Shown one piece after another: positions 1 through 64,000 of a stretch of DNA of 64,000 bases. How positions within the stretch are numbered: the stretch's first letter is position 1; every line of letters begins with the position of its first letter. Origin of the DNA: Candidatus Micrarchaeota archaeon (lineage in GTDB: Archaea; Micrarchaeota; Micrarchaeia; Anstonellales; Bilamarchaeaceae); NCBI GenBank assembly GCA_016932815.1, contig JAFGCC010000014.1, positions 80,129-144,128 of the forward strand. The letters run 5' to 3'. A program made the position numbers and the translations under genes. Below the pieces are notes generated by a model. That model ran no database searches. It was not told where the DNA came from and saw only the letters and a list, made by a program, of their open reading frames with translations.

Positions 1-752
1 AGGACGACAGGCTCATGACGATATTGGTTAGCCCGCTTGTTCCGTGTGCTGCGCGCATGGAAGTGTTCGTGTTCCTTGCCGGGGCGTTCTTTGCGCCTTC
101 TGTTGCGGGGCAGGCGGTGTTTTCGCTCATGCTCCTGAGCTTCGTGCTGATTGCGGTAATGGGGATTTTGTTCAGGAAATTCCTTGCTTCCGGGGAGAGG
201 CAGCCCTTTGTGATGGAGCTTCCCCCGTATAATATGCCTACTTTGAAGGGGCTCTTCTTCCACATGTGGGGGAGGGCTAAGATGTTCGTGCAGAAAGCGG
301 GAACGTTCATATTCTTAGTTGCATTAATCATGTGGTTTTTGGCAGGGAATCCTTCCGGGGTTGAATACGGGAGCGCAGAAAGCTACATCGGGATTGCTGG
401 GAGGGCGATTGCGCCCCTTTTTGCTCCCTTGGGCTTTGGGTGGGAAGAAAGCGTTGCGTTGCTTTTTGGGTTCCTTGCAAAGGAGGTCGTGATTTCCGCA
501 TTCGGGATTCTTTATGGGGCCGTGGATGAGGGCTTGCTCACGGATACGCTAGCAGTTGTCTGGACTCCGCTCCAGGCATACGTATTTATGGTGTTCACCC
601 TCGTATATATGCCCTGCTTTGCGACTGTTGCGGTTATCAGGCAGGAAACGGGCTCTTGGAAATGGGCGGCTTTTAGCGCAGCATATTCATGCGTTCTTGC
701 ATGGGTTGTTTCGCTCGCCGTGCTTACTGCGGGAACATTGCTGGGATATTGA
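1..752 (+). CDS. feoB: Ferrous iron transporter FeoB, C-terminal membrane domain (5' partial, runs off window start)
   Basis: The ORF is polytopic and hydrophobic and matches the FeoB C-terminal gate and nucleoside-recognition region (ELPPYNMPTLKGL, LAKEVVISAFGILYG). It continues in frame to position 3 and is followed by a FeoC-like gene. Confidence 0.75.
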   Translation, partial: DDRLMTILVSPLVPCAARMEVFVFLAGAFFAPSVAGQAVFSLMLLSFVLIAVMGILFRKFLASGERQPFVMELPPYNMPTLKGLFFHMWGRAKMFVQKAGTFIFLVALIMWFLAGNPSGVEYGSAESYIGIAGRAIAPLFAPLGFGWEESVALLFGFLAKEVVISAFGILYGAVDEGLLTDTLAVVWTPLQAYVFMVFTLVYMPCFATVAVIRQETGSWKWAAFSAAYSCVLAWVVSLAVLTAGTLLGY

Positions 753-775
753 AGTTTCTAATAGGTGGATTGAAA

Positions 776-1042
776 ATGTTGAAGAAAATATTGAAGGGAA
801 TCGAAAGCGGGTGCTCTAGCCCCGAGGAATTGGCGAAATACGCGGGAGTGGAAGTGGATTCTTTGCCAGGCTACATTGATACGCTTGTGGTGCAGGGATA
901 CCTTGCGCCAGCAGGGTGCTCCGGAGGATGTTCTTCGTGCGGGGGATGCCCATCTGCAAAAGAGGAAGCGGACTCCGGGGTTCTTTATATGACCGAGAAG
1001 GGGAAGAAGCTCGTATCTTCGGATGAAGGGAAAGATGAGTAA
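776..1042 (+). CDS. FeoC-like small winged-helix protein with a Cys-rich loop (start moved to the internal ATG at 776)
   Basis: 88 aa. A wHTH-like segment (SPEELAKYAGVEVDSLPGYIDTLVVQGYL) is followed by GCSGGCSSCGGC, resembling the Cys-rich loop of FeoC. It lies immediately downstream of feoB. Confidence 0.5.
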   Translation: MLKKILKGIESGCSSPEELAKYAGVEVDSLPGYIDTLVVQGYLAPAGCSGGCSSCGGCPSAKEEADSGVLYMTEKGKKLVSSDEGKDE

Positions 1043-1091
1043 GGGCATTATCCGCAAGGAATAAAATGCGGCTCTTTGATACCTGGTTCGT

Positions 1092-1658
1092 ATGGAGCAT
1101 GAGGAGGGCCCTTATTCCGGGCTCGTGAAGGCGCCTGGCGGGACCCTGCTGCCCACAAGGGAACTGCTAATTTCGGTGCACGAGGAGGTCATTGCGGATT
1201 CCATAAAGACCACTAATATCGGGCACCATGGGATACGCGACGACTCCATACTAGATTACCTGTGCTACAAGCTTGAAGGGCATCCGTACAAGAAAGATGC
1301 GGTATCCAACGCATATTATGTGGGGACCGAAGTGTTCTTCAACATCGCGTGCAGGCACCCGTTTATAGACGGGAACAAGCGCACCGCGTATGCATCTTCT
1401 ACCCTGCTTGTTTTTGCGAACCTCTCTGAGGCGCTTGGGGAGGGGGAGCTGGAGCTCTCAGAAGAGGCGGATACTGGGCAGGTAATTGAGAAAATTGCGC
1501 GCTGGGGGGAGGGCTCGGATAGTTCGTCTTTATTGGAGCTTGTGCGGGAAGCGGGGCTGCTTGGGAAGGGGCGCACGGACATAAACGAGGAGGACGTAAA
1601 AAGGTTTATTAATAAATTCCTGCGCGAAACAATACGCGTGCACGAGGAGGATGCTTAG
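1092..1658 (+). CDS. Fic/Doc family protein (Doc death-on-curing type toxin)
   Basis: Contains the Doc-type Fic motif HPFIDGNKRTA (HxFxDGNKR). Confidence 0.8.
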   Translation: MEHEEGPYSGLVKAPGGTLLPTRELLISVHEEVIADSIKTTNIGHHGIRDDSILDYLCYKLEGHPYKKDAVSNAYYVGTEVFFNIACRHPFIDGNKRTAYASSTLLVFANLSEALGEGELELSEEADTGQVIEKIARWGEGSDSSSLLELVREAGLLGKGRTDINEEDVKRFINKFLRETIRVHEEDA

Positions 1659-1817
1659 ATGGACGGAACGAAAAAGCCGGGAAGGAAAGTGGTGAAGATT
1701 ACCATCACCCGCACTCGCAAGGCTCCCGTTAAGATGCTCCGCATAATCTTAAAGTCCAATAAGAGGACTTTCAAATATTTGTCCAATCGCTAGTCACGCT
1801 CTGAAGAAACGGCAAGA

Positions 1818-2276
1818 TCAGGTTTTTAGAGAGAGTATTCTGGGACGTCCAGTTTTACCCCTAAAAAGAGTTACTTTGAATAATACAGAACTCCTACTAC
1901 GACGAGAGCTGAGATCTCTGTACATCACTAATACGTATGCACTCTGTGTTTGCGGCCTCAACTCAACCTGATTGAACATATTTGTTGATTCGCCTTTTGA
2001 GTAGTGCCTTAAGATTTTTTTATATACCTCGCCACGCTTTACTTTGTAATAAATATCATAATCAGACATTCCAGAATCAGAAGCATATGCCCCTTCCCTA
2101 AACCTTACTGCATTGCATTTGAGTGCTCTATGCCTTCTCTTACGTTTATTCCGTTTTTTCTTTTTGGCAGGTGCAGCAAAGAAACGGGCAAGAGTCCTTA
2201 GTATATCCATCAAATACCCCATTACTTCTCCACCCCGCGGGGGAGGGTCAGGAGGTCTAGGAACCTTCGGTTCCAA
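1818..2276 (-). CDS. Hypothetical basic protein, possibly a degraded RelE/ParE-like toxin, in a low-GC patch
   Basis: A K/R-rich segment is followed by SDYDIYYKVKRGEVYKKILRHYSKGE, which resembles the RelE/ParE beta-core (YRIIYRV..VYILRIGHRK). The region from about 1795 to 2110 is visibly AT-richer than its flanks. Start and extent are uncertain. Confidence 0.25.
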   Translation of the reverse strand: MEPKVPRPPDPPPRGGEVMGYLMDILRTLARFFAAPAKKKKRNKRKRRHRALKCNAVRFREGAYASDSGMSDYDIYYKVKRGEVYKKILRHYSKGESTNMFNQVELRPQTQSAYVLVMYRDLSSRRSRSSVLFKVTLFRGKTGRPRILSLKT

Positions 2277-2380
2277 CTCGCCTCAAAGAGGCGAACCCTC
2301 AAACTGTCGTGAGTTCTGCTCACTAGAAGAAACCGGAGGTTTCTCAGAGGGAGGGGGTGGAACCCCCTCCGCGGTTCGGA

Positions 2381-2464
2381 CGCCGAGAAGGAGATTTGAA
2401 CTCCTAAGCCCCGAGGGGCACCAGATCTCAAGTCTGGCGCGATACCGGATTCCGCCATCTCGGC
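2381..2464 (-). tRNA. tRNA-Ser (anticodon UGA), type II with long variable arm, CCA not encoded
   Basis: The reverse complement folds as a cloverleaf: acceptor GCCGAGA/UCUCGGC, D-arm GCG..CGC with a GG-containing loop, anticodon stem CCAGA/UCUGG with loop CUUGAGA (anticodon UGA), variable arm GCCCC-UC-GGGGC, T-arm AGGAG-UUCAAAU-CUCCU, and discriminator G. Confidence 0.9.
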
Positions 2465-2501
2465 ATGAGGGGAAAGTTAAAGGGGAAAAGGGAATAAAAA
2501 G

Positions 2502-2726
2502 CTATTTGAGCCCAAGCTCTCTTTTGATGGATTCAAAAGTATGGGCCCTGCCCTCTGCAATGTCCTTTTCCCCTCTTGCTATTGATTGTTTGAGTTCTTC
2601 CGAAAGTTCCGAAACGTCTTCTAGCAAATCCTCGATAACTTCTTCGTAAGTTTGCCCATCGTACGTTTTCCGTTTCCTTAACTCCACAAGCAGTTCTTCG
2701 GAAAGCTGGATAGACGTATTCGCCAT
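2502..2726 (-). CDS. Ribbon-helix-helix antitoxin-like protein (ParD/COG3609-like)
   Basis: 74 aa and charged. The N-terminus has an RHH-like strand (SIQLSEELLVELRK), then YEEVIEDLLEDV, and a C-terminal IAEGRAHTFESIKRELG reminiscent of ParD-type antitoxins. It sits directly upstream of tRNA-Ser on the same strand. Confidence 0.45.
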   Translation of the reverse strand: MANTSIQLSEELLVELRKRKTYDGQTYEEVIEDLLEDVSELSEELKQSIARGEKDIAEGRAHTFESIKRELGLK

Positions 2727-2766
2727 GATATATCACACGCAGGAAAGGACATTAGCTAATTCCCTG

Positions 2767-3765
2767 CTAGAGGAGTTCGTCGCGCCTATCGACTATGTGC
2801 GCGGAATCCGGCCCGGTCCCAATTAGGGTAACCGGGACTTCGAGCCTCGCTTCCACCTGGTCTAGGAACCTCCGTGCCTCGGTTGTGAGGTCCGAATACT
2901 TCTTCTTGCCCTCGTTTCCGGGGAAGCGGATGTCCATCTTGGTTACCGCAATCTGGGTTGCGCCATTAACTTCGGCTGCGAATTTCAGGTCTTCCCAGTG
3001 GAGTTCGGGCGAAGTCCTCCTTGGGCGCCCGGTAACCGTCCCGTATTCCTGGAAATTGAGCTTGACTGCCTCTTCCACCCCGATTTCGCCTGGGAAAGGG
3101 CCGTTTCCCACCCTTGTGGTGTAGGATTTTATAGTCATTATTACATGGTCTATTGAAGTTGGGCCAAGCCCTACATCCGCTGCTAAGGAGGAAGCGGAAA
3201 CGTCCTTGGAAGTTACAAATGGGTAAGTTCCATAAAGAACGGAAAGCATGAAGCCCTGGGAGCCTTCAACGAATACGCTTTTTGCCTTGTGCACTTCCCT
3301 TGCAACATCTATTATGTATTTTTGCATTTTGGGCGAATCCCCTATGAAAGTTGCATCCCTTCTTGCCCTTGAAGTAACTGCTGGGCCGCACCCTGTTTTT
3401 GTTGTGCCGATTTTTCCGCTTAATGAGGATTTTGCATCATCTTCTTTGTGCTTGGCGGTGATTTCGGTGCACCTTCTGTCCACGAAAACCCTTCCTTCTG
3501 TTCCGGTCATTTCCACCTCTTTTAGGAACACTTCAGGGTCCACGGACACGCCTGCGCCAATCATTACTTTTGAAGAGGCATTTACAAAACCTGAGGGGAG
3601 CATCCTGAGCGAATACCAGTTGCCGTTGTAGAGCACCTTGTGCCCGGCATTCGGGCCCACTCCGCCCCTTGCCACAATCTCCGGTGTGTCTGTTAATGCG
3701 ATGTGGGAAGAAATTTTCCCTTTTCCTTCGTCTCCGTATTGCCCGCCTACTAGAATAGTCCTCAT
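2767..3765 (-). CDS. purA: Adenylosuccinate synthetase (short archaeal form)
   Basis: The N-terminal P-loop GGQYGDEGKGK is present together with GHKV, TTKTGCGPA and the ~330-aa length typical of archaeal PurA. Confidence 0.9.
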   Translation of the reverse strand: MRTILVGGQYGDEGKGKISSHIALTDTPEIVARGGVGPNAGHKVLYNGNWYSLRMLPSGFVNASSKVMIGAGVSVDPEVFLKEVEMTGTEGRVFVDRRCTEITAKHKEDDAKSSLSGKIGTTKTGCGPAVTSRARRDATFIGDSPKMQKYIIDVAREVHKAKSVFVEGSQGFMLSVLYGTYPFVTSKDVSASSLAADVGLGPTSIDHVIMTIKSYTTRVGNGPFPGEIGVEEAVKLNFQEYGTVTGRPRRTSPELHWEDLKFAAEVNGATQIAVTKMDIRFPGNEGKKKYSDLTTEARRFLDQVEARLEVPVTLIGTGPDSAHIVDRRDELL

Positions 3766-3855
3766 TGTTCCACCCGATGCATGTTTAATCTTAAATTAAA
3801 AGTAATATTAATTAAAGGTTAGCTTGTTTCCGTGTGCGGGGATTTTCTGCTCAAA

Positions 3856-3957
3856 TGGTGGCTTGCGCCCAAGCGCAGGGATATTCTAATTAAGAGGTGG
3901 GCTTGCGCCCAAGTGCGGATACCTGCCGCTTAAAGGGGGCTTGCGCTTATTTGGCGG
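3856..3957. repeat. Three direct copies (about 39-bp spacing) of an imperfect palindromic motif GGCTTGCGCCCAAGYGC (TGCGC-N4-GCGCA core)
   Basis: Copies lie at about 3856-3879, 3897-3919 and 3935-3957 (the third is degenerate and overlaps the stop of the 599-aa gene). They sit between the 3' end of that gene and the AT-rich purA promoter. Confidence 0.6.
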
Positions 3958-5746
3958 CTTCTTCGCGTTTTTTATTGGATGCCCAGTCCGCGCCCAGTTC
4001 CACCCTCCATGCGGGCTTTCCCCCGGATACGTAGTCCACTGTGCGCACTGTGTATACGTTTAGGTTGAGCTGCGGGTAGCTCCTTAGGAGTGTTCCGAGT
4101 GCTATTGCATCGCGCTCGGCTTCTTTTCCCGTGCCCAGTTCAATTGTAGCTGCGGCTTCGCATTCCGGGTCCAGGTTGTTTCTGAGATAAGTGTAGATGC
4201 CGCCCACCTGCTTATCATCCAGGGCGAGGCGGCGCAACTTTGTTAGCAGGCCCACTTCGGATGGAGAACTCTCTAAGAGGGAATCGTGGTTTTTTGCCCA
4301 TATCCCCGTTGTTGCTTCTTCAAGCATTTCTTGTTTCTCCTTGTTTTTGCCTGCATAAGCGTGCATCCTGGCAAACCAGCGCGAGTATCCTGCAACATCC
4401 GCTTCAAGGGCGCGGATTTCCAGGGAGAGCTTCCTTTGCTCCTGCCTTGTCCTGCGCTTGGGGGCCTGGAGCTCTTGGAGCTTTTTTTGGAGCAGGGCGT
4501 ATTTTTTTAGGAACTCCCTGCTAAAAGCACGGTCGGAATAGAGCTTGAAGAATGAATCAAATTTCTTTTGCCGAACATTCTCGTTTGCGAATTCCACTTC
4601 CCCTAAGAGCCTCCTTAGTTCTGCGAACTTTCCCCCGGATTTTGAAGTGTGGACTGATGCGCGGTACCAGGCGTCTTCGGAGTAATCGGCGGCTTTGGTT
4701 CCCACCTTGCAGATGGCTTTTGAGGGGATTGCTTCCAGGGCAGATTCCACGCCATCCTCCCTGAAGTTCATGGTTTCTTTTCCGGGGGTGGATTCTTCCG
4801 CATTTATGGGCTTTATTATCAGCGTGCTTGTGGCACCGTCCCATCCCCAGTAGTCGGTAACGTATCCTTCTTCCCTAAGCGCGTCGTTCAGCTTCTCCAG
4901 TGCTTTGTGGTGCCTTTTAGGCTCTTCGGAGAACGCATCCAGTTTCCAATCCCTCCCATCCTCCAAGCCAGACAGCAAATCCTCGCGAATGTCCTTGTAG
5001 TCAGACGGTTTCGCGCCTATTGCATGAATATATTCGTCCAAGGCTTTGGAAACCCTGGCTTTCCACCCCTTTTGCCTGGGCGCCTCGGCACTGCCTTTAG
5101 CAGGAGATGGAACGGTTTCCCCGGAGATTTTTTGCTCTTTTTCAGATGGGGATTCCGCGGGCTCTCTTGCATCAATTACGAGTATGCTATGCGAGCCCCC
5201 TTTGGAAGAAATGCCCGGAAAATAGTGGGTTCGGTACCCTTCTTCATTAAGCACTTTGTTTAGCTCCTTCATTTTTGCATGGTCGTCTTCTGTGCCCTGC
5301 TCGGTTATCCTGAGCAGGCGGTCTTTTGCCGGGCCGGACAATACATCATTCATAAAGGGATTCCTAAAAGATGCGGGCGCATCCATCAACCAGAAAAATT
5401 CATCCATGGCCTTGAGAACCCTAACCCTGGATGGGCCCCTTTCACCTGAGGAGATATACATCCGGGTTTCCCCGCTCAGTTTTGAGTCCATGAACTCAAT
5501 GCCATATCCGGCGTTCTTGAGCAGTTTTCCGAGCTTTTTTAGCCGGACATGCAACTTCATGGGGGCGGAAGCGGGCACACTTATCCACCAGGGCCTTTTG
5601 TCCCTGAATCCGGAATTTAGGGCATTGCGGAACTCCTGCGTTGGGCTTTGGCTTCCGGGGCATTTGCCAATGTCGTCTATGAGCATGCTCAACTCATTGA
5701 GGAGGGGGTCTTTTGGTTTTGGTTTCGGCTTCTGCTTCTGGGCCAT
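3947..5746 (-). CDS. Uncharacterized protein, tandem paralog 1 (599 aa): K/P-rich N-terminus, three ~45-aa modules, coiled-coil, conserved C-terminal domain
   Basis: The three internal modules have the pattern HKxLExLNxALxEEGYxVxY....STLxI. The C-terminal ~290 aa is highly similar to the 5879..7348 protein (ICKVGTKAADYSEDAWYRASV, YTVRTVDYVSGGKPAWRVELGADWA). Confidence 0.8.
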   Translation of the reverse strand: MAQKQKPKPKPKDPLLNELSMLIDDIGKCPGSQSPTQEFRNALNSGFRDKRPWWISVPASAPMKLHVRLKKLGKLLKNAGYGIEFMDSKLSGETRMYISSGERGPSRVRVLKAMDEFFWLMDAPASFRNPFMNDVLSGPAKDRLLRITEQGTEDDHAKMKELNKVLNEEGYRTHYFPGISSKGGSHSILVIDAREPAESPSEKEQKISGETVPSPAKGSAEAPRQKGWKARVSKALDEYIHAIGAKPSDYKDIREDLLSGLEDGRDWKLDAFSEEPKRHHKALEKLNDALREEGYVTDYWGWDGATSTLIIKPINAEESTPGKETMNFREDGVESALEAIPSKAICKVGTKAADYSEDAWYRASVHTSKSGGKFAELRRLLGEVEFANENVRQKKFDSFFKLYSDRAFSREFLKKYALLQKKLQELQAPKRRTRQEQRKLSLEIRALEADVAGYSRWFARMHAYAGKNKEKQEMLEEATTGIWAKNHDSLLESSPSEVGLLTKLRRLALDDKQVGGIYTYLRNNLDPECEAAATIELGTGKEAERDAIALGTLLRSYPQLNLNVYTVRTVDYVSGGKPAWRVELGADWASNKKREEAAK

Positions 5747-5774
5747 CCGGTTGCACCTAAACTAATAATACGCA

Positions 5775-5804
5775 AAAGAAGATATAAATGTTATTGGGTT
5801 GTGC
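5775..5804 (-). promoter_or_regulatory. Putative TATA/BRE promoter of the 599-aa paralog (duplicated block aaagaagatataaatgttattgggttg)
   Basis: On the coding strand this reads ..CCAATAACATTTATATCTTC.. about 37-44 nt upstream of the ATG at 5746. An almost identical block lies at 7388-7417. Confidence 0.5.
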
Positions 5805-5878
5805 GTCATTGGAATGTGGGTATTGGGTTGTACGCTGGGAGCTAAACGGTGTTAATTGGGATTGGAAAGCACCCCTGT

Positions 5879-7348
5879 TCATGGGGAATTGGTTTCCTCC
5901 CGTTTTTTGCTGGTTGCCCAGTCTGCGCCCAGTTCCACCCTCCATGCGGGCTTTCCTTCAGATATGTAATCAATGGTGCGCACGGTATATACGTTCAGGT
6001 TGAGCTGCGGGTAGCCCCTTAGGAGCTCTCCGAGGGCCATTGCCTTGCGCTCTGCTTCTTTTCCCGTGCCCAATTCAATTGTAGCTGCGGCTTCGCATTC
6101 CGGGTTGAGGTTGTTTTTGAGGTATGCGTAGATGCTGCGCAACTGCTTGTAATCTAATGAGAGGCGGCGCAGCTTATTGAGCAGGTCCACTTCGGAGGGG
6201 GCAGAGTTCATGAGGGATTCGTGGCTTTTTGCCCAAATGGTTTTTTGGGCTGCTGCAAGCTTTGCCTTCTTCTCCGTGTTCTTGCCTGCGTAGGCGCTCA
6301 TTCTGGCTACCCATCTTGAGTATCCTGCAACGTCTGCTTCTATGGCGCGGATTTCAAGGGAGAGCTTCATTTGCTCCCCCCTTGTCTTGCCCTGCAGCGC
6401 CTCAAATTCTTTGAGCTTTTTTTGGAGGAGCGAGTATTTCTTCAGGAATTCCTTGCTGAAAGCGGCGTCGGAGTAGAGCTTGAACATGGAGTCGAATTTC
6501 TTCTGCCGGACGTTCTCGTTTGCAAATTCCACCTCCCCTACCAACCTGCGGAATTCCGCGAATTTTCCCCCTGTTTTTGAGATGTTGACCGATGCGCGGT
6601 ACCAGGCATCTTCGGAGTAGTCTGCGGCTTTGGTTTCCACTTCGCAGATGGCTTTTGAGGGAACGGAATCGCGGGCAATCCAGTTTCCTCCCAGAATGGA
6701 TTTCATGTCCTCCTCTGAGAATAGTATAGTTAGTGTGCTAATGCCATCCTCACTACGATAATCGACTTTGTATCCCTCTTCTACAAGCGCTTTGTTGAGG
6801 GCTTCTAGGGTTTTATGGGCCTCCCTGGGATCGGACCTTCGTAGCTCTAACTCCCATTGGTTTTTCAAGCCAGAACGCAATTGCTCCCGGAGATTCTCGT
6901 AGTCTGAGGCGTCCCCATCCGTTGCACGTATGAATTCATCCAGGGCTCTGAAAACCGGGGAGTCCGGCTCCAGTCCCCGCTTTTTCTTGGCATCCCCCTG
7001 GGCGGGAGAAGGGACTGTTTCCTTTGAGATTTCCGGTTCGCGTGGGGCATGGACCAGCAGTATAGCTCCCAGGCCTTTCCGGTTTCCCCTAAAAGAAATT
7101 TCGTATCCCTCCCCTTCAAGCAACTTCCCAAGTTTCTCTAGCTTATCATAGAGGTGCTGGGGATACTCGTCTGGAAACTGCAGGTAGGTCCATGGCTTGG
7201 ATTTGAAAGAGCACAGGTTCTGGACATCTTGTTTTATTCCCTCTGGAATCTCTCGCCCCAGCGACTCTTCGATTGCGAGTACCATTTCATCTAGGGCTTT
7301 TTCAACCTTGGATTCCTGTTTGGGCTTCTGCACTTGCTTCTGGGCCAT
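5879..7348 (-). CDS. Uncharacterized protein, tandem paralog 2 (489 aa) of the 3947..5746 gene, with two ~45-aa modules
   Basis: It begins MAQKQ like its neighbour. The C-terminal domain is conserved (ICEVETKAADYSEDAWYRASV, YTVRTIDYISEGKPAWRVELGADWA). Confidence 0.8.
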   Translation of the reverse strand: MAQKQVQKPKQESKVEKALDEMVLAIEESLGREIPEGIKQDVQNLCSFKSKPWTYLQFPDEYPQHLYDKLEKLGKLLEGEGYEISFRGNRKGLGAILLVHAPREPEISKETVPSPAQGDAKKKRGLEPDSPVFRALDEFIRATDGDASDYENLREQLRSGLKNQWELELRRSDPREAHKTLEALNKALVEEGYKVDYRSEDGISTLTILFSEEDMKSILGGNWIARDSVPSKAICEVETKAADYSEDAWYRASVNISKTGGKFAEFRRLVGEVEFANENVRQKKFDSMFKLYSDAAFSKEFLKKYSLLQKKLKEFEALQGKTRGEQMKLSLEIRAIEADVAGYSRWVARMSAYAGKNTEKKAKLAAAQKTIWAKSHESLMNSAPSEVDLLNKLRRLSLDYKQLRSIYAYLKNNLNPECEAAATIELGTGKEAERKAMALGELLRGYPQLNLNVYTVRTIDYISEGKPAWRVELGADWATSKKREETNSP

Positions 7349-7387
7349 CTGAATCGCACCTAAACTAAAAGATGCATAAAAGAAGAT

Positions 7388-7417
7388 ATAAATGTTATTG
7401 GGTTGCGCAGGCAGGGA
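7388..7417 (-). promoter_or_regulatory. Putative TATA promoter of the 489-aa paralog (duplicate of the 5775-5804 block)
   Basis: The same 30-bp block lies upstream of both paralogs, including the gcacctaaactaa leader. Confidence 0.5.
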
Positions 7418-7468
7418 TTAAGGAACAGGAGATGTAGCGGTTTGGGAAACTGCCGAACGATGTGGAGG

Positions 7469-8425
7469 TTATTGGGAAGAGTCCAGCTTCCGCACGAACA
7501 CTTCAATGCATTTTTCGAGGGTGGCTTCGGGGCGCTCTTTTGAGGAACAGCCTGCTGCTTTCGGGTGCCCGCCGCCTCCGCCTCCAAGCTCAGTTGCCGC
7601 TCCCCTCATTACTTCATTTAGGGGAACGGGGACGTGCTTGCGGGCACGGGAGGAAACGCGGGTTTCCTTTTCCTCCATATTCCAGTGCGCGGCGAAAACC
7701 ACGTCGGAGAATTCTGAGAGGGAGGAGGAAATAAGCGATTCGTGCGCGGGAACTATGACCGTTGCTATTGAGTAGCCGCCATGCGCGCTAATGTGCATTT
7801 TCTTGAACATCTCCAAAACGAAGAGTTTTTCGTCTAGTTCGAGTTCCGGCTCCGCGGATTCCAGGAGTTCCGCATAAGGCTTGCCGCATTTTTCTAGGAG
7901 GGATGCGAGCGTTGAAAACGTTGAAGCGCGCGAGGACTTGAAGCGCGCGGTATCCGAGATTATTGCAACGGCGAGCACGTGGGAGATTTCGGGGGAAACC
8001 GAAGGGAGGAGCTCTGCTAACATTTCAGCAGTAGAAGGCGCATCCTCATCGCGCAGGAGAAGCGGCGTGGTGATGCCGTTGCCTTCGCCTTGGGGATGGT
8101 GGTGGTCTATTACCAGCTTAACCTTCCATTTTTTGGCTTCGGGAAGCAAAACCGTGGTTGAGCAGTCAACTACCAGCATCCCATCGTAATCGGAAGGATT
8201 CAGCTTCCCAAGCTCGGAGAATTCCATGCCAAGTTTTTCCGCAAAGGCTTTTGCCGGGGAATCCATCTTGTCCGGATAGGCGAGGGTGGAATTGGGGAAT
8301 GCGCTCTTTAGTGCGTAGCAGCAGCAGAGCGCATCCAAATCCAGGTTCTTGTGGCTGGTAATTACGAAGCGCGAATCCCTGTTCCCTTCTAGAAACGAGA
8401 GAAAACGCTCCTTAAGCTGCATCAT
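7469..8425 (-). CDS. DHH/DHHA1 family phosphoesterase (NrnA/RecJ-like nanoRNase)
   Basis: DHH motifs are present (LDLDAL, VVDCS, IDHHH) along with the DHHA1 motif GGGGGGHPKAAG. Length is 318 aa. Confidence 0.85.
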   Translation of the reverse strand: MMQLKERFLSFLEGNRDSRFVITSHKNLDLDALCCCYALKSAFPNSTLAYPDKMDSPAKAFAEKLGMEFSELGKLNPSDYDGMLVVDCSTTVLLPEAKKWKVKLVIDHHHPQGEGNGITTPLLLRDEDAPSTAEMLAELLPSVSPEISHVLAVAIISDTARFKSSRASTFSTLASLLEKCGKPYAELLESAEPELELDEKLFVLEMFKKMHISAHGGYSIATVIVPAHESLISSSLSEFSDVVFAAHWNMEEKETRVSSRARKHVPVPLNEVMRGAATELGGGGGGHPKAAGCSSKERPEATLEKCIEVFVRKLDSSQ

Positions 8426-8759
8426 CGGAAGAACCCATCTCTTCCTGGAGCTTCTTCTGGAGCCGGGTTAGTTCGGCACGGAGCTTCTCGTCCTGCCCAT
8501 CTAGCGTCTTCATGCGGCTCTCCATAAGCTCTTTCTTTTCTGCGAGGTCCTTTTTGGCCTCTTCGGCGGTGGTTTTTATCATCACGTTCCCGATGCTTTT
8601 GTATACTTCGCCGGATGATTTTGCGAGCTCGTCCTGCGCCAGCTTGATTTCCCCTAGCTGTATCTGGATTTGCTGCCTCTGCATCATTACCGCCTGGAGC
8701 TGCCTCTCAAAATTCTGCAGCCTTGCAATGTCCCTTTCCAATTCTTCGTTTTCGCTCAT
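8412..8759 (-). CDS. pfdB: Prefoldin beta subunit
   Basis: 115 aa with a coiled-coil–beta-hairpin–coiled-coil layout (LQNFERQLQAVMMQRQQIQ...GNVMIKTT...LRAELTRLQKKLQE). It sits in the exosome superoperon context. Confidence 0.85.
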   Translation of the reverse strand: MSENEELERDIARLQNFERQLQAVMMQRQQIQIQLGEIKLAQDELAKSSGEVYKSIGNVMIKTTAEEAKKDLAEKKELMESRMKTLDGQDEKLRAELTRLQKKLQEEMGSSDDAA

Positions 8760-8990
8760 TCAAACACCAATTGTAGCTTCAATCACTTTGAGCTGCCTCA
8801 GGTAGCTATTTAGATGCGCCCTGAGGGCAACCGAATCCTCCGCGTGGATTTTTATGCAGAGGGTTTTGCCGCGCACGCAGACGCTTGCGCGGGCCCGCTT
8901 TGCAGAATCCTCACGCCCAAGGGCAGAAAGCGCGTTTTCCGCCTCTTTAACCGAGGGGAAAACGAACTCCAGGCTGCCTGAGCACTCCAT
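8760..8990 (-). CDS. pcc1: KEOPS complex subunit Pcc1 (start taken at the internal ATG, MECSG...)
   Basis: About 76 aa. EFVFPSVKEAENALSAL...IKIHAEDSVALRAHLNSYLRQLK matches the Pcc1 fold signature. Its position next to prefoldin beta is conserved in archaea. Confidence 0.6.
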   Translation of the reverse strand: MECSGSLEFVFPSVKEAENALSALGREDSAKRARASVCVRGKTLCIKIHAEDSVALRAHLNSYLRQLKVIEATIGV

Positions 8991-9002
8991 GGGGATTCGC
9001 AC

Positions 9003-9140
9003 CTAGTCCGTTCCGAGTTCCTTTGCTATTGGCGGGCGGGTCTTGAATAGGACCTTTGCGCCGGTCGAGGGGAACTCAAACGTCTTGAGGTTGGAGATTA
9101 TTACCTTGTTTCCGGTTTCCCATTCGCGGTATTCTCCCAT
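9003..9140 (-). CDS. Unannotated 46-codon ORF between L37ae and Pcc1 (MGEYREWETGNKVIISNLKTFEFPSTGAKVLFKTRPPIAKELGTD)
   Basis: Its ATG lies 4 nt after the L37ae stop. Its TAG stop (9003-9005) is directly in frame with and abuts the GTG/ATG region of Pcc1. It is not in the supplied ORF track because it is under 60 aa. Confidence 0.3.
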   Translation of the reverse strand: MGEYREWETGNKVIISNLKTFEFPSTGAKVLFKTRPPIAKELGTD

Positions 9141-9143
9141 TGC

Positions 9144-9386
9144 TCATTCACCCGCTCCTTCCTTTGCGACCATCCTGCGCGCACTCTGCCCGGTGGGGGT
9201 GCTGAGGCTGTATGCGCCTCCTGCAATCTTTGCGCCGCACGAGTTGCACTTCCAGAGCGCATAGGAAATCCTCTTTACGGATTTCTTGCCGCACTTGGGG
9301 CACTCATACGAATCCAGCTTCTTGGAGGTGGCGGCTCCTGCGAGCTTCCTTATCCTCCTTCCGTACCTGGGGGTCTTTGTCACCAT
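9144..9386 (-). CDS. rpl37ae: Ribosomal protein L37ae (eL43)
   Basis: The C4 zinc ribbon is present (CPKCGK...CNSCGAK), and the N-terminus carries TKTPRYGRRIRK. Confidence 0.9.
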   Translation of the reverse strand: MVTKTPRYGRRIRKLAGAATSKKLDSYECPKCGKKSVKRISYALWKCNSCGAKIAGGAYSLSTPTGQSARRMVAKEGAGE

Positions 9387-9397
9387 TCATCTCACCT

Positions 9398-10186
9398 TCA
9401 CAAATATTTCCTTAGTTCATCCGATTTCTCAAATGCAATGTCGGTTAGCGCGAGCACCTCGTCGCGCGTTATTGAAGACGCGCCGGATTTCTGGATGCTC
9501 GAAACCTTTCCCTCAACCGTGCCGAGGGTTATCGCCATGTCCTGTGCGTGCTCTTCCTCGATTGAGGGGTCCATCAGGAAATTCTTCCCCACTTTTATAA
9601 AGGAAGTGGTAAGGGGCTTGTACTTCATTTCCAGGGGGCCCGCGCTCTCGTTGCGGATGATTGCGCCATCTTCCACCTTGGGCATCTTCGCATCCAAGAG
9701 TGCGCCGCACGCTGCAAGGGCGGCGGTGTCCATCATGTTCCCGCGCTGGTCAAGGACCCAGAGGTCTATGAAGAGCCCAAGAACTTTTCCTTCTTCTATG
9801 AAGAAATTCTTTACGTCGATTACTTCTGCGCTCCTGATTCCGCGGTCAACCACCCTTGCAAGCTCTATTGATTCCTCGCTTGGGGGCCCCGGCTCGAATA
9901 CCGGGGATGCAAAGGGCACGAATTCCGCTCCGGTCATGAACACTCCCTCTTCTGGGCGGTCCGCAAACGGAGTCATTATGTCGAACTTCACTGCCGCAAG
10001 CACCTTGGTGCCGCCGATTTCGGCAAGCGCGGAGCCTTCGGCGCTATCCAGAACGCCCTTGTCAACGCGCACCGCCCTCCAGTCGTTTAGGCCCCTCTCG
10101 TCAAAGCGGGCGCCCTCCTCCAACTGGTTCTGCAGGAAATCCTTGCGGACTTCGCGGAGTATCTTGATTTTCGTTTCTTCTCCCAT
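9398..10186 (-). CDS. rrp42: Exosome complex component Rrp42 (RNase PH-like, non-catalytic)
   Basis: 262 aa with an RNase PH fold, located downstream of Rrp41 in the conserved order. Confidence 0.85.
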   Translation of the reverse strand: MGEETKIKILREVRKDFLQNQLEEGARFDERGLNDWRAVRVDKGVLDSAEGSALAEIGGTKVLAAVKFDIMTPFADRPEEGVFMTGAEFVPFASPVFEPGPPSEESIELARVVDRGIRSAEVIDVKNFFIEEGKVLGLFIDLWVLDQRGNMMDTAALAACGALLDAKMPKVEDGAIIRNESAGPLEMKYKPLTTSFIKVGKNFLMDPSIEEEHAQDMAITLGTVEGKVSSIQKSGASSITRDEVLALTDIAFEKSDELRKYL

Positions 10187-10198
10187 TCAAATCACCTT

Positions 10199-10936
10199 TT
10201 ATAGCCTGAGCTTCCCGCGCTCGTGCGCGCTCTCATACGACTTGCGCAGGGCTTGTGCCTGGAGCTCGTAAACCTTTTCGCAGGCCTCGATTCCCTCATC
10301 GAGGTTCCGTGCAAGCTCTTCGCGGGTAAGGAGGCCGTCCATCTGGAGGAGGACCAGCTCCTTGCCCTTGCTCGTTATCGCCATTGGGACATCGGACTCT
10401 CCGTAGTTGTCCTCGTCTTTTCCCAAGTCCACTACCAGCTGGCCGTCCAACTTTCCCACTGCGACCCCGGAAACCATCTCCTTCATGGGGATTCCCGCAT
10501 CCGCAAGCGCAACCGCGGCCGCGGTCAGGGCGCTTACCCTGGTTCCGCCTTCTGCCTGGAGCACTTCCACGTAGACGTCAATCTGCGTCTTGGGGAACTG
10601 GTTTAGCATCACTACCGGCTCAAATGCCTCGCGGAGCACTTTGGAAATTTCCCTGCTCCTGCGGTTTGGGCCGCTGCGCCCGTGCTCGCTCTTTGAGCAG
10701 AAAGGCGCCATCGTGTAGCGCACTTTCAGCAGCGCCTTGTAGGGGTCTGCCCCGTGCTTGGGGATGCATTCGCGCGGGCCATAAACGCCTGCTACGACCT
10801 TGTTGCCGCCCCATTCCACGTATGCGGAACCGGAGGCTTCCTCAAGCACTCCCGCCTCAATCTTGAGCGGGCGGAGCTCCTTGGGAGTCCTTCCGTCAAT
10901 CCTTTTTCCGTCTTTAAACAATTCCGGCTTATCCAT
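10199..10936 (-). CDS. rrp41: Exosome complex exonuclease Rrp41 (RNase PH-like, catalytic)
   Basis: RNase PH motifs are present (DGRTPKELRP, GSAYVEWGGNKVV, TRVSALTAAAVALADAGIP). Confidence 0.9.
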   Translation of the reverse strand: MDKPELFKDGKRIDGRTPKELRPLKIEAGVLEEASGSAYVEWGGNKVVAGVYGPRECIPKHGADPYKALLKVRYTMAPFCSKSEHGRSGPNRRSREISKVLREAFEPVVMLNQFPKTQIDVYVEVLQAEGGTRVSALTAAAVALADAGIPMKEMVSGVAVGKLDGQLVVDLGKDEDNYGESDVPMAITSKGKELVLLQMDGLLTREELARNLDEGIEACEKVYELQAQALRKSYESAHERGKLRL

Positions 10937-10941
10937 TCAAA

Positions 10942-11730
10942 TCAACCCTGAAAACAGTCTTGGTCAAAACAATCTTTCGTGTGCTTTCCGCCGCCATGGG
11001 CAACGGAAGTGTCCTCCCTTTCCCCCTCGCTGGATTCTCCGCGGGGGCGGGGCTCGCCCTCCCCATAATCTTCATGGGAGGGTTTGCTGCGCTCTCCTGG
11101 CTCGTCCCTGCTGGGTGCGGAAACGTTCCCCCCATTCTCGTTGAGGTAGTTTACCACCGCATCGGTCAGTCCCTGGGTGTGCGCATTCCTGATTATGAAT
11201 TGTATCGTCTTTAGGGCCAGCTGCAGGTTTCCCTTGCCGCCTATCCAGATGTACCCGTTGTTGCCTACGAAAATCGAGCATCCGGTTCCATCGCGCACGA
11301 CATTGAGCATGCTGCTGCGCTTGCCTATTATGCGCGGGACCTTTGAGGCCGGGACGCTCACTATCTTCCCAAGGGGAAGCCTCTTTGCGTCTGTTAGGTC
11401 AACGTTGCCAACTTCGTCTACGAACTTCACCCTGCCGTATATGAGGTCTCCCTGCTTGAAGCTCACCCTGGTGAACTTGGAGCTGATAAAGCCGTTTTGC
11501 GCAAGGTTCATGTCCACTATGTAGCCTGAGTGCCTAACGTCGGTTACTATGCCCACGGTGTTGTCTCCGGGCTTTGCCGCATAGACCATCTCCAGGGGGA
11601 CGAACTTGTCGTTCCTCATCATGCCCAGCACGGTCGCGTAGGTCCTGCCCCCTTCCACATACGTGTTCGGGACTCTTGTTTCCTCTTCCCAGAGAAGCTC
11701 TCCGGGCATTACGATTTTTTCCATTTGCAT
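10942..11730 (-). CDS. rrp4: Exosome RNA-binding subunit Rrp4 (S1 + KH) with an acidic Gly/Glu-rich C-terminal tail
   Basis: It has an S1 domain and a KH GXXG motif (RIIGKRSSMLNVV). The tail ends ...DCFDQDCFQG. Confidence 0.85.
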   Translation of the reverse strand: MQMEKIVMPGELLWEEETRVPNTYVEGGRTYATVLGMMRNDKFVPLEMVYAAKPGDNTVGIVTDVRHSGYIVDMNLAQNGFISSKFTRVSFKQGDLIYGRVKFVDEVGNVDLTDAKRLPLGKIVSVPASKVPRIIGKRSSMLNVVRDGTGCSIFVGNNGYIWIGGKGNLQLALKTIQFIIRNAHTQGLTDAVVNYLNENGGNVSAPSRDEPGERSKPSHEDYGEGEPRPRGESSEGEREDTSVAHGGGKHTKDCFDQDCFQG

Positions 11731-11735
11731 TGCAC

Positions 11736-12428
11736 CTATTCAACTTTTTTGGTTTCGGCCTCTCCGGCCGTAAGCTTGTTTATGCGGTCTAGGAACTCCC
11801 CCTGCATTCCCGCGGGGATTTCCACGACCACTACGAGGTGGCCATCCTTTAGCCACTGCTCCTTTTTTATTCCGTAAATCTTGAGTGTCCCGTATGCCCG
11901 GTGCGAATATGCGGGCGGGACTTTTACCGCTATCTTGAACTTTTCGAACTTCATGGGGATTAGGGGGCGGAGCTTCTTTAGGAGCTCGTCCATCTGCGCC
12001 TTTGCGTCCTTGAACGGGTCCACGTGGAAGCGCACTTCCTCCATCGCGTTTTCTATGCGGAGGGGGGGAATCGGGGCGCCTGTTCTTACATCCACCGCCT
12101 CGCGGCAAATCATGTCGATTATCTGCTTGCGCTTGTCTGTGACTTTTGACTTCCTCTGCTCGGTCGTTAATTGGACGCTGCCTTTTTCCAGGGCGATTTT
12201 GAGGACTTCCTGCATGTCGGTTGTCCCGAATGCTTTTTGGACATCCGAGCTCCTTGCGCGGGTGCCTTTCTTGGCGTTCTCATATACTTCATCTACTACT
12301 AAGATGTTCTTTAGGTCGCGCTTTCCCCCATCCAGGTACATGTAAGCTGGCGCTGGGTCCACGTATAGCTCAAAGTGCTTTCCCTCTTTGTCGTATGAGG
12401 CGATAATCGCCTTGTCCAGGCTTGCCAT
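11736..12428 (-). CDS. sdo1: SBDS/Sdo1 ribosome maturation protein (start at the internal ATG, MASLDKAII...)
   Basis: Carries the SBDS N-terminal FYSH domain (KAIIASYDKEGKHFELYVDP). It heads the exosome superoperon as in other archaea. Confidence 0.85.
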   Translation of the reverse strand: MASLDKAIIASYDKEGKHFELYVDPAPAYMYLDGGKRDLKNILVVDEVYENAKKGTRARSSDVQKAFGTTDMQEVLKIALEKGSVQLTTEQRKSKVTDKRKQIIDMICREAVDVRTGAPIPPLRIENAMEEVRFHVDPFKDAKAQMDELLKKLRPLIPMKFEKFKIAVKVPPAYSHRAYGTLKIYGIKKEQWLKDGHLVVVVEIPAGMQGEFLDRINKLTAGEAETKKVE

Positions 12429-12710
12429 ATTTCCCACGTTGTTGCTTAAAGCATCAAACAATGACACTTTTCTCAAGTGCCGCCAAAAATGAGCAGGCGG
12501 TTTTGTTTTCACTCAGACTCTTTAATTTATTATAGATGTGTTTATAAACGTTGCTAATTGCCCCCTTCCGGTTTGCATGGGCATTTTGCGCATAAATATG
12601 TTGGCGTGGCGAAGAAGGGCGGGCGGGGGCTTTCCCCCTTCTTCCATTTTTCCATCCTGCCGAGGGCAGCCGGCATAAGCTTTTTATCCGTTGCCACAGA
12701 AACGGGAGGT

Positions 12711-15518
12711 ATGTTCAGGAATAACTTGGCCATATTGTTTTTTGTGTTGATTGTGTCTTCGGCTTCTTTTGCCATAACCCACACCTGTGGAATCATCAAC
12801 GAGTCGGGCGAATATACGCTCAACGAAAGCCTCCAAGGCCTGGGAACCCCTGTTAGCGGGTTCAGCATAGGGGATAGTTGCATAACCATACAAACGAGCA
12901 ACGTAACTCTTGACTGCGACGGGTTCAACATATCCTGCGAAATTTGCCTCTCAGACGCCATAGGGATAGCGGTAAACGGCTCCGCTTCGGAACCCCGCAC
13001 CAACATAACAATCAGGAACTGCCCCGGAATCAACAATTACGATTACGGGATTGCGCTCAAGTACGTGTATAATAGCACGATACAAAACAGCACCATGCTC
13101 AACAGCTCAGCCTCCACGGATTATGGGCTCCACATGGAAAACTGCTCCGGTGTAAATGTTACCAACAACACCTTCTACAATAACGGCAACGGAATAGACA
13201 TGAACTATTCTTACTCTAACGATGTTTTCAACAATACCTTCTTTTCAAACAACAATGACGTGTTCATGGAGGAGTGCGACTACAACGACATTATAGACAA
13301 CGTATTTTCCCTTAGCGACAACGGAATTTATCCATATTCCTCAGACCACAACTTCATTGCAAACAATACGCTGTCCTCAATGAGCAGCTACGCGATAGAC
13401 CCTGAGGTATCCAACTACAATAGGATAATAGAGAACATCATCCATAATGCATATGTGGGAATTAGCCTGTATGACCAATGCTACTACAATTTTATCTACA
13501 ACAACACCATTGAGGGCTCGGATGAGGGCATTGAGCTGTATGAATATACCAATTACAACAACGTGACCCAAAACGTAATAGAAGGTGGAACTTACGGAGT
13601 ATACGGATACCTGGCAAGCGGAAACAGGCTCGTGGACAACGAGATATACGAGAACACGGATTATGGGGTTTATTTTGAGGAAGCTTGCTCCAACAACACC
13701 CTCCTAAACAACACCGTGCGCAACCAGACCGACGAAAACGGAGTCTACATGGATGCAGGCTCCAATGGGAACAACCTCACGAACAATACGATGTACGGAC
13801 AGGACTATTCCATTAACATCCGCCATGGCAGGGATAATAGGATATGGGGCAACCACATCTGGGATTCGTATATCGGAGTAGAATTTTATTTTACGAACTC
13901 CAGCTACATATACGAAAACGAGATTAATACGACCGAAGAATCGATTGAGATTGACTGGGGATACAACAACAGCGTGGAGAACAACACAATCCGTGACAGC
14001 CCGTGTGACGGGATATATTTCAACAATGCCAACGGCACGGATATCCTCAACAACGTTATATCCAATTCCGAGTGCGAGGGGATATACATCTCGTCCTTCA
14101 CTTCGGGCATTGTTATTGCAAACAACACGGTAAGCGGAAGCGATTATGACGAAATATGCCTATACCGTGTAGAGAATATCGTGATTGCAGACAACGTTGC
14201 CTACAACGGGCGTGTGTCTAACATTTACTTAGGGCGCTCCAACAACATTACTGTAATCAACAATACATTATACGGTGGTGGTGCCGCATTCTACCTGAAC
14301 GAGAGCAACTACACGATAACCGAAAACGAAATCCGCGGGCCAGACGGAACCCGCACGGAATACAATCTTCTCTCGGCAGAAGACGTCATGACTATTGAGG
14401 CGTACTCGATAAACTGGAGCGGTTCCCCTTCTTCCTTCCCAAGCGGGAAGGCATCCTTTGAAGGCAAGCTACTGAACATAACGACCGTTGCGGGAAGCCC
14501 GAGCATAGACACGATTTCCTGGCTCTGGCTTGATTCGGAAAGCTCCGGACATGATGAGGATACGTTTGAACTCTGGATGTACAACGGCTCGGACTGGTCG
14601 CTTTTGAATGACACTCCAGACACGTCATCCAATATGTTGACCAACTACTCCCTCTCTCCTGCGAGCATATATGGAATCCTAGAGGATTCTAGCTCATCCG
14701 GAGAGGCGGAAGGCAATGACGTGGATGATTATGAGTGCATGACTTCCTCGGACTGCGATGAGTGCTATATCTGCAGCGGCCATGAGTGCGTGCTTCCATC
14801 CGGCTCGTGCGCAACTGCCTCCGATTGTTCAGGGGGATACCCGTTCTACAACTGCGAGGAGTGCTCCTGCGCAGGATACCAATGCAACGTTGATTCCGAT
14901 TGCAACGGGGAAGGATATTCCTGCGAGAACGGGGCGTGCATACCCCCGGAGTGTGTAGAAAATGAGGACTGCAAAGGGCTGGGGCTAAAATACTACTGCA
15001 GCCCGGGCTATGAATGCGTGCTTGGCGAATGCTACACGAGCGCAGACTGCATTGCAGGCTCAACCTGCTCCAATTACGTTTGCATCCCGCCCGAATGCAC
15101 AATTGACGATAATTGCGGGCCGGGAAAGATGTGCGAGAACTACAAATGCGTTCCCGGTGAATGCAGGACGAACGCAGACTGCGATGAAGGGTTCTACTGC
15201 GATAACAGGGTTTGCCAGAAAGACATAACGCCCGGCGGAACAGGCGGAAGCGGCGGGGGCTCTTCCGGAGGCTCCGGTGGAACCGGGGCTGCGCATGTTC
15301 CTCCTCCTGGAACTGAGGGGGAAAACGCTACCCAGCAGATGCAGCAGGGCTTCCCGTTCCTTGAAGGGGACAGCTCCGGTGCGGGAATCCTGCCGGATGT
15401 AGTATTTAGCGAGGAAACGAGGATTTCAAGCGGATGGATAATCCTCTTCTTCCTGGTGCTTGGGGGCGCTGTTTACTTCCTGCACAATAAAAGGAAGGCG
15501 AGGGTGGAGAAGGAATAG
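12711..15518 (+). CDS. Large surface protein: signal peptide, parallel beta-helix (PbH1-like) repeats rich in N-x-S/T sequons, Cys-rich EGF-like modules, Gly/Ser linker, C-terminal TM anchor with basic tail
   Basis: It begins with the signal peptide MFRNNLAILFFVLIVSSASFA. Repetitive N-rich beta-helix units follow (NNTFYNNGNGIDMNYS...), with roughly 60 or more N-x-S/T sequons. Repeated xDCxxGxxCxNxxCxPxEC modules come next, then the linker GGTGGSGGGSSGGSGGTG. The C-terminus is GWIILFFLVLGGAVYFLHNKRKARVEKE. Confidence 0.8.
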   Translation: MFRNNLAILFFVLIVSSASFAITHTCGIINESGEYTLNESLQGLGTPVSGFSIGDSCITIQTSNVTLDCDGFNISCEICLSDAIGIAVNGSASEPRTNITIRNCPGINNYDYGIALKYVYNSTIQNSTMLNSSASTDYGLHMENCSGVNVTNNTFYNNGNGIDMNYSYSNDVFNNTFFSNNNDVFMEECDYNDIIDNVFSLSDNGIYPYSSDHNFIANNTLSSMSSYAIDPEVSNYNRIIENIIHNAYVGISLYDQCYYNFIYNNTIEGSDEGIELYEYTNYNNVTQNVIEGGTYGVYGYLASGNRLVDNEIYENTDYGVYFEEACSNNTLLNNTVRNQTDENGVYMDAGSNGNNLTNNTMYGQDYSINIRHGRDNRIWGNHIWDSYIGVEFYFTNSSYIYENEINTTEESIEIDWGYNNSVENNTIRDSPCDGIYFNNANGTDILNNVISNSECEGIYISSFTSGIVIANNTVSGSDYDEICLYRVENIVIADNVAYNGRVSNIYLGRSNNITVINNTLYGGGAAFYLNESNYTITENEIRGPDGTRTEYNLLSAEDVMTIEAYSINWSGSPSSFPSGKASFEGKLLNITTVAGSPSIDTISWLWLDSESSGHDEDTFELWMYNGSDWSLLNDTPDTSSNMLTNYSLSPASIYGILEDSSSSGEAEGNDVDDYECMTSSDCDECYICSGHECVLPSGSCATASDCSGGYPFYNCEECSCAGYQCNVDSDCNGEGYSCENGACIPPECVENEDCKGLGLKYYCSPGYECVLGECYTSADCIAGSTCSNYVCIPPECTIDDNCGPGKMCENYKCVPGECRTNADCDEGFYCDNRVCQKDITPGGTGGSGGGSSGGSGGTGAAHVPPPGTEGENATQQMQQGFPFLEGDSSGAGILPDVVFSEETRISSGWIILFFLVLGGAVYFLHNKRKARVEKE

Positions 15519-15590
15519 GCGCAGGGATAAAAAACTCCCTGTGCCCGATTCCCTGCCTTTTTCCCCTTTTCTTTTTGCGGGCGCCAGGTA
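15519..15590 (+). terminator. T-rich tract after the surface-protein gene (archaeal oligo-T terminator candidate)
   Basis: The tract reads ctgcctttttcccctttt ctttttgcggg. Confidence 0.35.
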
Positions 15591-15607
15591 GCTCCCCCGG
15601 CGACTAG

Positions 15608-15617
15608 TTTATAAATA
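15608..15617 (+). promoter_or_regulatory. TATA box (TTTATAAATA) of the L1-L10-L12 operon, about 70 nt upstream of the L1 ATG, implying a ~40-nt leader
   Basis: The sequence is agTTTATAAATAtttc. A leader of this length is consistent with an L1 autoregulatory mRNA site, but none was identified here. Confidence 0.5.
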
Positions 15618-15687
15618 TTTCTATGAACAAGATTATCTCAACAGTCAATTTCTGCCCGCAAGCACTGCTGGTAGCAGGAGGGATTGA

Positions 15688-16323
15688 ATGGAAAGGAAGA
15701 AACTACTAGAAGGCATCGAAAAGATGCTAGAGGAAAAAGGAAGCAGGAAATTCACGCAGTCAGTGGAACTTGTATTGAATTTCCGCGGCATTGATTTCTC
15801 CAAGCCGGAGAACAGGCTCAACCTGGACATCGCGCTCCCCAACGGGAAAGGCGGAAAGGAGCCAAAGGTTGTGGTCATTGCAGATGCGGACATGGGCGCA
15901 ACCGCCAAGAAAGCGGGAGCGGACAAGGTCCTCTCCGCAGACGAACTTGCAGAATACAAGGCCGACCAGCCCAAGCTAAAGAAGCTTGTTTCCGAATCCG
16001 TGTTCCTGGCCCAGCCCAACCTTATTGGGCAGGTGGCAAAGAACTTCGGGCAGTTCCTCGCAGTAAGGGGAAAGATGGCAAAGCCCCTGGTTGGGAACCC
16101 CGAGAACGCTATAAAGGCGGCAAAGCGCTCTGTGCGCCTTACCTCCAAGGGAAAGTATATGCCCGTTGCGCAGGCTCTTGTGGGCTCCGAGAACATGGAC
16201 GCCAAGGAGCTTGCAGAAAACATCGAGGCGGTATATGATGCCGTAAAGAACAAGGCCGGCGCTTCAAGCGTGAAATCCGCATACCTAAAACTTACAATGG
16301 GCAAGGCGGTACAGGTCATGTGA
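15688..16323 (+). CDS. rpl1: Ribosomal protein L1 (uL1)
   Basis: Family signatures are present (FTQSVELVLNFRGIDFSKPENRL, KVVVIADADMGATAKKAGAD). Confidence 0.95.
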   Translation: MERKKLLEGIEKMLEEKGSRKFTQSVELVLNFRGIDFSKPENRLNLDIALPNGKGGKEPKVVVIADADMGATAKKAGADKVLSADELAEYKADQPKLKKLVSESVFLAQPNLIGQVAKNFGQFLAVRGKMAKPLVGNPENAIKAAKRSVRLTSKGKYMPVAQALVGSENMDAKELAENIEAVYDAVKNKAGASSVKSAYLKLTMGKAVQVM

Positions 16324-16333
16324 GGTGGGAGAA

Positions 16334-17356
16334 ATGAGCAAAGACACTAAAAACGCTAAAAAGGCATCCAAGGCGCAGCCTGGGAAGGGGGAACCCCACG
16401 AGCGGCCCGCAATTGCAAGGAAGAAGGCTCAGGTCGAGGAGTTCAAGAAGGAGTTCTCCGAATCCAAGAACATCGTGGTCTTAGACCTTAGGAAACTTCC
16501 GGACAAGCTCCTCCAGGGCATGAGGAAGAAACTGCGCGAGAACGGAACCAGGATACGCATGGCGAAATCCACGGTCCTAAAGCGCGCGCTTGAGAGCGCG
16601 GGCAAGCCAAAGGAGCTAATCGACCTCTTTGATAAGCCCGCGGCAATCATCTTCAGCCAGATGAGCCCGTATGAGGTAAACAAATTCCTAAAGAGCAACA
16701 CCATGGACGTTGCGGCAAAGCCGGGGCAGATTGCGCCTAGCGACATAATCGTTCCCGCAGGGGAAACCAGCCTGCCTCCGGGGCCTGCGCTCTCGGAGCT
16801 CAAGGCAGCGGGAATCAACGCCCAGATTAGGGGGCCCAAGATTTCGGTGGCAAAGGACTCTACCGTCGTAAAGGCGGGAGAGGAGATTACCCTGGAGAAG
16901 GCGAAGGCGCTCCAGACTTTGGGCTTTAAGCCGTTCAAGGTGAATGCGAACATACTCCTTGCATACGATGGCGAATACGTGTATTCTCCGGAACTCCTGG
17001 ATATCTCCGCTGAGGCCCTTGCACCGGAATTCGCAACTTCGCTGCGCGACGCGTTCAACATGTCGGTAAATGCCGCATACCCAAGCGAGCAGAACATAGA
17101 GCTCCTTGTGGTGGAAGCGTTCAGGCAGGGAATGAATGCCGGGATAAACGGCGAAATTTACTCTCCGGAATCCATAGAGCAGCTTCTCGCCCGCTCCATT
17201 CGGGGTGGGCTGGCTCTATCGGAGCTCAATTTGGAGGCGGCGGCACCTTCGAAAGAAGAGCCTGCTGCGGCAAAGGCTCCCAAGGAGGAACCGAAAGCCG
17301 AAACTTCTCCCGATGCTTCTGCGGGAGAGGAAAAGAAACCGGAGGAATCCGGATAA
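16334..17356 (+). CDS. rpl10: Ribosomal stalk protein L10/P0 (uL10), start taken at the ATG after the GGTGGGAG RBS
   Basis: The P0 N-terminal domain is present (KKAQVEEFKKEFSESKNIVVLDLRKLP), and the acidic C-terminal tail ends EEKKPEESG. The track ORF starts at a GTG at 16325 that overlaps the L1 stop. Confidence 0.9.
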   Translation: MSKDTKNAKKASKAQPGKGEPHERPAIARKKAQVEEFKKEFSESKNIVVLDLRKLPDKLLQGMRKKLRENGTRIRMAKSTVLKRALESAGKPKELIDLFDKPAAIIFSQMSPYEVNKFLKSNTMDVAAKPGQIAPSDIIVPAGETSLPPGPALSELKAAGINAQIRGPKISVAKDSTVVKAGEEITLEKAKALQTLGFKPFKVNANILLAYDGEYVYSPELLDISAEALAPEFATSLRDAFNMSVNAAYPSEQNIELLVVEAFRQGMNAGINGEIYSPESIEQLLARSIRGGLALSELNLEAAAPSKEEPAAAKAPKEEPKAETSPDASAGEEKKPEESG

Positions 17357-17368
17357 AACAAAAGGTGA

Positions 17369-17698
17369 ATGAAAATGGCTAAAGTAGACCCATATTTGCA
17401 CGCCGTGCTTCTTCTGCATGGCGCTGGGAAGGAAGTTTCCCAGGAAGGGATTGTAGCTGTCATGAAGGCGGCCGGAGCAGAGGCAGACGATGCCAAGGCG
17501 AAGGTCCTCTCCGAGGCAGTAAAGGGAGTAGACTTCGAGGAGCTCCTCAAGAACGTGGCAACCGTTGCGGCAGCGCCTGCGGCGGCACCTGCAGCCGGGG
17601 CAGCGCCTGCGGCAGCGGCAAAGCCGGAAGAAGAGGAAGTTTCCGAAGAAAAGAAGGAAGAGCAGGCAGCTGAAGGCCTTGCGAACCTCTTTGGATGA
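17369..17698 (+). CDS. rpl12: Ribosomal stalk protein L12/P1 (archaeal acidic protein)
   Basis: It has LHAVLLLHGAGKEV, an Ala/Pro hinge, and the acidic tail EEEEVSEEKKEEQAAEGLANLFG. Confidence 0.9.
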   Translation: MKMAKVDPYLHAVLLLHGAGKEVSQEGIVAVMKAAGAEADDAKAKVLSEAVKGVDFEELLKNVATVAAAPAAAPAAGAAPAAAAKPEEEEVSEEKKEEQAAEGLANLFG

Positions 17699-17769
17699 AT
17701 TTAACTCTCTTATTTAATTCCTTTTTTTTATTTTTCTTTTATCTCTTTTCCAAGTTTTGTTCGGCTAGA
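17699..17769. terminator. Oligo-T terminator region between convergent rpl12 and the 17770 gene
   Basis: The tract reads cctttttttta tttttcttttatctcttttcc. Confidence 0.5.
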
Positions 17770-18555
17770 TTATAGGATTTCCTTTCCCTTTAGCTCGTTG
17801 CCGCGGATTACCGTGTAGCCTAGCGACTTGTCGGTGAGGGAAACGAGTATTGCGGATTCTCCGTCCTTTATGGCGAGCCAGGAGTGGCTCTCGCTTTTTC
17901 CATAGCCGAATTCGGGGTGCCTGCACTCCCTCCCTAAGGCTTCTGCGAGGTTTATCCCCACCCTTTGCTCCCTGCGTATTACAAAGAGGGTTTTGGGGGT
18001 GCAGATTGCCGCAGCGTCCTTGTCCACTACGGTGCATGAGATTGGAAGCGTGTGCCCGGGTTTTGCCCCCGCGCCCAATTCAACCTGCGCGCTGCGGCGC
18101 ACGCCTTCCTCGTTTATGAATACGTAGGCGCCTGCGGGAAAATCAAGGAGCAAAAAATTCTTTCCGATTGCGCTTGCGCAATAGCTTTCGGAGAGGGCAA
18201 AACCAAGGGGGTAATCCTGGGAATAAACCCCGAATGCCTCTTTTTCAAGTACCAATTCCAGCAGGACGACCTTCTTTGAGCCTGGATTTAGTATGTAGGC
18301 AAAATAGTCGCCATCCCCCGCGCTGCAGGCAATTAGCTTTGCCTTTGGGTGGAGGGGGCCTGTTTCAAAATCGTTTGGGTTTATGATTTGGAGGAGCCCT
18401 TTTTTAGGGTTTTTGAGCCCGATCATCCCGGAATCCACTTCTATTATTAGTTCGCCCACTTTTTCGGAAGCGCAGACTTCCCCGCGGGAGTAGGAGGATA
18501 CCCAGGATTCTAGCATCTTCCAGCTTACATGCTCATCCATTGGAAATTCCTCCAT
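17770..18555 (-). CDS. Hypothetical protein (262 aa from the internal ATG MEEFPMDEH...)
   Basis: Coding-like composition. A TATA box (CTTTTATATC on the coding strand) lies about 45 nt upstream of the ATG at 18555. No family was recognised. Confidence 0.55.
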   Translation of the reverse strand: MEEFPMDEHVSWKMLESWVSSYSRGEVCASEKVGELIIEVDSGMIGLKNPKKGLLQIINPNDFETGPLHPKAKLIACSAGDGDYFAYILNPGSKKVVLLELVLEKEAFGVYSQDYPLGFALSESYCASAIGKNFLLLDFPAGAYVFINEEGVRRSAQVELGAGAKPGHTLPISCTVVDKDAAAICTPKTLFVIRREQRVGINLAEALGRECRHPEFGYGKSESHSWLAIKDGESAILVSLTDKSLGYTVIRGNELKGKEIL

Positions 18556-18696
18556 GCGGGCAAAGGGAATTGCCTGCGGGATAAATGAGGGCTCCGTTGG
18601 GAAGGGAGATATAAAAGGTATGGGGGGGCTTTTGCACACGGGAAACTACGGGAGCATCCACCTGGATTTGCACAGATATCAAATGTCTGGGCGCCA

Positions 18697-19986
18697 TTAG
18701 CGGCTCACCACTTCGTGCGCAACGTCCGCGGCTTTCTCCAGGACCAATTCTTCATCCACAAGCGTAATCTTTTTCTCGCGCAAAACGAACTTCCCGTTAA
18801 TCATCACATCCGTAACGTTGGATGGGTTGAGCGAATACGCTATTGAGCGAAGGTCGTTGTGGAGGGGGAGGAGGTTTGCGGCTTTTGCGTCCACAAGGAC
18901 TATGTCTGCCAGTTTTCCTTCCTCTATGCTCCCGGAATCGAATCCGAGCGCGCGTGCGCCGTTTATCGTTGCGCAGTCCCAGATTTGGGCGGGGCTCATT
19001 TTTTGCGCATCCCAGTACTTGTGCGACTGCAAGAGCAGGGCGATCTTCATTGTTTCAATCATGTCTTGGGAGTTGTTGCTTGCAGGGCCATCGGTTCCTA
19101 GGGCCACGTTGGCTCCCGCTTCCATGAATTCGGCTACCGGGCAGATTCCCCCGGTTGCGAGCTTCAGGTTGCTAATTGGGCAGTGCACGACGTTTACCCC
19201 GCACTTTCCGGCAATGGAGATTTCCCTTTTTGTCACCCATCCCATGTGGGCGAAGATTGAGCCGGAATCCGCTGCCCCTATGGACTCTAGGTATTCTACG
19301 GGGCGCATCTTCCTGCTCTCTAGGCAGGAGAAAACCTCCTCGCGGGTTTCACCCACGTGTATGTGGAAGGGGAGGTTGTGGTAGCTTGCAAACTCCTTTG
19401 CAAGGCGCAGGAGGTCTTCTGAACAGCTATAGACTGCGTGGGCTCCGACTGCGGCTTTTATGCGGGGGTTGGTTTTTGCAAGCTCGTTTGCAATCTTTTC
19501 CATCTTCGCCATTTCCGCTTCCGGGGTGCGGTGCTTGGCCGCATCGAATAGCCCCTGGGAGATTACCGCGCGGATTCCGATTTCGCCTGCGGCATCCGCC
19601 ATGCGGGCTAAGCCCAGCATATACATGTCCGAGAAGCAGGTGGTGCCGCTCCGAATCATCTCTATTGCGCCAAGCAGGGTGCCCCAGTAGATGTCCTCTT
19701 CTTCCAGCTTTTCTTCTGCTGGCCAGATTTTTTCTTCTAGCCAGCGCTTTAAGGGGAGGCCTTCGCCGTATCCTCTAAAGAGGGACATCGCTATGTGGGT
19801 GTGGGCATTTACCAAACCGGGGAATGCGATTTTTCCCGAAGCGTCTATTACCTCGTCCACCCCTCTTTTTGGGAGGCCGGTCCCGATTCTTTCTATCCGG
19901 TCTTTCCCGATTAGGATGTCTGCTTGCAGTATGCGGCGCTCGGTGTCCTGCGTTATTATTCTCGCGTTCCTAATTAGCGTGCCCAT
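18697..19986 (-). CDS. Amidohydrolase of the MtaD/SsnA chlorohydrolase family (5'-methylthioadenosine/SAH or adenosine-type deaminase-like)
   Basis: The metal-binding motif PGLVNAHTHIAMSLFRG is present, along with HIHVGETREE, TDGPASNNS and NGARALG. The start is taken at MGTLIRNARII, with a TATA box (GGGTATATAAG) about 34 nt upstream. Confidence 0.8.
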   Translation of the reverse strand: MGTLIRNARIITQDTERRILQADILIGKDRIERIGTGLPKRGVDEVIDASGKIAFPGLVNAHTHIAMSLFRGYGEGLPLKRWLEEKIWPAEEKLEEEDIYWGTLLGAIEMIRSGTTCFSDMYMLGLARMADAAGEIGIRAVISQGLFDAAKHRTPEAEMAKMEKIANELAKTNPRIKAAVGAHAVYSCSEDLLRLAKEFASYHNLPFHIHVGETREEVFSCLESRKMRPVEYLESIGAADSGSIFAHMGWVTKREISIAGKCGVNVVHCPISNLKLATGGICPVAEFMEAGANVALGTDGPASNNSQDMIETMKIALLLQSHKYWDAQKMSPAQIWDCATINGARALGFDSGSIEEGKLADIVLVDAKAANLLPLHNDLRSIAYSLNPSNVTDVMINGKFVLREKKITLVDEELVLEKAADVAHEVVSR

Positions 19987-20007
19987 GTGTAGTGGATTCG
20001 GGGGAAG

Positions 20008-20018
20008 GGTATATAAGT
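20008..20018 (-). promoter_or_regulatory. TATA box GGGTATATAAG upstream of the amidohydrolase gene (same consensus as the paralog-family promoters)
   Basis: Sequence gggtatataag at 20008-20018. Confidence 0.45.
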
Positions 20019-20099
20019 ATATTTTAATGGCGGAACCTTCCTTGGGAGATTGCATCGGCAGGGGAGGCCCTGCTCCCGCAGTGCCCCTAAGGCGGAGGG

Positions 20100-22067
20100 C
20101 TACTGCTCAACCCAGTTTACGAAAACCTTGCCGCCTTTGCGGTAGATAGGGCGGATTAGCTCCCCTTCCCCTGTGAGTTCAAAGGAGGTAATCCGGGTGC
20201 GGAGTTCGGGCGCAAAAAGCGTTGCGCCCCATGTTCTGGAGATGCGCGGGCCGATTGATTCTTTTCCCTTGCCAGTTGAGCACGAATTGAGCACAATCGT
20301 AAGGTCCTCGGAGAAGAGGGGGCGGAGCGCCCTCATCTCGGCCTCATCTGTCAAATCCAGGAGGCTTTCTTCTGAGCTTCCGGGGCCCAGGCGGATTGAA
20401 TCCGCGGTTCCGTGGGCGCCAATCATCAGGGCGCTTATGCCGAAATACTTTTCACCGAATTTTTCGGCTTTTTCATAGAACTCGCGCTCGTTTTCCGCTT
20501 CCACAAATATTATGTTGTAGTATCCTTTTTCCACAAGCTCCCTGCGGACTCCGAACATCTGCGCGTCGTAGAGGACTCCGATGTCGTCGTATTTGCCCTG
20601 CATTACCAAAAGAAGGGGGCGGCCATCCGCCTTGTCCCCGATGTGCCCATAGAGGGATTCCAGCTCTTTTTTGGAGTATCTTGCGAAGTATTCTATCCCG
20701 AACTCGTTGTAGAGTTCCCTTGTTTTCTGTGCCCCGATTGTGCCTTGTGCGTATGCGAAATTTATGAAGACTTCGCGGTCTTCTATTGTCACTCCGGCTT
20801 CACGCGCGAGCTTCCTTCCCGCCTTCCACTTGCCCTTGTAATCCGAGAGGTTGCCTATCAGGGCTTTGGCAGGGATTTTATCCGGATTGTCCAGTAGGGA
20901 GAGCACTTCCTTCACGTTCTCTGGCTTCCCGGTTTTCTCCGCTTCGCTTAAAGTGAGGAGGATTAGGGAGTAGGCTGAGGCTTCTGCGAGTTTTGTTATC
21001 CTGGAGGGGTCAAGGGATAGTTCCTTTGCGACTAGCCTTTTGGACATGAGGCCGAATGCCGCCTCCTTCTTCCTTCCGCAGATGCGGCAGGCCTCTTCAA
21101 AAATGCCCGCAACCTTTGCGGGGTCTTTTGCGAATTCCGCTCCAAGGGGCCTTAGGGCGGAGAAGGCGTATTCCGCAGCCTCCCCGGCGGCCCGCCCTAT
21201 CCTCACTAGTGCATCGGTTACCTTTTTTGGGTTTTTTGCAAATGCCATCGCCACTTCTTCGCTTCCTATTACGCGGAATGCTTCCCAGGAGGGGCCTCCT
21301 CCTGCGCTCTTTCCTATGCGGGAGAAAAGGCTTGCCACCCTTGAGGGGTTTTCTAAGAACATGGGGAATATGCCTTCGCGCTCAATTGCCCAGAATGCGG
21401 TGCCTGCGGCATCCCCCGCCGCTTTGCCTATCCTGCGCAATGCCCTTGAAATGTTCGCGGGGCGTTTTGCGAATTCCCTGGAGGCATCCTCGCTGGCTAG
21501 TGCCCAGAACGCCTCTGGGGCATGGGTGCCTATGCGGGCGAATGCGTCCGCAACCAGTTTTGGGTTGCGGGCGAATGCGGTGGCTACGGGCTCCTGGGAG
21601 AGCAGGAAAAATGCCCCCTCCCTGGATTTTGCAGCAACGCGCCCTATCCTTGCGAACGCTGATGCTATTTTGGCAGGGTCTTTGGAGAATGCGCTGGAGA
21701 GTTCGCGGTTTGAGAGTGCTGCGAGGGCATCCGGAGTGCCTTCCCTTGCTGCCCTGGATATCATGAAGAACGCGCCGGGGTGGAGGGTTAGGAGCCTTGA
21801 GAGGCCCTCGTCGCTGAAGCGGTTTAGGGCGGCTTCCGAATTTTCCCCGGAATGGGAGATTATCTTTTTTAGGGTGTGCGCAACCCTGTTTAGCCGCTGG
21901 AAGTTGCCGGTTTTGAGGATTGCCTGCGCTATTTGGGGCGGAAGTTGTGCTCCCACCCTCTCTTCTAGCTCCCTTTGCACGTAATCCGGGGTGAGAGTGG
22001 GGGTGGCCAGGAGCCTTCCGCTTAACCTGGCATCGTGGGTGCGCCCTTTTAGTTTTCCGCTGGACAT
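20100..22067 (-). CDS. Helical-repeat / caspase-like (CHAT-like, clan CD) domain protein, family member A (655 aa)
   Basis: The N-terminus has ...LTPDYVQRELEE, followed by at least seven ~35-aa repeats (AFAKNPKKVTDALVRIGRAAGEAAEYAFSAL). The C-terminal domain carries REVFINFAYA, GIEYFARYSKKELESLY, RPLLLV, YNIIFVEAENEREFYEKAEKFGEKYFGISALMIGAHG, then ~45 aa, then LTIVLNSCSTGKG. Confidence 0.85.
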   Translation of the reverse strand: MSSGKLKGRTHDARLSGRLLATPTLTPDYVQRELEERVGAQLPPQIAQAILKTGNFQRLNRVAHTLKKIISHSGENSEAALNRFSDEGLSRLLTLHPGAFFMISRAAREGTPDALAALSNRELSSAFSKDPAKIASAFARIGRVAAKSREGAFFLLSQEPVATAFARNPKLVADAFARIGTHAPEAFWALASEDASREFAKRPANISRALRRIGKAAGDAAGTAFWAIEREGIFPMFLENPSRVASLFSRIGKSAGGGPSWEAFRVIGSEEVAMAFAKNPKKVTDALVRIGRAAGEAAEYAFSALRPLGAEFAKDPAKVAGIFEEACRICGRKKEAAFGLMSKRLVAKELSLDPSRITKLAEASAYSLILLTLSEAEKTGKPENVKEVLSLLDNPDKIPAKALIGNLSDYKGKWKAGRKLAREAGVTIEDREVFINFAYAQGTIGAQKTRELYNEFGIEYFARYSKKELESLYGHIGDKADGRPLLLVMQGKYDDIGVLYDAQMFGVRRELVEKGYYNIIFVEAENEREFYEKAEKFGEKYFGISALMIGAHGTADSIRLGPGSSEESLLDLTDEAEMRALRPLFSEDLTIVLNSCSTGKGKESIGPRISRTWGATLFAPELRTRITSFELTGEGELIRPIYRKGGKVFVNWVEQ

Positions 22068-22090
22068 CCGGTATGGATAGCTGCGAAGCA

Positions 22091-22100
22091 GTATATAATC
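22091..22100 (-). promoter_or_regulatory. TATA box (gtatataatc) about 25 nt upstream of family member A's start
   Basis: The same (G)TATATAA consensus recurs upstream of family members B, C, D, F and G. Confidence 0.45.
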
Positions 22101-22221
22101 TTATTGCATGGGCAGGCTTTGCTCCTAATCCCAAAGGAAGAGAAGACCTTGGGAGCAGATGCAGGAGAAAAGGGGCAATGCCGCATGGGCGCGGTTCGGA
22201 GGGGGTTTTGGGCTGGGAGTG

Positions 22222-24321
22222 TTATTGCGCATCCTGCCCTGCAAGGGGCTCTCCGCGCAGGAACCTGGTGCCTCCGGATTTGTATACTACGTTAAGTATT
22301 TTCCCTTGTTCGTCCCGCTCCAGTTTTTCTAGGTAAGTGTGGGAGCTGGGCGCAAAAAGCTCGGCTCCCCAGAGCTGGGATATCTTCGGGCCTATGCCCT
22401 TGGCTGTTAGGCAGGATTCCAGGATTATTAGGGGCTCGCCTACGAACAGGCCGTTTAGGGCGCGCATCTCCTTCTCGTCTGAGAGGTCGATGAAGTTGTC
22501 CTCTGACTCCCCTGGGCCCATGCGGATGTCCCTTGCGGTGCCGTGCCCGCCTAGTATGAGCGCGCTTATGCCAAAATACCTCTCTCCCAGCTCTTTTGCC
22601 TTCCTGTAGAACTGCTCTTCGGTTTCGGCCTCTATGAATATCGTGTTGTAGTAGCTGCCATTGCCTGCAAGCCCCTCTCTGGCCTTCGCCCCTCCGTAGA
22701 AGGCCTGTATGTCGTCGAACTTGTTGTAGGCTACTAAAAGGAGGGGGCGGTCGTCTCCGTTTTCCCCTATTTGCCCATATAGGGATTCAAGCTCCTCTTT
22801 TGAGTATCTTGCGAAATACTCAATTCCGAATTCCCTGTGTATTGCGATTGTTTTTTCCCTGCCTATCTTGTCCTGGGCGTAGGCGAAATTGATGAAGACT
22901 TCGCGGTCTTCTATTCCCACTCCGGCTTCGCGGGCTAGCTCCCGGCCCGCTTTCCAATGGTGGCGGTAATCGGTGAGCGGGGTTATGCCATAGACTGCAA
23001 AGAGGCGGTGAGGGTCGTCTAGGGCACTTAGCATTGATTCGATTGAATCGCGGTCGCCCCTCTTGAACGCGTCGCGGAGGTAGTAATAAACGTCCGTCTG
23101 GGAGAACGCTTCTGCAAGCCTTACTATCTTTTGGGGCTGCTCCAGGAACTCCCTGCCCCCAAAACCCTTGTGGGCTAGCGCGAAATAGAAGGAGAAGAGG
23201 AGCTGCTGCTTCCTTCCCGATATTTTGGAGGCTTCTATGAACGAATCCACCATTCCCATGGGGTTTTTGCAGAAGCTGTTGATGAAATCCCTGGAAGATA
23301 TGACTTCAAAGGCGCTCTTGAGTGCGATTCCGCGGGTGTTTCCGAGCTTTTCTAAGGCGTATGAGATGCCTTCTATGTTCTTTGAGAAGGGCGCGCTTGC
23401 CCATTGCGCGCAAAGCTTGGAGAAAGCCCTGCCGGAGTAGCCTCCCATTGAGTTGGCTATGCGGGCAAACGATTCCGCGGTTTTTGAGGGGTTTTTGGCG
23501 AATTCGATTGAAACTTCCCTGGTGGATAGGAGCAGGAAGGCGTCCACTGCGGCTTCCCCCAATGAGCTTGAGATTTTTTCGAACGCGGATGCGATTTCTT
23601 CTGGGTTCTTGGCGAATGCAAGTGCGGCTTCCCTGCGCTCCAATACGGAGAATGCATCGGAGGCGTTCTTGCCCGATGCTAGTGCGATTCTTGAGAGGGC
23701 CAGGGAGATTGCTTTGGGGTTCCTGGCGAATGCTGCTGAGAGGGGCTTGCTGCCTAGGAGCCAGAATGCTCCGGAGGAGTGGGCGCCTGAGTCCCTGATT
23801 ATGCTGAGGAATGCGGAGGAGATTGCTTTGGGGTTCTTGGCGAATGCTCCGGAGATTCCGGTTGTTGATAGTGCCCAGAGGGCTTCTGCCTTGTTCGCTT
23901 TTGCAGCCTTGCAGATTTCGGCTATTGCGTTGGATACCCCCGTGGGGTCTGCTGCGAATGCGCGGGCAACCGCATCCTGCTTTAGGGTGTCTAGGGCGCC
24001 AAGGAATTCGTCCTTTGCTGCGGCGCAGATTCTTGAAAATGCCTGGGGGCTCTTCGAGATTTCCCTGGAGAGGTTTTCATCCCTGAATTCCTTTAGGAAG
24101 GATTCGATGCCGGCTCCGCTGGATTCGCAGATTAGCTTTATTGCGCGGGCAACCTGCCCCACCTTCTGGGGTTCGCAGGTGAGGGCGACTGCGCGGGAGA
24201 GCTGGGGAGGGATTTTTACGCCCAGCACTTTCTGAAGCTCGGCGTGGACGTAGCTGCGGTTGAATGAAGGCGAAAGTGAGAGCTTTCCGTTTTTTTCCCG
24301 CACGCACGCTTGAGTGGACAT
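22222..24321 (-). CDS. Helical-repeat / caspase-like domain protein, family member B (699 aa; Cys motif variant ESCLTAKG)
   Basis: The N-terminus has KLSLSPSFNRSYVHAELQK, followed by AFAKNP/AFARNP repeats. The C-terminal domain carries REVFINFAYA...GIEYFARYSKEELESLYG...RPLLLVAYN...YFGISALILGGHGTA...LIILESCLTAKG. Confidence 0.85.
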   Translation of the reverse strand: MSTQACVREKNGKLSLSPSFNRSYVHAELQKVLGVKIPPQLSRAVALTCEPQKVGQVARAIKLICESSGAGIESFLKEFRDENLSREISKSPQAFSRICAAAKDEFLGALDTLKQDAVARAFAADPTGVSNAIAEICKAAKANKAEALWALSTTGISGAFAKNPKAISSAFLSIIRDSGAHSSGAFWLLGSKPLSAAFARNPKAISLALSRIALASGKNASDAFSVLERREAALAFAKNPEEIASAFEKISSSLGEAAVDAFLLLSTREVSIEFAKNPSKTAESFARIANSMGGYSGRAFSKLCAQWASAPFSKNIEGISYALEKLGNTRGIALKSAFEVISSRDFINSFCKNPMGMVDSFIEASKISGRKQQLLFSFYFALAHKGFGGREFLEQPQKIVRLAEAFSQTDVYYYLRDAFKRGDRDSIESMLSALDDPHRLFAVYGITPLTDYRHHWKAGRELAREAGVGIEDREVFINFAYAQDKIGREKTIAIHREFGIEYFARYSKEELESLYGQIGENGDDRPLLLVAYNKFDDIQAFYGGAKAREGLAGNGSYYNTIFIEAETEEQFYRKAKELGERYFGISALILGGHGTARDIRMGPGESEDNFIDLSDEKEMRALNGLFVGEPLIILESCLTAKGIGPKISQLWGAELFAPSSHTYLEKLERDEQGKILNVVYKSGGTRFLRGEPLAGQDAQ

Positions 24322-24353
24322 TCGGTTACCCTAATTGGGAATTATGGCGTAAA

Positions 24354-24366
24354 GGATATATAATTG
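24354..24366 (-). promoter_or_regulatory. TATA box (ggatatataattg) upstream of family member B
   Basis: It lies about 35 nt upstream of the ATG at 24321. Confidence 0.4.
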
Positions 24367-24405
24367 TATTCGCCTTGAGGGGAAAACGTGCGGGCACTGA
24401 GGGGC

Positions 24406-26409
24406 TCAGGGGGAGAGCTCGACGCCGTCTATGAACAGGCCCTCGTCCACGTTGTAGATTGGCCCGGTAATCCTTCCCTTCTCATCCAGGTCGAACCCCA
24501 GTATGTCTGCTGGCTGCTTGGGGGCAACCAGTTCGGCATCCCATGCATCCGAAATGCGCGCGCCTATTGCCTTCTCGTCCTTGCCCGTTGAGCAGGAAGC
24601 GAGGAAAACCCTTGCATCATCTGCGAAGAGGCCTTTTAGCGCCTCTAGGTCCTTCATGTCCAGAAGGTTGAGGAAGTTTCCTTCGGGCGTGCCGTTTAAG
24701 CCGGGGCCCAGGCGTATGGACTTTGCGGTGCCGTGGCCGCCTATCATGATGTCGCTTATTCCGAAATACTTTTCCGAGAATTTCTTTGCCTTCTCGAATA
24801 GTTCCGCCTTGTTTTCGGCTTCCACGAATACGATGTTGTAGTGCCCTTTCCTCTCGAGGATTTCGCGCTCGCCGACTATCTCGGGCAGGTAGAACACGTT
24901 GGTGTCGTCCGATTTGTTGTAGGCAATTAGGAGGAGGGGGCGGTTGTCCTCCGTTTCCCCAATGTGCTCATAGAGGTCTTCGAGTTCTTCCTTGGAATAC
25001 CTAGCAAAATACTCGATTCCGTATTCGCGGTAGATTGCCTTGGTTTTTTCCGCGCCTATGTTCTCCTCTGCGTAGGCGAAATTTATGAACACTTCCCTGT
25101 CTTCTACCCTAACCCCGGATGCTTTCGCAAGGGCTCTTCCCGCTTCCCATTCCGAGCGGTGCAGGAGGAGGCTGGTAATTGCGGTCTTGGCAAGTTCGGA
25201 TGGGTTGTCGAGCAGGCGGCTTATCTGCTTCGCTTCGGCAGGGTCATCGTTCTTGACCATGTCAATTACCGTGCGGAGGATTGGGGTGTAGGTGGAAGCT
25301 TCTGCGAGCTTGGCTATGCGGGTGGGGTCTGCGGCCATTGCCTTTCTTAGGGGCCCATAGAGGAGCATTGAGAACATCCTTATGTTCTTCCTTCCGCATA
25401 TATCTGCGGATTCTACGAATGCATCTGCCAGCTGCGAGGGAGTTGCGAACTTGCCCCCTATGAATTCCTCGGTGCAGATTACCCCCATGGCGTATTCTTT
25501 GCCTAGCCCGTTGGACTCGGATATCCTGGAAAATGCGTCGACGACTCCATCCATGTTTTTTGCAAAATGCTCTATGACTCCCTTCTTGCCCAGCCTGGTG
25601 AAAATCCTGCCCGAATACTCTCCGGAGGCTTCGACTATGGAAACGAAAGTGTCCGCAACCTGCGAGGGTTTCTTTCCAAAGAGGGGCGCTATGTCCCTGC
25701 TTCCTAGGAGCCAGAATGCATCTCCTGAATGTGCGCCTGCGGCCGTGCCTATGTCTTCGAGGGCCTTGGTCGTTTGCTCCATGTTTTTTGCGAATGCTTT
25801 GGCTATTGGCAGCCTTCCTAGTGCCCAGAATGCATCGCCTGCGTGAGTGCCTGCTGCGATTCCTATGCGCTCAAGGGCGTGGCCGGTTTTGTCCATGTCC
25901 TTTGCGAATGCCGCTGCTATTGGCTTCCTTGCAAGAGTCCAGAAGGCGTCGCCCTGGTGGGTTCCCGCCTCCCATGCTATGCGCACAAAGGCATCGGTTG
26001 CCTTTTCCGGGTTCTTTGCGAATGCGCGGGAAATGTCCTCCTGCTTTAGGGCGTCGAATGCTTCTTTTGTGCCCTTCTTGGCCGCTTCGGATATGGAAAC
26101 GAAGGATTCGGTGTGGGATACGAAGGATTTTGCGAGGGATTCGTCTTCGAAGCAGTTTACCGCGTGCTCTGATTCCATCCCGGAGTATTCTATTATGTTT
26201 TCGAGGGCTTCTGCGATTTCGCGGACCTTTGAGGCCTGCCCGGTTTCGACTATTGCGTTTGCTAGCTCTTCTGGAACTTTAGTGCCCACCATCTTTTGGA
26301 GTTGCTCCTGCACATACGAATTGTCAAGGGAGGGCGCCATTGCGAGCCTTCCGATTGGTTTTTCGCTCTTTTCCTCTTTTTCGGCGAACTTGGGCATTTT
26401 TGCATCCAC
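24406..26409 (-). CDS. Helical-repeat / caspase-like domain protein, family member C (667 aa; GTG start at 26409 or ATG at 26397)
   Basis: The N-terminus has RLAMAPSLDNSYVQEQLQK, followed by repeats (AFAKNPEKATDAFVRIAWEAGTHQGDAFWTL). The C-terminal domain carries ...IGGHGTAKSIRLGPG...VFLASCSTGKDEKAIG. Confidence 0.85.
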   Translation of the reverse strand: MDAKMPKFAEKEEKSEKPIGRLAMAPSLDNSYVQEQLQKMVGTKVPEELANAIVETGQASKVREIAEALENIIEYSGMESEHAVNCFEDESLAKSFVSHTESFVSISEAAKKGTKEAFDALKQEDISRAFAKNPEKATDAFVRIAWEAGTHQGDAFWTLARKPIAAAFAKDMDKTGHALERIGIAAGTHAGDAFWALGRLPIAKAFAKNMEQTTKALEDIGTAAGAHSGDAFWLLGSRDIAPLFGKKPSQVADTFVSIVEASGEYSGRIFTRLGKKGVIEHFAKNMDGVVDAFSRISESNGLGKEYAMGVICTEEFIGGKFATPSQLADAFVESADICGRKNIRMFSMLLYGPLRKAMAADPTRIAKLAEASTYTPILRTVIDMVKNDDPAEAKQISRLLDNPSELAKTAITSLLLHRSEWEAGRALAKASGVRVEDREVFINFAYAEENIGAEKTKAIYREYGIEYFARYSKEELEDLYEHIGETEDNRPLLLIAYNKSDDTNVFYLPEIVGEREILERKGHYNIVFVEAENKAELFEKAKKFSEKYFGISDIMIGGHGTAKSIRLGPGLNGTPEGNFLNLLDMKDLEALKGLFADDARVFLASCSTGKDEKAIGARISDAWDAELVAPKQPADILGFDLDEKGRITGPIYNVDEGLFIDGVELSP

Positions 26410-26434
26410 CTTCTGCGATAGTTACTGTGGTAAA

Positions 26435-26445
26435 GGGTATATAAG
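26435..26445 (-). promoter_or_regulatory. TATA box gggtatataag upstream of family member C
   Basis: It lies about 30 nt upstream of 26409. Confidence 0.45.
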
Positions 26446-26497
26446 AATATTAGCTTTTTGGGTTCCCGCAAACGGCCTGCCGATTTTGGGGGGAGGA

Positions 26498-28174
26498 TTA
26501 TTGCTTGCCGGGCATTTCCTTGCCCCGCAAGAATTTCCTTCCGCCTTCTGCATATAGCACACCGGAGATGCTGCCATCATTGTTGAGCACGAATTCCTCC
26601 ACATAAGTGGGGACTGCGGGGGCAAAGAGGTATGCGCCCCAGGCAGATGAGATGGCGGCGCCTATTGCCTTCTCGTTTGCTCCCGTGGAGCAGGAATCGA
26701 GTATTACCCTGGGATTTTCGGCAAAGAGCCCGTGGAGTTTTTTAAGCTCTTCTATGTCCGAGAGGTCCAGCTTGTTTTCTTCAGAGTCTCCAGGGCCCAG
26801 CGCTATGCTGTCTGCTCTGCCATGCCCGCCTATTATGAGCACGCTTATGCCGAAGTACTTTTCCCCGAATTTCCTTGCTTTTTCGTAGAACTCCCCTTCG
26901 GTTTCGGCTTCAAAGATGATGACGTTGTACTTGTTGTGCTTGCCGCCCCCCGTTAGCGGTGAGCGGGTTACCATGTCCCCATAGAAGCCCCCGTTGCGGT
27001 CGGACTTGTTGTTTGCAATTAGGAGGAGGGGGCGGTTGTCCTCTTTTTCCCCGATGTGTTCATATAGGGATTCAAGCTCTTTTTTGGAATACCTTGCGAA
27101 ATACTCAATTCCGTATTCGCGGTAGATTGCCCTGGTTTTCTGCGCGCCTATTGTTTCCTTTGCGTAGGCGAAATTGATGAAGACTTCGCGGTCTTCGAAA
27201 GTTATGCCTGCTGAGAATGCGAGGTCCCTTCCCTCTTCCCACTTGTCCCTGTAATCCGGGAGGCAGCCCATGCCGTATTCTTCGATTAGCGTTTCGGGGC
27301 TATCGAGCAGGGAGAGCAGGACGCGCACCTCCCCTTTTACCGCAGCCTCGCCCTTTTGATCAACGTTCTCCTGGGAAACTGCTTCCTTGAGGGAGTAGAT
27401 GAGGCTTGAGTATGCTGCGGTTTCGGCAAGCTTCTGGAGCTTGTTGAAATCTTTTGTGAAATCCCCTTCTACGAATTTCGCCAGGCCGAATGCCGCATCC
27501 ATTACGGATTTGCGCCTCCTTCCGCAGAGGCGGGAGATTTCGGAGAAGGTTTCGGCCGCTTTTGCGGGGTTTTTCGCAAACGCTTCTGCGAAGGGAATGA
27601 GCGTCCAGAATGCGTATTTGGACTCCGCCCCATACGTGTTGAATATGCTTGCAAATGCCCTGGATACTTCTTCGGGGTTTTTTGAGAATGCCTCTGCGAT
27701 TGGTTCGAGATTGTGGAGGAACATCAATCCCTGGGGGTTGAATGCCTGGGAGGTGTCTTTGCGTGTGGCCTCTGCTATCCTCACTATGGCATCGGTTATC
27801 CTCTTGGGCTCCTTGGAGAATTCATCCTTGAAATGGAGCACCACCTTGAATGCCTCTGCGGGGAGGCCCATTGCGGCTTTTGCCATTCTTGCAAACTCTT
27901 TTGGGTTTGCAACGAGCATTGCTGAGAGGCCTTCGTCCTGGAAGAGTGCGAGGGTTTCTTTTGCTTTGTTGCCCGCAGAAATGCTTATCTGCTCAAGGGC
28001 GTCGGAAACCTTCCTCAGCCTGGATGGCTCCCCGGTTTTTACTACATCCTCTATTAGCTGTTCTGGGACCCGCGGGAGGCTTGCCTCAAGCTGCTCCCTT
28101 ACGTACTCCGCTTCGAGTGCGGGCTTTAATGAAAGCCTGCTCCCTGTTTTCTTGCGGGCACTTTTTTGCACCAT
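26498..28174 (-). CDS. Helical-repeat / caspase-like domain protein, family member D (558 aa, the shortest repeat array)
   Basis: The N-terminus has SRLSLKPALEAEYVREQLE. The C-terminal domain carries ...IIGGHGRADSIALGPG...VILDSCSTGANEKAIG. Confidence 0.85.
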   Translation of the reverse strand: MVQKSARKKTGSRLSLKPALEAEYVREQLEASLPRVPEQLIEDVVKTGEPSRLRKVSDALEQISISAGNKAKETLALFQDEGLSAMLVANPKEFARMAKAAMGLPAEAFKVVLHFKDEFSKEPKRITDAIVRIAEATRKDTSQAFNPQGLMFLHNLEPIAEAFSKNPEEVSRAFASIFNTYGAESKYAFWTLIPFAEAFAKNPAKAAETFSEISRLCGRRRKSVMDAAFGLAKFVEGDFTKDFNKLQKLAETAAYSSLIYSLKEAVSQENVDQKGEAAVKGEVRVLLSLLDSPETLIEEYGMGCLPDYRDKWEEGRDLAFSAGITFEDREVFINFAYAKETIGAQKTRAIYREYGIEYFARYSKKELESLYEHIGEKEDNRPLLLIANNKSDRNGGFYGDMVTRSPLTGGGKHNKYNVIIFEAETEGEFYEKARKFGEKYFGISVLIIGGHGRADSIALGPGDSEENKLDLSDIEELKKLHGLFAENPRVILDSCSTGANEKAIGAAISSAWGAYLFAPAVPTYVEEFVLNNDGSISGVLYAEGGRKFLRGKEMPGKQ

Positions 28175-28207
28175 TTTCGAATCCTCCTAAGGTAAATAGC
28201 TCAGAAA

Positions 28208-28219
28208 GGGTATATAATG
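28208..28219 (-). promoter_or_regulatory. TATA box gggtatataatg upstream of family member D
   Basis: It lies about 35 nt upstream of the ATG at 28174. Confidence 0.45.
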
Positions 28220-28260
28220 CTAACTTCTGCGGGGGCGCTTGCCCTTGAGGGATGCGGGAG

Positions 28261-30147
28261 TCATTCTTTTTCCGCTGCGCGCTTCCCATTTTTGAAATGC
28301 GAGCGCCTAGAATAGTATTGCACGTCCGTTATGCGGCCATCCCCATCCCGGATTACTTCCTTCATGTTGGTTGGGAGCTTGGGCGCAAAAAGCTCTGCTC
28401 CCCAGAGGCGGGAGATTAGGGCGCCTACCGCTTCTTCATTGGCCCCTGTTGAGCAGGAATCGAGGATTACGAGGGCTTCTTTTGCAAAGAGCCCATGCAG
28501 TCCCGCCATCTCGGCTTCGTCGCGGAGGTCCAGGAAGTTCTCTTCCTGCCAGCCCGGGCCGAAGCGGACTGAACCTTCCTCCCCATGCCCGCCAATCCAG
28601 AGCGCGCTTATGCCGAAGTATTTTTGCGAGAATTTTTTTGCCAGCTCGTAGAATTCGTATTCGCTTTCGGCTTCGAAAAAGATTACGTTGTAGTGGCCGT
28701 CTTCGAGCATGGGCTTTCTTACCTTCCTTGAGAGGGAGTGGTAGAATGTCCCGTTGAAATCGTTCTTGTTCTGCGCAATCAGGAGGAGGGGGCGCTCGTC
28801 TGTGCGCTCTCCTATGTGGTCATAGAGGTTTTCGAGTTCCTCCTCGGAATATCTTGCAAAATACTCGATTCCGTATTCCCTGTGGATTGCTTTTGCCTTC
28901 TGTGCGCCTATTGTTTCCTTTGCGTAGGCGAAATTGAGGAAGACTTCCTTGTCTTCGATTGTTACTCCCGCTTCTAATGCGAGCTTCCTCCCCTCCCTCC
29001 ATTGCCCCCTGTATACGGGGAGGGTGCTCAGCTTGTATTCGCTTTCGAGTTTATCCTGGTCATCCAGGGCGGCTACCGTGCCTGCTATTGAGCCTGTATC
29101 CTTCTGCATTATGTGCTTCTCCAGGTGGTAGAGGATATTCGTGTAGGTGGAGGCTTCTGCAAGCTCAAGCGCCCTTGAAGCATCCCTCATAAGGGCATCT
29201 GCGATTTTATCCTCTTTTAGGAGCTCAAAGAACTGCCCCGCCCTCCTGCCGCAGGTTTTGCACATCTGCACGAACATGGCGGAAACCCCTTCGGGGTCCG
29301 CGTAGAAATCTCCCGTGAATTTTTCGAGCGCGTAGAATGCGGCGCCCGCGTGCTCGCCTGCGGCATTGAATATTTCGGATATTGCGCCTGAGAGCATCAG
29401 GGGTTCGCTTGCAAAAAGTTCTGTGAGTAGCGGCATCGGGGCGCCTTTTTTGAGGCTTCCCTTGTTCATTACGTAGAAAGCGTAAGGGGCATTCTTGCCC
29501 CCTGCATTGGCTATTCCGGCTAGTGCGGTTGCATACTTTATGGGGTCTTTTGCGAATTCTTCCCGGATTCCGTTTTTTTCTAGGAACCAGAACATGAAGG
29601 TCTTGTCTTTTAGGCGGGGCGCGCACAGGGCGGAAAACGCATCCATCATCCTATTAGGGCCCCAGGCGAAAGAGGCTGCAACTTCATCCCTTGAGAGGAG
29701 CCGGAAGGCATCATCGGCATCCCCTTTTGCGGCTTTTGCTATCTTTACAAAATACTCTGCCGTTTTCCCGGGACCTGCTTCGAAAACCATCGCGATTGGC
29801 TCTTTTCGGAGCGCCATGAATGCCTGCCTTGCCGCTTCCTTTGCGGCTTTTGCCATTTTTACGAACTCTTCTGGGTTTGCAACGAACATCCTTGCTAAAT
29901 TCTTGTCTGCTAACACGCGGAGGGCGGATTTGGGCTTGCTGCCCGTAGCCTTCGCTATTTTTGAGAGGGAATCGCGGATTTCCCGTATCTTGGAGGTGTC
30001 TCCGCTCTGGGCAACTTCCTTTGAAACGGCATAGGGAACGTAGCCCGCTGCGCCTTTGAGCTGCTCTTCCACATAACTTATTTCGAGTGCGGGCTTTAGG
30101 GAAAGCTTTTCGCTTTTTTCTTGTTTGCGGAGTTGCCTGCCTGCCAT
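28261..30147 (-). CDS. Helical-repeat / caspase-like domain protein, family member E (about 628 aa; alternative upstream ATG at 30171 overlaps the stop of member F as ATGA)
   Basis: MAGRQLRKQEKSEKLSLKPALEISYVEEQLK aligns with the N-termini of members F and G. The C-terminal domain carries ...IGGHGEEGSVRFGPG...VILDSCSTGANEEAVG. There is no separate TATA box; it is probably co-transcribed with F. Confidence 0.8.
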   Translation of the reverse strand: MAGRQLRKQEKSEKLSLKPALEISYVEEQLKGAAGYVPYAVSKEVAQSGDTSKIREIRDSLSKIAKATGSKPKSALRVLADKNLARMFVANPEEFVKMAKAAKEAARQAFMALRKEPIAMVFEAGPGKTAEYFVKIAKAAKGDADDAFRLLSRDEVAASFAWGPNRMMDAFSALCAPRLKDKTFMFWFLEKNGIREEFAKDPIKYATALAGIANAGGKNAPYAFYVMNKGSLKKGAPMPLLTELFASEPLMLSGAISEIFNAAGEHAGAAFYALEKFTGDFYADPEGVSAMFVQMCKTCGRRAGQFFELLKEDKIADALMRDASRALELAEASTYTNILYHLEKHIMQKDTGSIAGTVAALDDQDKLESEYKLSTLPVYRGQWREGRKLALEAGVTIEDKEVFLNFAYAKETIGAQKAKAIHREYGIEYFARYSEEELENLYDHIGERTDERPLLLIAQNKNDFNGTFYHSLSRKVRKPMLEDGHYNVIFFEAESEYEFYELAKKFSQKYFGISALWIGGHGEEGSVRFGPGWQEENFLDLRDEAEMAGLHGLFAKEALVILDSCSTGANEEAVGALISRLWGAELFAPKLPTNMKEVIRDGDGRITDVQYYSRRSHFKNGKRAAEKE

Positions 30148-30167
30148 GTTTATTCCACCTTGGATTT

Positions 30168-32261
30168 TCATTCCTCTTCCGGGCGGGGAATTTCCTGCCC
30201 GTTTTTGAAGCGGATGTTTCCTTCGAAGAATACCGCGCCTTGTATGCGGCCCTCACCATCCAGCACGATTTCCTTTAGTGCGGTAACCTGCCTCGCCGCA
30301 AAGAGGTCTGCGCCCCAGAGCCGCGATATTATTGCGGCTATCCCTTTGCCGTTGGCTCCCGTGGAGCAGGAATCTAGGATTACAAGCGGGTTTTCGGCAA
30401 AGAGGCCGCGGAGCTGCCCCATCTCCTTTTCATCTGTGAAATCAAGGTAACGCTCGTCTCCTTCGCGCGGCCCAAGCTCCATGCTGTCGGAGGTTCCGTG
30501 CGCGCCAATCATCAGGGCGCTTATTCCGAAGTATTTTTCCCCGAATTTCCTTGCCTGCGCGTAGAATTCCTGCTCGGTTTCGGCCTCAAAAAAGATTACG
30601 TTGTAGTGGCCTTTTTCTAGTAGCTGCCCCCTTAGTTCGTGCCTTCCGTAGAAGACTTTTGTGCCATCGGACTTGGGGTAGGCAACCAGGAGGAGGGGGC
30701 GCGCATCCTCCCTCTCCCCTGCGTGCTCGTATAGGTTTTCGAGCTCGTTTTTTGTGTATCTTGCGAAATATTCAATCCCGAATTCGCGGTGGAGCGCGAG
30801 GGTTTTCTTTTTGCCGATTGTGCTTTCTGCGTATGCGAAATTTATGAAAACTTCCTTGTCTTCAATACTGATTCCGGCTTCGCGGGCGAGCTTTTTTCCC
30901 TCCCCCCACTTGTTCTTGTATGCTGCAAGAGTGGGGATTCCCAGTTCCCTGGAGAGTTTTACGGGGTGCTCAAGCATCCCAAGGAGCCTGGAGAGTTCAT
31001 CCTTCTTTATGTCCGCTAATGAATCGAGCTCGCGCACTATCGAAGTATATGCCATTGCGTCTGCAAGCTTTACCGCCCTGCGGATGTCTTCTGCGATGAA
31101 TGCGCTGACTGCTTCCCTGCACAGTAGTGAGTAGAGGCGGTTGGTGTTCCTGCCTGCTATTCCAAATGCCTTTGAGAAGATTTCTGCAAAGCGCTTTGGG
31201 CTTTGCGCAAACGCCCCATCGAAATCCGACAATGCCGCAAACACGTATTTCCTGTCTTCCCCGGTTGCTTCTGCCAGCTTTATGAATGCATCCACTGACT
31301 CTTTTGGGTTCTTTGCGAATGCGTATGCGAAACCCTCAACCGAGAGCAGGGAAACCGCCCCCGCTATTCCTTCCCCCACGCCTTTTGCAAGCCTTGCAAA
31401 CTCTCCAGGGTTTTTGGCAAGGAGGGCGGATACTGCCGGGTTGAGAAGGAGGGCCCCGAATACTTCATCTGCCATGCCGCCCGAAGATTTCCCCATCTGC
31501 ACAAACGCATCGGTAACTGCGCCGGGATTTTTTGAGAATGCTGCTGAGAGCTCTTTTTTCCTGAGAACGGAAAACGCCAGGCCTGCGTTTTCCCCCGTTG
31601 CCTCCCTTATGCGGATGAACGCTTCGGCCACCGCTTCGGGCTCCCTTGCGAATGCGCGGGTGATATCCGTTGTGGCCAGTGCGGCGAACGCTTCCTTGGA
31701 ATAGTAGCCCGCGGATTCTCCCACCCTGGAAATTGAGGATGAGAGGAGTTCCGGGTTTTTGGCAAAAAGCGGGGTTGCCGCCTTGTTCCCAAGAAGCCAG
31801 AATGCGTCTTCTGCGCCAAGGTCTGCTCCGGTTGCCACTTCGGTTAATGCGCGGGAAATCCTTGCCGGGTCTTCTGCGAAGGCTGCTGCCACTTCCTTCC
31901 TGGAGAGAACCAGGAATGCGTCCCTGGAATTCGAGCCTGCGCCCCATATCAGGGATGCGAGGGCGTCCGCGGCCCCGCGCGGATTGCCTGCTAGTGCGCA
32001 CGCTATGCTCTTCCTGCTTAGGATCAATGAGAGTTCATCTGGCCATTCGGATGAAAGATTGGCAAGGCGCGATAGGGCTTCTGCCGCGTGCCCGATTTGC
32101 CGGGGGTTCCTGGATACTTCGGAGACGAGCACTTCGGGGATTTCGATTTCCAAACCAGCACTGCGCACGGCGCCCTCTAGCTGCTCGCGCACGTGGGAAT
32201 GTTCAAGCGACGGGGTTAATGAGAGTTTTTCGCTTTTTTCCCTTTTCTGCTTCATTGCCAT
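30168..32261 (-). CDS. Helical-repeat / caspase-like domain protein, family member F (about 698 aa from MAMKQKREKSEKLSLTPSL)
   Basis: It has the longest repeat array. The C-terminal domain carries ...IGAHGTSDSMELGPREG...VILDSCSTGANGKGIA. A TATA box (gagatataag) lies about 35 nt upstream. Confidence 0.85.
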   Translation of the reverse strand: MAMKQKREKSEKLSLTPSLEHSHVREQLEGAVRSAGLEIEIPEVLVSEVSRNPRQIGHAAEALSRLANLSSEWPDELSLILSRKSIACALAGNPRGAADALASLIWGAGSNSRDAFLVLSRKEVAAAFAEDPARISRALTEVATGADLGAEDAFWLLGNKAATPLFAKNPELLSSSISRVGESAGYYSKEAFAALATTDITRAFAREPEAVAEAFIRIREATGENAGLAFSVLRKKELSAAFSKNPGAVTDAFVQMGKSSGGMADEVFGALLLNPAVSALLAKNPGEFARLAKGVGEGIAGAVSLLSVEGFAYAFAKNPKESVDAFIKLAEATGEDRKYVFAALSDFDGAFAQSPKRFAEIFSKAFGIAGRNTNRLYSLLCREAVSAFIAEDIRRAVKLADAMAYTSIVRELDSLADIKKDELSRLLGMLEHPVKLSRELGIPTLAAYKNKWGEGKKLAREAGISIEDKEVFINFAYAESTIGKKKTLALHREFGIEYFARYTKNELENLYEHAGEREDARPLLLVAYPKSDGTKVFYGRHELRGQLLEKGHYNVIFFEAETEQEFYAQARKFGEKYFGISALMIGAHGTSDSMELGPREGDERYLDFTDEKEMGQLRGLFAENPLVILDSCSTGANGKGIAAIISRLWGADLFAARQVTALKEIVLDGEGRIQGAVFFEGNIRFKNGQEIPRPEEE

Positions 32262-32293
32262 TTTCCTGCGCCCCTGCAATTTAGTGGGGGCAG

Positions 32294-32303
32294 GAGATAT
32301 AAG
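32294..32303 (-). promoter_or_regulatory. TATA box upstream of family member F
   Basis: Sequence gagatataag. Confidence 0.4.
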
Positions 32304-32346
32304 TAGGTTGCGGATTTGATGCCGGAAACCGCCTGCAGGATTGCAG

Positions 32347-34104
32347 TCAGCGCCCAGCCGGCAACTCCTCTCCCTTGTAGAATCTCTTTCCGCCCTCGTT
32401 GTAGGCGGCATCCGTTATCAGGCCCATATCGTCCATGACGAATTCCCTGATGTATGCGGGCACTTCGGGGGAGAGGAGCAGGACTTCCCATGCCTCAGAA
32501 ACTTTCGGCCCTATCGCTTTCTTGCCTTCGCCGGTGGAGCACGAATCCAGTATTACTATGGCACCTTCGGCGAATAGCCCATAAAGGTTCCGGAGTTCAT
32601 CCAGGTCCGAGAGGTCAAGCAGGTTCTCCTCCCTGCTCCCAGGCCCCAGGCGTATGGAGTCCGCACTGCCATGGCCCCCTATTACCAGCACGCTTATGCC
32701 GAAATACTTGTCCGCAAATTTCCTTGTGAACTCATAGAACTCCTGCTCGGTTTCGGCCTCAAAGAAAATGGCATTGTAGCTTTCGGCTGCGATTACCGGG
32801 GCGCGGGTATCTGCTTCGCGGTAGAATGCCCCCGTCTGGTCGCCCTTGTTGCCCGCTACTAACATGAGGGGGCGCGGGTCGCCTTTTTCGCCGATGTGCG
32901 CGTAGAGGGATTCAAGCTCTTCTTTTGTGTATCTTGCGAAATACTCGATTCCGTATTCCTTGTAGATGGCACCGGTTTTTTGCGCTCCGATTGTGTCCTT
33001 TGCGTAGGCGAAATTGATGAAGACTTCGCGGTCTTCACTCGTTACTCCCGCTTTTCTGGCGAGTTTTTTTCCTTGCCGCCATTTGCCCCTATATCCTGCA
33101 AGGCGCGGAATCCCGTATTCGCGGGCTATGTTCTCCGGCTCGTTGAGCATATCCAGCCGTTTGAGGATTTTTTCCTTATCCTTCTCTCCTGCCTCTTCCA
33201 TCCCAAGCAGGAGGGTGGAGTAGGATAGGGCTTCTGCGATTTTTAGGAGCTTGGAGGAATCTGCGGATACTGCCCCGCTGACTGTTTTGTTGGAGAGGAA
33301 GCCGAAGAACGCGGACTTCTTCCTCCCGCATATGCTAGCTGCCTCCAGATAGGTTTCGGTAAAACGCTTCGGGCTTTTGGCAAAAAGCCCCGCGAAATCC
33401 TGCATTCCGAAAAAGTAGGCGCTTGCGCTGTTTCCGGCTTCCTGTGCAATCCTTACGAATGCATCGGTGGTCTCTTCGCTCTTGCCCTCTAATATGGGCG
33501 CATAGCCATTGCGGGTGAGCAGCAAGATGGCCGTGTCCATGGCGGTTCCCGCCGCATGCGCAATGCGGATGAATGATTCGGGCTTTTTGGCGAGGAGGGT
33601 GCGCAAGCCAGAGTCGGTGGAGAGTTCCCTGAATGCCCCGCCCAACGCCGCTTTCGTGGTTCTCCCCAGGGCCACGAAGGCATCCGTGATGGTTTCCATG
33701 TTCGGGGAGAAGGCTAGGGCAATCTCTTTTTCCCCCAGGGCGGCAAATGCGTATCCCGCGTTTTTGCCTGCGGCTTCCCTTATGCGGAGGAACGCTTCCG
33801 CTACTTTTTCCGGCTCCGTTGCGAAGGCCTGGGCGATTTCCGCGCTAGCTAGCGCCGCGAGGGCTTCCTTGGAATACTTCCCCGCGGATTCGGCTATTTT
33901 TGCGAGGGCTTCGGAAACTTCGGCGAGCTTTGCGGGGCTGCGGGTTTTTGAGACCGCGTTGATTAATTCTTCGGGGATTTCGATTGCGGGGCCTCCTTCT
34001 GTGCGCACGGCTTCCTGCAATTGTTTTTGGACATAAGAAGGCTCTATGGAGGGAGTTAGCGAGAGCTTTGCGCTTCCCTCTTTTTCCTTTTGCCTCATTG
34101 CCAT
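32347..34104 (-). CDS. Helical-repeat / caspase-like domain protein, family member G (about 586 aa from MAMRQKEKEGSAKLSLTPSI)
   Basis: The C-terminal domain carries ...IGGHGSADSIRLGPG...VILDSCSTGEGKKAIG. The 100-codon N-terminal extension in the track ORF is unlikely to be real (no conservation, and the TATA box is positioned for the start at 34104). Confidence 0.85.
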   Translation of the reverse strand: MAMRQKEKEGSAKLSLTPSIEPSYVQKQLQEAVRTEGGPAIEIPEELINAVSKTRSPAKLAEVSEALAKIAESAGKYSKEALAALASAEIAQAFATEPEKVAEAFLRIREAAGKNAGYAFAALGEKEIALAFSPNMETITDAFVALGRTTKAALGGAFRELSTDSGLRTLLAKKPESFIRIAHAAGTAMDTAILLLTRNGYAPILEGKSEETTDAFVRIAQEAGNSASAYFFGMQDFAGLFAKSPKRFTETYLEAASICGRKKSAFFGFLSNKTVSGAVSADSSKLLKIAEALSYSTLLLGMEEAGEKDKEKILKRLDMLNEPENIAREYGIPRLAGYRGKWRQGKKLARKAGVTSEDREVFINFAYAKDTIGAQKTGAIYKEYGIEYFARYTKEELESLYAHIGEKGDPRPLMLVAGNKGDQTGAFYREADTRAPVIAAESYNAIFFEAETEQEFYEFTRKFADKYFGISVLVIGGHGSADSIRLGPGSREENLLDLSDLDELRNLYGLFAEGAIVILDSCSTGEGKKAIGPKVSEAWEVLLLSPEVPAYIREFVMDDMGLITDAAYNEGGKRFYKGEELPAGR

Positions 34105-34149
34105 TTGGGACCCCCGTTGCCGGATACGTGCAATTCTTGTGGGGGGAAG

Positions 34150-34162
34150 CATATAAATAAAA
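34150..34162 (-). promoter_or_regulatory. TATA box (catataaataaaa) of family member G
   Basis: It lies about 46 nt upstream of the ATG at 34104, in the divergent region shared with the aIF2-beta promoter (TTTTTAAATG at 34218-34227). Confidence 0.45.
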
Positions 34163-34265
34163 CTGATGGGCGGGGATGCGGATTCATTCGGGAAAGAGGG
34201 CTCCCTCAATAATCCTGTTTTTAAATGTTCTCCCCCCATACTCTTCTGCAAACATATCTGGTGAA

Positions 34266-34670
34266 ATGATGGATTATGATTCCCTTTTGGATAAGGCATA
34301 CGAAGCCCTCCCCGACAAGTCAAAAGGCGGGGAACGCTTCGAGATTCCCTCCCTCGATGCATTCGTGGAGGGGAACAAGACGATAATAAAGAACTTTTCA
34401 AGCGTCCTGCAGAAAATACGCAGGGAGCCTGCGCACATAATCAAGTTCTTCACAAAGGAGTTCGCGGTTCCGGCAACCGAGGAGGGGGACAGGCTGGTCC
34501 TGCATCGGAAGCTCCGCATTGAATTAATCAACAAGAAATTTGATGAGTACGTGAAAAGCTACGTGATTTGCGAGCAGTGCGGAAAGCCGGACACGCACAT
34601 TGAGGATTCCGGGCATCGTTCCAAGATGCTCGTATGCGAGGCATGCGGGGCAAGGACTGCGGTGAAATAG
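34266..34670 (+). CDS. Translation initiation factor aIF2 beta subunit
   Basis: It begins MMDYDSLLDKAYEALPD and ends with the zinc ribbon CEQCGKPDTHI...CEACGA. The start is taken at the internal ATGATG, with a TATA box upstream. Confidence 0.85.
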   Translation: MMDYDSLLDKAYEALPDKSKGGERFEIPSLDAFVEGNKTIIKNFSSVLQKIRREPAHIIKFFTKEFAVPATEEGDRLVLHRKLRIELINKKFDEYVKSYVICEQCGKPDTHIEDSGHRSKMLVCEACGARTAVK

Positions 34671-35033
34671 ATGGCAGCTGGAAGGAAAAAGAAACCCGTG
34701 TTCAGGCCGAGGGGGAACAAGCCCAAGAGGCCTCCGGCACCAGGGGAAGAACAGCCTATTATGAGGGTGAAGCTCCCGAGGCAGGGAGAACTCCTGGGCG
34801 TAGTGACCGGGATTATGGGCGGGGGAAGGATGCTCGTTATCTGCGAGGACGGAAAAGAGAGGATGGGGCGCATACCCGGAAAATTGAAGAGGAGAATCTG
34901 GGTGCGCGAGGGGGATGCCGTGACCATCCGCCCATGGGAAATAGAAGGCGACAAGAAGGGGGACGTTATCTGGAGATACCACCCAAACGAGAGGAAGTGG
35001 CTTAGGGACAAGGGGTATTTGAAGGTAGGATAG
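34671..35033 (+). CDS. Translation initiation factor aIF1A
   Basis: Carries the aIF1A S1-like OB-fold core (GRIPGKLKRRIWVREGDAVTIRPWEIEGDKKGDVIWRY). Confidence 0.9.
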   Translation: MAAGRKKKPVFRPRGNKPKRPPAPGEEQPIMRVKLPRQGELLGVVTGIMGGGRMLVICEDGKERMGRIPGKLKRRIWVREGDAVTIRPWEIEGDKKGDVIWRYHPNERKWLRDKGYLKVG

Positions 35034-35837
35034 ATGGCGCGGAAGGTTTCAAAGAGGAAGAGGCCTTCTAGAGACGACTTTTTGTTCAAGGAGCGCTTCA
35101 AGCTTGAGAGCGAAGTGTTTGACCGCTCCACACTGCTTACCCTCTCCAAGCTGATTGGGAAGGGGATTTTCTCTACATTAGACAACCCCATTTCCACCGG
35201 TAAGGAGGCGAACGTTTTCCGCGCTAGTGTTGAATCCGGGGGGTTTTTGGCGGTCAAGATTTACAAGCTTGAGACTACGAGATTTATGAGGAGGAAAGAA
35301 TACCTTGAGGGGGACCAGAGGTTCGGGAAATTCCGGAGGACCGAGCGGGAATTCGTTACCGCTTTTGCGCAGAAAGAATACAAGAATTTGCAGATTTGCG
35401 AGAAGGTTGGGGTGCACGCTCCCCGCCCCCTGCTGCAGGAGAAGAACGTTTTGGTAATGGAATTCCTGGGGGAGGGGGGGATTCCTTATACTCCGTTGAA
35501 TGAGCTTGGGCCGGAATCGGTTTCGCAGCTTGAGGGCATCCTTATGGACTTGAGGAAACTGTATAAGGCCGGGCTTGTGCATGCGGATGTTAGCGAGTAT
35601 AATGTCCTTGTCGGGAGGAAGCCGTTCCTAATTGATTTTGGGCAGGGGGTTTTGCTCTCGCACCCGCATTCGGGAGATTACCTGGAGAGGGATGTCGGGA
35701 ACATCGTGAAGTATTTTTCCAAGCACGGCTTTGGGATGGATTTGGGGGTGGCTCTTAGGTACGTGAAGGGGGAGGGAAAGCTGCCGGGCAAGGCTGGCAA
35801 GAAGAAGGCGGAAGAAGGGAAAAAGAAGAAAGAGTGA
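35034..35837 (+). CDS. rio1: RIO1-type atypical serine protein kinase
   Basis: RIO motifs are present (STGKEANVF, LVHADVSEYNVLV, IDFGQ). Confidence 0.85.
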   Translation: MARKVSKRKRPSRDDFLFKERFKLESEVFDRSTLLTLSKLIGKGIFSTLDNPISTGKEANVFRASVESGGFLAVKIYKLETTRFMRRKEYLEGDQRFGKFRRTEREFVTAFAQKEYKNLQICEKVGVHAPRPLLQEKNVLVMEFLGEGGIPYTPLNELGPESVSQLEGILMDLRKLYKAGLVHADVSEYNVLVGRKPFLIDFGQGVLLSHPHSGDYLERDVGNIVKYFSKHGFGMDLGVALRYVKGEGKLPGKAGKKKAEEGKKKKE

Positions 35838-35856
35838 GCTTCCCTTTTGCTTAATC

Positions 35857-37668
35857 CTACATCCTATTTGGGATTGGGACTCCCAGCAGGCCCAATCCGC
35901 TTGAGAGCACTTTTTCAAATGCGACTACCATTGCGAGGCGGGTCTTTCTTTCTTCTTGTGTTTCCGCATTGAGCACGCGGCTGTTGGTGTAGAAGCGGCT
36001 AAACACGTTTGAGAGGTTGTAGATGTAATCGGCTATTATGTGCGGGCGCATCTTCCGTGATGCATCCTGCACCACTTCCGGGAACCTTCCTAGTTCCTTT
36101 AGGAGGCGCTTTTCGTCATCGTTGAATGCATGGGGCTGTGGGGACGGCTCGAAATTTGCCTTCTCCATGATCCTGCGGGCGCGGACGCACGCGTATTGGA
36201 GGTAGGGTCCCGAATCCCCTTCCAGGGAGAGGACCTCGTCCCACTTGAAAATGAGCTTTTTTTCGGGTGCGATTTTTAGGAAGGCATAGCGTATTGCGCC
36301 TGCTGAGACGGTTTTTGCAATCTCCTTTTTCTCGTCATCTTCGAAGTCGCCCTTTACCTTTTCCAGCGCGCGCTTTTGGCCTTCTTCTAGGAGTTCGTCT
36401 GCGGTGTGGCCTAGCCAGGTCCCCTTTCTTCCTGAGAACTTGGCTTCCGGGAGCCAGGCGTGCTCATAGGAGAGGTGGATGGAGTTCTTTGCCTCCTCTT
36501 CGAATCCGAGCAGGCCCATTACGTGGGCGATTACTTCCTGGGGGTATTTTTGCTCTACCCCGATTACGTTGATTACGAGTTCGGCTTTCCCGAATCCATC
36601 TTTCCTCTTTCCCTCTTTTGAGGTTATGTAGATGCTCTTGCCGTTGGGATTTGAGAGGAATTTTTCATAGTTGAATTCGCCGTTTAACTTTCCGAACTTC
36701 CAGAGCTGGAAGACCATGTCTTTTCCGGTGTAGGTTGCGGTTCCGTTGCTCCTAATTAGGATTTTGTCGGGGTCTTCCATCCCGCTCATTTTCCCTCCGA
36801 GCTTTACCACCCAGCAGCCTTCATTCTTGCCGGAAGTTTCGTGGTGGACGGCGTTGTTGTCTTTTAGCTTTTGCATTCCCTCCTTGAAAACTTCGCGAAG
36901 GATGTCGCTCTCACAGATTAGGGCATCGTGGGACACTCCGTAATTGGAGGCGGTCTCATACTGGGCCCTTACGCATTCTTCGGTTAGTTTTCTTGCCTGT
37001 TCTGCCACATCCCCGCTTCCGGATTCCATCTGCTTTAGGATGCCTTCGGCTTCCTTCTTTACTATTGCGTCCTGCTCCATCTTGGAGGCTACTTTTACGT
37101 ATTCGGCTCCCATCCAGTGGTCGGCTTTTCCTTCTATTTTGCCTTCGCTGTTGAGATACCCCCAGAGGCTTTGCGCAACTTGCAATCCCAAATCATCTAT
37201 GTAGTCTAGCCTCTGGACTTCGTCGCCCCCGAATTCCAGGATGTTGGCTACGCTGTTGCCCAGGAGCGCATTCCTTAGGTGGCCTATGTGCCAGGGCTTG
37301 TTCGGGTTTACCGCGGGGGATTCCACTATTACCCTGCGGTTGTTGCCGCCCCTTCCGTATGCTTTGCCTTCGTTGAGTATTTTGGTGCAAACTTCACTGA
37401 AAAAGGAATCGGAGAGGAAGAAGTTTATGTAGGGGCCTGTCGGCTCGGCTTTTTTTACCCATTCGTGGGACTCTAGTTTTGCCGCGATTTCCTGTGCCGC
37501 CTGCACCGGGCTCATTTTCATTTTCTTTGAGGCTATGAAGCTGATTTTGCTTGCAATGTCGCCCTTTCCTTCCTCTGCCACCTCTAAGGTTTTTAGGCAG
37601 AGTTCGGTTGGTTCGCCTGTTGCTAAACTAATGAGCTTGGATAGCTGGTGCTTGGCGTTTGCAATCAT
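35857..37668 (-). CDS. argS: Arginyl-tRNA synthetase
   Basis: The class I HIGH motif is present (PNKPWHIGHLRNA). The protein is 603 aa and ends in the C-terminal Met characteristic of ArgS. Confidence 0.9.
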   Translation of the reverse strand: MIANAKHQLSKLISLATGEPTELCLKTLEVAEEGKGDIASKISFIASKKMKMSPVQAAQEIAAKLESHEWVKKAEPTGPYINFFLSDSFFSEVCTKILNEGKAYGRGGNNRRVIVESPAVNPNKPWHIGHLRNALLGNSVANILEFGGDEVQRLDYIDDLGLQVAQSLWGYLNSEGKIEGKADHWMGAEYVKVASKMEQDAIVKKEAEGILKQMESGSGDVAEQARKLTEECVRAQYETASNYGVSHDALICESDILREVFKEGMQKLKDNNAVHHETSGKNEGCWVVKLGGKMSGMEDPDKILIRSNGTATYTGKDMVFQLWKFGKLNGEFNYEKFLSNPNGKSIYITSKEGKRKDGFGKAELVINVIGVEQKYPQEVIAHVMGLLGFEEEAKNSIHLSYEHAWLPEAKFSGRKGTWLGHTADELLEEGQKRALEKVKGDFEDDEKKEIAKTVSAGAIRYAFLKIAPEKKLIFKWDEVLSLEGDSGPYLQYACVRARRIMEKANFEPSPQPHAFNDDEKRLLKELGRFPEVVQDASRKMRPHIIADYIYNLSNVFSRFYTNSRVLNAETQEERKTRLAMVVAFEKVLSSGLGLLGVPIPNRM

Positions 37669-37721
37669 GAGGGGGAATTTGTACGATAATAAATATAAAG
37701 CGTGCTTTCATTCTTTACTTT

Positions 37722-38441
37722 ATGGGCCACTATGGGAAAGGGTTCGGCATGGAAGGGATTTCGGTTTCCAGAATGCGGGAGCTTGATTCCAAAGCCGTTG
37801 CTGCGGGGACACCTGTTTTGGAACTAATGGAGCGCGCGGGTAGGGAGTGCGCTAAATTCATTGGAGGGGAGTTTGGGGAGGGCAAACGGATTCTGGTTTT
37901 CTGCGGGCCGGGAAACAACGGTGGGGACGGGCTTGTTTGCGCACGCTATTTGCACAAAGGAAATTCTGTGCGGATTTGTGTTGTTGGAGAACCCAAAACC
38001 CCTGCGGCAAAGGGGAATTTGCTGCGCGCAAAGAAGGCGGGGGTGGGGATTATTGCCTTTGGGGGAGATGGGGAGGGGGCTGTTGCTGCCGGGGAAGCAA
38101 AAGCGGATTGGAAAGCGGCGCTAAAAGAATTGGGGGAGGAACTAAAATCCGCGGACATGGTTGTGGATGCGCTCCTGGGAGTTGGAGCAAAGCTTCCCTT
38201 GCGCGGGAAGATGCTGGATGCGTGCAGGCTCATTAATTCTTCTGCTGGTTTTGCAAAGCCCCCGAAAATCGTTTCTATTGACGTTCCCACTGGAATGGAT
38301 GCGGATACCGGGAAAACGGATTATGATGCGGTTGCGCCGGATATTACTATCTGCATGCACGCACCTAAAATCGGGGAGCTAAAGGCGGGGGAGAGGAAAA
38401 CGGGAAGGCTCGTGGTTGCGGACATCGGGCTGGGAGGGTGA
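37722..38441 (+). CDS. NAD(P)H-hydrate epimerase (YjeF N-terminal domain); alternative start at 37749
   Basis: The YjeF_N signature is present (VFCGPGNNGGDGLVCARYL, and DALLGVG). Confidence 0.8.
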   Translation: MGHYGKGFGMEGISVSRMRELDSKAVAAGTPVLELMERAGRECAKFIGGEFGEGKRILVFCGPGNNGGDGLVCARYLHKGNSVRICVVGEPKTPAAKGNLLRAKKAGVGIIAFGGDGEGAVAAGEAKADWKAALKELGEELKSADMVVDALLGVGAKLPLRGKMLDACRLINSSAGFAKPPKIVSIDVPTGMDADTGKTDYDAVAPDITICMHAPKIGELKAGERKTGRLVVADIGLGG

Positions 38442-38532
38442 TTCCCGCGTGCCCGCTAAAGGCATCCCGGGTAAAAGGGCAATAATAGCACTTTTTATAC
38501 TTTTCACCACTATTAATTACATTAATCCATAG

Positions 38533-39861
38533 ATGAATTGCCGGGTAATGATTATGAAAGAGAGATTTCTTGCTGCACCAAGGAGAGGTATGGGGAAGGA
38601 AGGGAAACAGGTGGTGCTGGGCACCGCAAGGGAATCTTCCAGAAGGGAGTTCTCCAGGTTGGCTGGGGCAGCACTCCTTCTTGCGCCCCTCATGCTGCCA
38701 TCTGTCGCTTTTCCCTCGGGAAAGAAGGAAGAGATAAACCTCAGCAACAAGGAGATTGAGAGGCTTGGGCTGCTGGGGCAGGAATGTGCCGTGCCTACGC
38801 TAATTGGCATCCTAAATAGCCGGAAATCCGTTACCACAAAGCAGTACGCTGCGCAGGCCCTCGGGAGAATCGGAGGGGAGAAGGCGGAGAGGGCATTGCT
38901 CAAGGTCGTAAAGAACAGGCTCAATGAAGAAGATTTAAGGGACTGGGCCCTGATGGCGCTTGGGGAGATTGGAGGCGAGAAGGCGCTGGATGCCGCAATT
39001 GCGTCCATGAAGGACAGGAGCATCACAATTCGGTACACGGCAATTGATGTGGCTTCGGGAATCGGAGGGGGGAAAGCGGAGAAGGCACTGCTTCCCATGA
39101 TAAGGGACCGCAGTGACTTCGTAAGGTGCAGGGCCGTGGAAATGGTTGGAAAACTGCGCGTAGAAAAAGCCGTTCCGGGGTTGAGGAGGATCCTAAAGAA
39201 TCCCAGGGAATTCGAATACGTCAAGGAAGAGGCAATCGGGGCACTCAACCGGATTGGAGGGGAGGCGGCTAGCAAGGCATTGGAAGAAGCTTCACATAAG
39301 AACCTGGCGAAAACGAAGGAAAAAAACGCCATTGAGATTCTTGGGAGGGAAAGCGGCAACCTTTCTACGGCATCGATAGCCACTGCGCTCTCACACCGGT
39401 CGGCAAATGTGAGAATCAAGGCCGCCAAGCTTCTTGGGAAGAGGGACAGCAGGGAGTCTGCTGATGCGCTCATTGGGGCACTGGAGGATGGGCATGCCCG
39501 GGTGCGCGCATATGCCGCAGAATCCCTGGGGAAGATAGGCCGGGGCGCGGGGGCGCTCATAGACCTGCTTGATAAGGAGAAGGTCATATGGGTGAGGCAG
39601 ATGGTGCTCCTTGCGCTTGCGGATATGGAATGCAGGAATGCGCTTCCGACTATAATCGGCATAGTGGAGGAGGGGCTGAGGAACAAGAACTATGATATAG
39701 AAGAGCTGCGCATTGCGGTGTCCGTCCTTGGGACGCTGGGGGACTCTTCCAATATTCCCCTGCTTGAGAGGGTGCGTGAGCAGTATGGGCTCGGGCATGT
39801 GGGCAGCAACGCTTTCTACGCAATAGGGAAGATACAAGAGCGCTGTGGGAGAGCGGAATAA
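38533..39861 (+). CDS. Secreted or periplasm-facing PBS-lyase-type HEAT-repeat protein
   Basis: It begins with a signal-peptide-like N-terminus (AGAALLLAPLMLPSVAFP), followed by at least nine HEAT-like repeats (VRYTAIDVASGIGGGKAEKALLPMIRDRSDFVRCRAVEMVGKL). Confidence 0.75.
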   Translation: MNCRVMIMKERFLAAPRRGMGKEGKQVVLGTARESSRREFSRLAGAALLLAPLMLPSVAFPSGKKEEINLSNKEIERLGLLGQECAVPTLIGILNSRKSVTTKQYAAQALGRIGGEKAERALLKVVKNRLNEEDLRDWALMALGEIGGEKALDAAIASMKDRSITIRYTAIDVASGIGGGKAEKALLPMIRDRSDFVRCRAVEMVGKLRVEKAVPGLRRILKNPREFEYVKEEAIGALNRIGGEAASKALEEASHKNLAKTKEKNAIEILGRESGNLSTASIATALSHRSANVRIKAAKLLGKRDSRESADALIGALEDGHARVRAYAAESLGKIGRGAGALIDLLDKEKVIWVRQMVLLALADMECRNALPTIIGIVEEGLRNKNYDIEELRIAVSVLGTLGDSSNIPLLERVREQYGLGHVGSNAFYAIGKIQERCGRAE

Positions 39862-39917
39862 GCGGATGCTCCGTTTAAGTGCATGCCCTTGAGAGGGTTT
39901 TGCCCTCCTAACCCCTT

Positions 39918-39932
39918 CCCCCCTTGCGGGGG
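39918..39932 (+). terminator. GC hairpin CCCCC-TTGC-GGGGG followed by a T-rich tract (possible terminator ahead of the presenilin-homolog gene's promoter)
   Basis: The hairpin is an inverted repeat. It is followed by cttcctttatattctc, which also supplies a TATA box for the downstream gene. Confidence 0.3.
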
Positions 39933-39970
39933 CGCTTCCTTTATATTCTCTTTCTGCATTATCTGGGCAG

Positions 39971-40801
39971 ATGAAGCTCTACATACAGCTCCTGCTAATG
40001 TTCATAGCGAGCCAGATACTCGGAATCTATACCGGGGCTTACATACTAGAAGACGCGATGGCGAACGAATACGTGCGCTCGATGATGACTATTGAGTCGG
40101 GGCCCACGGCGATTCCCTACTTCGTGGTTTCGGTGCTGATTGGGGCGGGAATTTTCATAATACTGCACAAGCTGCACATTTCCCTGTTGTTTAGGCTTCT
40201 TGAAATCGGGGTGATTAGCACTACCACCTCGGTTTTCGCTTATGCTTTTGTGAAGCCCCTGCTTGTGGGGACGCTTGAATCCATGGCTGCTGCAATAGCT
40301 ATTGCGGTTGTTTTTGCGGTTTTGAAGCAGGTTTTCCATGGGCTAAAGAACCTTGCCGCAATCACTTCAAGTGCCGGGGCGGGGGCGGTATTCGGGTTCA
40401 CTTTCGGCTTCAGCAACGCCTTAGTCTTCCTGCTCATACTGGCGGTTTATGATTACATCTCCGTTTACAAGACCAGGCACATGATTACGATGGCAAATGA
40501 AATCGTAAAGAGGGACATGGCATTTACCATCTCGGCTGAGAAAAAAGAGGAGGGGTACAAGAAGAAATCCAGGCTGGATTTGGGGACAGGGGACATTTCC
40601 CTTCCGATAATGGCGGAGGTGGCCGCTTATGCTATTAGCCCCATGCTCTCGTTATTCGTATTTTGCGGCGCGGTTGCGGGAACTTTAGTCGTGCTTTATG
40701 CTGCCTGGAGGCACAAGTGCGTCCTTCCCGCCCTCCCCCCGATTGCCGCTGGGATATTCCTGTTTTCGCTTATAGCGATTGCCCTGGGTTTTGTGGATTA
40801 G
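39971..40801 (+). CDS. Presenilin/signal-peptide-peptidase family intramembrane aspartyl protease (archaeal PSH, A22)
   Basis: Polytopic, with the YD motif in a TM segment (LAVYDYISVY), the GxGD motif (LGTGDISLPIM) and a PAL-like motif (VLPALPPIAAG). Confidence 0.75.
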   Translation: MKLYIQLLLMFIASQILGIYTGAYILEDAMANEYVRSMMTIESGPTAIPYFVVSVLIGAGIFIILHKLHISLLFRLLEIGVISTTTSVFAYAFVKPLLVGTLESMAAAIAIAVVFAVLKQVFHGLKNLAAITSSAGAGAVFGFTFGFSNALVFLLILAVYDYISVYKTRHMITMANEIVKRDMAFTISAEKKEEGYKKKSRLDLGTGDISLPIMAEVAAYAISPMLSLFVFCGAVAGTLVVLYAAWRHKCVLPALPPIAAGIFLFSLIAIALGFVD

Positions 40802-40826
40802 TAAAGGGGCTCCGAAGGAGCGGGGG

Positions 40827-41312
40827 CTAAGGGCTGCGGATTATTTCCGTTAGCTTGGAGATGAATTCTTCGCGGGGCAGATAATAGCCTTTGAGCGGCT
40901 CTGTGGAAAACGCTGCCTCCCCCTGCCCGGAGTGGCGGCGGACGTGTGCCCTCCTCATGGCTGCGGCCTCGGAGGCTTTCGTGGTTGCCTCCCAGTTGCC
41001 ATCAAGCGCCTTGAACGTGTGCATCCGGGAAAAGGGGTCTTCGCAGAAAACGGCTATGAAAATGAGCGCATCTGTCTTGCCCTCCCTTTTTAGCTGCAAG
41101 ATTGCGCTTTTCTTTTCGCGGCTGTTGCCATTTAGGAGCGTGCTGGCCAGGGTTCTTGGGGCGGCGTGCCTGTACAAGAGGGGCTTTGCATTCTTGAAAT
41201 TGTTCCTGCGCTTTGCGGATAGTTGGTTGTGGGGAATTTGCTGCCCCCTCGGGCCATTGTGCCCTTGGGAAGTGCAGGAAACTTTTCTGCGAACCGGCAT
41301 CATCATGGACAT
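40827..41312 (-). CDS. Hypothetical protein (161 aa), downstream of Trm5 on the same strand
   Basis: The C-terminal ~100 aa look coding (ALIFIAVFCEDPFSRMHTFKALDGNWEATTK...YYLPREEFISKLTEII). No family was recognised. Confidence 0.45.
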   Translation of the reverse strand: MSMMMPVRRKVSCTSQGHNGPRGQQIPHNQLSAKRRNNFKNAKPLLYRHAAPRTLASTLLNGNSREKKSAILQLKREGKTDALIFIAVFCEDPFSRMHTFKALDGNWEATTKASEAAAMRRAHVRRHSGQGEAAFSTEPLKGYYLPREEFISKLTEIIRSP

Positions 41313-41339
41313 ATTGTGTTCAAAAGAGCTTATAAACGG

Positions 41340-42467
41340 TTATCGTTTTTTGGAAACCCGGAAATCGATTGCGAACTGCGCGGTGGAAGCTGAGTAGGGG
41401 CGCACTTCCTTTTCAAAGAGGAATTCCACTTCCCTGTTTAGCCTGCGGGCGATTTTGGTTATTTCCCTTTTTGCCTCCCTGGTTCCGGCTTCCCGCTCAA
41501 GCATTGTATAGAAGTGGATTGTGCATCCGTCTTTTGCGGCAACCATTGCCGGCTCCAGGAACTCTCCTGCGCCCATTGGGAGGGGCATCGCAATCCTGTC
41601 TGCCCAGGAGGCGAAGCGGAGGGAGCACTCCTTTTTGGCATCCCCTAGAATCGCTTCCGTGTTTGTGAGCTTGTTGAGCTTTATGTTCTCCTTGAAATAG
41701 CGGATTGCATCCGGGTTTAATTCCACTCCGGCAACCTTGCATTTGGGGTGGGCTTTTGCAACCTCCAATGCGAAGGGGCCTATCCCCGCAAAGAGGATTA
41801 GGACGTTTTCTTTGTCTTTTGCGGCTTCGGCTATCCTTTTGCGCTCCGTGCTGAGCCTCGGGGAGAAATACACTTTTGAGAGGTCAAGCTTCATCCTTAC
41901 CCCGTTTTCGGTGTATTCTGTTTCGGTGCGGTTCTCGCCTGCTATGTGGGCAAGGGGGGTTACGCGGAACACTCCTTCTCTTCCCCCGGTTTTCCGAAAT
42001 ACCGCCTTTACCCTTTTTTCCCCTTCTAGGAGGAGCTCGCCTATTTCCTTTTGGAGGGGCTCCATTTCCTTGGGGACCTGGATTATCGCTATGTCGCCTA
42101 TTACTTCGTAGGAGGAGAGGATTCCCTTTGCTTTTTCCTCGCCGAACCTTTTTGAAAAAAGGATTCTAAAGCTCCCCTGCTGCTCTTTTGCTTCCAGCTT
42201 TGCTTCCACTACCTTTGCGCCTTTTGGGAGGCTTGCCCCTTCCGCTTTGGGCGGGGTGAGAGGCTCCCCGTTTCCGCGCGCCCATGGGGAGGGCTTGGAA
42301 TCTTCGTTGATTTTTTTTGCGGATTCTCCTGTTATCGGGAGCAGGAGGAAATCGCCTTCTTTGCCTATTGTGCGGGATTCGTCTAGGGCGCCCATTGATT
42401 TTAGGGCTTCCTTTGCTTTCTGCCCGTCCTTCTTTTTTACGCGAAGGGCGTATCCGTCTTCCTCCAT
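41340..42467 (-). CDS. trm5: tRNA (m1G37) methyltransferase Trm5 / TYW2-like (Met-10+ family)
   Basis: Has the SAM-binding motif ILFAGIGPFALEVA together with VYFSPRLSTERKRI. Confidence 0.8.
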   Translation of the reverse strand: MEEDGYALRVKKKDGQKAKEALKSMGALDESRTIGKEGDFLLLPITGESAKKINEDSKPSPWARGNGEPLTPPKAEGASLPKGAKVVEAKLEAKEQQGSFRILFSKRFGEEKAKGILSSYEVIGDIAIIQVPKEMEPLQKEIGELLLEGEKRVKAVFRKTGGREGVFRVTPLAHIAGENRTETEYTENGVRMKLDLSKVYFSPRLSTERKRIAEAAKDKENVLILFAGIGPFALEVAKAHPKCKVAGVELNPDAIRYFKENIKLNKLTNTEAILGDAKKECSLRFASWADRIAMPLPMGAGEFLEPAMVAAKDGCTIHFYTMLEREAGTREAKREITKIARRLNREVEFLFEKEVRPYSASTAQFAIDFRVSKKR

Positions 42468-42523
42468 TGGAGGGGAATTGCCGCATTCATGTATTTAAGT
42501 TTCACTATGCAAGGTTTCCCCAG

Positions 42524-43489
42524 ATGGAGGAGAAGGAATATTTATCGTGGCTGTCTTCCTATACGGAGGCAGAAGAATGCGTTAGGACGCAGGGGGGATT
42601 GCCGTATTATTTGCGGGTGAATCTGCTAAAGGCGGGGGTGGGGGAGTATCTTTCATGGACTAAATTGGGGCTGGAGGAGACTTTTCTTCCTTATGCTTTT
42701 AGGGTTGGGGAGGTTCCCGAAGGCGGGCTTGGGAACACCATTGATTATGCTAGCGGGTGGATGCATACGCAGAGTTTATCCTCCATGCTTCCTCCTGCGG
42801 TGCTCTCGCCCGTATCCGGGGAAACGATTCTGGATATTTGCGCGGCTCCCGGGTCCAAGACCACGCAGTGCGCTGCACTAATGGGGAATTCCGGGGTGAT
42901 TGTTGCAAACGATTCGAATAGGGGGAGGATTAGCGCGCTTTCTTCAAACCTTGAGAGGCTTGGGGTGATAAATGCCTGCACCATGAACCAGGATGGGGTG
43001 AGGTTCACTTCCAAGCACCGCTTTGATAGGATATTGGTGGATGCGCCGTGCTCCGGGCTTGGGAGCAACGAGAATGCGCATAAGTGGTGGGATGAGAAGT
43101 ATTCGCGGAATATAAGTGCGCTGCAGACTGGGATATTGAAGAATGCCTTTGCGCATTTGAAAGAGGGCGGGGTTTTGGTTTATTCAACCTGCACTTATGC
43201 TAAGGAGGAAAACGAGGTTCCGGTTTCGAGATTGCTAGAAACGCATGAGGACTCTAGGCTTGAGCAGGTGCGTGTTGTTTTGGGGGAGGGTGAGGGAGGG
43301 GCTGGCGCAGAAGGAAAGGGGGTGACTGCCACAAGGAGTGGTGGGGGGGAGGTTAAGGCAGGTGTGCCCATTCCCAATTCGCAGCCTGGGCTCTCAGAAT
43401 TCGGCAACGAATTTAGGAAGGTTGCGCGGGTTTATCCGCACGAATTCGGGAGCGAGGGATTCTTCGTTGCCAAGATACGGCGCACATAG
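42524..43489 (+). CDS. NOL1/NOP2/Sun family RNA cytosine-C5 methyltransferase (start at MEEKEY)
   Basis: Has the family motifs DICAAPGSKT, LVDAPCSGLG and VYSTCT, ending in a Gly/Glu-rich tail. A TATA box (gtatttaag) lies about 25 nt upstream. Confidence 0.85.
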   Translation: MEEKEYLSWLSSYTEAEECVRTQGGLPYYLRVNLLKAGVGEYLSWTKLGLEETFLPYAFRVGEVPEGGLGNTIDYASGWMHTQSLSSMLPPAVLSPVSGETILDICAAPGSKTTQCAALMGNSGVIVANDSNRGRISALSSNLERLGVINACTMNQDGVRFTSKHRFDRILVDAPCSGLGSNENAHKWWDEKYSRNISALQTGILKNAFAHLKEGGVLVYSTCTYAKEENEVPVSRLLETHEDSRLEQVRVVLGEGEGGAGAEGKGVTATRSGGGEVKAGVPIPNSQPGLSEFGNEFRKVARVYPHEFGSEGFFVAKIRRT

Positions 43490-43570
43490 ACGATTGGCGG
43501 GCAGGTGTCCGTTTTGAGGCCTCGTGCAAAGGGGAGGATATATATATATCTATCATTGTATATTCATCAT

Positions 43571-44860
43571 ATGGCAAAAGATTTCAAGAATGCTCCGACC
43601 GGGGAATTGATAGCAGTGCTGGAAAATGAGGCTGCGCAGTCCTCAACCCGGCTTGAGGCCATAAAAGAACTTGGAAGGCGGAAGGAACCGGAGGCGGCTA
43701 CTGCTTTGAGCAATGCTGCCCTGCATGATAAGAGTGCGGATGTGAGGCGCTTTGCGGCTATGGCCCTTGGGGAGGCCAACGGTGAGAAAGCGTTTCCCAT
43801 ACTGATTAAGTTGCTTCAGGACGAGTCTCCGGGCGTGAGGGAAGCATCTGCACTTGCGCTTGGGAGGATTGGGGGGACTAGGCCCAAGCTTCCTGGAGAA
43901 AAGAAAGCGAGGGATGCGCTGCTTAATATTCTGAAGGATAAATATATGGAGGATGCGCAGGTAAGGGCGGCTGCCGCTTCCAGCCTGGGCTGGATCAACA
44001 TGGGCCAGCCCAAATCAGGCGTAACTAATGGAAGGAAGGCGGATGCGGAGGTTATTTCCTCCTTGATTAATGTATTGGGGGATGATGAGGGAAAGATGCT
44101 TTCCGGCTTTGCTGAGGCATTTGGGGAAAATGCGAGAACACTAGCAATCTTAAGGACCGAAATTCTCAGGGTGAAGGCGGCTGAGGCTCTGGGAACAATC
44201 GGGAACCGGTCCGCAGTTCCCAGCTTGATTAAGGCTCTGGGGGATGAAAATCCCAACCTCGTGTTTTCGGCCACGGGCGCTCTTGGGAAAATTGGGGGAA
44301 CGAAATCGAGGGATGCGCTGCTTAATGTAATGGAGGATGAAAAAAGAGATGTGAAGCTTAGGGCATATGCCGCTTTTAAATTGGGCCAGATTAGCGGGGC
44401 GAAAACGGATGCGAAAATTGTTTCCGCCCTGATTAAGGCATTGGAGAGTGGGCATGAGAAGATTAGGGAAAGTGCGGCCAACTCCCTTGGGATAATTGGG
44501 GACGCATCTTCCATACCTGCTTTGGTTAAGACGGTCCTAAACGACAATGCTAAAGTTAGGCGCTCTGCAGCTGGCGCTCTTAGGAGTATGGGGGCAAAGG
44601 CCGTTCCCGCGCTGCTGGAAGTAATAAGCGAGGGGGAGAACCCCTTCCGGAGGGGCAAGACTTCGGATGAAGAAGCGGTTCTTGCCGTGAAAATGCTTAT
44701 GGAAGTCGGGGACTCTTCTGCATTGCCCCAACTTGAGCAGGCTATGCGGCACGGGAACGAGGCGGTGAAGAATGCGGCTTACGATGCAATCAGGGCGATA
44801 GAGGCGCGTGCGGAGCCTGAAACTACTGCCAGCAAGCCCCAGAAGCTAAAGCGCAGGTAA
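43571..44860 (+). CDS. PBS-lyase-type HEAT-repeat protein (cytoplasmic, 429 aa from MAKDFKN)
   Basis: It has at least ten HEAT-like repeats (VRRFAAMALGEANGEKAFPILIKLLQDESPGVREASALALGRIGG). Confidence 0.8.
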   Translation: MAKDFKNAPTGELIAVLENEAAQSSTRLEAIKELGRRKEPEAATALSNAALHDKSADVRRFAAMALGEANGEKAFPILIKLLQDESPGVREASALALGRIGGTRPKLPGEKKARDALLNILKDKYMEDAQVRAAAASSLGWINMGQPKSGVTNGRKADAEVISSLINVLGDDEGKMLSGFAEAFGENARTLAILRTEILRVKAAEALGTIGNRSAVPSLIKALGDENPNLVFSATGALGKIGGTKSRDALLNVMEDEKRDVKLRAYAAFKLGQISGAKTDAKIVSALIKALESGHEKIRESAANSLGIIGDASSIPALVKTVLNDNAKVRRSAAGALRSMGAKAVPALLEVISEGENPFRRGKTSDEEAVLAVKMLMEVGDSSALPQLEQAMRHGNEAVKNAAYDAIRAIEARAEPETTASKPQKLKRR

Positions 44861-44866
44861 GAGGAT

Positions 44867-45283
44867 ATGCAGGCTGAAAAATTCTCCTCTTATCTGCTTG
44901 AGCGCTTTGGGATAGTGCTTCCTGCGGATGTGGAACTTGTGGGGGAGAATTCACTTCGGGTTATGAACAAAGGATTGAAGGGGTTCGCTACTTCCACCCC
45001 AAAGGGGATTCCGGCTTCCAGGATGAAGGGGAAGTTCCCGAAACCCACTACTGCGTTCGTACAGGTGTTTGGGAAGCTTGCGAATAAGAATGTGATTTCG
45101 GTTGGGGAGGAGGATGCGATGAGATATCTTGCGGGGGAAGAATTCGAAACCGGTGCGGGGGATGTGGAAACAGGATACGTAATAGTGCAGCATGAGGGCG
45201 CGGTCCTTGGAATCGGGTTCTACAAAGAAGGCAGGGTGGAGAACATGCTGCCTAAAGGAAGGAGAATAAGGAAAAAGAATTGA
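44867..45283 (+). CDS. Small PUA-like/Nip7-like protein (tentative)
   Basis: 138 aa. The C-terminal GYVIVQHEGAVLGIGFYKEGRVENMLPKGRRI is PUA-like. It is coupled 6 nt after the HEAT gene and lies near the NOP2/Sun gene. Confidence 0.4.
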   Translation: MQAEKFSSYLLERFGIVLPADVELVGENSLRVMNKGLKGFATSTPKGIPASRMKGKFPKPTTAFVQVFGKLANKNVISVGEEDAMRYLAGEEFETGAGDVETGYVIVQHEGAVLGIGFYKEGRVENMLPKGRRIRKKN

Positions 45284-45285
45284 GG

Positions 45286-45302
45286 GGAGGGAACTGCCCT
45301 CC
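45286..45302. terminator. Hairpin GGAGGG-aactg-CCCTCC plus a T-run between convergent genes
   Basis: It is an inverted repeat followed by cgcactttttatcc. Confidence 0.4.
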
Positions 45303-45334
45303 ACCGCGCACTTTTTATCCGTTTATCCGGCTGC

Positions 45335-48109
45335 TCACTCTAAAACGAGGGCGGGCTTTCCGGGTGCGGCTGCGCCTGATTTATCATGGCCGCCTTCGGT
45401 TTCCCTGCGCACAATCAATTCTGCAGCAAGCTCTTTTGAAAGGAAGGAAGAAGCATCGGAGAGCACGGAGAATTCTTCATCTTCAGAGAGGATTGGGCCG
45501 AGCGAATGCACCTTCTTCATGAGGGACTTTGCGAATGCGCTTGCTTTTCCCATGTCCGCATTGTTTTCTTTTGCCCACTCTATTCCCGCGCGCATATCCT
45601 TTTTCTCGCGCATTGCGGAATACACTCCGCGCTTTTGGGAATCGGCAACGTAAACGTAGATTTTGGAGGGCTTCTTGCCGAAGCGCTCCTCAATCATCTG
45701 CGCATCGTGCGCCACCCCGGAAACGATTTCCTCTCCAAGCTCCGCGGATTCGTCTATTGAAGATTCATCCGCCTGCGGGAAGGCCTGCTCAACTGCGAAA
45801 CCCTCTCCTCCGAGCGAATGCCAGATTTCCTCAGCTAGGTGCGGCATGAAGGGCGAGAATGCAATCGCCCATTTTTGCAGGAAGGATTTTAGGGCCGGCT
45901 TTTGCGCCCTCTTCATGTACCACTGCAATTCCGAATACATTTCGTAGAAGAACATCTGCCCCAGTTCGCGCATGCCCATAGAATCGTAGAGTGCGGGGGC
46001 GGCTTTGAGCTTGCGGTTTAGGCGCGAATGCAGCCAGCAGTCTGCGGGGGAATCGCCGTCCTCTTTTGCATAGTCTAGGAGGGAGAGGAAATAGCCTATG
46101 CGCTCTTTTACCCCTACTGCCACGCTTGCCTCAAAATCGGTATCGGCTGAGAGTTCTGCCCCCCCGACAACGGAGAAGCGGATTACGTCCGCGCCGTATT
46201 CGCGGATTGCCTTCCTAAGTGGAAGGATGTTTCCAAACGACTTGCTCATTTTCTTGCCCTCCATTAGCACGAAGCCGTTTACCACTATGCTTTTTGGCCA
46301 GTTTTCTTTTGGGAAAATCGCGGAATGGTTGAACACGAAAAAGGGCAGGTGGTTGCGCACCAAATCCGCTCCTGAGTGGCGCGCATCAAGGGGGTACCAG
46401 TAGAGGAACTTTTCGCGGAGTTCCTGCGCTTTTTGGCGCAGGGGGGAGCCTTCTTTCATGGATTCGGAGTTGGGGGCAACCTTTCCAAGGAATAAATAAT
46501 CGAAGAATTCCTCGCTTAAATCTGTTGGCTCCATTTTGGATAGCTCGTGCGAAACCGTGTAGAATGCCATGTAGATTGTGGAATCGGATAGCGGCTCAAC
46601 GATTTTGGTTTCATCGAAGGGGAAGGGGGTGCCCAGGCCGGAGCCGCGGGTGCAGGCTTTTTCCTTTAGCCAGTCGATTGTGGCAAGGTAGTCCTTGCGC
46701 GTGTTCTCCGGGATTAGTTCCATGCGGGAGAGGCAGTCTTTCGCCTTTGCCTTCCAGGAGGAATCCCCGTAGTTTATGAACCATTGGTCATCCACTTTCT
46801 TGACTACGACTTTTTCTCCGCAGCGGCAGAAAACCGGGCCTTTTGCTATTACGTGGACCTTGAATGCCCGCCCAATTGAGACGAGCTTGGAGGTTATTTT
46901 CTCCTTTGCATCCAGGGTGGGAATGCCGGAGAACTCGCCTATGCTCATCCTGCCTCCGTGCGCCTCTTTTTTGTAGAGCTCCTTGGTTGCAAGTTCCACT
47001 TTGGAGTCCTGCTGGCTTTCCACGCTGTGCTTCTCGATTACGTCCTGGGCGGGGAACTTTCCCTTGGGGGCGCCTTCGAAATCCAATACTGTTACGGGAT
47101 TAACTTCATCAAGCTTGCCCAAATCGCGCAATGCAACGTAATCGTAGGGCGCATGAGCCGGGACGCTCATTACTATTCCCGTTCCCTCTCCGGGCTTTAC
47201 AAACGGGGCGCGGAGGATTGGGATTTTCTTTCCGGAATTGCCGCATCCTTCTTCAATGGGCGGGACCTGCACCTCCTTGCCGATTAGCTTGCTTGCGGGG
47301 ACTTCGCCTAGGAGTTCGCCTTCAAACTGGTGCGATAGCGAATCCCAAGCCCCCTTGCCAAAGTAGAGAACATCGTTGCCCACCCTCACTTTTACCAGGG
47401 TGGAATCCGGGTTCAGCCAGATGTTGGTTACCCCGTAGATTGTTTCGGGGCGGTAGGTGCTGGTAACGAGATACTCACTATCGGAAAGAAGGAACTTTAT
47501 TGCGGCAACTTCCTCTATTTCGGGGTCCACGTCTCCTTTTGTGTCGTGGGAGCTTACCACGTTGTTGTCCGAAGGGCAGTAAGAGAGGAAGTGGCTTCCC
47601 TGGATTATCAGCCCCTGCTCTTTTAGCTTGCGCATCTGCCATTGTATGAACTTGTTGAAATGCGCATCAAAAGTGTAGAACTTGCGCCTCCAGTCTATGG
47701 AGTAGCCCATCTCTTTCATCCCTTCTTCTATTTCGCGGGAGAAATAGAGGACGAGCTCGCGGGGGTCGCCTAGCTCTTCAAACTTGGATTCTGGGATTGC
47801 GTAGATGTTCTTGAATATTGAGAGGAGCTCGGCGTCTTTTTCGCGCACCTTCTTGGCCATTGCGATTATGGGCGTGCCCGTAACGTGGAAGGCCATTGGG
47901 AGGAGAACGTTGTTTCCGCACAGGCGCGCATAGCGGGCGTGGATATCCAAAATGGTATAGGTTCGGCCGTGGCCTATGTGCTGCGGCGAATTGGGGTATG
48001 GGAAGGCGGCTGTGTAGAAGCGCTTCTTGCCCCCGGAATCGGCTGGTTCGTATATGCCTTTGGCGGCCCACTCTTTCTGCCATTTTTCCTCAAAATTCCT
48101 CAAATCCAT
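45335..48109 (-). CDS. leuS: Leucyl-tRNA synthetase (archaeal type)
   Basis: Has the HIGH motif region (PYPNSPQHIGHGRTY) and the KMSKS motif (KMSKSFGN). Length is 924 aa. Confidence 0.9.
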   Translation of the reverse strand: MDLRNFEEKWQKEWAAKGIYEPADSGGKKRFYTAAFPYPNSPQHIGHGRTYTILDIHARYARLCGNNVLLPMAFHVTGTPIIAMAKKVREKDAELLSIFKNIYAIPESKFEELGDPRELVLYFSREIEEGMKEMGYSIDWRRKFYTFDAHFNKFIQWQMRKLKEQGLIIQGSHFLSYCPSDNNVVSSHDTKGDVDPEIEEVAAIKFLLSDSEYLVTSTYRPETIYGVTNIWLNPDSTLVKVRVGNDVLYFGKGAWDSLSHQFEGELLGEVPASKLIGKEVQVPPIEEGCGNSGKKIPILRAPFVKPGEGTGIVMSVPAHAPYDYVALRDLGKLDEVNPVTVLDFEGAPKGKFPAQDVIEKHSVESQQDSKVELATKELYKKEAHGGRMSIGEFSGIPTLDAKEKITSKLVSIGRAFKVHVIAKGPVFCRCGEKVVVKKVDDQWFINYGDSSWKAKAKDCLSRMELIPENTRKDYLATIDWLKEKACTRGSGLGTPFPFDETKIVEPLSDSTIYMAFYTVSHELSKMEPTDLSEEFFDYLFLGKVAPNSESMKEGSPLRQKAQELREKFLYWYPLDARHSGADLVRNHLPFFVFNHSAIFPKENWPKSIVVNGFVLMEGKKMSKSFGNILPLRKAIREYGADVIRFSVVGGAELSADTDFEASVAVGVKERIGYFLSLLDYAKEDGDSPADCWLHSRLNRKLKAAPALYDSMGMRELGQMFFYEMYSELQWYMKRAQKPALKSFLQKWAIAFSPFMPHLAEEIWHSLGGEGFAVEQAFPQADESSIDESAELGEEIVSGVAHDAQMIEERFGKKPSKIYVYVADSQKRGVYSAMREKKDMRAGIEWAKENNADMGKASAFAKSLMKKVHSLGPILSEDEEFSVLSDASSFLSKELAAELIVRRETEGGHDKSGAAAPGKPALVLE

Positions 48110-48227
48110 GAAAATTACCTTATTGGGCGCTGCCCGGGCTTGGCGGGAGCGCTTTTTTGATGCTTTTTTCAGAATAGGATTGTTGATAGAATACCTTTAT
48201 ATTTGTTATAGCGCACAAAGTGGGTAT

Positions 48228-49445
48228 ATGCTCCCATACGCGGCAGCCTTGGATTCGTTGCCACTGCTAACAGCGGACCTCTCCAATGTTGCACAGGTTG
48301 CACCATTTGATTTCTCGCTGGTGTTCTTAGCGATGCTAATTGGGGGCACAATCGGGATACTCTACTACATCTTATCCAAGGTGCTCGCATCCCCGCAGAT
48401 TGAGGCGTTTGCAAAAGAGGAGTTCTCGCAATGGTTCATCAACCTCTTCATAGTCGTATTGTGGCTGGTGGTGTATGGGGCTTTGGGCTCTGTAATCTCC
48501 ATAGTGGCGTGCGACGGGGCTCCCGCGTGCGACCAGTTCAGCGTCGCGTTCTTCGCGCTGGACACGGTTTATTGGCAGCTATTTAGCGCGTATTCTGCGT
48601 TCTTGTCAATTGAGTTCCTTGTGGGTTTCTTCTCAAGTGTGGGCTTCAGCCTTCCTCTGGGAATCCCGCTAGCGGCGGTAAAGTGGTTCGGCTTCTCCCC
48701 CCTGGGGGGGCTTGCGATGCTCAGCAACGTCGTAGTCAATGTTGTTGAGAGCGTGGGGATGCTTGTAGGGCTGGTGGTTGGGAGGGAGCAGCTTTTGAGC
48801 CTGTTTAGGGATATTGTGCCCAAGTTCCTGCTTCCGTTTGGGCTGCTTTTGCGCGCACTCCCGTTTACGAGGATTACCGGCTCAAGCATAATTGCGATTT
48901 CCTTTGCCGCATTCTTCATATTCCCCCTATCAATCATACTCTCGCACTACATGATGTTTGAGGTGCAGGCAACCAACACTTATATCCCTATTGTGCCCAC
49001 TCCCACGGGCTTCTGCGAACTGCCGGAGAACGAGGCGGAATTCCTCAATTCAACTGCGTACCTGGCGGACAAGAACCATGAGGTGGGAGAATACCTCGCA
49101 TACTCGCCTGAGAGCCAGGTGTCTTATGACAGCCTGCGCTACCAATTTACGGAGTTCATCTCCTCTGCGGCGGAAGGGCTTGGGGCGACGACTTCCAACA
49201 TATTCGGGTTCACGGGGCAGTGGTACACCTCGATTAACCTGATTCCGGCGCTTGCCAAGCCGACCACTTTCGCGTATTTCTTCTATTACCTGCTCCTAAA
49301 CCAGCTCCAGGTCTCAGCGAGGCTTGCCGTTATGACCGCCGTGTCGTTCGTGATGGAGATACTAATCACGATTACCGGATACAGGGCGATTGCCGCCGCA
49401 ATAGGCGGAGAGCTCGAGATACTCGGGCTAACGAAGGTGGTCTAG
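48228..49445 (+). CDS. Polytopic membrane protein, paralog 1 of a six-gene family (start at the internal ATG after the LeuS overlap)
   Basis: It has about 8 TM segments. The core motif is LLRALPFTRITGSSIIAISFAAFFIFPLS and the C-terminus is GGELEILGLTKVV. A TATA box (cctttatattt) lies about 25 nt upstream. Confidence 0.75.
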   Translation: MLPYAAALDSLPLLTADLSNVAQVAPFDFSLVFLAMLIGGTIGILYYILSKVLASPQIEAFAKEEFSQWFINLFIVVLWLVVYGALGSVISIVACDGAPACDQFSVAFFALDTVYWQLFSAYSAFLSIEFLVGFFSSVGFSLPLGIPLAAVKWFGFSPLGGLAMLSNVVVNVVESVGMLVGLVVGREQLLSLFRDIVPKFLLPFGLLLRALPFTRITGSSIIAISFAAFFIFPLSIILSHYMMFEVQATNTYIPIVPTPTGFCELPENEAEFLNSTAYLADKNHEVGEYLAYSPESQVSYDSLRYQFTEFISSAAEGLGATTSNIFGFTGQWYTSINLIPALAKPTTFAYFFYYLLLNQLQVSARLAVMTAVSFVMEILITITGYRAIAAAIGGELEILGLTKVV

Positions 49446-49446
49446 G

Positions 49447-50391
49447 ATGCTTCCCGATTTGCACGTGCAGGTAATTGGCGTGACGATTGCGGCCATTGCC
49501 GCCTACATCGGGGTTGTGTTCATGGCCTCAAAGGCGCTTGGGCGCCCCCAGTTGACGGCGTACGCGAAAATTGAGGCGAACCAGCTATTCATCTCCGGGC
49601 TAATCCTGGTGATTGCCCTTGGGGCGTGGCACTTCTCAAACGGGATGATGGAGCACCTTACCGGATTCGGGCTTGAATCTGCGCCGCTGAAGTTTCTGGA
49701 CCGGATAATCAACGAGGGGATACTGCCCGTTTACGTCAAGCTTGTGCGCATGGAGGTTGCGCTTACCTATTTCAACGCGATTGAATACAGGATGGGGCCC
49801 GGGGTTTGGAACTTCACTACGCGCGTGGTTCCGGGGCTCGACCCCCTAATCTCTATTGTGCGCATGCTCATCTTTTCATATACCGCATTGTACGGGACGT
49901 TCTCGGTATTCGTCATTGTATTCACGATTGTGCCGGGGATACTCTATCCATTCATCCTTCCTGCGGGGATAGTGCTGCGTTTTTTCCCGCCAACGCGTGA
50001 TGCGGGAGTCTACCTCATAGCGCTAGCCCTGGCTTTCCAGACGCTCTTTCCGATACTTTATGTGATGAACTTCGTCGCTTTGAGCGAGATGTGGGTGGGG
50101 CACGAATGGGTGGCCGACGACCCCGACAGGCATGACGAATATACCCCGAACATAGAGCAAAGCAGTTATTTCAACGAGGTTAATGCCGCTGCGGGGGCAG
50201 CCGGCACGGCCGCCAGCGGATTCTCAACGTGGTTCCCGGTGCTCCAGCCGTTTTCGTTCGCGGGGCTCCTGCCGTTTTTGGACAGGGTTGCCCAGCTCTC
50301 ATTAGTGGGGCTGGTACTCCCGGCGCTGGTGTTTACGCTGGTGCTCTCAATGGTGAGCGCGGTGACGAAATTCATAACGGGGAGGGGATGA
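49447..50391 (+). CDS. Polytopic membrane protein, paralog 2
   Basis: Core motif VLRFFPPTRDAGVYLIALALAF. It starts 2 nt after the stop of paralog 1. Confidence 0.75.
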   Translation: MLPDLHVQVIGVTIAAIAAYIGVVFMASKALGRPQLTAYAKIEANQLFISGLILVIALGAWHFSNGMMEHLTGFGLESAPLKFLDRIINEGILPVYVKLVRMEVALTYFNAIEYRMGPGVWNFTTRVVPGLDPLISIVRMLIFSYTALYGTFSVFVIVFTIVPGILYPFILPAGIVLRFFPPTRDAGVYLIALALAFQTLFPILYVMNFVALSEMWVGHEWVADDPDRHDEYTPNIEQSSYFNEVNAAAGAAGTAASGFSTWFPVLQPFSFAGLLPFLDRVAQLSLVGLVLPALVFTLVLSMVSAVTKFITGRG

Positions 50392-50392
50392 G

Positions 50393-51649
50393 ATGCTGCC
50401 GACAGACCTATCCAGCATGGCAAGCCTTGAAGCGGTGTGGCTTGAGTGGCAGGTTGTCGCTTTTGCGGCACTCATGATTGCAACCGGGTTTGCGGCAATC
50501 GCCTATGCGTTTGGGCACTTCCTCTCCAACGAGAAGATAATCGCTTTTGCGAAATTGGAATTCGCGGAAATCATATACTCGGCGGTGCTAATCGTTTCTG
50601 TGCTCTGGGTGCTGGGGATGGCATCGGGGGCCGTGGAGGTCATGATTGAGGGGGCTTATCCGCACAACCTGGGGAGCACTATTTGCAGCCCCACATACGA
50701 TGCGTATTTCGGGGGGGATGCGAACTTCCCCTGCCACCTGAGGGTTGCGCGGTATTACCTGGATACGCTCTACAACGAGGGAAAGGAGTTCAACTACGAG
50801 CTCCTCTCTGCGCACATGTGGTATTCGTTCTTCCAGGGATTCCACCTTACAGGAGACTTCCATGAGCATGCAAGCGGGACTGTGGAATTCTCTCCTATGG
50901 GTTCGCTCTTTAGCCTGCCCTCTGCGGTTTATTCCTACATGTTTGAGTTCGGGATGCGCGCCATGCTGATTGTGCGCTTCCAGGCGTTCTTCATAAATTT
51001 CATAAACTACTCGCTATACCCGGTGCTGCTGATGCTGGGGATGATACTGCGCACATTCCCGTTCTCAAGGAGGATTGGGGGGCTTTTAATGGCGATTGGA
51101 ATCTGCCTTTACTTCGTTTTCCCGATGTTTTATGTGTTTGGGGGGTACGTGTTTGAGAACGTGCGCGAGAACGTGGACTGCGAGAATCCGGATGCGCAGG
51201 GGTATTGCCCCGTGATTGCCACCCTCACTTTCAACCCGCAGGAGCTTTATGAGGGGGTGGACTTCGTATCGGAGGACCCAAACGGGGTTAGCGCGATTGG
51301 GAAGGTTAAGCCTGCGGAGATAGGCACTGATGAGTTCAAGCTGTTGTATAATGGAACGGACACGTATTGCGATGTCAACAACATGGGGGTGGAGGGAATC
51401 GGCTCCACCACGTGGAACCTCCTGCGCTCCTCGGTTTTCGCCTTTGATTTTACCACGCTGCTATCAAGCGAGGAATACATGGATTCCATAGTCGGCCCCG
51501 GAGGGGCGATAGACGCTACTGCGAGATTGACGTTCTTCTCGATGTTCTTTGCGCTTCTTGCAATCTTCTCAACTATCGGAGCCATAAGGAGCCTATCCCC
51601 GATATTCGGGGGAGACATTGAGCTTGCGGGGCTTACGCACTTGATATGA
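50393..51649 (+). CDS. Polytopic membrane protein, paralog 3
   Basis: Core motif ILRTFPFSRRIGGLLMAIGICLYFVFP. C-terminus GGDIELAGLTHLI. Confidence 0.75.
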   Translation: MLPTDLSSMASLEAVWLEWQVVAFAALMIATGFAAIAYAFGHFLSNEKIIAFAKLEFAEIIYSAVLIVSVLWVLGMASGAVEVMIEGAYPHNLGSTICSPTYDAYFGGDANFPCHLRVARYYLDTLYNEGKEFNYELLSAHMWYSFFQGFHLTGDFHEHASGTVEFSPMGSLFSLPSAVYSYMFEFGMRAMLIVRFQAFFINFINYSLYPVLLMLGMILRTFPFSRRIGGLLMAIGICLYFVFPMFYVFGGYVFENVRENVDCENPDAQGYCPVIATLTFNPQELYEGVDFVSEDPNGVSAIGKVKPAEIGTDEFKLLYNGTDTYCDVNNMGVEGIGSTTWNLLRSSVFAFDFTTLLSSEEYMDSIVGPGGAIDATARLTFFSMFFALLAIFSTIGAIRSLSPIFGGDIELAGLTHLI

Positions 51650-51655
51650 GGTTGT

Positions 51656-52909
51656 ATGCAAATGAAGGATGCGGAAATGAAAATCAGGGTCGGGGCTCTC
51701 CTGCTCTCCCTGCTGCTGTGCTCGTGCGCGTTCGCGCAGGAAGGCTCAGGCGACTCTCCGCTATACGATTTGCCGGATGGCGCTTCCGCAGAGGGGGCGG
51801 CAACGGATGGAGTCCTTAGTGCCTCGGAGCCCGCAAGTTATGGGGCGCTAGCAGAATTCGACGCGAACCAGGACGAGGTCTCAGAGCGGATTGATGAGCA
51901 GCTTGATTCCACCCTGGGCGTGTTTAGCGGGACCTGCGCGCAGGACCCTGCGGAGAATTTCGATTTTGTTGTTCCCACTATGCTCGCATTGCTGGTAATC
52001 GGGATGGGGATTGCGATTTTCTACATGGCGGGCAACTTCCTTGGCTCGCCGCAGCTTATTGCGATGAGCAAGCAGGAGCTATTTGAGCTAATACACACCG
52101 CGCTGATTGTGGTGTTGTTTGCGCTGTTATTGAGATTCGCAGACCAGCTGATTTTCTCCGGGAGCGGGGGGAGCAGCATATACGATGTTTCCCTTGAGTA
52201 TTCGCTCCTGATGATACACAAGATAACAAAGGACACTATGTGGCTATCCCTCATAAACACGCTAATATACATGCTATATAGCGCTCCTTTGAGGCTGGGC
52301 GGCTCACTGCACCATGCTGTGCACTTCAACCTGGGGGGAGTGCTCAAGCCGTTCGTGGACGCGGTCGGGACCATGGCTTCGCTCTTGTCTTTTGCAATAG
52401 GCGAATGGATTGCGAACATCAGCGTTTTGTGCTTTATCAAGAGGTTCGTGCCCAATTTGTTCCTGCCAATCGGGGTGCTCCTAAAGGCGTTCCCGCAAAC
52501 GCGGGGCGGGGGGAATGCGGTAATAGCGATATGCATAGCGTTCTTCCTGATATACCCGGTAATGCTTTATATGAACCATGAGGCATACCTGTACAAATAC
52601 GGGGCGATAGGCGAGCGCAGCGGCCTGGAGGAAATCGTGAGCGCATTCATGGTGGAAACCGGATGGCTCAACCTTTCGTTCTATGCGTTCTTCCTGTGGC
52701 TCTTTACCGGGCAGCTTGTGGGAATTGCCTTCTTGACGCAGTTCGTGGTATTCTTCATAGACATGCTCTCGGATGTCATATACACTGTTTTCGTTTTGAG
52801 CATATTCCTGCCCCTAATGAACATATTCGTAACGCTCACTTTTGCAAGGGAGATAGCGAAGTACTTCGGGACGGAGATAAACATAGCCGCGTTCGTGAGG
52901 CTGATATGA
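51656..52909 (+). CDS. Polytopic membrane protein, paralog 4 (with an extra N-terminal signal peptide and acidic extracellular extension)
   Basis: It begins with the signal peptide MKIRVGALLLSLLLCSCAFAQ. Core motif LLKAFPQTRGGGNAVIAICIAFFLIYPV. C-terminus GTEINIAAFVRLI. Confidence 0.75.
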   Translation: MQMKDAEMKIRVGALLLSLLLCSCAFAQEGSGDSPLYDLPDGASAEGAATDGVLSASEPASYGALAEFDANQDEVSERIDEQLDSTLGVFSGTCAQDPAENFDFVVPTMLALLVIGMGIAIFYMAGNFLGSPQLIAMSKQELFELIHTALIVVLFALLLRFADQLIFSGSGGSSIYDVSLEYSLLMIHKITKDTMWLSLINTLIYMLYSAPLRLGGSLHHAVHFNLGGVLKPFVDAVGTMASLLSFAIGEWIANISVLCFIKRFVPNLFLPIGVLLKAFPQTRGGGNAVIAICIAFFLIYPVMLYMNHEAYLYKYGAIGERSGLEEIVSAFMVETGWLNLSFYAFFLWLFTGQLVGIAFLTQFVVFFIDMLSDVIYTVFVLSIFLPLMNIFVTLTFAREIAKYFGTEINIAAFVRLI

Positions 52910-52919
52910 GGTTGTTGAA

Positions 52920-54011
52920 ATGGAGATACTAGCTTCAAAATTCTGTTTTGCTTCGGGCTCTTCCATTGCGGATGCATTCTACATCCCGGAGTGGCAAACA
53001 CTCTCGCTGCTGGCCCTTGTAATCTCGGTGGGAATCCTCTCGGTCATTTACCTCTTCAACAGGCTCTTTGGCAACGAGCAGGGCGAGACTTGGGTAAAGA
53101 TTGAACTATTTGAGATACTGGCCACCTCGTTTATAGTGGTAATCATAATCGGGCTGCTCAATGCGGCCTGCGTGATTCCGGTTGGGGACCTGGGGATTAG
53201 CGTGGGAGACGATGCGGCGAACCTCAACGTGTTTGATGCGGCAGCGGAAACGCTAAGCCAGTTTTCGTGGGTATTGACTTATACGATGACTGCCCTGCAC
53301 ACTCTTTACATACCATTTGATTTCATGACCACCCAGACCATGACCGCACAGCCTTTGGGGATGGGAACCACGGTGCAGCCTACTGCTGGAATGGGGGCAG
53401 TCATCAAGCCCGGATACGTGAACGCGCTGCAGATGATGAGCGTTGCGTTCATAGTGGTGCGCGCGGAGCTGCTGCTCCTGGACTTTGCAACCTTTGCATT
53501 GATTAAGTATTACCTGCCCCTTGGGATACTATTGCGGTGCTTTGCTCCCACTAGGCGTATTGGGGGGACGCTAATCGGGCTGGTTGTGGGGGTGGTGCTG
53601 GTCCTCCCATCGCTTGTAGTCCTAAACGGGGTTTTCACGGAGTCGTTTACTTCTGCTGCAAACCCGTTTGGGTTGAATGAGCCAATCGAATTCTTAGGCT
53701 CCCTGCTTAGCGCCGGGGGGACTGCGATATGGAGCGACATGTGGGAGAGCTTCTCAGGTGCGTGGGGAGGCGGGAGCGGCTCGTTTACGCCGCTTAGCCT
53801 CTTCCAGATACCAATAGGGCTAGCATCGTCCATAGTGGGGCTGTTTGCAGGGCTTTATTCGTTCGTTTTCATGTGGGCTGCGGGGCAGGCATTCCTGATT
53901 GGGCTGTTCTTCCCGGCACTCAATACCCTTTTACTAGTTACCACCATAAGATACCTTACAAGGGCGTTCGGTGAGGAGATAGACGTCACGAACCTTACGA
54001 GGATGGTATAG
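52920..54011 (+). CDS. Polytopic membrane protein, paralog 5
   Basis: Core motif LLRCFAPTRRIGGTLIGLVVGVVLVLPS. C-terminus GEEIDVTNLTRMV. The junction sequence tgatatgaggttgt is shared with the paralog 3/4 junction. Confidence 0.75.
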   Translation: MEILASKFCFASGSSIADAFYIPEWQTLSLLALVISVGILSVIYLFNRLFGNEQGETWVKIELFEILATSFIVVIIIGLLNAACVIPVGDLGISVGDDAANLNVFDAAAETLSQFSWVLTYTMTALHTLYIPFDFMTTQTMTAQPLGMGTTVQPTAGMGAVIKPGYVNALQMMSVAFIVVRAELLLLDFATFALIKYYLPLGILLRCFAPTRRIGGTLIGLVVGVVLVLPSLVVLNGVFTESFTSAANPFGLNEPIEFLGSLLSAGGTAIWSDMWESFSGAWGGGSGSFTPLSLFQIPIGLASSIVGLFAGLYSFVFMWAAGQAFLIGLFFPALNTLLLVTTIRYLTRAFGEEIDVTNLTRMV

Positions 54012-55043
54012 ATGGCATGGGAAACAATCGCGATTGTCGCAGTCGGGCTTTCCGCCCTCCTTGCAGCGATAATGGTGATGTTCTCAAGGCTCTTTGGAGT
54101 GCCTTCCCTTGAGCAGTGGGCGAAAGCGGAGATGGTGTTTTCCATATCCACCTTGTTCTTGGTGCTCTTCCTGGTGGTCACGGTGCAGGCGGTGGAGCCA
54201 TTCCTAAAGGACCTGGTAGTGGAGATGAGCACGTATAATTACGCGCAGGCTACGGGGACTGCGATGGAGGTGCAGGTTTCAGATGACGCGAACCTCATGG
54301 ATTATACGATTGCATACATGACTTCCATGACTTCGTGCATGAGGACGCTGTTTGCATTTTTAATGAAGCTGAATTTCCCCCTGGAACTTACCGCATCATT
54401 CAAGATTGACGCTTTCATGTTTGATATTGTGACCGGGTGGGCGTTCAAGGGGCCGGTGCAGACTATACGGAACATTACCAATTACATTACGTTTACCCTG
54501 TTCATATACTACCTGTTCATACACGTTATGAGATTCGTCAATGCAACCGCCATGAGCGTGTTCCTCCCATTGGGCATAGTGCTGCGGCAGTTCCCGCCCA
54601 CAAGGGGGGCCGGGGCATTCGTGATTGCGTTTGCGCTTGGGTTCTATTTCGTCTTCCCATTTGCGTACCTGCTTGCAATCAACGTTACGCCGCAGACTTT
54701 TGCGTGCCTTCCTTTGCCCGAATTTGACATACCTTCTGCGGCTGGGCTTGGCGATATGAGCAAGGCATTTGAGCTTGCGGCGTGGACGGATGCAAACCAG
54801 AACGAGATTCTAGGGGCGATACAGGGAACCGGGACCTACATTGCCGGATTCTCATTGGACCAGTTCAACATAATCCCCGATGCCCTTGAGCCTGCGGGGG
54901 GGAGGCTTGCGGGCTTCTCCATAAACCTGTGCTGCCTGCCATTTATCGCGATGATGCTCACTATGACGTTCATACTCTCTACTATGAACCTCTTTGGGGC
55001 GAACCTGCCGGAAGTCGGAAGGGGATTCGTGAAATTGATTTGA
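54012..55043 (+). CDS. Polytopic membrane protein, paralog 6
   Basis: Core motif VLRQFPPTRGAGAFVIAFALGFYFVFPFAY. Its ATG abuts the preceding stop. Confidence 0.75.
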   Translation: MAWETIAIVAVGLSALLAAIMVMFSRLFGVPSLEQWAKAEMVFSISTLFLVLFLVVTVQAVEPFLKDLVVEMSTYNYAQATGTAMEVQVSDDANLMDYTIAYMTSMTSCMRTLFAFLMKLNFPLELTASFKIDAFMFDIVTGWAFKGPVQTIRNITNYITFTLFIYYLFIHVMRFVNATAMSVFLPLGIVLRQFPPTRGAGAFVIAFALGFYFVFPFAYLLAINVTPQTFACLPLPEFDIPSAAGLGDMSKAFELAAWTDANQNEILGAIQGTGTYIAGFSLDQFNIIPDALEPAGGRLAGFSINLCCLPFIAMMLTMTFILSTMNLFGANLPEVGRGFVKLI

Positions 55044-55132
55044 GGATTGCGCAGGAAGCCAGGGGCATCTTTGCGCACTTTGTGCCCGAGCACACAGAAA
55101 CCAATATTAATGCTGGCTTCCTTTAGTTTTCC

Positions 55133-55690
55133 ATGGACAGGTTCATCCTTGACACCAGCCTTTTCGTGAATCCGGCTTCGAGGAAGCAATTCGGGAAGAC
55201 TCCCCCGGAGGCCGTAAGGGCATTTGTCCGCAAGGCAAAGGCGAAGAAGGGGAAGGCGGAGTTTTATATGCCCCCCCTGGTGATGGACGAACTTGCGAAC
55301 TTTGCGAAAAAGGATGCGGGAAAACTCTCGGCGGTTGTGAAAAAGCGCGCCCCGAACATCTATGGGATATACATACCCGCTGCGATACTCTATTCGTTTA
55401 TAGAGGACGTGCGCGCAAGGGTGAATAAGGGGCTGAGGCTTGCAGAGGAATTCGCGCAGGACAACCGTCCGGAAAATGCGGAAAAACTAAGCAAGCTGCG
55501 CGCGAAATACCGCGATGCCATGCGCAAGGGGATGGTGGATTCCCGGGAGGATTTGGAGATAATCCTGCTTGCATACGAACTGGGGGCGGCAATCGTGACA
55601 TCCGATGAGGGGATAACCCTCATGGCCAACCAGATTGGCGTTGAGTGGATAGAGGCAGAGAAGTTCGGGGAACTCCTAAAAGCCCTCTAA
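55133..55690 (+). CDS. PIN-domain nuclease (UPF0278 / HARP-like protein-only RNase P family candidate)
   Basis: 185 aa. It begins with the PIN start MDRFILDTSLFVNP, with later acidic positions (DELANF, DSRED, VTSDEGI). It lies downstream of the membrane-protein operon. Confidence 0.6.
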   Translation: MDRFILDTSLFVNPASRKQFGKTPPEAVRAFVRKAKAKKGKAEFYMPPLVMDELANFAKKDAGKLSAVVKKRAPNIYGIYIPAAILYSFIEDVRARVNKGLRLAEEFAQDNRPENAEKLSKLRAKYRDAMRKGMVDSREDLEIILLAYELGAAIVTSDEGITLMANQIGVEWIEAEKFGELLKAL

Positions 55691-55704
55691 GGTTCGGGGA
55701 GCCG

Positions 55705-57138
55705 TTATTTAGCGCCGCCCTCTTCTTTCCCAGGGGTTTTTTCTTTGGCGGCACCGCTATCTTCTTCTAGCATTTCCATTGCAACGTCTTCTGTGCTGGA
55801 TTCCTTCCTGGCTGCGCGCTTCTGCTTCTCCCTCTGTACTTTTGCGACTACCACCTTGTCCAGGTCGGCCCCCTTTTCATAGACGATTTTGGGCTTATGC
55901 AGCGCCTCTTCGCGCACCACCTGGAGGGCTCCGAAGGTGGTCACTATTATGCTTCCCACAATTACCACGAAGGCGATGTCGGAGAAGCCGCTAATCTGCG
56001 CGGTTATTTCCGCATAGGTCTTAGGGTCCATCGCCTCGGGGTGGTCTGCGGCATATTGGATTAGGATTCCCATGGGATAGGTTGCGAGCACTGCGGAGCC
56101 GAAGCCGCGCGGAATCAGGATTTCCATCTTGTGCGCATCGGCGCGCAGGTCGCTGCCCATAGTGGCAATCTGGACGGAAACCTTCCTTGCCACATAAAGC
56201 AGGATTATTATGCCCACTCCCAGGAACACCATGTCCATGCTTGCAATTGAGACTAGGGCACCTAGGAACACGAAGAAGAATGTGCGCACCATAAACGAGA
56301 TTTCGTCTTGGAACTTGAGCATTTCTTCGTCGTTGGTAATTGTGGTGAGGCCGGTTGCCCTGCCTATTTCGGCCATGTTTCCCAGCATGATCCCAAAGAC
56401 TAAGACTCCTATTGCGCCGCTTGCTCCTACGGATTCAACTGCGACGTAGAATAGCAGGGTGACTGCGAAAGTTAGCATGTGGAAGAACTTTAGTTCGCGC
56501 ATCTGGGTTCCGACTAGCATCCATATGGCGCCTGCGACTACCCCCAGGAAGGCAGCAGTTGAGAACTGGTTTACCACCCCGCTTACTATGCTCCCTATAT
56601 CCAAGGCGCCGCTTATTAGGCCGGAAGTGAGTGTAATTACGAGCACTACGCCCAGAACGTCTGTGATTGCGGACTCTATGCTCTGGAAGTGCTTGGTTTC
56701 TTCTTTGAGGCCAATTCCATCTGAGACGGGATTCACCATGGCTCCGGTCGTTCCCGCGAGGATTGCTCCGAGCAGGACTCCGACTATTACGTTGCCAAAG
56801 AGGTAGGTCCAGAGTGCCGCCACCAGGGCGATTGAGAGGATTCCCACCAATAACCCCATTGCGACTCCCCTGGCACTCTCGCTAATTAGCTTGCGCAGGT
56901 TCATCCTCGTTCCGCTATCAAAAAGCAGGATCATAAGGGCGAGAGGGCCAATTAGGCTCTGGAGTTCTCTTAGAAGGTCAATATCCACCATGCCCGTTAG
57001 TGGGCCTAGCATGTAGCCTATTGCAAGGAGGATTAGCACCGGGGAAATCTTGTATTTTTTAAACAGCATTTCGCCCAGGAACCCTATTACCAGAATCCCT
57101 CCGAGGATTGTAAATGAAACCAGTGTTTCGCTTGCCAT
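55705..57138 (-). CDS. Na+/H+ (cation:proton) antiporter, CPA1/NhaP type, with a C-terminal hydrophilic tail
   Basis: It has about 11-12 TM segments typical of the Na_H_Exchanger family. The lysine-rich tail reads KVQREKQKRAARKE. Confidence 0.85.
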   Translation of the reverse strand: MASETLVSFTILGGILVIGFLGEMLFKKYKISPVLILLAIGYMLGPLTGMVDIDLLRELQSLIGPLALMILLFDSGTRMNLRKLISESARGVAMGLLVGILSIALVAALWTYLFGNVIVGVLLGAILAGTTGAMVNPVSDGIGLKEETKHFQSIESAITDVLGVVLVITLTSGLISGALDIGSIVSGVVNQFSTAAFLGVVAGAIWMLVGTQMRELKFFHMLTFAVTLLFYVAVESVGASGAIGVLVFGIMLGNMAEIGRATGLTTITNDEEMLKFQDEISFMVRTFFFVFLGALVSIASMDMVFLGVGIIILLYVARKVSVQIATMGSDLRADAHKMEILIPRGFGSAVLATYPMGILIQYAADHPEAMDPKTYAEITAQISGFSDIAFVVIVGSIIVTTFGALQVVREEALHKPKIVYEKGADLDKVVVAKVQREKQKRAARKESSTEDVAMEMLEEDSGAAKEKTPGKEEGGAK

Positions 57139-57148
57139 CTTTTTTCAC

Positions 57149-58216
57149 CTAGTCTGCCTGTGCGTACCCCTCAATTGCACGCCTTATCTTCCTGCTGCCC
57201 TCCTTGTACTTCTTTTTGAAGCGTATAATGAGCGCACCCTTTAAGTTAGTTTCCCGCACGTCCCTTATTTCCACTTCCTTTGACATGTGCGAGAGGAGTT
57301 TGCCCCAGGTTTCCCTGTTTTTTATCGTGAATTCAAATTCCTCTGCGGCCTCCCCACCGGAAGTGAGGGCGGAATAGAGGAGGCAGTGGAGGGCTTCTCC
57401 CATGCGCGCATCGTATTGCTTTTTGTTTAGGCCAAGTTCATTTACGGATGCCGCGCAGCGGAACACCCTCTGCTTCATGAATCCCAGGGGCATATCAAAA
57501 ATGAGGTGCGAGTTTTCTGCGAGGTCGCGGATGTCGGAGGAAGGGAGGACGTATTTCAGGATTCTCCTTGGGTTCTCCTGCTTTAGGACCATTCCCTCTG
57601 CGCCCTTCTTGTCAAGGGAGATTGCCAGCTTTTTTAGCTGGCTGCGGTTTCCGCCGCCCACTCTTTTTACCAGGGGAACCGGGTTTAGGCCATAATCATT
57701 GCACAGCTTCCTGCGCTCTTTTGGGGAGAGGTAGTTGTTCTTCCCGTCTCCCATGTCGAATACGTAGTATTTTGCCCCGGTTCCGGATGGGGCTTTTGTG
57801 TAGGGGGTGTTTCCCACCATTTCCATGTAGAGGACCTTGTTTGGGTGGGCTGCGAAAAACGCCTTTGCGTTTTCATCATCGGATAGTTTTTCTGTTGCGA
57901 AGAAATCCAGGAAGCCGCCCCTTGAGATGCACATTATTTTTCCGCCCTCATAAATCGTGCGGAGGTTATAGCCGTCTATTTTTTCCTCCACGAATATTTC
58001 GCCTTCGTGCAGGTTCTTCTGCACGCCCTTTTCAAGCGAGAACACCCTGCGGATTTTGGGGTAGCCGTATATTACCCTCTTTCCGGTTACCACTGTTCCG
58101 CGGGGGATTTTGCCTATGCTCTCCGAGAACCTGCATACGCCGTCGCGCTCTTGTATCCTGCCCTTTTTGATTGCATTCAGGATTTTTTTGCGCAAGCTTG
58201 CTTTTAGGTCCTTCAT
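57149..58216 (-). CDS. ATP-dependent RNA ligase, Pab1020/Rnl3 family (COG1423)
   Basis: The nucleotidyltransferase motif I (EEKIDGYNLR) is present. Length (355 aa) and overall layout match archaeal Rnl3. Confidence 0.6.
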   Translation of the reverse strand: MKDLKASLRKKILNAIKKGRIQERDGVCRFSESIGKIPRGTVVTGKRVIYGYPKIRRVFSLEKGVQKNLHEGEIFVEEKIDGYNLRTIYEGGKIMCISRGGFLDFFATEKLSDDENAKAFFAAHPNKVLYMEMVGNTPYTKAPSGTGAKYYVFDMGDGKNNYLSPKERRKLCNDYGLNPVPLVKRVGGGNRSQLKKLAISLDKKGAEGMVLKQENPRRILKYVLPSSDIRDLAENSHLIFDMPLGFMKQRVFRCAASVNELGLNKKQYDARMGEALHCLLYSALTSGGEAAEEFEFTIKNRETWGKLLSHMSKEVEIRDVRETNLKGALIIRFKKKYKEGSRKIRRAIEGYAQAD

Positions 58217-58220
58217 TGGT

Positions 58221-58730
58221 TCACCAGGGCACCTTCTTTAGGCCTGCGCGGTTTGCCAGCACGTTGGTTAGCACGTGTAGGGCGTAGGAAACGACTATTA
58301 TGAATGCGAGGTTGGGGAACGTATAGATGGGCTCTGCAAAGGGGTAGGCGAAAACCAGGCCGCCCACTACGAAATCCATCTGGTCAACCACGTTGAACTG
58401 CTTTCCCTCCCCGATTTTTAGCCTGCGCTTTAGGAAGCTTCCGGCAAGGTCGCCAATTAGGGCGCCTACTGCGAGCATTATGCCGCTTAGGAGGAGTGTT
58501 TGGGGATTGTTGAATATGAGGTTGGGCCAGAATTGGGAGATGAGGAGTGATGCTAAGACGCCCACTACGATTCCGCCTGCGAAGCCGCGGACGGTCTTGG
58601 TTTTCCCGAATAAGGGGTTGCCGTCTGCGAGCTTTATGCCCATGTCCATGCGGGGGCCTCCGCCTAGGAGAACCGGGGCGGCGTTTGCGGCGTAGCAGGG
58701 AACCATGAATGAGAGCAGTTGGAGCCACAT
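58221..58730 (-). CDS. carS: CDP-archaeol synthase (CarS)
   Basis: 169 aa and polytopic. YAANAAPVLLGGGPRMDMG...GKTKTVRGFAGG matches the CarS/DUF46 signature. Confidence 0.75.
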   Translation of the reverse strand: MWLQLLSFMVPCYAANAAPVLLGGGPRMDMGIKLADGNPLFGKTKTVRGFAGGIVVGVLASLLISQFWPNLIFNNPQTLLLSGIMLAVGALIGDLAGSFLKRRLKIGEGKQFNVVDQMDFVVGGLVFAYPFAEPIYTFPNLAFIIVVSYALHVLTNVLANRAGLKKVPW

Positions 58731-58800
58731 TGGGAATCGTGGTTCCTTCCCGAATAATATTTATAAAGCATTACTTATCCCGGATTCCCTTTGGCCCCCC

Positions 58801-59559
58801 TCATTTTTCGCCGATGTTGAAGATGTCCTGCTCCAGCGACTTTTTGGATTTTAGTTCGGTGAGCACGTAAGTTAGGAGGATTGCCTTGATGCGCTCGTAG
58901 GATTCCTTTCCTACTGGAACGTTGCATACTGCATACCTGAGGTTCTTGGCATTTGAGCAGAAAAGCGCATCATGCACGTTTTCGCAGTTGTGGCAGAAAT
59001 AGGCTCTTGAGCACTCCTTTAGGGAATCGCACTCAAAGCAGCAGGTGCATTTTACGCAGTTGTAGCAGTTGATGCAGTATTTTGAGTAGAAGAGGCGGTA
59101 GCACCCAAACGAGTATTCTGCGAACTTCGTGTAGGAAGTGTGGGAGACCCATTTGGAATTGAATGCGTCCTGGGACTTGTAGGTGTTGAGGGTATCTTCC
59201 ACCCCGATTGTTTCTGGGTTGTTGCGGTCTTCGCCCTTGCGCATGTCCAAATTGAAGAGGGCTATTTTTGCAAACTCGCCCACCACGCCTTTGAGGGTGG
59301 AGAGATTTGCGGGCTGCAAGCTAAGCTGGCGCGCTTCCTTTATCTCATCGAAGCCGAGTATGCGATTGCTGGGAATCTTCTCCATGAATGCGTATTGGAG
59401 AATCAGGCGCAGCTTCTTTGAGTGGAAAAACGAGTTGCAGGTGCGCTCCTGCCCAAGGTGGCGCATGAGCCAGGGGCCATACGAGTCTATTCCCTCCAGG
59501 GGCCCTCCGAGGATTAGCCTGGCAGTAGTCGAGAAGGCGTTTTCCGCTTCTGCGCTCAT
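58801..59559 (-). CDS. Cys-rich hypothetical protein (start at MSAEAEN, ATGA-coupled to the upstream gene)
   Basis: It contains the cluster FGCYRLFYSKYCINCYNCVKCTCCFECDSLKECSRAYFCHNCENV. The gene is AT-richer than the surrounding genome. Confidence 0.55.
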   Translation of the reverse strand: MSAEAENAFSTTARLILGGPLEGIDSYGPWLMRHLGQERTCNSFFHSKKLRLILQYAFMEKIPSNRILGFDEIKEARQLSLQPANLSTLKGVVGEFAKIALFNLDMRKGEDRNNPETIGVEDTLNTYKSQDAFNSKWVSHTSYTKFAEYSFGCYRLFYSKYCINCYNCVKCTCCFECDSLKECSRAYFCHNCENVHDALFCSNAKNLRYAVCNVPVGKESYERIKAILLTYVLTELKSKKSLEQDIFNIGEK

Positions 59560-60344
59560 TTGGCACCGCCTCCTGCTAGCTCGAAAATCGTGGGGAAGGA
59601 TTTTTTGCTCTGGATTTCTAGTGCTATTTCCCCTAGGAGCTTCTGCTTGAGGGGAAAATATTCCTCCCTTGGGAGGGGAATGTTGCCTATCATGAATTTT
59701 GCATTCACCTGGTTCATTGAGAAGAGGCATTCCTGGGAGAACTCCATCCTCCAGCAGAAATGCAAGTCCGAGGAGGTATGCGAGTATCCGCTCTGGAAGA
59801 AGCGGCTTGAGAGGTAGTTGTGGTAGCTTTTAACCATGAAGTTGCAGAAGGCTGAATAGGTGCAGCCGAATATGTATTTGGAATTTAGGAGGATATCCGA
59901 ATAGCAGGAATACTGGGAATTGTATGCGGCGTTGGTTTGGTGCATGAAGCCGCAGTCCATTATCCCATCAGAAGATGTGATTTCGAAGTTCTTTCCCAGG
60001 TGCTTGTCCCCGCAATAGGAGAAATTCTCCTTTGCGGCGGTTAGGAGTGAATCTATGTCTTTTATTTCGTTTATGCTGAATTTTGGGGGCGGGAGGAGTG
60101 GGCACTCCGAATCTGAGAGGAACGTTCCCTTTTTGGGGTATTGGGGGGAATAGAGGAACACCTCTTTTTTAGAGATGAAGGACTTGCGTGCTGTTGGGGG
60201 CGGGGCGGTGGAAGTGAGGAATCCCCTTAGTTCCTCTAGGCCGCCCAGCTCGCTGCCGATTGTGCTCCTGCAGGCGCTGCGGAATGCGGAATCGAGCTTT
60301 TGGAGGAGGAGCTTTTCCTTTGCCGAGGCTCCGGGATTGTTCAT
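59556..60344 (-). CDS. Cys-rich hypothetical protein, possible paralog of the 58801..59559 product
   Basis: Its Cys/aromatic cluster reads SYCGDKH...QYSCYSDILLNSKYIFGCTYSAFCNF...HFCWRMEFSQEC. Its stop overlaps the downstream ATG (ATGA). Confidence 0.55.
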   Translation of the reverse strand: MNNPGASAKEKLLLQKLDSAFRSACRSTIGSELGGLEELRGFLTSTAPPPTARKSFISKKEVFLYSPQYPKKGTFLSDSECPLLPPPKFSINEIKDIDSLLTAAKENFSYCGDKHLGKNFEITSSDGIMDCGFMHQTNAAYNSQYSCYSDILLNSKYIFGCTYSAFCNFMVKSYHNYLSSRFFQSGYSHTSSDLHFCWRMEFSQECLFSMNQVNAKFMIGNIPLPREEYFPLKQKLLGEIALEIQSKKSFPTIFELAGGGAK

Positions 60345-60444
60345 GGGGGTTTTCGCGGGTTCCGGGCTATTTATTGTTTATTGTCCCCCTGGGGGGTAGC
60401 AGTAGGGATGGGGTTAATAAGGGATGCGTGCAGAGAAACTGTGC

Positions 60445-61194
60445 ATGAACACTAAGGTGCTGGAGGAAATCGGGCTCACGGAAGGGGAAACCAGGGTTTA
60501 TTTGGCGTTGCTTAAACTGGGCTCGACTAAAACGGGGGCTCTTGCTTCGAAAGCCGGGGTTTCCTCTTCAAAGGTGTATAAGATACTCGATAGGCTGGAG
60601 AAGAAGGGGCTTGTGGGGCACGTATTGAAGGGGGAAATCAAGCACTTTAGCGCGCTTGAGCCTGAGAGGCTGCTGGATTACGTGGAGAAAAAGGAGGCGC
60701 AGCTCTCAGAGAAAAAGCGGCTCGTTGAGAGGATGCTCCCCGAACTTCGGAAGCAGAGGGGCTTGGGGGAGAAATCCGAGGCCACTGTGTATTCGGGATT
60801 CAGGGCGGCAACCAACTTTTTTAGGGGGATAGTCGATGAGCTTGGGGGCGGGGAAACATATTACGTTATTGGAGCGGGGTACGGGGAAGGGGTTCCGGGG
60901 CTGTATGATTTTTTCTACAAGCACCACCAGAGGAGGGCGAAAAAGGGGGTGAGGGTGAAAATGCTTGCAAACCACAATGTGAGGGATACGCTTGTGGAGA
61001 CCGTGTGGCTCAAGTCGGAAATAAGGTTCCTCCCAGAATACCTGATTACGAACATGGAGATTGTTTTTTACCGCGACAAGGTTTACATAATACTGGCGGG
61101 AGACGAGCTTGTGGGGTTCCTGCTTGAGAATGCGGAAGCGGCAAAAGGCTTTAGGAAATACTTCAATATGCTATGGGGGATGTCCGAAAAATAA
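60445..61194 (+). CDS. trmB: TrmB-family transcriptional regulator
   Basis: The N-terminal wHTH reads LGLTEGETRVYLALLKLGSTKTGALASKAGVSSSKVYKILDRLEKKGLV. The C-terminal half resembles the TrmB sugar-binding-like domain. Confidence 0.7.
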   Translation: MNTKVLEEIGLTEGETRVYLALLKLGSTKTGALASKAGVSSSKVYKILDRLEKKGLVGHVLKGEIKHFSALEPERLLDYVEKKEAQLSEKKRLVERMLPELRKQRGLGEKSEATVYSGFRAATNFFRGIVDELGGGETYYVIGAGYGEGVPGLYDFFYKHHQRRAKKGVRVKMLANHNVRDTLVETVWLKSEIRFLPEYLITNMEIVFYRDKVYIILAGDELVGFLLENAEAAKGFRKYFNMLWGMSEK

Positions 61195-61256
61195 GCCGGA
61201 TAATTGTGCAAAGCCAAAAACATAGATATTTAAACATTTTATGACACATCTTTTGC

Positions 61257-63359
61257 ATGGGCTCAGACAGGAGGAGGAAGAAACCGGAACATAGCATAGC
61301 GATAGCTCCGGCTGAGCATTTCTCCAGGCAGGGCATATTGATCTCGGGAGTATGGAGCGGAGCCCCGGACAAGAAGAAAATGGAGGAGGCCCTGAAGGTG
61401 GGGCAGGCATTTGCAAGCTCCGCAAAAGACTGCTCTTATGAAGAGGTCATAGGCTACTTCGGCGCGATTGAGGGCCTAATGGATTCCTTGCAGCAGGCGG
61501 AGAGGGGGCTTAGGATAGTGCTTGCAGACCGCATGATGAATGGGGCAAACGAATACGTAAAGTCTCATCCTGGTTCAAGAGAGAAGGTTCTGGAGATTGC
61601 GCTTCCCGCCCTGAGGAAAATCTGCCGGTTCTCAGACGTGGATGAAATGTGCCAGTTTACCGGGTACTGCATATCCAACCTTACAATCGCAGAGCCCGCA
61701 AAAAGCCTGATGACGCTGAAAGTTGCAATGGAGGTTGAGGGAATCGGGGAGAGCCTCCGCCTGCCGGAACTGGTAATGGGGGCGCTAATAGCGTCTCGGA
61801 GCCAGGATAGCGGGGTCCGCAAGGCTGCGAGGGAATTCGCAGGCAGGTTCTCGGCTTCCGGGCGGGGTACCACCATAATGTCTTCTGGGAAAGACGGCTC
61901 TGAGGCTGCAAGGGAATTCCTTGCGGCTGCGGAAAGCGATGAACACGTTGGGCTGGTTTTCAAGTTCGCATACGCCTGCGCAATCAAGGGAAGCAAGTGG
62001 GGGATGGAAGTTGCAAAGGAAATAATCCTGGAGCGGGAGAATCCTCCTCTTAGCAGGGAGCGCTTCGTTGAGGCGGTTGCCGAGGCCATGGAAGGGGCGA
62101 ATGCCGCCAACCAGAGCGACCCTGAGGGAGTCCAGGAAAGATTCGGGGGCCTAATGAAGCTTATGAAAGAGAGGGGATGGTGGAAGGATTCTGCCTCCAA
62201 AAAAGCGGAGGCTGCGGTGCCGGTAGGGGAAGTCACCGAAGAAGAGGGCTACCCCGTATTGAGCATAATTGCATTGGGGGAGATAGGCAAAAGCCTTGCA
62301 ATGTCCAACAAGGCGCTGCCTTTGCCCAGGATAGCAGAGGTAGTCAGGGACGTCATCAAGACCCTTGAGGGCAAGAGCGGATTCGGGATTGGAATCCGGA
62401 TTGGGGTGCTCGATTCTATTTTGTACAGCGTGAAAAATTATGTTGATGCGTATCCCGATTCTCTTGGGAAGGTGGAAGCGATTGCGCTCCCCGCTCTGGC
62501 AAAGCTTTGCGAATTTGAGAAGCCGGAGGAGGATTTCGCAAGATTCACGCAGTATTGCGAGGGGCGTGCGAGGGGGGACGAAACTACCGAATATATGTTG
62601 CTGAGGCTGTTTGCGCAAATCGGGGAAGCGGGCATCAGGGCATTTGGATCTGCCAAGGGATTCCCGCTGATAGCGGACAGGAACATGCTGTCCTGGGAAT
62701 CTATTAAGAGGCAGGCCGGGAGGGAAATCGTGGGCGTGGTTGGAGGAAGGTTTGAGTGTATTGCGGGGGTTTATAGGGCAACGGGGGATTGCTCGGCGGA
62801 GGTTGCGGAATTCCTGAAAAACGAAATGCGCAAGCCCGTAATCGATGGAATGTTCAACCAGTCCTATGTTGCGGCCCTGCGGGGCAGCACCTGGGGCATG
62901 AACGTTGCAACGCAGATGATTAATCAGATGGATGAGGCGCCCTTATCTGCAGAAGCTTTTTCCGTTCTTAGGGGGAGGGCGCTTGAGGGATGGCATGGGC
63001 AGTGGGGGCCAAGGGGGGTGGAGGAAGCCGGGGTGCTCAGCAGGGTGTGCGGATGGGCCGCAGAAGAGCAGGTCCAAATGGAGGAATTGGGGGAGATGGG
63101 GCAGATGGTCCATAATAGGCGCAGGCTTCGGGAAGAACGGCTTGATTCCGCAATCAGGGCGGCAAGGAAGCTAGACTGGCTGATGAGGGAGAACAGGTGG
63201 AGCTGTGTTGGCTGCGGAAAGGAAAATGCGGATGAGGGCGGGCACTCATACAGGCTTGGCCTTGCGAGGATGAGGCTGCGCCAGGCGCGCGAGCACCTCC
63301 TAAAGAACCACCCGCCGGGGAGGCAGGCAGTGCAACTCCCAATGCCCAGGCCAAAATAG
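61257..63359 (+). CDS. Hypothetical alpha-helical protein (700 aa) with an internal duplication; first of a tandem paralog pair
   Basis: It carries internal repeats (FKFAYACAIKGSKWGMEVAKEI, SYVAALRGSTWGMNVATQMI, IALPALRKIC and IALPALAKLC). A TATA box (atatttaaac) and a ttttgcATGGGC start context lie upstream, and the same start context recurs at 63415. Confidence 0.7.
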   Translation: MGSDRRRKKPEHSIAIAPAEHFSRQGILISGVWSGAPDKKKMEEALKVGQAFASSAKDCSYEEVIGYFGAIEGLMDSLQQAERGLRIVLADRMMNGANEYVKSHPGSREKVLEIALPALRKICRFSDVDEMCQFTGYCISNLTIAEPAKSLMTLKVAMEVEGIGESLRLPELVMGALIASRSQDSGVRKAAREFAGRFSASGRGTTIMSSGKDGSEAAREFLAAAESDEHVGLVFKFAYACAIKGSKWGMEVAKEIILERENPPLSRERFVEAVAEAMEGANAANQSDPEGVQERFGGLMKLMKERGWWKDSASKKAEAAVPVGEVTEEEGYPVLSIIALGEIGKSLAMSNKALPLPRIAEVVRDVIKTLEGKSGFGIGIRIGVLDSILYSVKNYVDAYPDSLGKVEAIALPALAKLCEFEKPEEDFARFTQYCEGRARGDETTEYMLLRLFAQIGEAGIRAFGSAKGFPLIADRNMLSWESIKRQAGREIVGVVGGRFECIAGVYRATGDCSAEVAEFLKNEMRKPVIDGMFNQSYVAALRGSTWGMNVATQMINQMDEAPLSAEAFSVLRGRALEGWHGQWGPRGVEEAGVLSRVCGWAAEEQVQMEELGEMGQMVHNRRRLREERLDSAIRAARKLDWLMRENRWSCVGCGKENADEGGHSYRLGLARMRLRQAREHLLKNHPPGRQAVQLPMPRPK

Positions 63360-63414
63360 GCGGGAAGCGGGAAATCCGGCAGGTATTTAAGCAACTTAAG
63401 GCAGATAATTTTGC

Positions 63415-64000
63415 ATGGGCCCAGCTCTCAAAAGGGACATTGATACAAGCGTTTCGTTTGGAACGGGGGATTTCTCCGCGCCCCTTGTTTATGCGCCAAA
63501 ATCCTTTGAGGAATTCTCCCCTGAAGCAGCAAGGAAGGGGATTCTCGGGATAGGAAAGCGGATGGAAGAGAGCTGGGAGGGCATTGCGCTGCCGCCTGGG
63601 AAAATGGAGGTTACTTTCGCGGTTATTGAGGGTTTCCTTGAGGCGGGAGCATACCTTAGCGTTTCCGAGAGGCTGAACCTTGTTGATGACGTAATTATGA
63701 CCGCCGGGAACTGCATGGAGGCATATCCGGATGGCCGCGAGGGGGCAATGAATGCCGCTTTGCCGCTTCTTGGGAAATTGTTCATGCTTGAAGATAAGGG
63801 CAGGATGCTCCTAAGCCTCACCCCATACGTGAAAGTGAGCCTGGAGGATGGGTACGAACTAAAGAAACATTTCATGCTCAGGCTGCTTGCGAGGATGGAT
63901 GAGGGAGGAGCGGAGATATTCTGGAGTTCGGATTCTGTCCGTGATTCCGTGCTTTCTGCGGCAACGAGCTGGAATGGGGAACTGAGGAGGGCCGCAAGGG
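63415..64000 (+). CDS. Paralog of the 61257..63359 protein (3' partial, runs off the window end); not in the ORF track
   Basis: It has the same ttttgcATGGGCC start context with a TATA box (gtatttaagc) about 30 nt upstream. The translation (MGPALKRDIDTSV...APKSFEEFSPEAARKGILGIGKRMEESWEG...) aligns with the N-terminus of the 700-aa protein. Confidence 0.65.
   Translation, partial: MGPALKRDIDTSVSFGTGDFSAPLVYAPKSFEEFSPEAARKGILGIGKRMEESWEGIALPPGKMEVTFAVIEGFLEAGAYLSVSERLNLVDDVIMTAGNCMEAYPDGREGAMNAALPLLGKLFMLEDKGRMLLSLTPYVKVSLEDGYELKKHFMLRLLARMDEGGAEIFWSSDSVRDSVLSAATSWNGELRRAAR

What the first reader, a model, noticed from the sequence alone, without database searches (positions are those of the whole stretch)
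3947..7417. Tandem duplicated pair of modular proteins (599/489 aa) including duplicated promoter and leader
Two adjacent minus-strand genes have about 70% similar C-terminal ~290 aa (coiled-coil followed by ...YTVRT[VI]DY[VI]S.GKPAWRVELGADWA) and N-terminal regions built from 3 or 2 copies respectively of a ~45-aa module (HKxLExLNxALxEEGYxVxY...STLxI). The 30-bp promoter block aaagaagatataaatgttattgggttg and the gcacctaaactaa leader are also duplicated (5775-5804 and 7388-7417), as is the MAQKQ start. No known family was recognised. The modular alpha+beta repeat followed by a coiled-coil and a Gly/Trp-containing C-terminal domain may be a nucleic-acid or protein-binding scaffold.
Basis: seen in the sequence. 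Interest (0 to 1): 0.55.

Follow-up and report, generated by a model that had tools for sequence, protein, structure and literature searches.

The report
Orphan Micrarchaeota paralog pair with twin promoters
Two neighbouring genes of a tiny symbiotic archaeon are a genuine duplicated pair, each with its own identical promoter, and they belong to a small protein family found so far only in this organism's close relatives that matches no known family or solved structure, so its function is still open.

Summary
Genes 3947-5746 (599 aa) and 5879-7348 (489 aa), both on the minus strand, are paralogs: 60% identity over 443 aa and 80% in the C-terminal core. Both are under purifying selection (dN/dS about 0.25). 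Each is preceded by an identical 28-nt archaeal BRE/TATA block and an identical 13-nt Shine-Dalgarno leader.

- The repeat module is about 88 aa (α-α-β-α-β-β), not 45.
- The second promoter copy lies at 7378-7405.
- The "coiled coil" is predicted as a bundle of short helices.

The organism is a Candidatus Micrarchaeota MAG. Nothing matched in Pfam, NCBIfam, PHROGs, PADLOC, PDB sequences or Foldseek (PDB, BFVD). An exhaustive HMMER scan of 1.84 billion representatives found about 10 relatives, all from close relatives of this organism. These sit in tandem arrays of 3-4 divergent paralogs. A second locus in the same genome includes a 2073-aa giant member.

A relative's orthologous locus carries only an out-of-frame remnant, so the pair is dispensable.

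The parts
3947..5746 (-). 599-aa paralog (NCBI JW721_02500). Layout: Lys-rich N-terminal peptide, three ~88-aa α/β modules, linker, basic core domain.
   Evidence: ORF; paralogy; dN/dS; NCBI name
5879..7348 (-). 489-aa paralog (NCBI JW721_02505). Same layout but with two modules.
3989..4636 (-). Conserved family core domain of the 599-aa protein (about residues 371-586): helical bundle followed by β-α-β-β.
   Evidence: A2 profile hit, iE 3e-93; alignments
5924..6568 (-). Conserved family core domain of the 489-aa protein (about residues 261-475). pLDDT 80-93, pI 9.6.
5438..5707 (-). Module 1 of the 599-aa protein.
5159..5437 (-). Module 2 of the 599-aa protein. This is the extra module absent from the 489-aa copy.
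4787..5062 (-). Module 3 of the 599-aa protein, the counterpart of module 2 of the 489-aa protein (45% identity, E 2e-21).
7046..7312 (-). Module 1 of the 489-aa protein.
6716..6961 (-). Module 2 of the 489-aa protein (pLDDT 73-92).
5774..5801 (-). Core promoter block of the 599-aa gene (CCCAATA element, BRE, TATA TTTATAT, C/T-rich tract). Identical 28/28 to the other copy.
7378..7405 (-). Core promoter block of the 489-aa gene.
5753..5765 (-). Leader with the Shine-Dalgarno GGTG (TTAGTTTAGGTGC), 6 nt before the ATG.
7356..7368 (-). Identical leader/Shine-Dalgarno block, 7 nt before the ATG.
5821..5829 (-). Distal AACCCAATA element, 29 nt upstream of the proximal one (599-aa gene).
7468..7476 (-). 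Distal CCCAATAAC element upstream of the 489-aa gene. It overlaps the stop codon of the DHH gene.

Best explanation
**What is shown**
- The pair is the youngest tandem duplication in an orphan multigene family that has so far been found only in one narrow clade of Candidatus Micrarchaeota.
- The duplicated unit carried promoter, leader and gene. One copy later gained or kept an extra internal 88-aa module.
- Each copy has its own archaeal BRE/TATA core promoter and a short Shine-Dalgarno leader. These elements are held identical by selection.
- Each promoter carries two CCCAATA elements.
- The family turns over by birth and death, and this pair is dispensable in a relative.

**What is inferred**
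- The twin promoters and shared CCCAATA elements mean the two genes are co-regulated and separately transcribed.
- The proteins are soluble, non-enzymatic modular adaptors. A basic helical-plus-βαββ core, together with the Lys-rich N-terminal peptide, would bind a polyanionic partner (nucleic acid or an anionic membrane surface). The acidic-to-neutral α/β modules on flexible linkers would dock other proteins.
- Module number (2 versus 3) would then set valency or reach.
For: **Paralogy and selection.**

**Promoter and leader under selection.**
- The two elements have 0/41 mismatches between the copies, although dS is 0.4-1.0 and the spacers between them differ.
- In the pseudogenised ortholog L005 the same elements carry 7/41 changes, while the spacer is intact.
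- Four of the nine CCCAATA sites in the window lie in the two 132-nt upstream regions.

**Family size and distribution.**
- An exhaustive HMMER scan gave 11 hits. One (P0012) is a spurious leucine-rich-repeat match.
- P0003 and P0004 come from the same MAG (JW721_01320 and JW721_01310).
- Tandem arrays occur in L001 (at least 4 paralogs), L002 (3) and L003 (3, including the 2073-aa member).
- All these loci are 77-89% identical at nucleotide level to this genome in syntenic parts.
- In the tree the two window genes are sisters (80% identity), then group with P0003/P0013 (54%).

**Dispensability.**
- L005 has the same flanking genes (DHH on one side, purA on the other) but only promoter + ATGGCCCAG fused out of frame to the last ~66 codons.
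- A type-C paralog is degraded in L003 but intact in L001.

**Protein properties.**
- No TM or signal segment (maximum KD19 0.56). Core pI 9.4-9.6. Other family members have pI 9.1-10.2.
- The AF2 model shows folded modules separated by low-confidence linkers.
- No catalytic family matched.
Against: - No binding partner or activity is shown.
- The core keeps invariant polar residues (E337, Y292, Y343, H376, numbered on the 489-aa protein), which could form an active site.
- The genes at the second locus (a TM protein, a secreted 1068-aa Cys-rich protein, a β-rich 551-aa protein) point to an envelope role rather than nucleic-acid binding.
- Basic N-termini also occur on housekeeping proteins here, RIO kinase and ribosomal P0, so the N-terminal 'tag' may carry no specific function.
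- The structure model rests on only 11 sequences.
Confidence: 0.45

Rival explanations
1. The proteins are components of a Micrarchaeota-specific cell-envelope or host-attachment apparatus. They would act as cytoplasmic or peripheral scaffolds tethered to the membrane, working with the TM, giant and secreted proteins encoded at the second family locus.
For: - In L003, L004 and L002 the family arrays sit directly after a conserved 169-203-aa TM protein. In L003 they are followed by a 551-aa β-rich protein and a signal-peptide-bearing 1068-aa Cys-rich repeat protein.
- Type B and C relatives, and an 88-aa mini-protein, share a tail motif DP[LM]..(L/I)D followed by a polybasic C-terminus, which could target anionic membranes.
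- Copy-number turnover is typical of interaction genes.
Against: - The window pair lacks that tail and has no TM or signal segment.
- It sits among housekeeping genes: the exosome superoperon, a DHH gene and purA.
- The link is based on neighbourhood only. No homology to known adhesins, pili or S-layer proteins was found.
Confidence: 0.2
2. The conserved core is a novel enzyme, for example a hydrolase or transferase that uses the invariant Glu, His and Tyr residues. The N-terminal modules would then be substrate-targeting domains.
For: - E337, H376, Y292 and Y343 are invariant, and W372 and S385 nearly so, across 13 sequences that are only 25-45% identical.
- A β-strand-GxG-helix signature (ELGTGKEAE) is nearly invariant.
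Against: - No catalytic family matched in Pfam, NCBIfam or PDB.
- D339 of the 'EAD' motif varies (D/N).
- Multi-paralog arrays with disordered tails and a 2073-aa fusion are unusual for enzymes.
- The invariant residues could be structural.
Confidence: 0.12
3. The genes derive from an integrated virus, plasmid or defence island, for example nucleocapsid-like proteins with basic arms, rather than from the cell's own gene set.
For: - Orphan status, basic termini, and presence/absence variation between relatives.
- One weak BFVD Foldseek hit, E 2e-4 but TM only 0.12.
Against: - No PHROG, PADLOC, phage or plasmid tblastn, or IMG/VR match.
- No integrase, tRNA or att-like boundaries were seen.
- GC and GC3 match the neighbouring genes.
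- Both loci are embedded in syntenic housekeeping context in several relatives.
Confidence: 0.05
4. The pair is an artefact: collapsed or mis-assembled variants of one gene, or non-coding ORFs.
For: The sequence comes from a metagenome-assembled genome.
Against: - The copies differ at 34% of nucleotides, with a clear excess of synonymous change (dN/dS 0.29).
- They have different module numbers.
- An independent assembly of a relative (L005) retains the same promoter, start and C-terminus at the same position.
- Homologs are conserved in other assemblies.
Confidence: 0.01

Closest known systems
LAGLIDADG homing endonuclease / WhiA N-terminal fold (I-DmoI, PDB 5ak9, 3hyj)
   Same: These are the top, but non-significant, Foldseek PDB hits. 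Both have two tandem small α/β modules with helices packed on antiparallel strands.
   Different: E is at least 0.1, probability 0.4-0.6, TM 0.1-0.25 and rmsd about 14 Å. No LAGLIDADG Pfam match. The module topology α-α-β-α-β-β differs from α-β-β-α-β-β-α, and no catalytic acidic motif was identified.
Small two-layer α/β sandwiches of the ferredoxin-like / ACT / RRM / TusA type
   Same: The N-terminal modules and the C-terminal end of the core are both predicted as β-α-β-β(-α) units. Weak Foldseek hits include a SirA/TusA-like protein (3hz7) and designed α/β proteins.
   Different: The fourth strand is missing. The resemblance to RRM/ACT is from my own knowledge of those folds and was not tested for RNP1/RNP2 or ligand-loop signatures. 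No sequence-profile match was found. The relationship between module and core end is not significant (hhalign P 0.075).
Proteins built as globular domain + disordered linker + short C-terminal docking peptide + basic tail (FtsZ C-terminal tail, SSB tip). Comparison from general knowledge.
   Same: Type B and C relatives (P0005, P0006, P0009, L001 424 aa) have this layout: core, a ~100-aa P/A/K/E linker, DPL..LD / GDFLGFD, then KKKRRR.
   Different: This is an analogy of layout only, with no homology. The two window proteins lack the tail altogether.
Tandem paralog clusters that evolve by recombination and birth-and-death (e.g. staphylococcal esaG immunity arrays, PMC9484751; tandem lipoprotein paralogs, PMC2568036; abstracts seen)
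   Same: Strings of non-identical same-strand paralogs whose copy number differs between close relatives.
   Different: Different organisms, proteins and functions. Here the one characterised deletion used a 7-nt microhomology (CCCAGAA/CCCGGAA), not long homologous tracts.

Membership tests
Any curated family (Pfam-A, NCBIfam) | Score above the curated gathering cut-off | tested here: not met
   Best hits were TEBP_beta (13.3 bits against a 26.6 cut-off) and DevB (13.4 against 129). Homologs also gave none.
Proteins with a solved structure (PDB) | Significant sequence, profile or Foldseek match | tested here: not met
LAGLIDADG / WhiA | LAGLIDADG helix motif with a catalytic acidic residue and the αββαββα domain | tested here: not met
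   No Pfam hit. Foldseek E 0.1-0.6, rmsd ~14 Å. Predicted topology differs.
   The AF2 model with an 11-sequence MSA gives nine helices of 5-22 residues at pLDDT 80-93. The 2-sequence model had one 32-residue helix. No dedicated coiled-coil predictor was run.
Anti-phage defence systems (PADLOC) | Match to a defence protein model | tested here: not met
   0 families for the pair, relatives and neighbours.
Viral or plasmid proteins | Match in PHROGs, BFVD, INPHARED phages, PLSDB plasmids or IMG/VR | tested here: not met
   PHROG best E 0.01 with no stretch passing. BFVD best TM 0.12. tblastn found no match. IMG/VR gave none.
Secreted or membrane proteins | Signal peptide or hydrophobic TM segment | tested here: not met
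   Maximum Kyte-Doolittle 19-residue mean is 0.56 and 0.54. The N-termini are Lys-rich and hydrophilic.
The orphan Micrarchaeota family defined here (core ~215 aa) | Full-length match to the core profile with invariant F285, Y292, E337, Y343, H376, G427, A436, L443, L451, V456 and W469 | tested here: met
   Both window proteins match the profile across positions 4-233 of 233, iE ~1e-93, though both are part of the profile. Independent members reach E 5e-66 to 4e-6 with the two-sequence profile. Invariant columns are listed.
The orphan Micrarchaeota family defined here | N-terminus M-[GAS]-[SQA]-[RK]-Q-[KR] and arrangement in same-strand tandem arrays | tested here: met
   MAQKQ in both window proteins. 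MGSRQK, MGAKQK or MNSRQK in relatives. Arrays seen in L001, L002 and L003.

The most novel reading that the evidence does not exclude
This family, together with the unrelated seven-gene orphan array at 20100-34401 in the same window, forms part of a rapidly turning-over repertoire of symbiosis proteins in Micrarchaeota. These would be structural or effector-like modules used at the contact with the host archaeon. They would be built on a previously unseen fold and co-regulated through a dedicated CCCAATA/TATTCGG-binding factor.
Probability: 0.1. Interest if true: 0.8.

Novelty: categorically new. Interest (0 to 1): 0.4.

Why it matters
DPANN archaea such as Micrarchaeota have roughly 1-Mb genomes and depend on host cells, yet a large share of their genes is uncharacterised. 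This organism devotes at least five genes to one orphan family, about 4,000 codons, including a 2073-aa member. It keeps the promoters of the youngest pair identical, which implies a function that matters under some conditions. The loss of the pair in a relative shows it is accessory.

If the core proves to be a new fold with a defined partner (nucleic acid, membrane or host-contact machinery), it would give a first handle on lineage-specific biology in this clade. It would also provide a compact example of promoter conservation after gene duplication in archaea.

'Categorically new' here means that the family could not be placed in any known family with the tools available. It does not mean a new mechanism has been demonstrated.

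Tried and rejected
**Database searches that returned nothing**
- Pfam, NCBIfam, PHROGs and PADLOC on the pair, relatives and neighbours.
- PDB by sequence and with profiles of the core (A2) and the module (A7).
- Rfam on 3000-8500.

**Structure searches**
- Foldseek against PDB and BFVD gave only sub-threshold hits. The I-DmoI/WhiA hits were rejected as noise: TM 0.1-0.25, rmsd ~14 Å.

**Homolog and locus searches**
- Word-index homolog searches returned only self hits, P0013 and P0011, or nothing.
- The search for related loci and the DNA search in GTDB genomes, IMG/VR and JGI metagenomes found nothing.
- Phage and plasmid tblastn found no match.

**Specific hypotheses tested**
- That the C-terminal α-α-β-α-β-β end of the core is a diverged copy of the N-terminal module. 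hhalign gave P 0.075, not significant.
- That the basic N-terminal 'tag' marks only orphan families. Rejected, because RIO kinase and ribosomal P0 have similar N-termini.
- That other orphan proteins (the seven-gene array, the 700-aa ORF, the L003 551- and 1068-aa proteins) share domains with the family. No BLASTP similarity.

**Literature**
- Searches for the sample accession and for Micrarchaeota paralog families gave nothing relevant.
Full report
**1. The observation**

The window is archaeal. The genes upstream of the finding on the minus strand form the exosome superoperon: SBDS, Rrp4, Rrp41, Rrp42, L37ae, Pcc1 and prefoldin β, followed by a DHH/DHHA1 protein. purA lies downstream. NCBI names the two proteins JW721_02505 and JW721_02500 of a 'Candidatus Micrarchaeota archaeon'.

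ORFs 3947-5746 (599 aa) and 5879-7348 (489 aa) both start MAQKQ. They align at 60% identity over 443 aa, E 3e-172. The last ~215 aa are 80% identical.

A codon-wise Nei-Gojobori comparison gives dN/dS 0.29 overall and 0.24 in the core. dS falls from about 1.0 to 0.4 towards the 3' end. Both are therefore coding genes under purifying selection that have diverged substantially, and not assembly variants.

**2. Promoter and leader**

CAACCCAATAACATTTATATCTTCTTTT is 28/28 identical at 5774-5801 and 7378-7405. It has no other match with up to 3 mismatches in 64 kb, and 0 are expected. TTAGTTTAGGTGC, which contains the Shine-Dalgarno GGTG, is exact at 5753-5765 and 7356-7368. The 8-9-nt and 6-7-nt spacers between these blocks and the ATG differ between the copies.

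Short identical blocks separated by diverged spacers, set against dS of 0.4 or more in the coding region, point to selection on the functional elements rather than a recent conversion tract.

The block looks like the promoters of other family genes in relatives: cAAA..TTTTAAA..C/T-rich, about 40 nt before the ATG, followed by a GGTG/GAGGT Shine-Dalgarno. I read it as BRE/TATA plus the proximal element. That reading rests on general knowledge of archaeal promoters. The transcription start is inferred, not shown.

CCCAATA occurs 9 times in the window. Four of these lie in the two 132-nt upstream regions, one proximal and one distal per gene (Poisson 5e-9; the two distal copies alone are still unexpected). 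This is a candidate regulator site.

**3. Protein anatomy**

AF2 with an 11-sequence alignment gave mean pLDDT 72. For the 489-aa protein the layout is:

| Residues | Feature | pLDDT |
|---|---|---|
| 1-12 | Lys-rich peptide | low |
| 13-101 | Module 1, α-α-β-α-β-β | about 62-82 |
| 102-129 | Low-confidence linker, partly conserved between the paralogs (ETVPSPA) | 29-39 |
| 130-211 | Module 2, α-α-β-α-β-β | about 73-92 |
| 212-260 | Low-confidence linker. It carries a stretch (VPSKAICEVETKAADYSEDAWYRASV) that is more conserved between the paralogs than the modules are | 22-39 |
| 261-475 | Core: nine helices of 5-22 residues, then β-α-β-β | 80-93 |

- **Modules.** The modules are about 88 aa each, 3 in the 599-aa protein and 2 in the 489-aa protein. 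Pairwise BLASTP E-values run from 1e-6 to 1e-21. The 599-aa protein equals the 489-aa protein plus one extra middle module.
The '45-aa module' is half of the real unit, and the 'coiled coil' is not supported.
- **Charge and solubility.** The core is basic (pI 9.4-9.6, net +7 to +11). The modules range from acidic to basic (pI 4.8-9.7; mostly 4.8-6.3). There is no hydrophobic segment (maximum KD19 0.56).
- **Core end versus module.** The C-terminal α-α-β-α-β-β part of the core has the same predicted topology as a module, but profile comparison does not support homology (hhalign P 0.075).

**4. What it is not**

No family matched in Pfam, NCBIfam, PHROGs or PADLOC for the pair or its relatives. 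No PDB sequence or profile hit was found.

Foldseek against PDB gave nothing below E 0.1. The top entries (I-DmoI, WhiA-N) have TM 0.1-0.25 and rmsd ~14 Å. BFVD gave one hit at E 2e-4 with TM 0.12, which is meaningless.

There were no phage, plasmid or IMG/VR matches and no Rfam match in the region.

**5. The family**

The word-index search found only the two window proteins. The exhaustive HMMER scan of 1.84 billion 50%-identity representatives, using the two-sequence profile, found 11 proteins. Ten are real and share the ~230-aa core. The eleventh, P0012, is a leucine-rich-repeat false positive.

P0003 (469 aa) and P0004 (2073 aa) are JW721_01320 and JW721_01310, so they come from the same MAG. 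Their locus, L003, reads in order:
- RpiA
- a 169-aa TM protein
- the remnant of a type-C paralog
- a 491-aa member
- a 428-aa member
- the 2073-aa member
- a 551-aa β-rich protein
- a 1068-aa secreted Cys-rich repeat protein
- aCPSF

Other loci show the same pattern:
- L004 is syntenic with L003 but has fewer members.
- L001 has at least 4 tandem paralogs, and L002 has 3 after the same TM protein.
- In syntenic parts all these contigs are 77-89% identical to this genome at nucleotide level.
- None of the 185,579 GTDB species representatives carries a relative.

Subfamilies seen in the tree:
- Type A: module(s) plus core. This includes the window pair and P0003/P0013.
- Type B: core, a disordered linker, DPL..LD / GDFLGFD, then a polybasic end.
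- Type C: a variant with ICSS..C.
- The giant member.

Almost all start M-[GAS]-[SQA]-[RK]-Q-[KR]. The window pair are sisters at 80% identity and are the youngest duplication in the family.

**6. Turnover**

L005 is the orthologous locus in a relative (JGI 3300039093). Its flanks are 86% and 83% identical to the window, and its gene order is Rrp42-L37ae-Pcc1-prefoldin-DHH-[380 bp]-purA.

The 380 bp hold the promoter, the leader and ATGGCCCAG, joined at a CCCAGAA/CCCGGAA microhomology to the last ~66 codons, and the join is out of frame. The remnant still shows an excess of third-position change (7/3/13), so the deletion is recent.

Its promoter and leader blocks carry 7/41 changes, while the spacer that is variable between the paralogs is identical to that of the 489-aa gene. 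This pattern fits relaxed constraint on exactly those elements that are frozen in the window.

Conversely, a type-C paralog intact in L001 is degraded in L003.

Informative sites in the last 183 nt split 14:13:8, essentially a star. The duplication is therefore about as old as the split between these organisms, or the 3' end has undergone some conversion.

**7. Mechanism**

Shown:
- Two separately promoted paralogs under selection that are dispensable in a relative.
- A soluble, basic, modular protein architecture.
- A clade-restricted family that evolves by birth and death.

Inferred, with about 0.45 confidence for the whole package:
- The proteins are non-enzymatic adaptors whose basic core and N-terminal peptide bind a polyanion (nucleic acid or anionic membrane).
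- The α/β modules on flexible linkers dock partners.
- The two genes are co-regulated through CCCAATA elements.

Rivals:
- Envelope or host-contact apparatus, based on the context of the second locus (0.2).
- A novel enzyme using the invariant E337, H376 and Tyr residues (0.12).
- Mobile-element origin (0.05).
- Artefact (0.01).

**8. Verdict**

The proteins are an orphan family. 'Categorically new' here means only that the family could not be placed in any known family with the searches that could be run.

Interest is moderate (0.4). This is not a surprise for specialists, because orphan paralog arrays are common in DPANN genomes. It is, however, a well-delimited, testable family with an unusually clean case of promoter conservation.

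Noticed in passing
window 20100-34401 (minus strand): Seven consecutive paralogous genes of 655, 699, 667, 558, 636, 747 and 684 aa. They are 35-46% identical pairwise (E 1e-101 to 1e-180) and none has a Pfam hit. Several start with basic N-termini followed by EKSEKLSL(K/T)P(A/S)LE. They are unrelated by sequence to the family in the finding. This is a second, larger orphan tandem array in the same window.
   Followed up: partly
L005 2456-2836 (ortholog of window 3766-7468): In a related organism the whole pair is replaced by a 380-bp remnant. Promoter + leader + ATGGCCCAG is fused out of frame to the last ~66 codons at a 7-nt microhomology. JGI calls a 51-aa ORF (P0007) there.
   Followed up: yes
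L003 2907-18341 (second locus of the same MAG): A gene string of a 169-aa TM protein, a type-C remnant, 491-aa, 428-aa and 2073-aa family members, a 551-aa protein and a 1068-aa secreted Cys-rich repeat protein. Almost all of it is 'dark': the only hit is a weak DUF7136 match, below Pfam's cut-off, on the 1068-aa protein.
   Followed up: partly
L003 13469-15124: The 551-aa protein starts MAQKTTEK, resembling the family's N-terminus. It ends ...FSVGGTIGIDF, an alternating-hydrophobic C-terminus with a terminal Phe that recalls the bacterial outer-membrane β-barrel signal. That is odd for an archaeon. This is my own reading and was not tested.
   Followed up: no
L003 ~5735, ~7195; L004 ~4100, ~5610; L001 ~3265 (upstream of type B and giant genes): These promoters share (T)ATTCGG (ATTCAG in L001) about 15 nt upstream of the BRE/TATA. 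TATTCGG is one mismatch from the reverse complement of the CCCAATA element in the window. This could be the same regulator site in the opposite orientation.
   Followed up: no
window 3860-3946 (minus strand, 3' of the 599-aa gene): Three copies of GCGCAAGCC, two of them within CTTGGGCGCAAGCC, which can form a short GCTTG/CAAGC hairpin. They lie between the stop codon and the purA promoter and may be a terminator or another small repeat.
   Followed up: no
L004 3787-4053; L003 3492-3842: A conserved 88-aa mini-protein made only of a basic N-terminus, FDPFGMP, a DP(L/M)GG..L(D/E) motif and a polybasic C-terminus. It looks like the family's tail without the core. In L003 it runs on into the remnant of a type-C gene.
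   Followed up: no
window 61257-63359 (+): A 700-aa ORF starting MGSDRRRKKPEH with no Pfam family, another orphan with a basic N-terminus.
   Followed up: no
window 1092-1658 (+) and 12558-15518 (+): A Fic/DOC-domain protein (188 aa) and a 986-aa NosD/right-handed β-helix protein lie near the locus.
   Followed up: no

Follow-up and report, generated by a model that had tools for sequence, protein, structure and literature searches.

Which kind of system is encoded by six consecutive, related membrane protein genes in the genome of a DPANN archaeon of the Micrarchaeota, and do the six products act together or separately? We analysed a 64,000 nt stretch of DNA from this archaeon, hereafter called the window, in which the genes form an operon of six consecutive plus strand ORFs at 48228-55043, approximately 6.8 kb. 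Micrarchaeota are host-dependent organisms whose genomes are very small, and next to nothing is known of their envelope or of the machinery by which they contact a host.

Gene organisation of the locus

The genes, here named g1 to g6, are separated by 1, 1, 6, 10 and 0 nt. The ORF lengths and spacing agree with an earlier note on this DNA, made from the sequence, which described six tightly packed plus strand genes of 314-418 aa lying 0-10 nt apart. In brief, g1 (48228-49445, plus strand, 405 aa) starts with an ATG at 48228 that is common to its orthologues. It carries its copy of the core motif, GLLLRALPFTRITG, at residues 205-218 (nt 48840-48881), and two cysteines sited after TM2, Cys95 and Cys101, are invariant among g1 orthologues. 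The shortest paralogue, of 314 aa, is encoded by g2 (49447-50391, plus strand; core GIVLRFFPPTRDAG, nt 49966-50007) and terminates in a conserved TKFITGRG. The g3 gene (50393-51649, plus strand; core GMILRTFPFSRRIG, nt 51038-51079) encodes 418 aa with two big acidic, cysteine-containing loops of 122 and 130 aa.

The product of g4 (51656-52909, plus strand, 417 aa; core GVLLKAFPQTRGGG, nt 52472-52513) begins with a signal-peptide-like helix, MQMKDAEMKIRVGALLLSLLLCSCAFAQ, at residues ~1-28, followed by an acidic extension of ~75 aa that contains a conserved Cys94, and then by the common core. The N-terminal hydrophobic segment is kept across 27 g4 orthologues and the acidic stretch holds 17 D/E against 1 K/R in 73 aa, in line with the extra signal-peptide-like segment and acidic extension previously ascribed to this gene. 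The last two genes are g5 (52920-54011, plus strand, 363 aa; core GILLRCFAPTRRIG, nt 53523-53564) and g6 (54012-55043, plus strand, 343 aa; core GIVLRQFPPTRGAG, nt 54573-54614).

As also stated earlier, there are no ATPase genes within the operon and a PIN gene lies downstream. This neighbour, at 55133-55690 on the plus strand, is by profile match a PIN_5 "RNA ligase partner" gene. Most loci keep this gene in synteny with the array, sometimes with other genes intervening, and it is probably outside the system. The gene for the lipid enzyme CarS is also found near the array in most loci. The neighbours of the array are housekeeping genes and its GC content matches that of the remainder of the window; the array is therefore a native core locus.

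Probable promoter and ribosome-binding-like sites

A TATA-box-like element read from the sequence, CTTTATATTT (48195-48204, plus strand), is located 24 nt upstream of the g1 ATG, and similar TTTATAT elements are found 25-32 nt upstream of g1 in four other loci (L001, L003, L035 and L040). The TATA box reported earlier is thus present, but position 48195, given as the start of the operon, belongs to this box and the g1 start codon lies at 48228. Judged from its sequence and position, CTTTATATTT is probably the sole promoter of the operon, from which g1 would be transcribed with no leader or almost none. A sigma-70 promoter scan was set aside, as it is not applicable to archaea.

Every internal gene in the window has a GGAGG/GAGGT-like site, g1 being the one placed behind the TATA box. 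The duplicated junction sequence seen before is real: the 14-mer TGATATGAGGTTGT has exactly two matches against 0.03 expected by chance, one at the g3/g4 junction (51642-51655, plus strand), where it comprises the last g3 codons with the stop and a GAGGT ribosome-binding-like site for g4, and a second at the g4/g5 junction (52902-52915, plus strand). It amounts to no more than an "Ile-stop" with a GAGGT Shine-Dalgarno-like site behind it. No other repeated DNA was detected between the copies.

In 31 loci the modal distance between the genes is -4 to +10 nt, and the tight packing is conserved there. The stop/start overlaps claimed earlier do not occur in the window, where the genes abut; real overlaps of 1 and 4 nt are seen in orthologous arrays. 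Taken together, the spacing, the ribosome-binding-like sites and the TATA-led g1 make an organisation typical of co-translated subunits.

Shared motifs and predicted topology

The six proteins are polytopic membrane paralogues, 17-26% identical in pairwise comparisons, and all pairs from g1 to g6 are related by BLASTP (E 4e-4 to 7e-19). All keep the common core G..LR.FP.TR..G. The motifs noted earlier in TM1, core and tail were recovered as A/S-K-x-E after TM1, G..L[RK]....[TS]R..G ahead of TM4 and G(G)E.E..GLT+hh in the C-terminal tail, with the correction that g2 lacks the tail motif (GGE..GLT); the subunits are therefore not fully equivalent. An alignment of the family with itself by hhalign revealed no internal repeat. 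Among 353 family members, E65, G205, R209, R215, G218 and P233 are near-invariant, and no Cys or His is invariant family-wide. In the same set, conservation is highest in the loop between TM3 and TM4 (0.61), followed by the C-tail (0.53) and the loop between TM1 and TM2 (0.46); the lowest values are those of the second outer loop, at 0.13, and of the N-terminus, at 0.14. The outer loops diverge strongly between paralogues.

Family-averaged hydropathy gave five core TM segments, with additional hydrophobic stretches in g4 and g5. We infer a topology with the N-terminus outside, five core TM helices and the C-terminus inside, because the g4 signal peptide and acidic extension precede TM1, the motif loop is rich in K/R, and the outer loops are acidic and bear cysteines. 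With this predicted topology the conserved parts would face the cytoplasm, and the variable, acidic parts would be the loops outside the cell.

An AlphaFold2 monomer model of g1 (pLDDT 80.7, pTM 0.72) contains ~8 long helices. The earlier count of ~8 TM helices is matched by these, but several of them are extramembrane and five make up the TM core. The helices measure 34-49 residues, longer than the bilayer needs, and in the model this fits a bundle projecting from the membrane. It should be noted that a monomer folding with decent confidence alone (pTM 0.72) speaks against a complex. Foldseek against PDB gave no match below E 0.1, and no full-length structural analogue.

Conservation across Micrarchaeota

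Whether related arrays have a constant number of genes was a question raised by the earlier note. Exactly six tandem, same-strand family genes were found in 32/32 other loci with enough DNA, in which g1 identity to the window copy ranges from 93% down to ~25%. Order and size pattern are unchanged across these loci, and neither copy-number change nor concerted evolution was seen in them. The gene at a given position always has as its best match the window paralogue of the same position, and the orthology is strictly 1:1. Identity is 0.40-0.44 within positional classes versus 0.17-0.21 between them, and NJ analysis of the 6 genes from each of 30 genomes recovered every positional class as a single clean bipartition. 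As strict 1:1 positional orthology extends down to ~25% identity, the duplications predate the sampled radiation. The same six genes in the same order in every genome examined point to a fixed multi-subunit membrane complex.

These genomes keep local synteny well in general, SPP-Trm5-LeuRS being another conserved example.

Searches for known families and partner genes

Scans of all six proteins against Pfam, NCBIfam, PADLOC and PHROGs gave no match; the only entries were at noise level (DUF4257, E 0.15; CrgA, E 0.1; one PHROG, E 0.02). A family-profile search of PDB sequences at E<=10 returned 0 matches, and no relatives were found in the viral contigs scanned. With no PADLOC or PHROGs match and no viral relatives, anti-phage defence and phage proteins were rejected as candidates. 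Divergent members used as queries in a second, word-indexed protein search retrieved just 8 proteins, of which those labelled are from Micrarchaeota. The family comprises 3037 cluster representatives, and literature searches found no description of the six-paralogue family. The earlier view that the family could not be assigned holds for profiles, as Pfam tests of VirB6/TrbL, exosortase/archaeosortase and FtsX-like proteins were all negative. The family is categorically new in the sense that every tested family failed to match, which is not the same as a demonstrated new mechanism.

Exosortases and archaeosortases had no Pfam or NCBIfam match, and the invariant set here is E, G, R, R, G and P, without Cys or His, unlike the Cys/Arg/His catalytic set that marks those enzymes. 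FtsX-like proteins and ABC permeases likewise had no Pfam or NCBIfam match, and no ABC ATPase lies in or adjoins any array. One protein, P0004, bears the JGI label "ABC-type multidrug transport", which is without domain support. The T2SSF platform (PilC/FlaJ) gave no Pfam match. A T2SSE ATPase adjoins the array in a single locus, L036, and tblastn found no further copies of it in any locus or in the window; it was rejected as a conserved partner because it is absent from the related locus L049. In the loci examined, the array has no consistent linkage to any ATPase, pilin or substrate gene.

Proposed complex and alternative explanations

We suggest, with a probability of roughly one half, that the operon encodes six distinct subunits of one obligate hetero-oligomeric membrane complex of the Micrarchaeota core envelope. 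We infer 1:1 assembly and function. Each N-out subunit would carry a TM1-TM2 hairpin with the conserved K-x-E at its cytoplasmic tip and, after a first extracellular domain, a TM3-TM4 hairpin with the near-invariant G..LR....TR..G at its tip, followed by the variable acidic second extracellular loop, TM5 and the conserved cytoplasmic tail. The conserved cytoplasmic and TM-core surface may be the repeated contact that joins the six paralogues, presumably as a ring or bundle with pseudo-symmetry that contains each of them once. The diverged, cysteine-containing outer loops would then form an asymmetric, position-specific outer face. The most likely job of such an assembly would be that of a conduit or platform across the membrane, that is a channel, a translocon or an envelope-anchoring machine.

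The same genes could encode six independent paralogous membrane proteins, such as transporters or receptors of different specificities, that are co-regulated in one operon. Strongly different outer loops are as expected with different ligands, the model of a monomer reaches reasonable confidence by itself, and synteny is conserved generally in the lineage; six separately essential paralogues could also keep number and order fixed. However, no gain, loss or reordering was seen in ~32 genomes spanning phylum-level divergence, whereas copy number usually varies in subfunctionalised transporter families. Moreover, it is a shared cytoplasmic face that is conserved, rather than a substrate site that varies, and no transporter family is detectable, so we consider this explanation possible but unlikely. 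The second reading offered earlier, a variable surface-exposed family, which would be a surface-antigen or host-range family diversifying via recent tandem duplication, is contradicted by the data and deserves hardly any credence. The extracellular loops are indeed the least conserved parts, but the strict orthology, the six members in 32/32 loci, the monophyletic positional classes, the low identity between classes and a 14-nt junction as sole repeated DNA all stand against it. The hetero-oligomeric complex proposed alongside it is the better supported of the two, by the indirect, comparative evidence of fixed number and order, packing and the putative shared face.

It seems improbable that the six are pore subunits, of a very divergent VirB6/TrbL-like or CedA/TedA-like type, in a T4SS- or pilus-related translocation platform whose hexameric secretion ATPase would be encoded elsewhere. 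In hmmscan against Pfam at E<=1 none of the six proteins matched PF04610, the family that five plasmid VirB6/TrbL proteins, run as positive control, match at 1e-26 to 1e-46. With hhalign, using family alignments of 16, 41 and 353 sequences, the comparison with 5 TrbL proteins gave a probability of 0.1% and E 0.44-0.63, the TrbL profile being shallow (Neff ~3). VirB4/VirD4 ATPases and a VirB2-type pilin are absent from the window and ~40 related loci. A slightly longer shot still is a role as scaffolds that shape membranes or handle lipids, built on a prominin/TTYH-like plan and acting at host contact, for example in lipid uptake. TTYH and prominin have five TM helices, an outside N-terminus and two extracellular helical loops, a layout in common with the array proteins, and most loci have CarS in the vicinity. 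The best-ranked Foldseek PDB matches of the first model were TTYH2 and TTYH3, but with TM-scores of 0.17-0.25 the fold match is not significant.

Returning to the hetero-oligomeric complex, a more specific version of it would be a lineage-defining hetero-hexameric ring or pore of Micrarchaeota, perhaps also of Iainarchaeota, a neighbouring lineage within DPANN, built from the six ancient paralogues with a fold without solved analogue and serving as conduit or attachment machine for host exchange; we regard this as speculative and rather doubtful. The array family amounts to >3000 sequence clusters without annotation or detectable relative, and ~6.8 kb of a tiny genome has stayed unbroken, with its gene order unchanged, throughout the lineage sampled. 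Six proteins from one operon are a bounded target for structural and cell biologists, and may represent a new membrane-protein fold as well as a rare prokaryotic membrane complex built from a fixed set of paralogues. If the function is transport or cell-cell contact, it bears directly on how DPANN archaea exploit their hosts.

Comparison with known systems

VirB6/TrbL (PF04610; TrwI, 7o3v) and the archaeal CedA/TedA are polytopic, like the six paralogues. Both also share with them the predicted plan of an outside N-terminus, ~5 TM helices, a large outer loop after TM2 and an inside C-terminus, together with long helices extending past the membrane, and have a superficially similar P...L..F..T motif ahead of TM4. 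They form multi-copy membrane bundles, as the six paralogues may do. However, sequence and profile comparisons detected no significant similarity to the array proteins, the fold comparison with TrwI (7o3v_F) gave no significant match, and a single gene supplies the homo-oligomeric VirB6, against six fixed paralogues in the array. Unlike VirB6/TrbL systems, the array has no VirB4, VirB2 or coupling-protein genes nearby, and its locus is chromosomal and housekeeping, not mobile.

TTYH and prominin resemble the array proteins in having five TM helices, N-out/C-in topology and two large extracellular loops with helices and cysteines, but are eukaryotic families without G..LR.FP.TR..G.

A parallel in organisation may be found in the Mcm2-7 and proteasome alpha/beta rings of eukaryotes and in the pseudo-hexameric FliP5-FliQ4-FliR1 export gate, an analogy without homology in which assembly and stoichiometry are, on our side, putative. 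In each of these a subunit was duplicated into a fixed, distinct and position-specific set, as happened with the six genes here, each of which has 1:1 orthologues. Among prokaryotic membrane complexes, sets of paralogues fixed in this way are, to our knowledge, uncommon.

Organization of the array

Six consecutive paralogous genes for membrane proteins, g1 to g6, form an array on the plus strand of the window, as the earlier note had proposed. In brief, these are g1 (48228-49445, 405 aa), g2 (49447-50391, 314 aa), g3 (50393-51649, 418 aa), g4 (51656-52909, 417 aa), g5 (52920-54011, 363 aa) and g6 (54012-55043, 343 aa). All six ORFs were confirmed and every pair is related by BLASTP (E 4e-4 to 7e-19); in a MAFFT alignment g2-g6 are 21-26% identical to g1. 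The left boundary first placed at 48195 marks a TATA-like element read from the sequence, CTTTATATTT (48195-48204, plus strand), and not a start codon; the g1 ATG, a start also used by the g1 orthologues, lies 24 nt downstream.

The intergenic gaps measure 1, 1, 6, 10 and 0 nt, within the 0-10 nt first described, but the genes abut and do not show the stop/start overlaps described with them. A GGAGG/GAGGT-like site precedes each internal gene. The duplicated junction sequence is a 14-mer, TGATATGAGGTTGT, with just two occurrences, one at the g3/g4 junction and one at g4/g5 (0.03 expected). It spans conserved codons of the C-terminus, the stop codon and the ribosome-binding site, and is not a mobile repeat. 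The GC content of the array is the same as in the remainder of the window.

Genomic context

The window is archaeal, encoding an exosome operon, SBDS, ribosomal proteins L1 and L10, ArgRS, LeuRS and RIO1, as well as a Pab1020-type RNA ligase with its PIN_5 partner and CDP-archaeol synthase (CarS). LeuRS lies upstream of the array in divergent orientation. Downstream are the expected PIN-domain gene, here PIN_5 (55133-55690, plus strand), a Na+/H+ exchanger, the RNA ligase and CarS. The exchanger gene sits between the PIN_5 and RNA ligase genes (55133-58216), unlike in many related loci, where these two are directly adjacent. Across loci the flanks are housekeeping genes, with LeuRS or AspRS and SurE upstream and PIN_5, RNA ligase and CarS downstream. 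Since other local synteny is also conserved, linkage to CarS or PIN_5 gives little information on function.

In agreement with the first reading, we did not find an ATPase, pilin or other obvious partner inside the operon or beside it in the window. In one divergent related locus, L036, a T2SSE ATPase (438 aa, CpaF/TadA-like, 17325-18641) starts 20 nt past g6; among plasmid proteins it is matched best by members of the CpaF family, at up to 38% identity. No T2SSF platform gene is nearby, no second copy of the ATPase occurs in the window or any other locus, and it is absent downstream of the array in the related locus L049. We treat the adjacency as incidental, and rejected the ATPase, found in L036 only, as a conserved partner.

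Distribution and conservation

When 1.84 billion cluster representatives were searched exhaustively with a profile, 3037 proteins passed E<=1e-3, and 2307 of them E<=1e-10. All close homologues of g1 are annotated as hypothetical proteins and come from Candidatus Micrarchaeota MAGs, and none of the 38 nearer homologues (0/38) has a precomputed Pfam domain. Scanning one genome per GTDB species gave 31 loci, and others came from looking up more divergent representatives. The 31 are labelled Micrarchaeota/Micrarchaeia (27), Bilamarchaeum (1, order Anstonellales), only "archaeon" (1) and "Candidatus ainarchaeum sp." (2); the last label, also carried by one more protein, would be Iainarchaeota by NCBI naming. 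No relatives were found on viral contigs.

A family HMM scan found exactly six family genes, in tandem and on one strand, at each locus with enough DNA, and the pattern of gene sizes is conserved as well. L035-L038, L040, L048 and L049 likewise hold six-gene arrays, and those with fewer genes are all truncated by contig ends. In each locus with BLAST calls the gene at a given position best matches the window gene of the same position, even in L036 and L037 with identities of 25-33%. In a neighbour-joining tree built from the six proteins of 30 genomes, every positional class is set off by one clean bipartition; mean identities are 0.40-0.44 within and 0.17-0.21 between classes. Gene spacing has its mode at -4 to +10 nt (31 loci). 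Based on these observations, the genes constitute six ancient orthogroups that predate the radiation of the sampled lineage, and their number and order have remained the same ever since. The six-paralogue membrane operon is real, lineage-wide and strictly conserved, a stronger finding than the earlier note could know.

Two local deviations were seen. In L002 (13464-14731) g4 is split into ORFs of 239 and 172 aa, probably by an assembly or sequencing frameshift; it is intact at 422 aa in the near-identical contigs L003 and L009. In one large clade (L020-L034) g2, otherwise the smallest subunit, carries an insertion of about 200 aa and reaches ~505-540 aa, versus ~310-340 aa in the window's clade and nearer relatives.

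Protein anatomy and predicted structure

Hydropathy averaged over 27 orthologues per class gave a common plan for the six paralogues. TM1, a short polar loop with [AS]-K-x-E, and TM2 are followed by a large first loop of ~70-120 aa with Cys residues that are conserved in g1, g3, g4 and g6. TM3, long and moderately hydrophobic, ends in LP.G..LR and leads through the loop FP.TR..G into TM4, which contains an invariant Pro. Then come a second large loop of 60-130 aa, acidic and poorly conserved, and TM5, of greater length in g4 and g5. The proteins are thus multi-TM as first read, but with a predicted core of five helices rather than about eight. The C-terminal tail G(G)E.E..GLT+hh is present in all copies but g2. 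We did not find internal repeats.

The signal peptide and acidic extension noticed in g4 (51656-52909) were recovered: an N-terminal signal-peptide-like segment (K/R-rich n-region, hydrophobic core, AFA-Q) and then an acidic stretch of ~75 aa precede TM1, which suggests that TM1 starts on the outer side of the membrane. With the K/R-rich motif loop and the acidic outer loops also considered, this points to an N-out, C-in core of five TM helices for the family. Near-invariant across 353 members are E65, G205, R209, R215, G218 and P233 (g1 numbering). The most conserved regions are the TM3-TM4 motif loop (0.61), C-tail (0.53) and TM1-TM2 loop (0.46), and the least conserved are the second outer loop (0.13) and N-terminus (0.14), so that the conserved face would be the cytoplasmic one and the variable face would lie outside.

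AlphaFold2 modelling of g1 improved with alignment depth, from pLDDT 71.7 (41 sequences) to pLDDT 80.7 and pTM 0.72 (142 sequences, 214 residues above 90). The model is all-helical except for one beta-hairpin (residues 140-156), and its very long helices (56-94, 103-137, 162-210, 212-245, 345-392) must, as modelled, form hairpins reaching well past a bilayer.

Other features of the window

A second paralogue array (20100-34401, minus strand) comprises seven consecutive genes for proteins of 655, 699, 667, 558, 636, ~747 and ~684 aa, 35-46% identical over full length. They are soluble, with no TM segment and no Pfam match, and member m1 has no PDB sequence match. They share a conserved C-terminal block, HG...S...GPG..E...LDL.D..E...L.GLF.......L.SCSTG, whose His...Cys spacing presumably recalls clan CD (caspase/CHAT-like) peptidases. 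The adjacent minus-strand genes at 3947-5746 and 5879-7348 (599 and 489 aa, 60% mutual identity) encode lysine-rich N-termini (MAQKQKPKPK...) and have no Pfam match. On the plus strand, the 986-aa product of 12558-15518, which contains NosD / right-handed beta-helix repeats, is probably a large surface protein, and two HEAT/PBS-lyase-repeat proteins (38533-39861 and 43505-44860; 442 and 451 aa) are encoded a few kb apart, in genes missing from the syntenic block of most related loci.

Interpretation and comparison with known families

We suggest, with a probability of about 0.5, that the operon encodes an obligate hetero-oligomeric membrane complex in which each of the six proteins is a distinct subunit, probably present once. 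This was one of two readings in the earlier note and is now the better supported, although the assembly itself is deduced: fixed number and order with 1:1 orthology is the pattern expected for subunits of one assembly. The same pattern excludes the other reading, a variable surface-exposed family, and makes a variable antigen family scarcely credible despite the diverged loops. Six paralogues acting independently would be unlikely beside so constant an array. In the proposed complex, the subunits would be held together via the shared TM core and the cytoplasmic motifs (E65, R209, R215, tail), and the diverged loops may form an asymmetric, acidic, disulfide-stabilised outer surface. Long projecting helices and membrane-spanning hairpins would fit a channel, a translocon or an envelope-anchoring machine alike.

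None of g1-g6 matched Pfam or NCBIfam at E<=1, or PADLOC and PHROGs at E<=0.1 except for one weak PHROG match (E 0.022), and PDB sequences gave no match at E<=10. The profile tests proposed earlier (VirB6/TrbL, exosortase/archaeosortase, FtsX-like) gave no match. Membership of the exosortase/archaeosortase, FtsX/ABC and T2SSF families was rejected, there being no profile matches, no invariant Cys/His and no linked ATPase. VirB6/TrbL membership is not supported: five proteins from conjugative plasmids, confirmed against PF04610, gave hhalign probabilities of 0.1% (E 0.4-0.6) against family alignments of 16, 41 and 353 sequences. The only local alignment sets P.G..LR.FP.TR against the VirB6 motif API...L..F..T, a curiosity and not evidence. 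As archaeal VirB6 homologues are extremely divergent (PMC9905601), the family may still be functionally analogous to them; a very divergent VirB6-like secretion platform is improbable. Quite improbable too is a prominin/TTYH-like scaffold for membrane shaping or lipid handling.

We found no earlier description of the family in the literature; it is large, unannotated and without a detectable sequence or fold relative. As a counterweight, DPANN genomes commonly contain families that lack annotation, and nothing so far ties the array to a specific process. It nonetheless offers a well-defined target in a symbiotic phylum that is poorly understood, and its six-paralogue arrangement is unusual among the membrane systems of prokaryotes.
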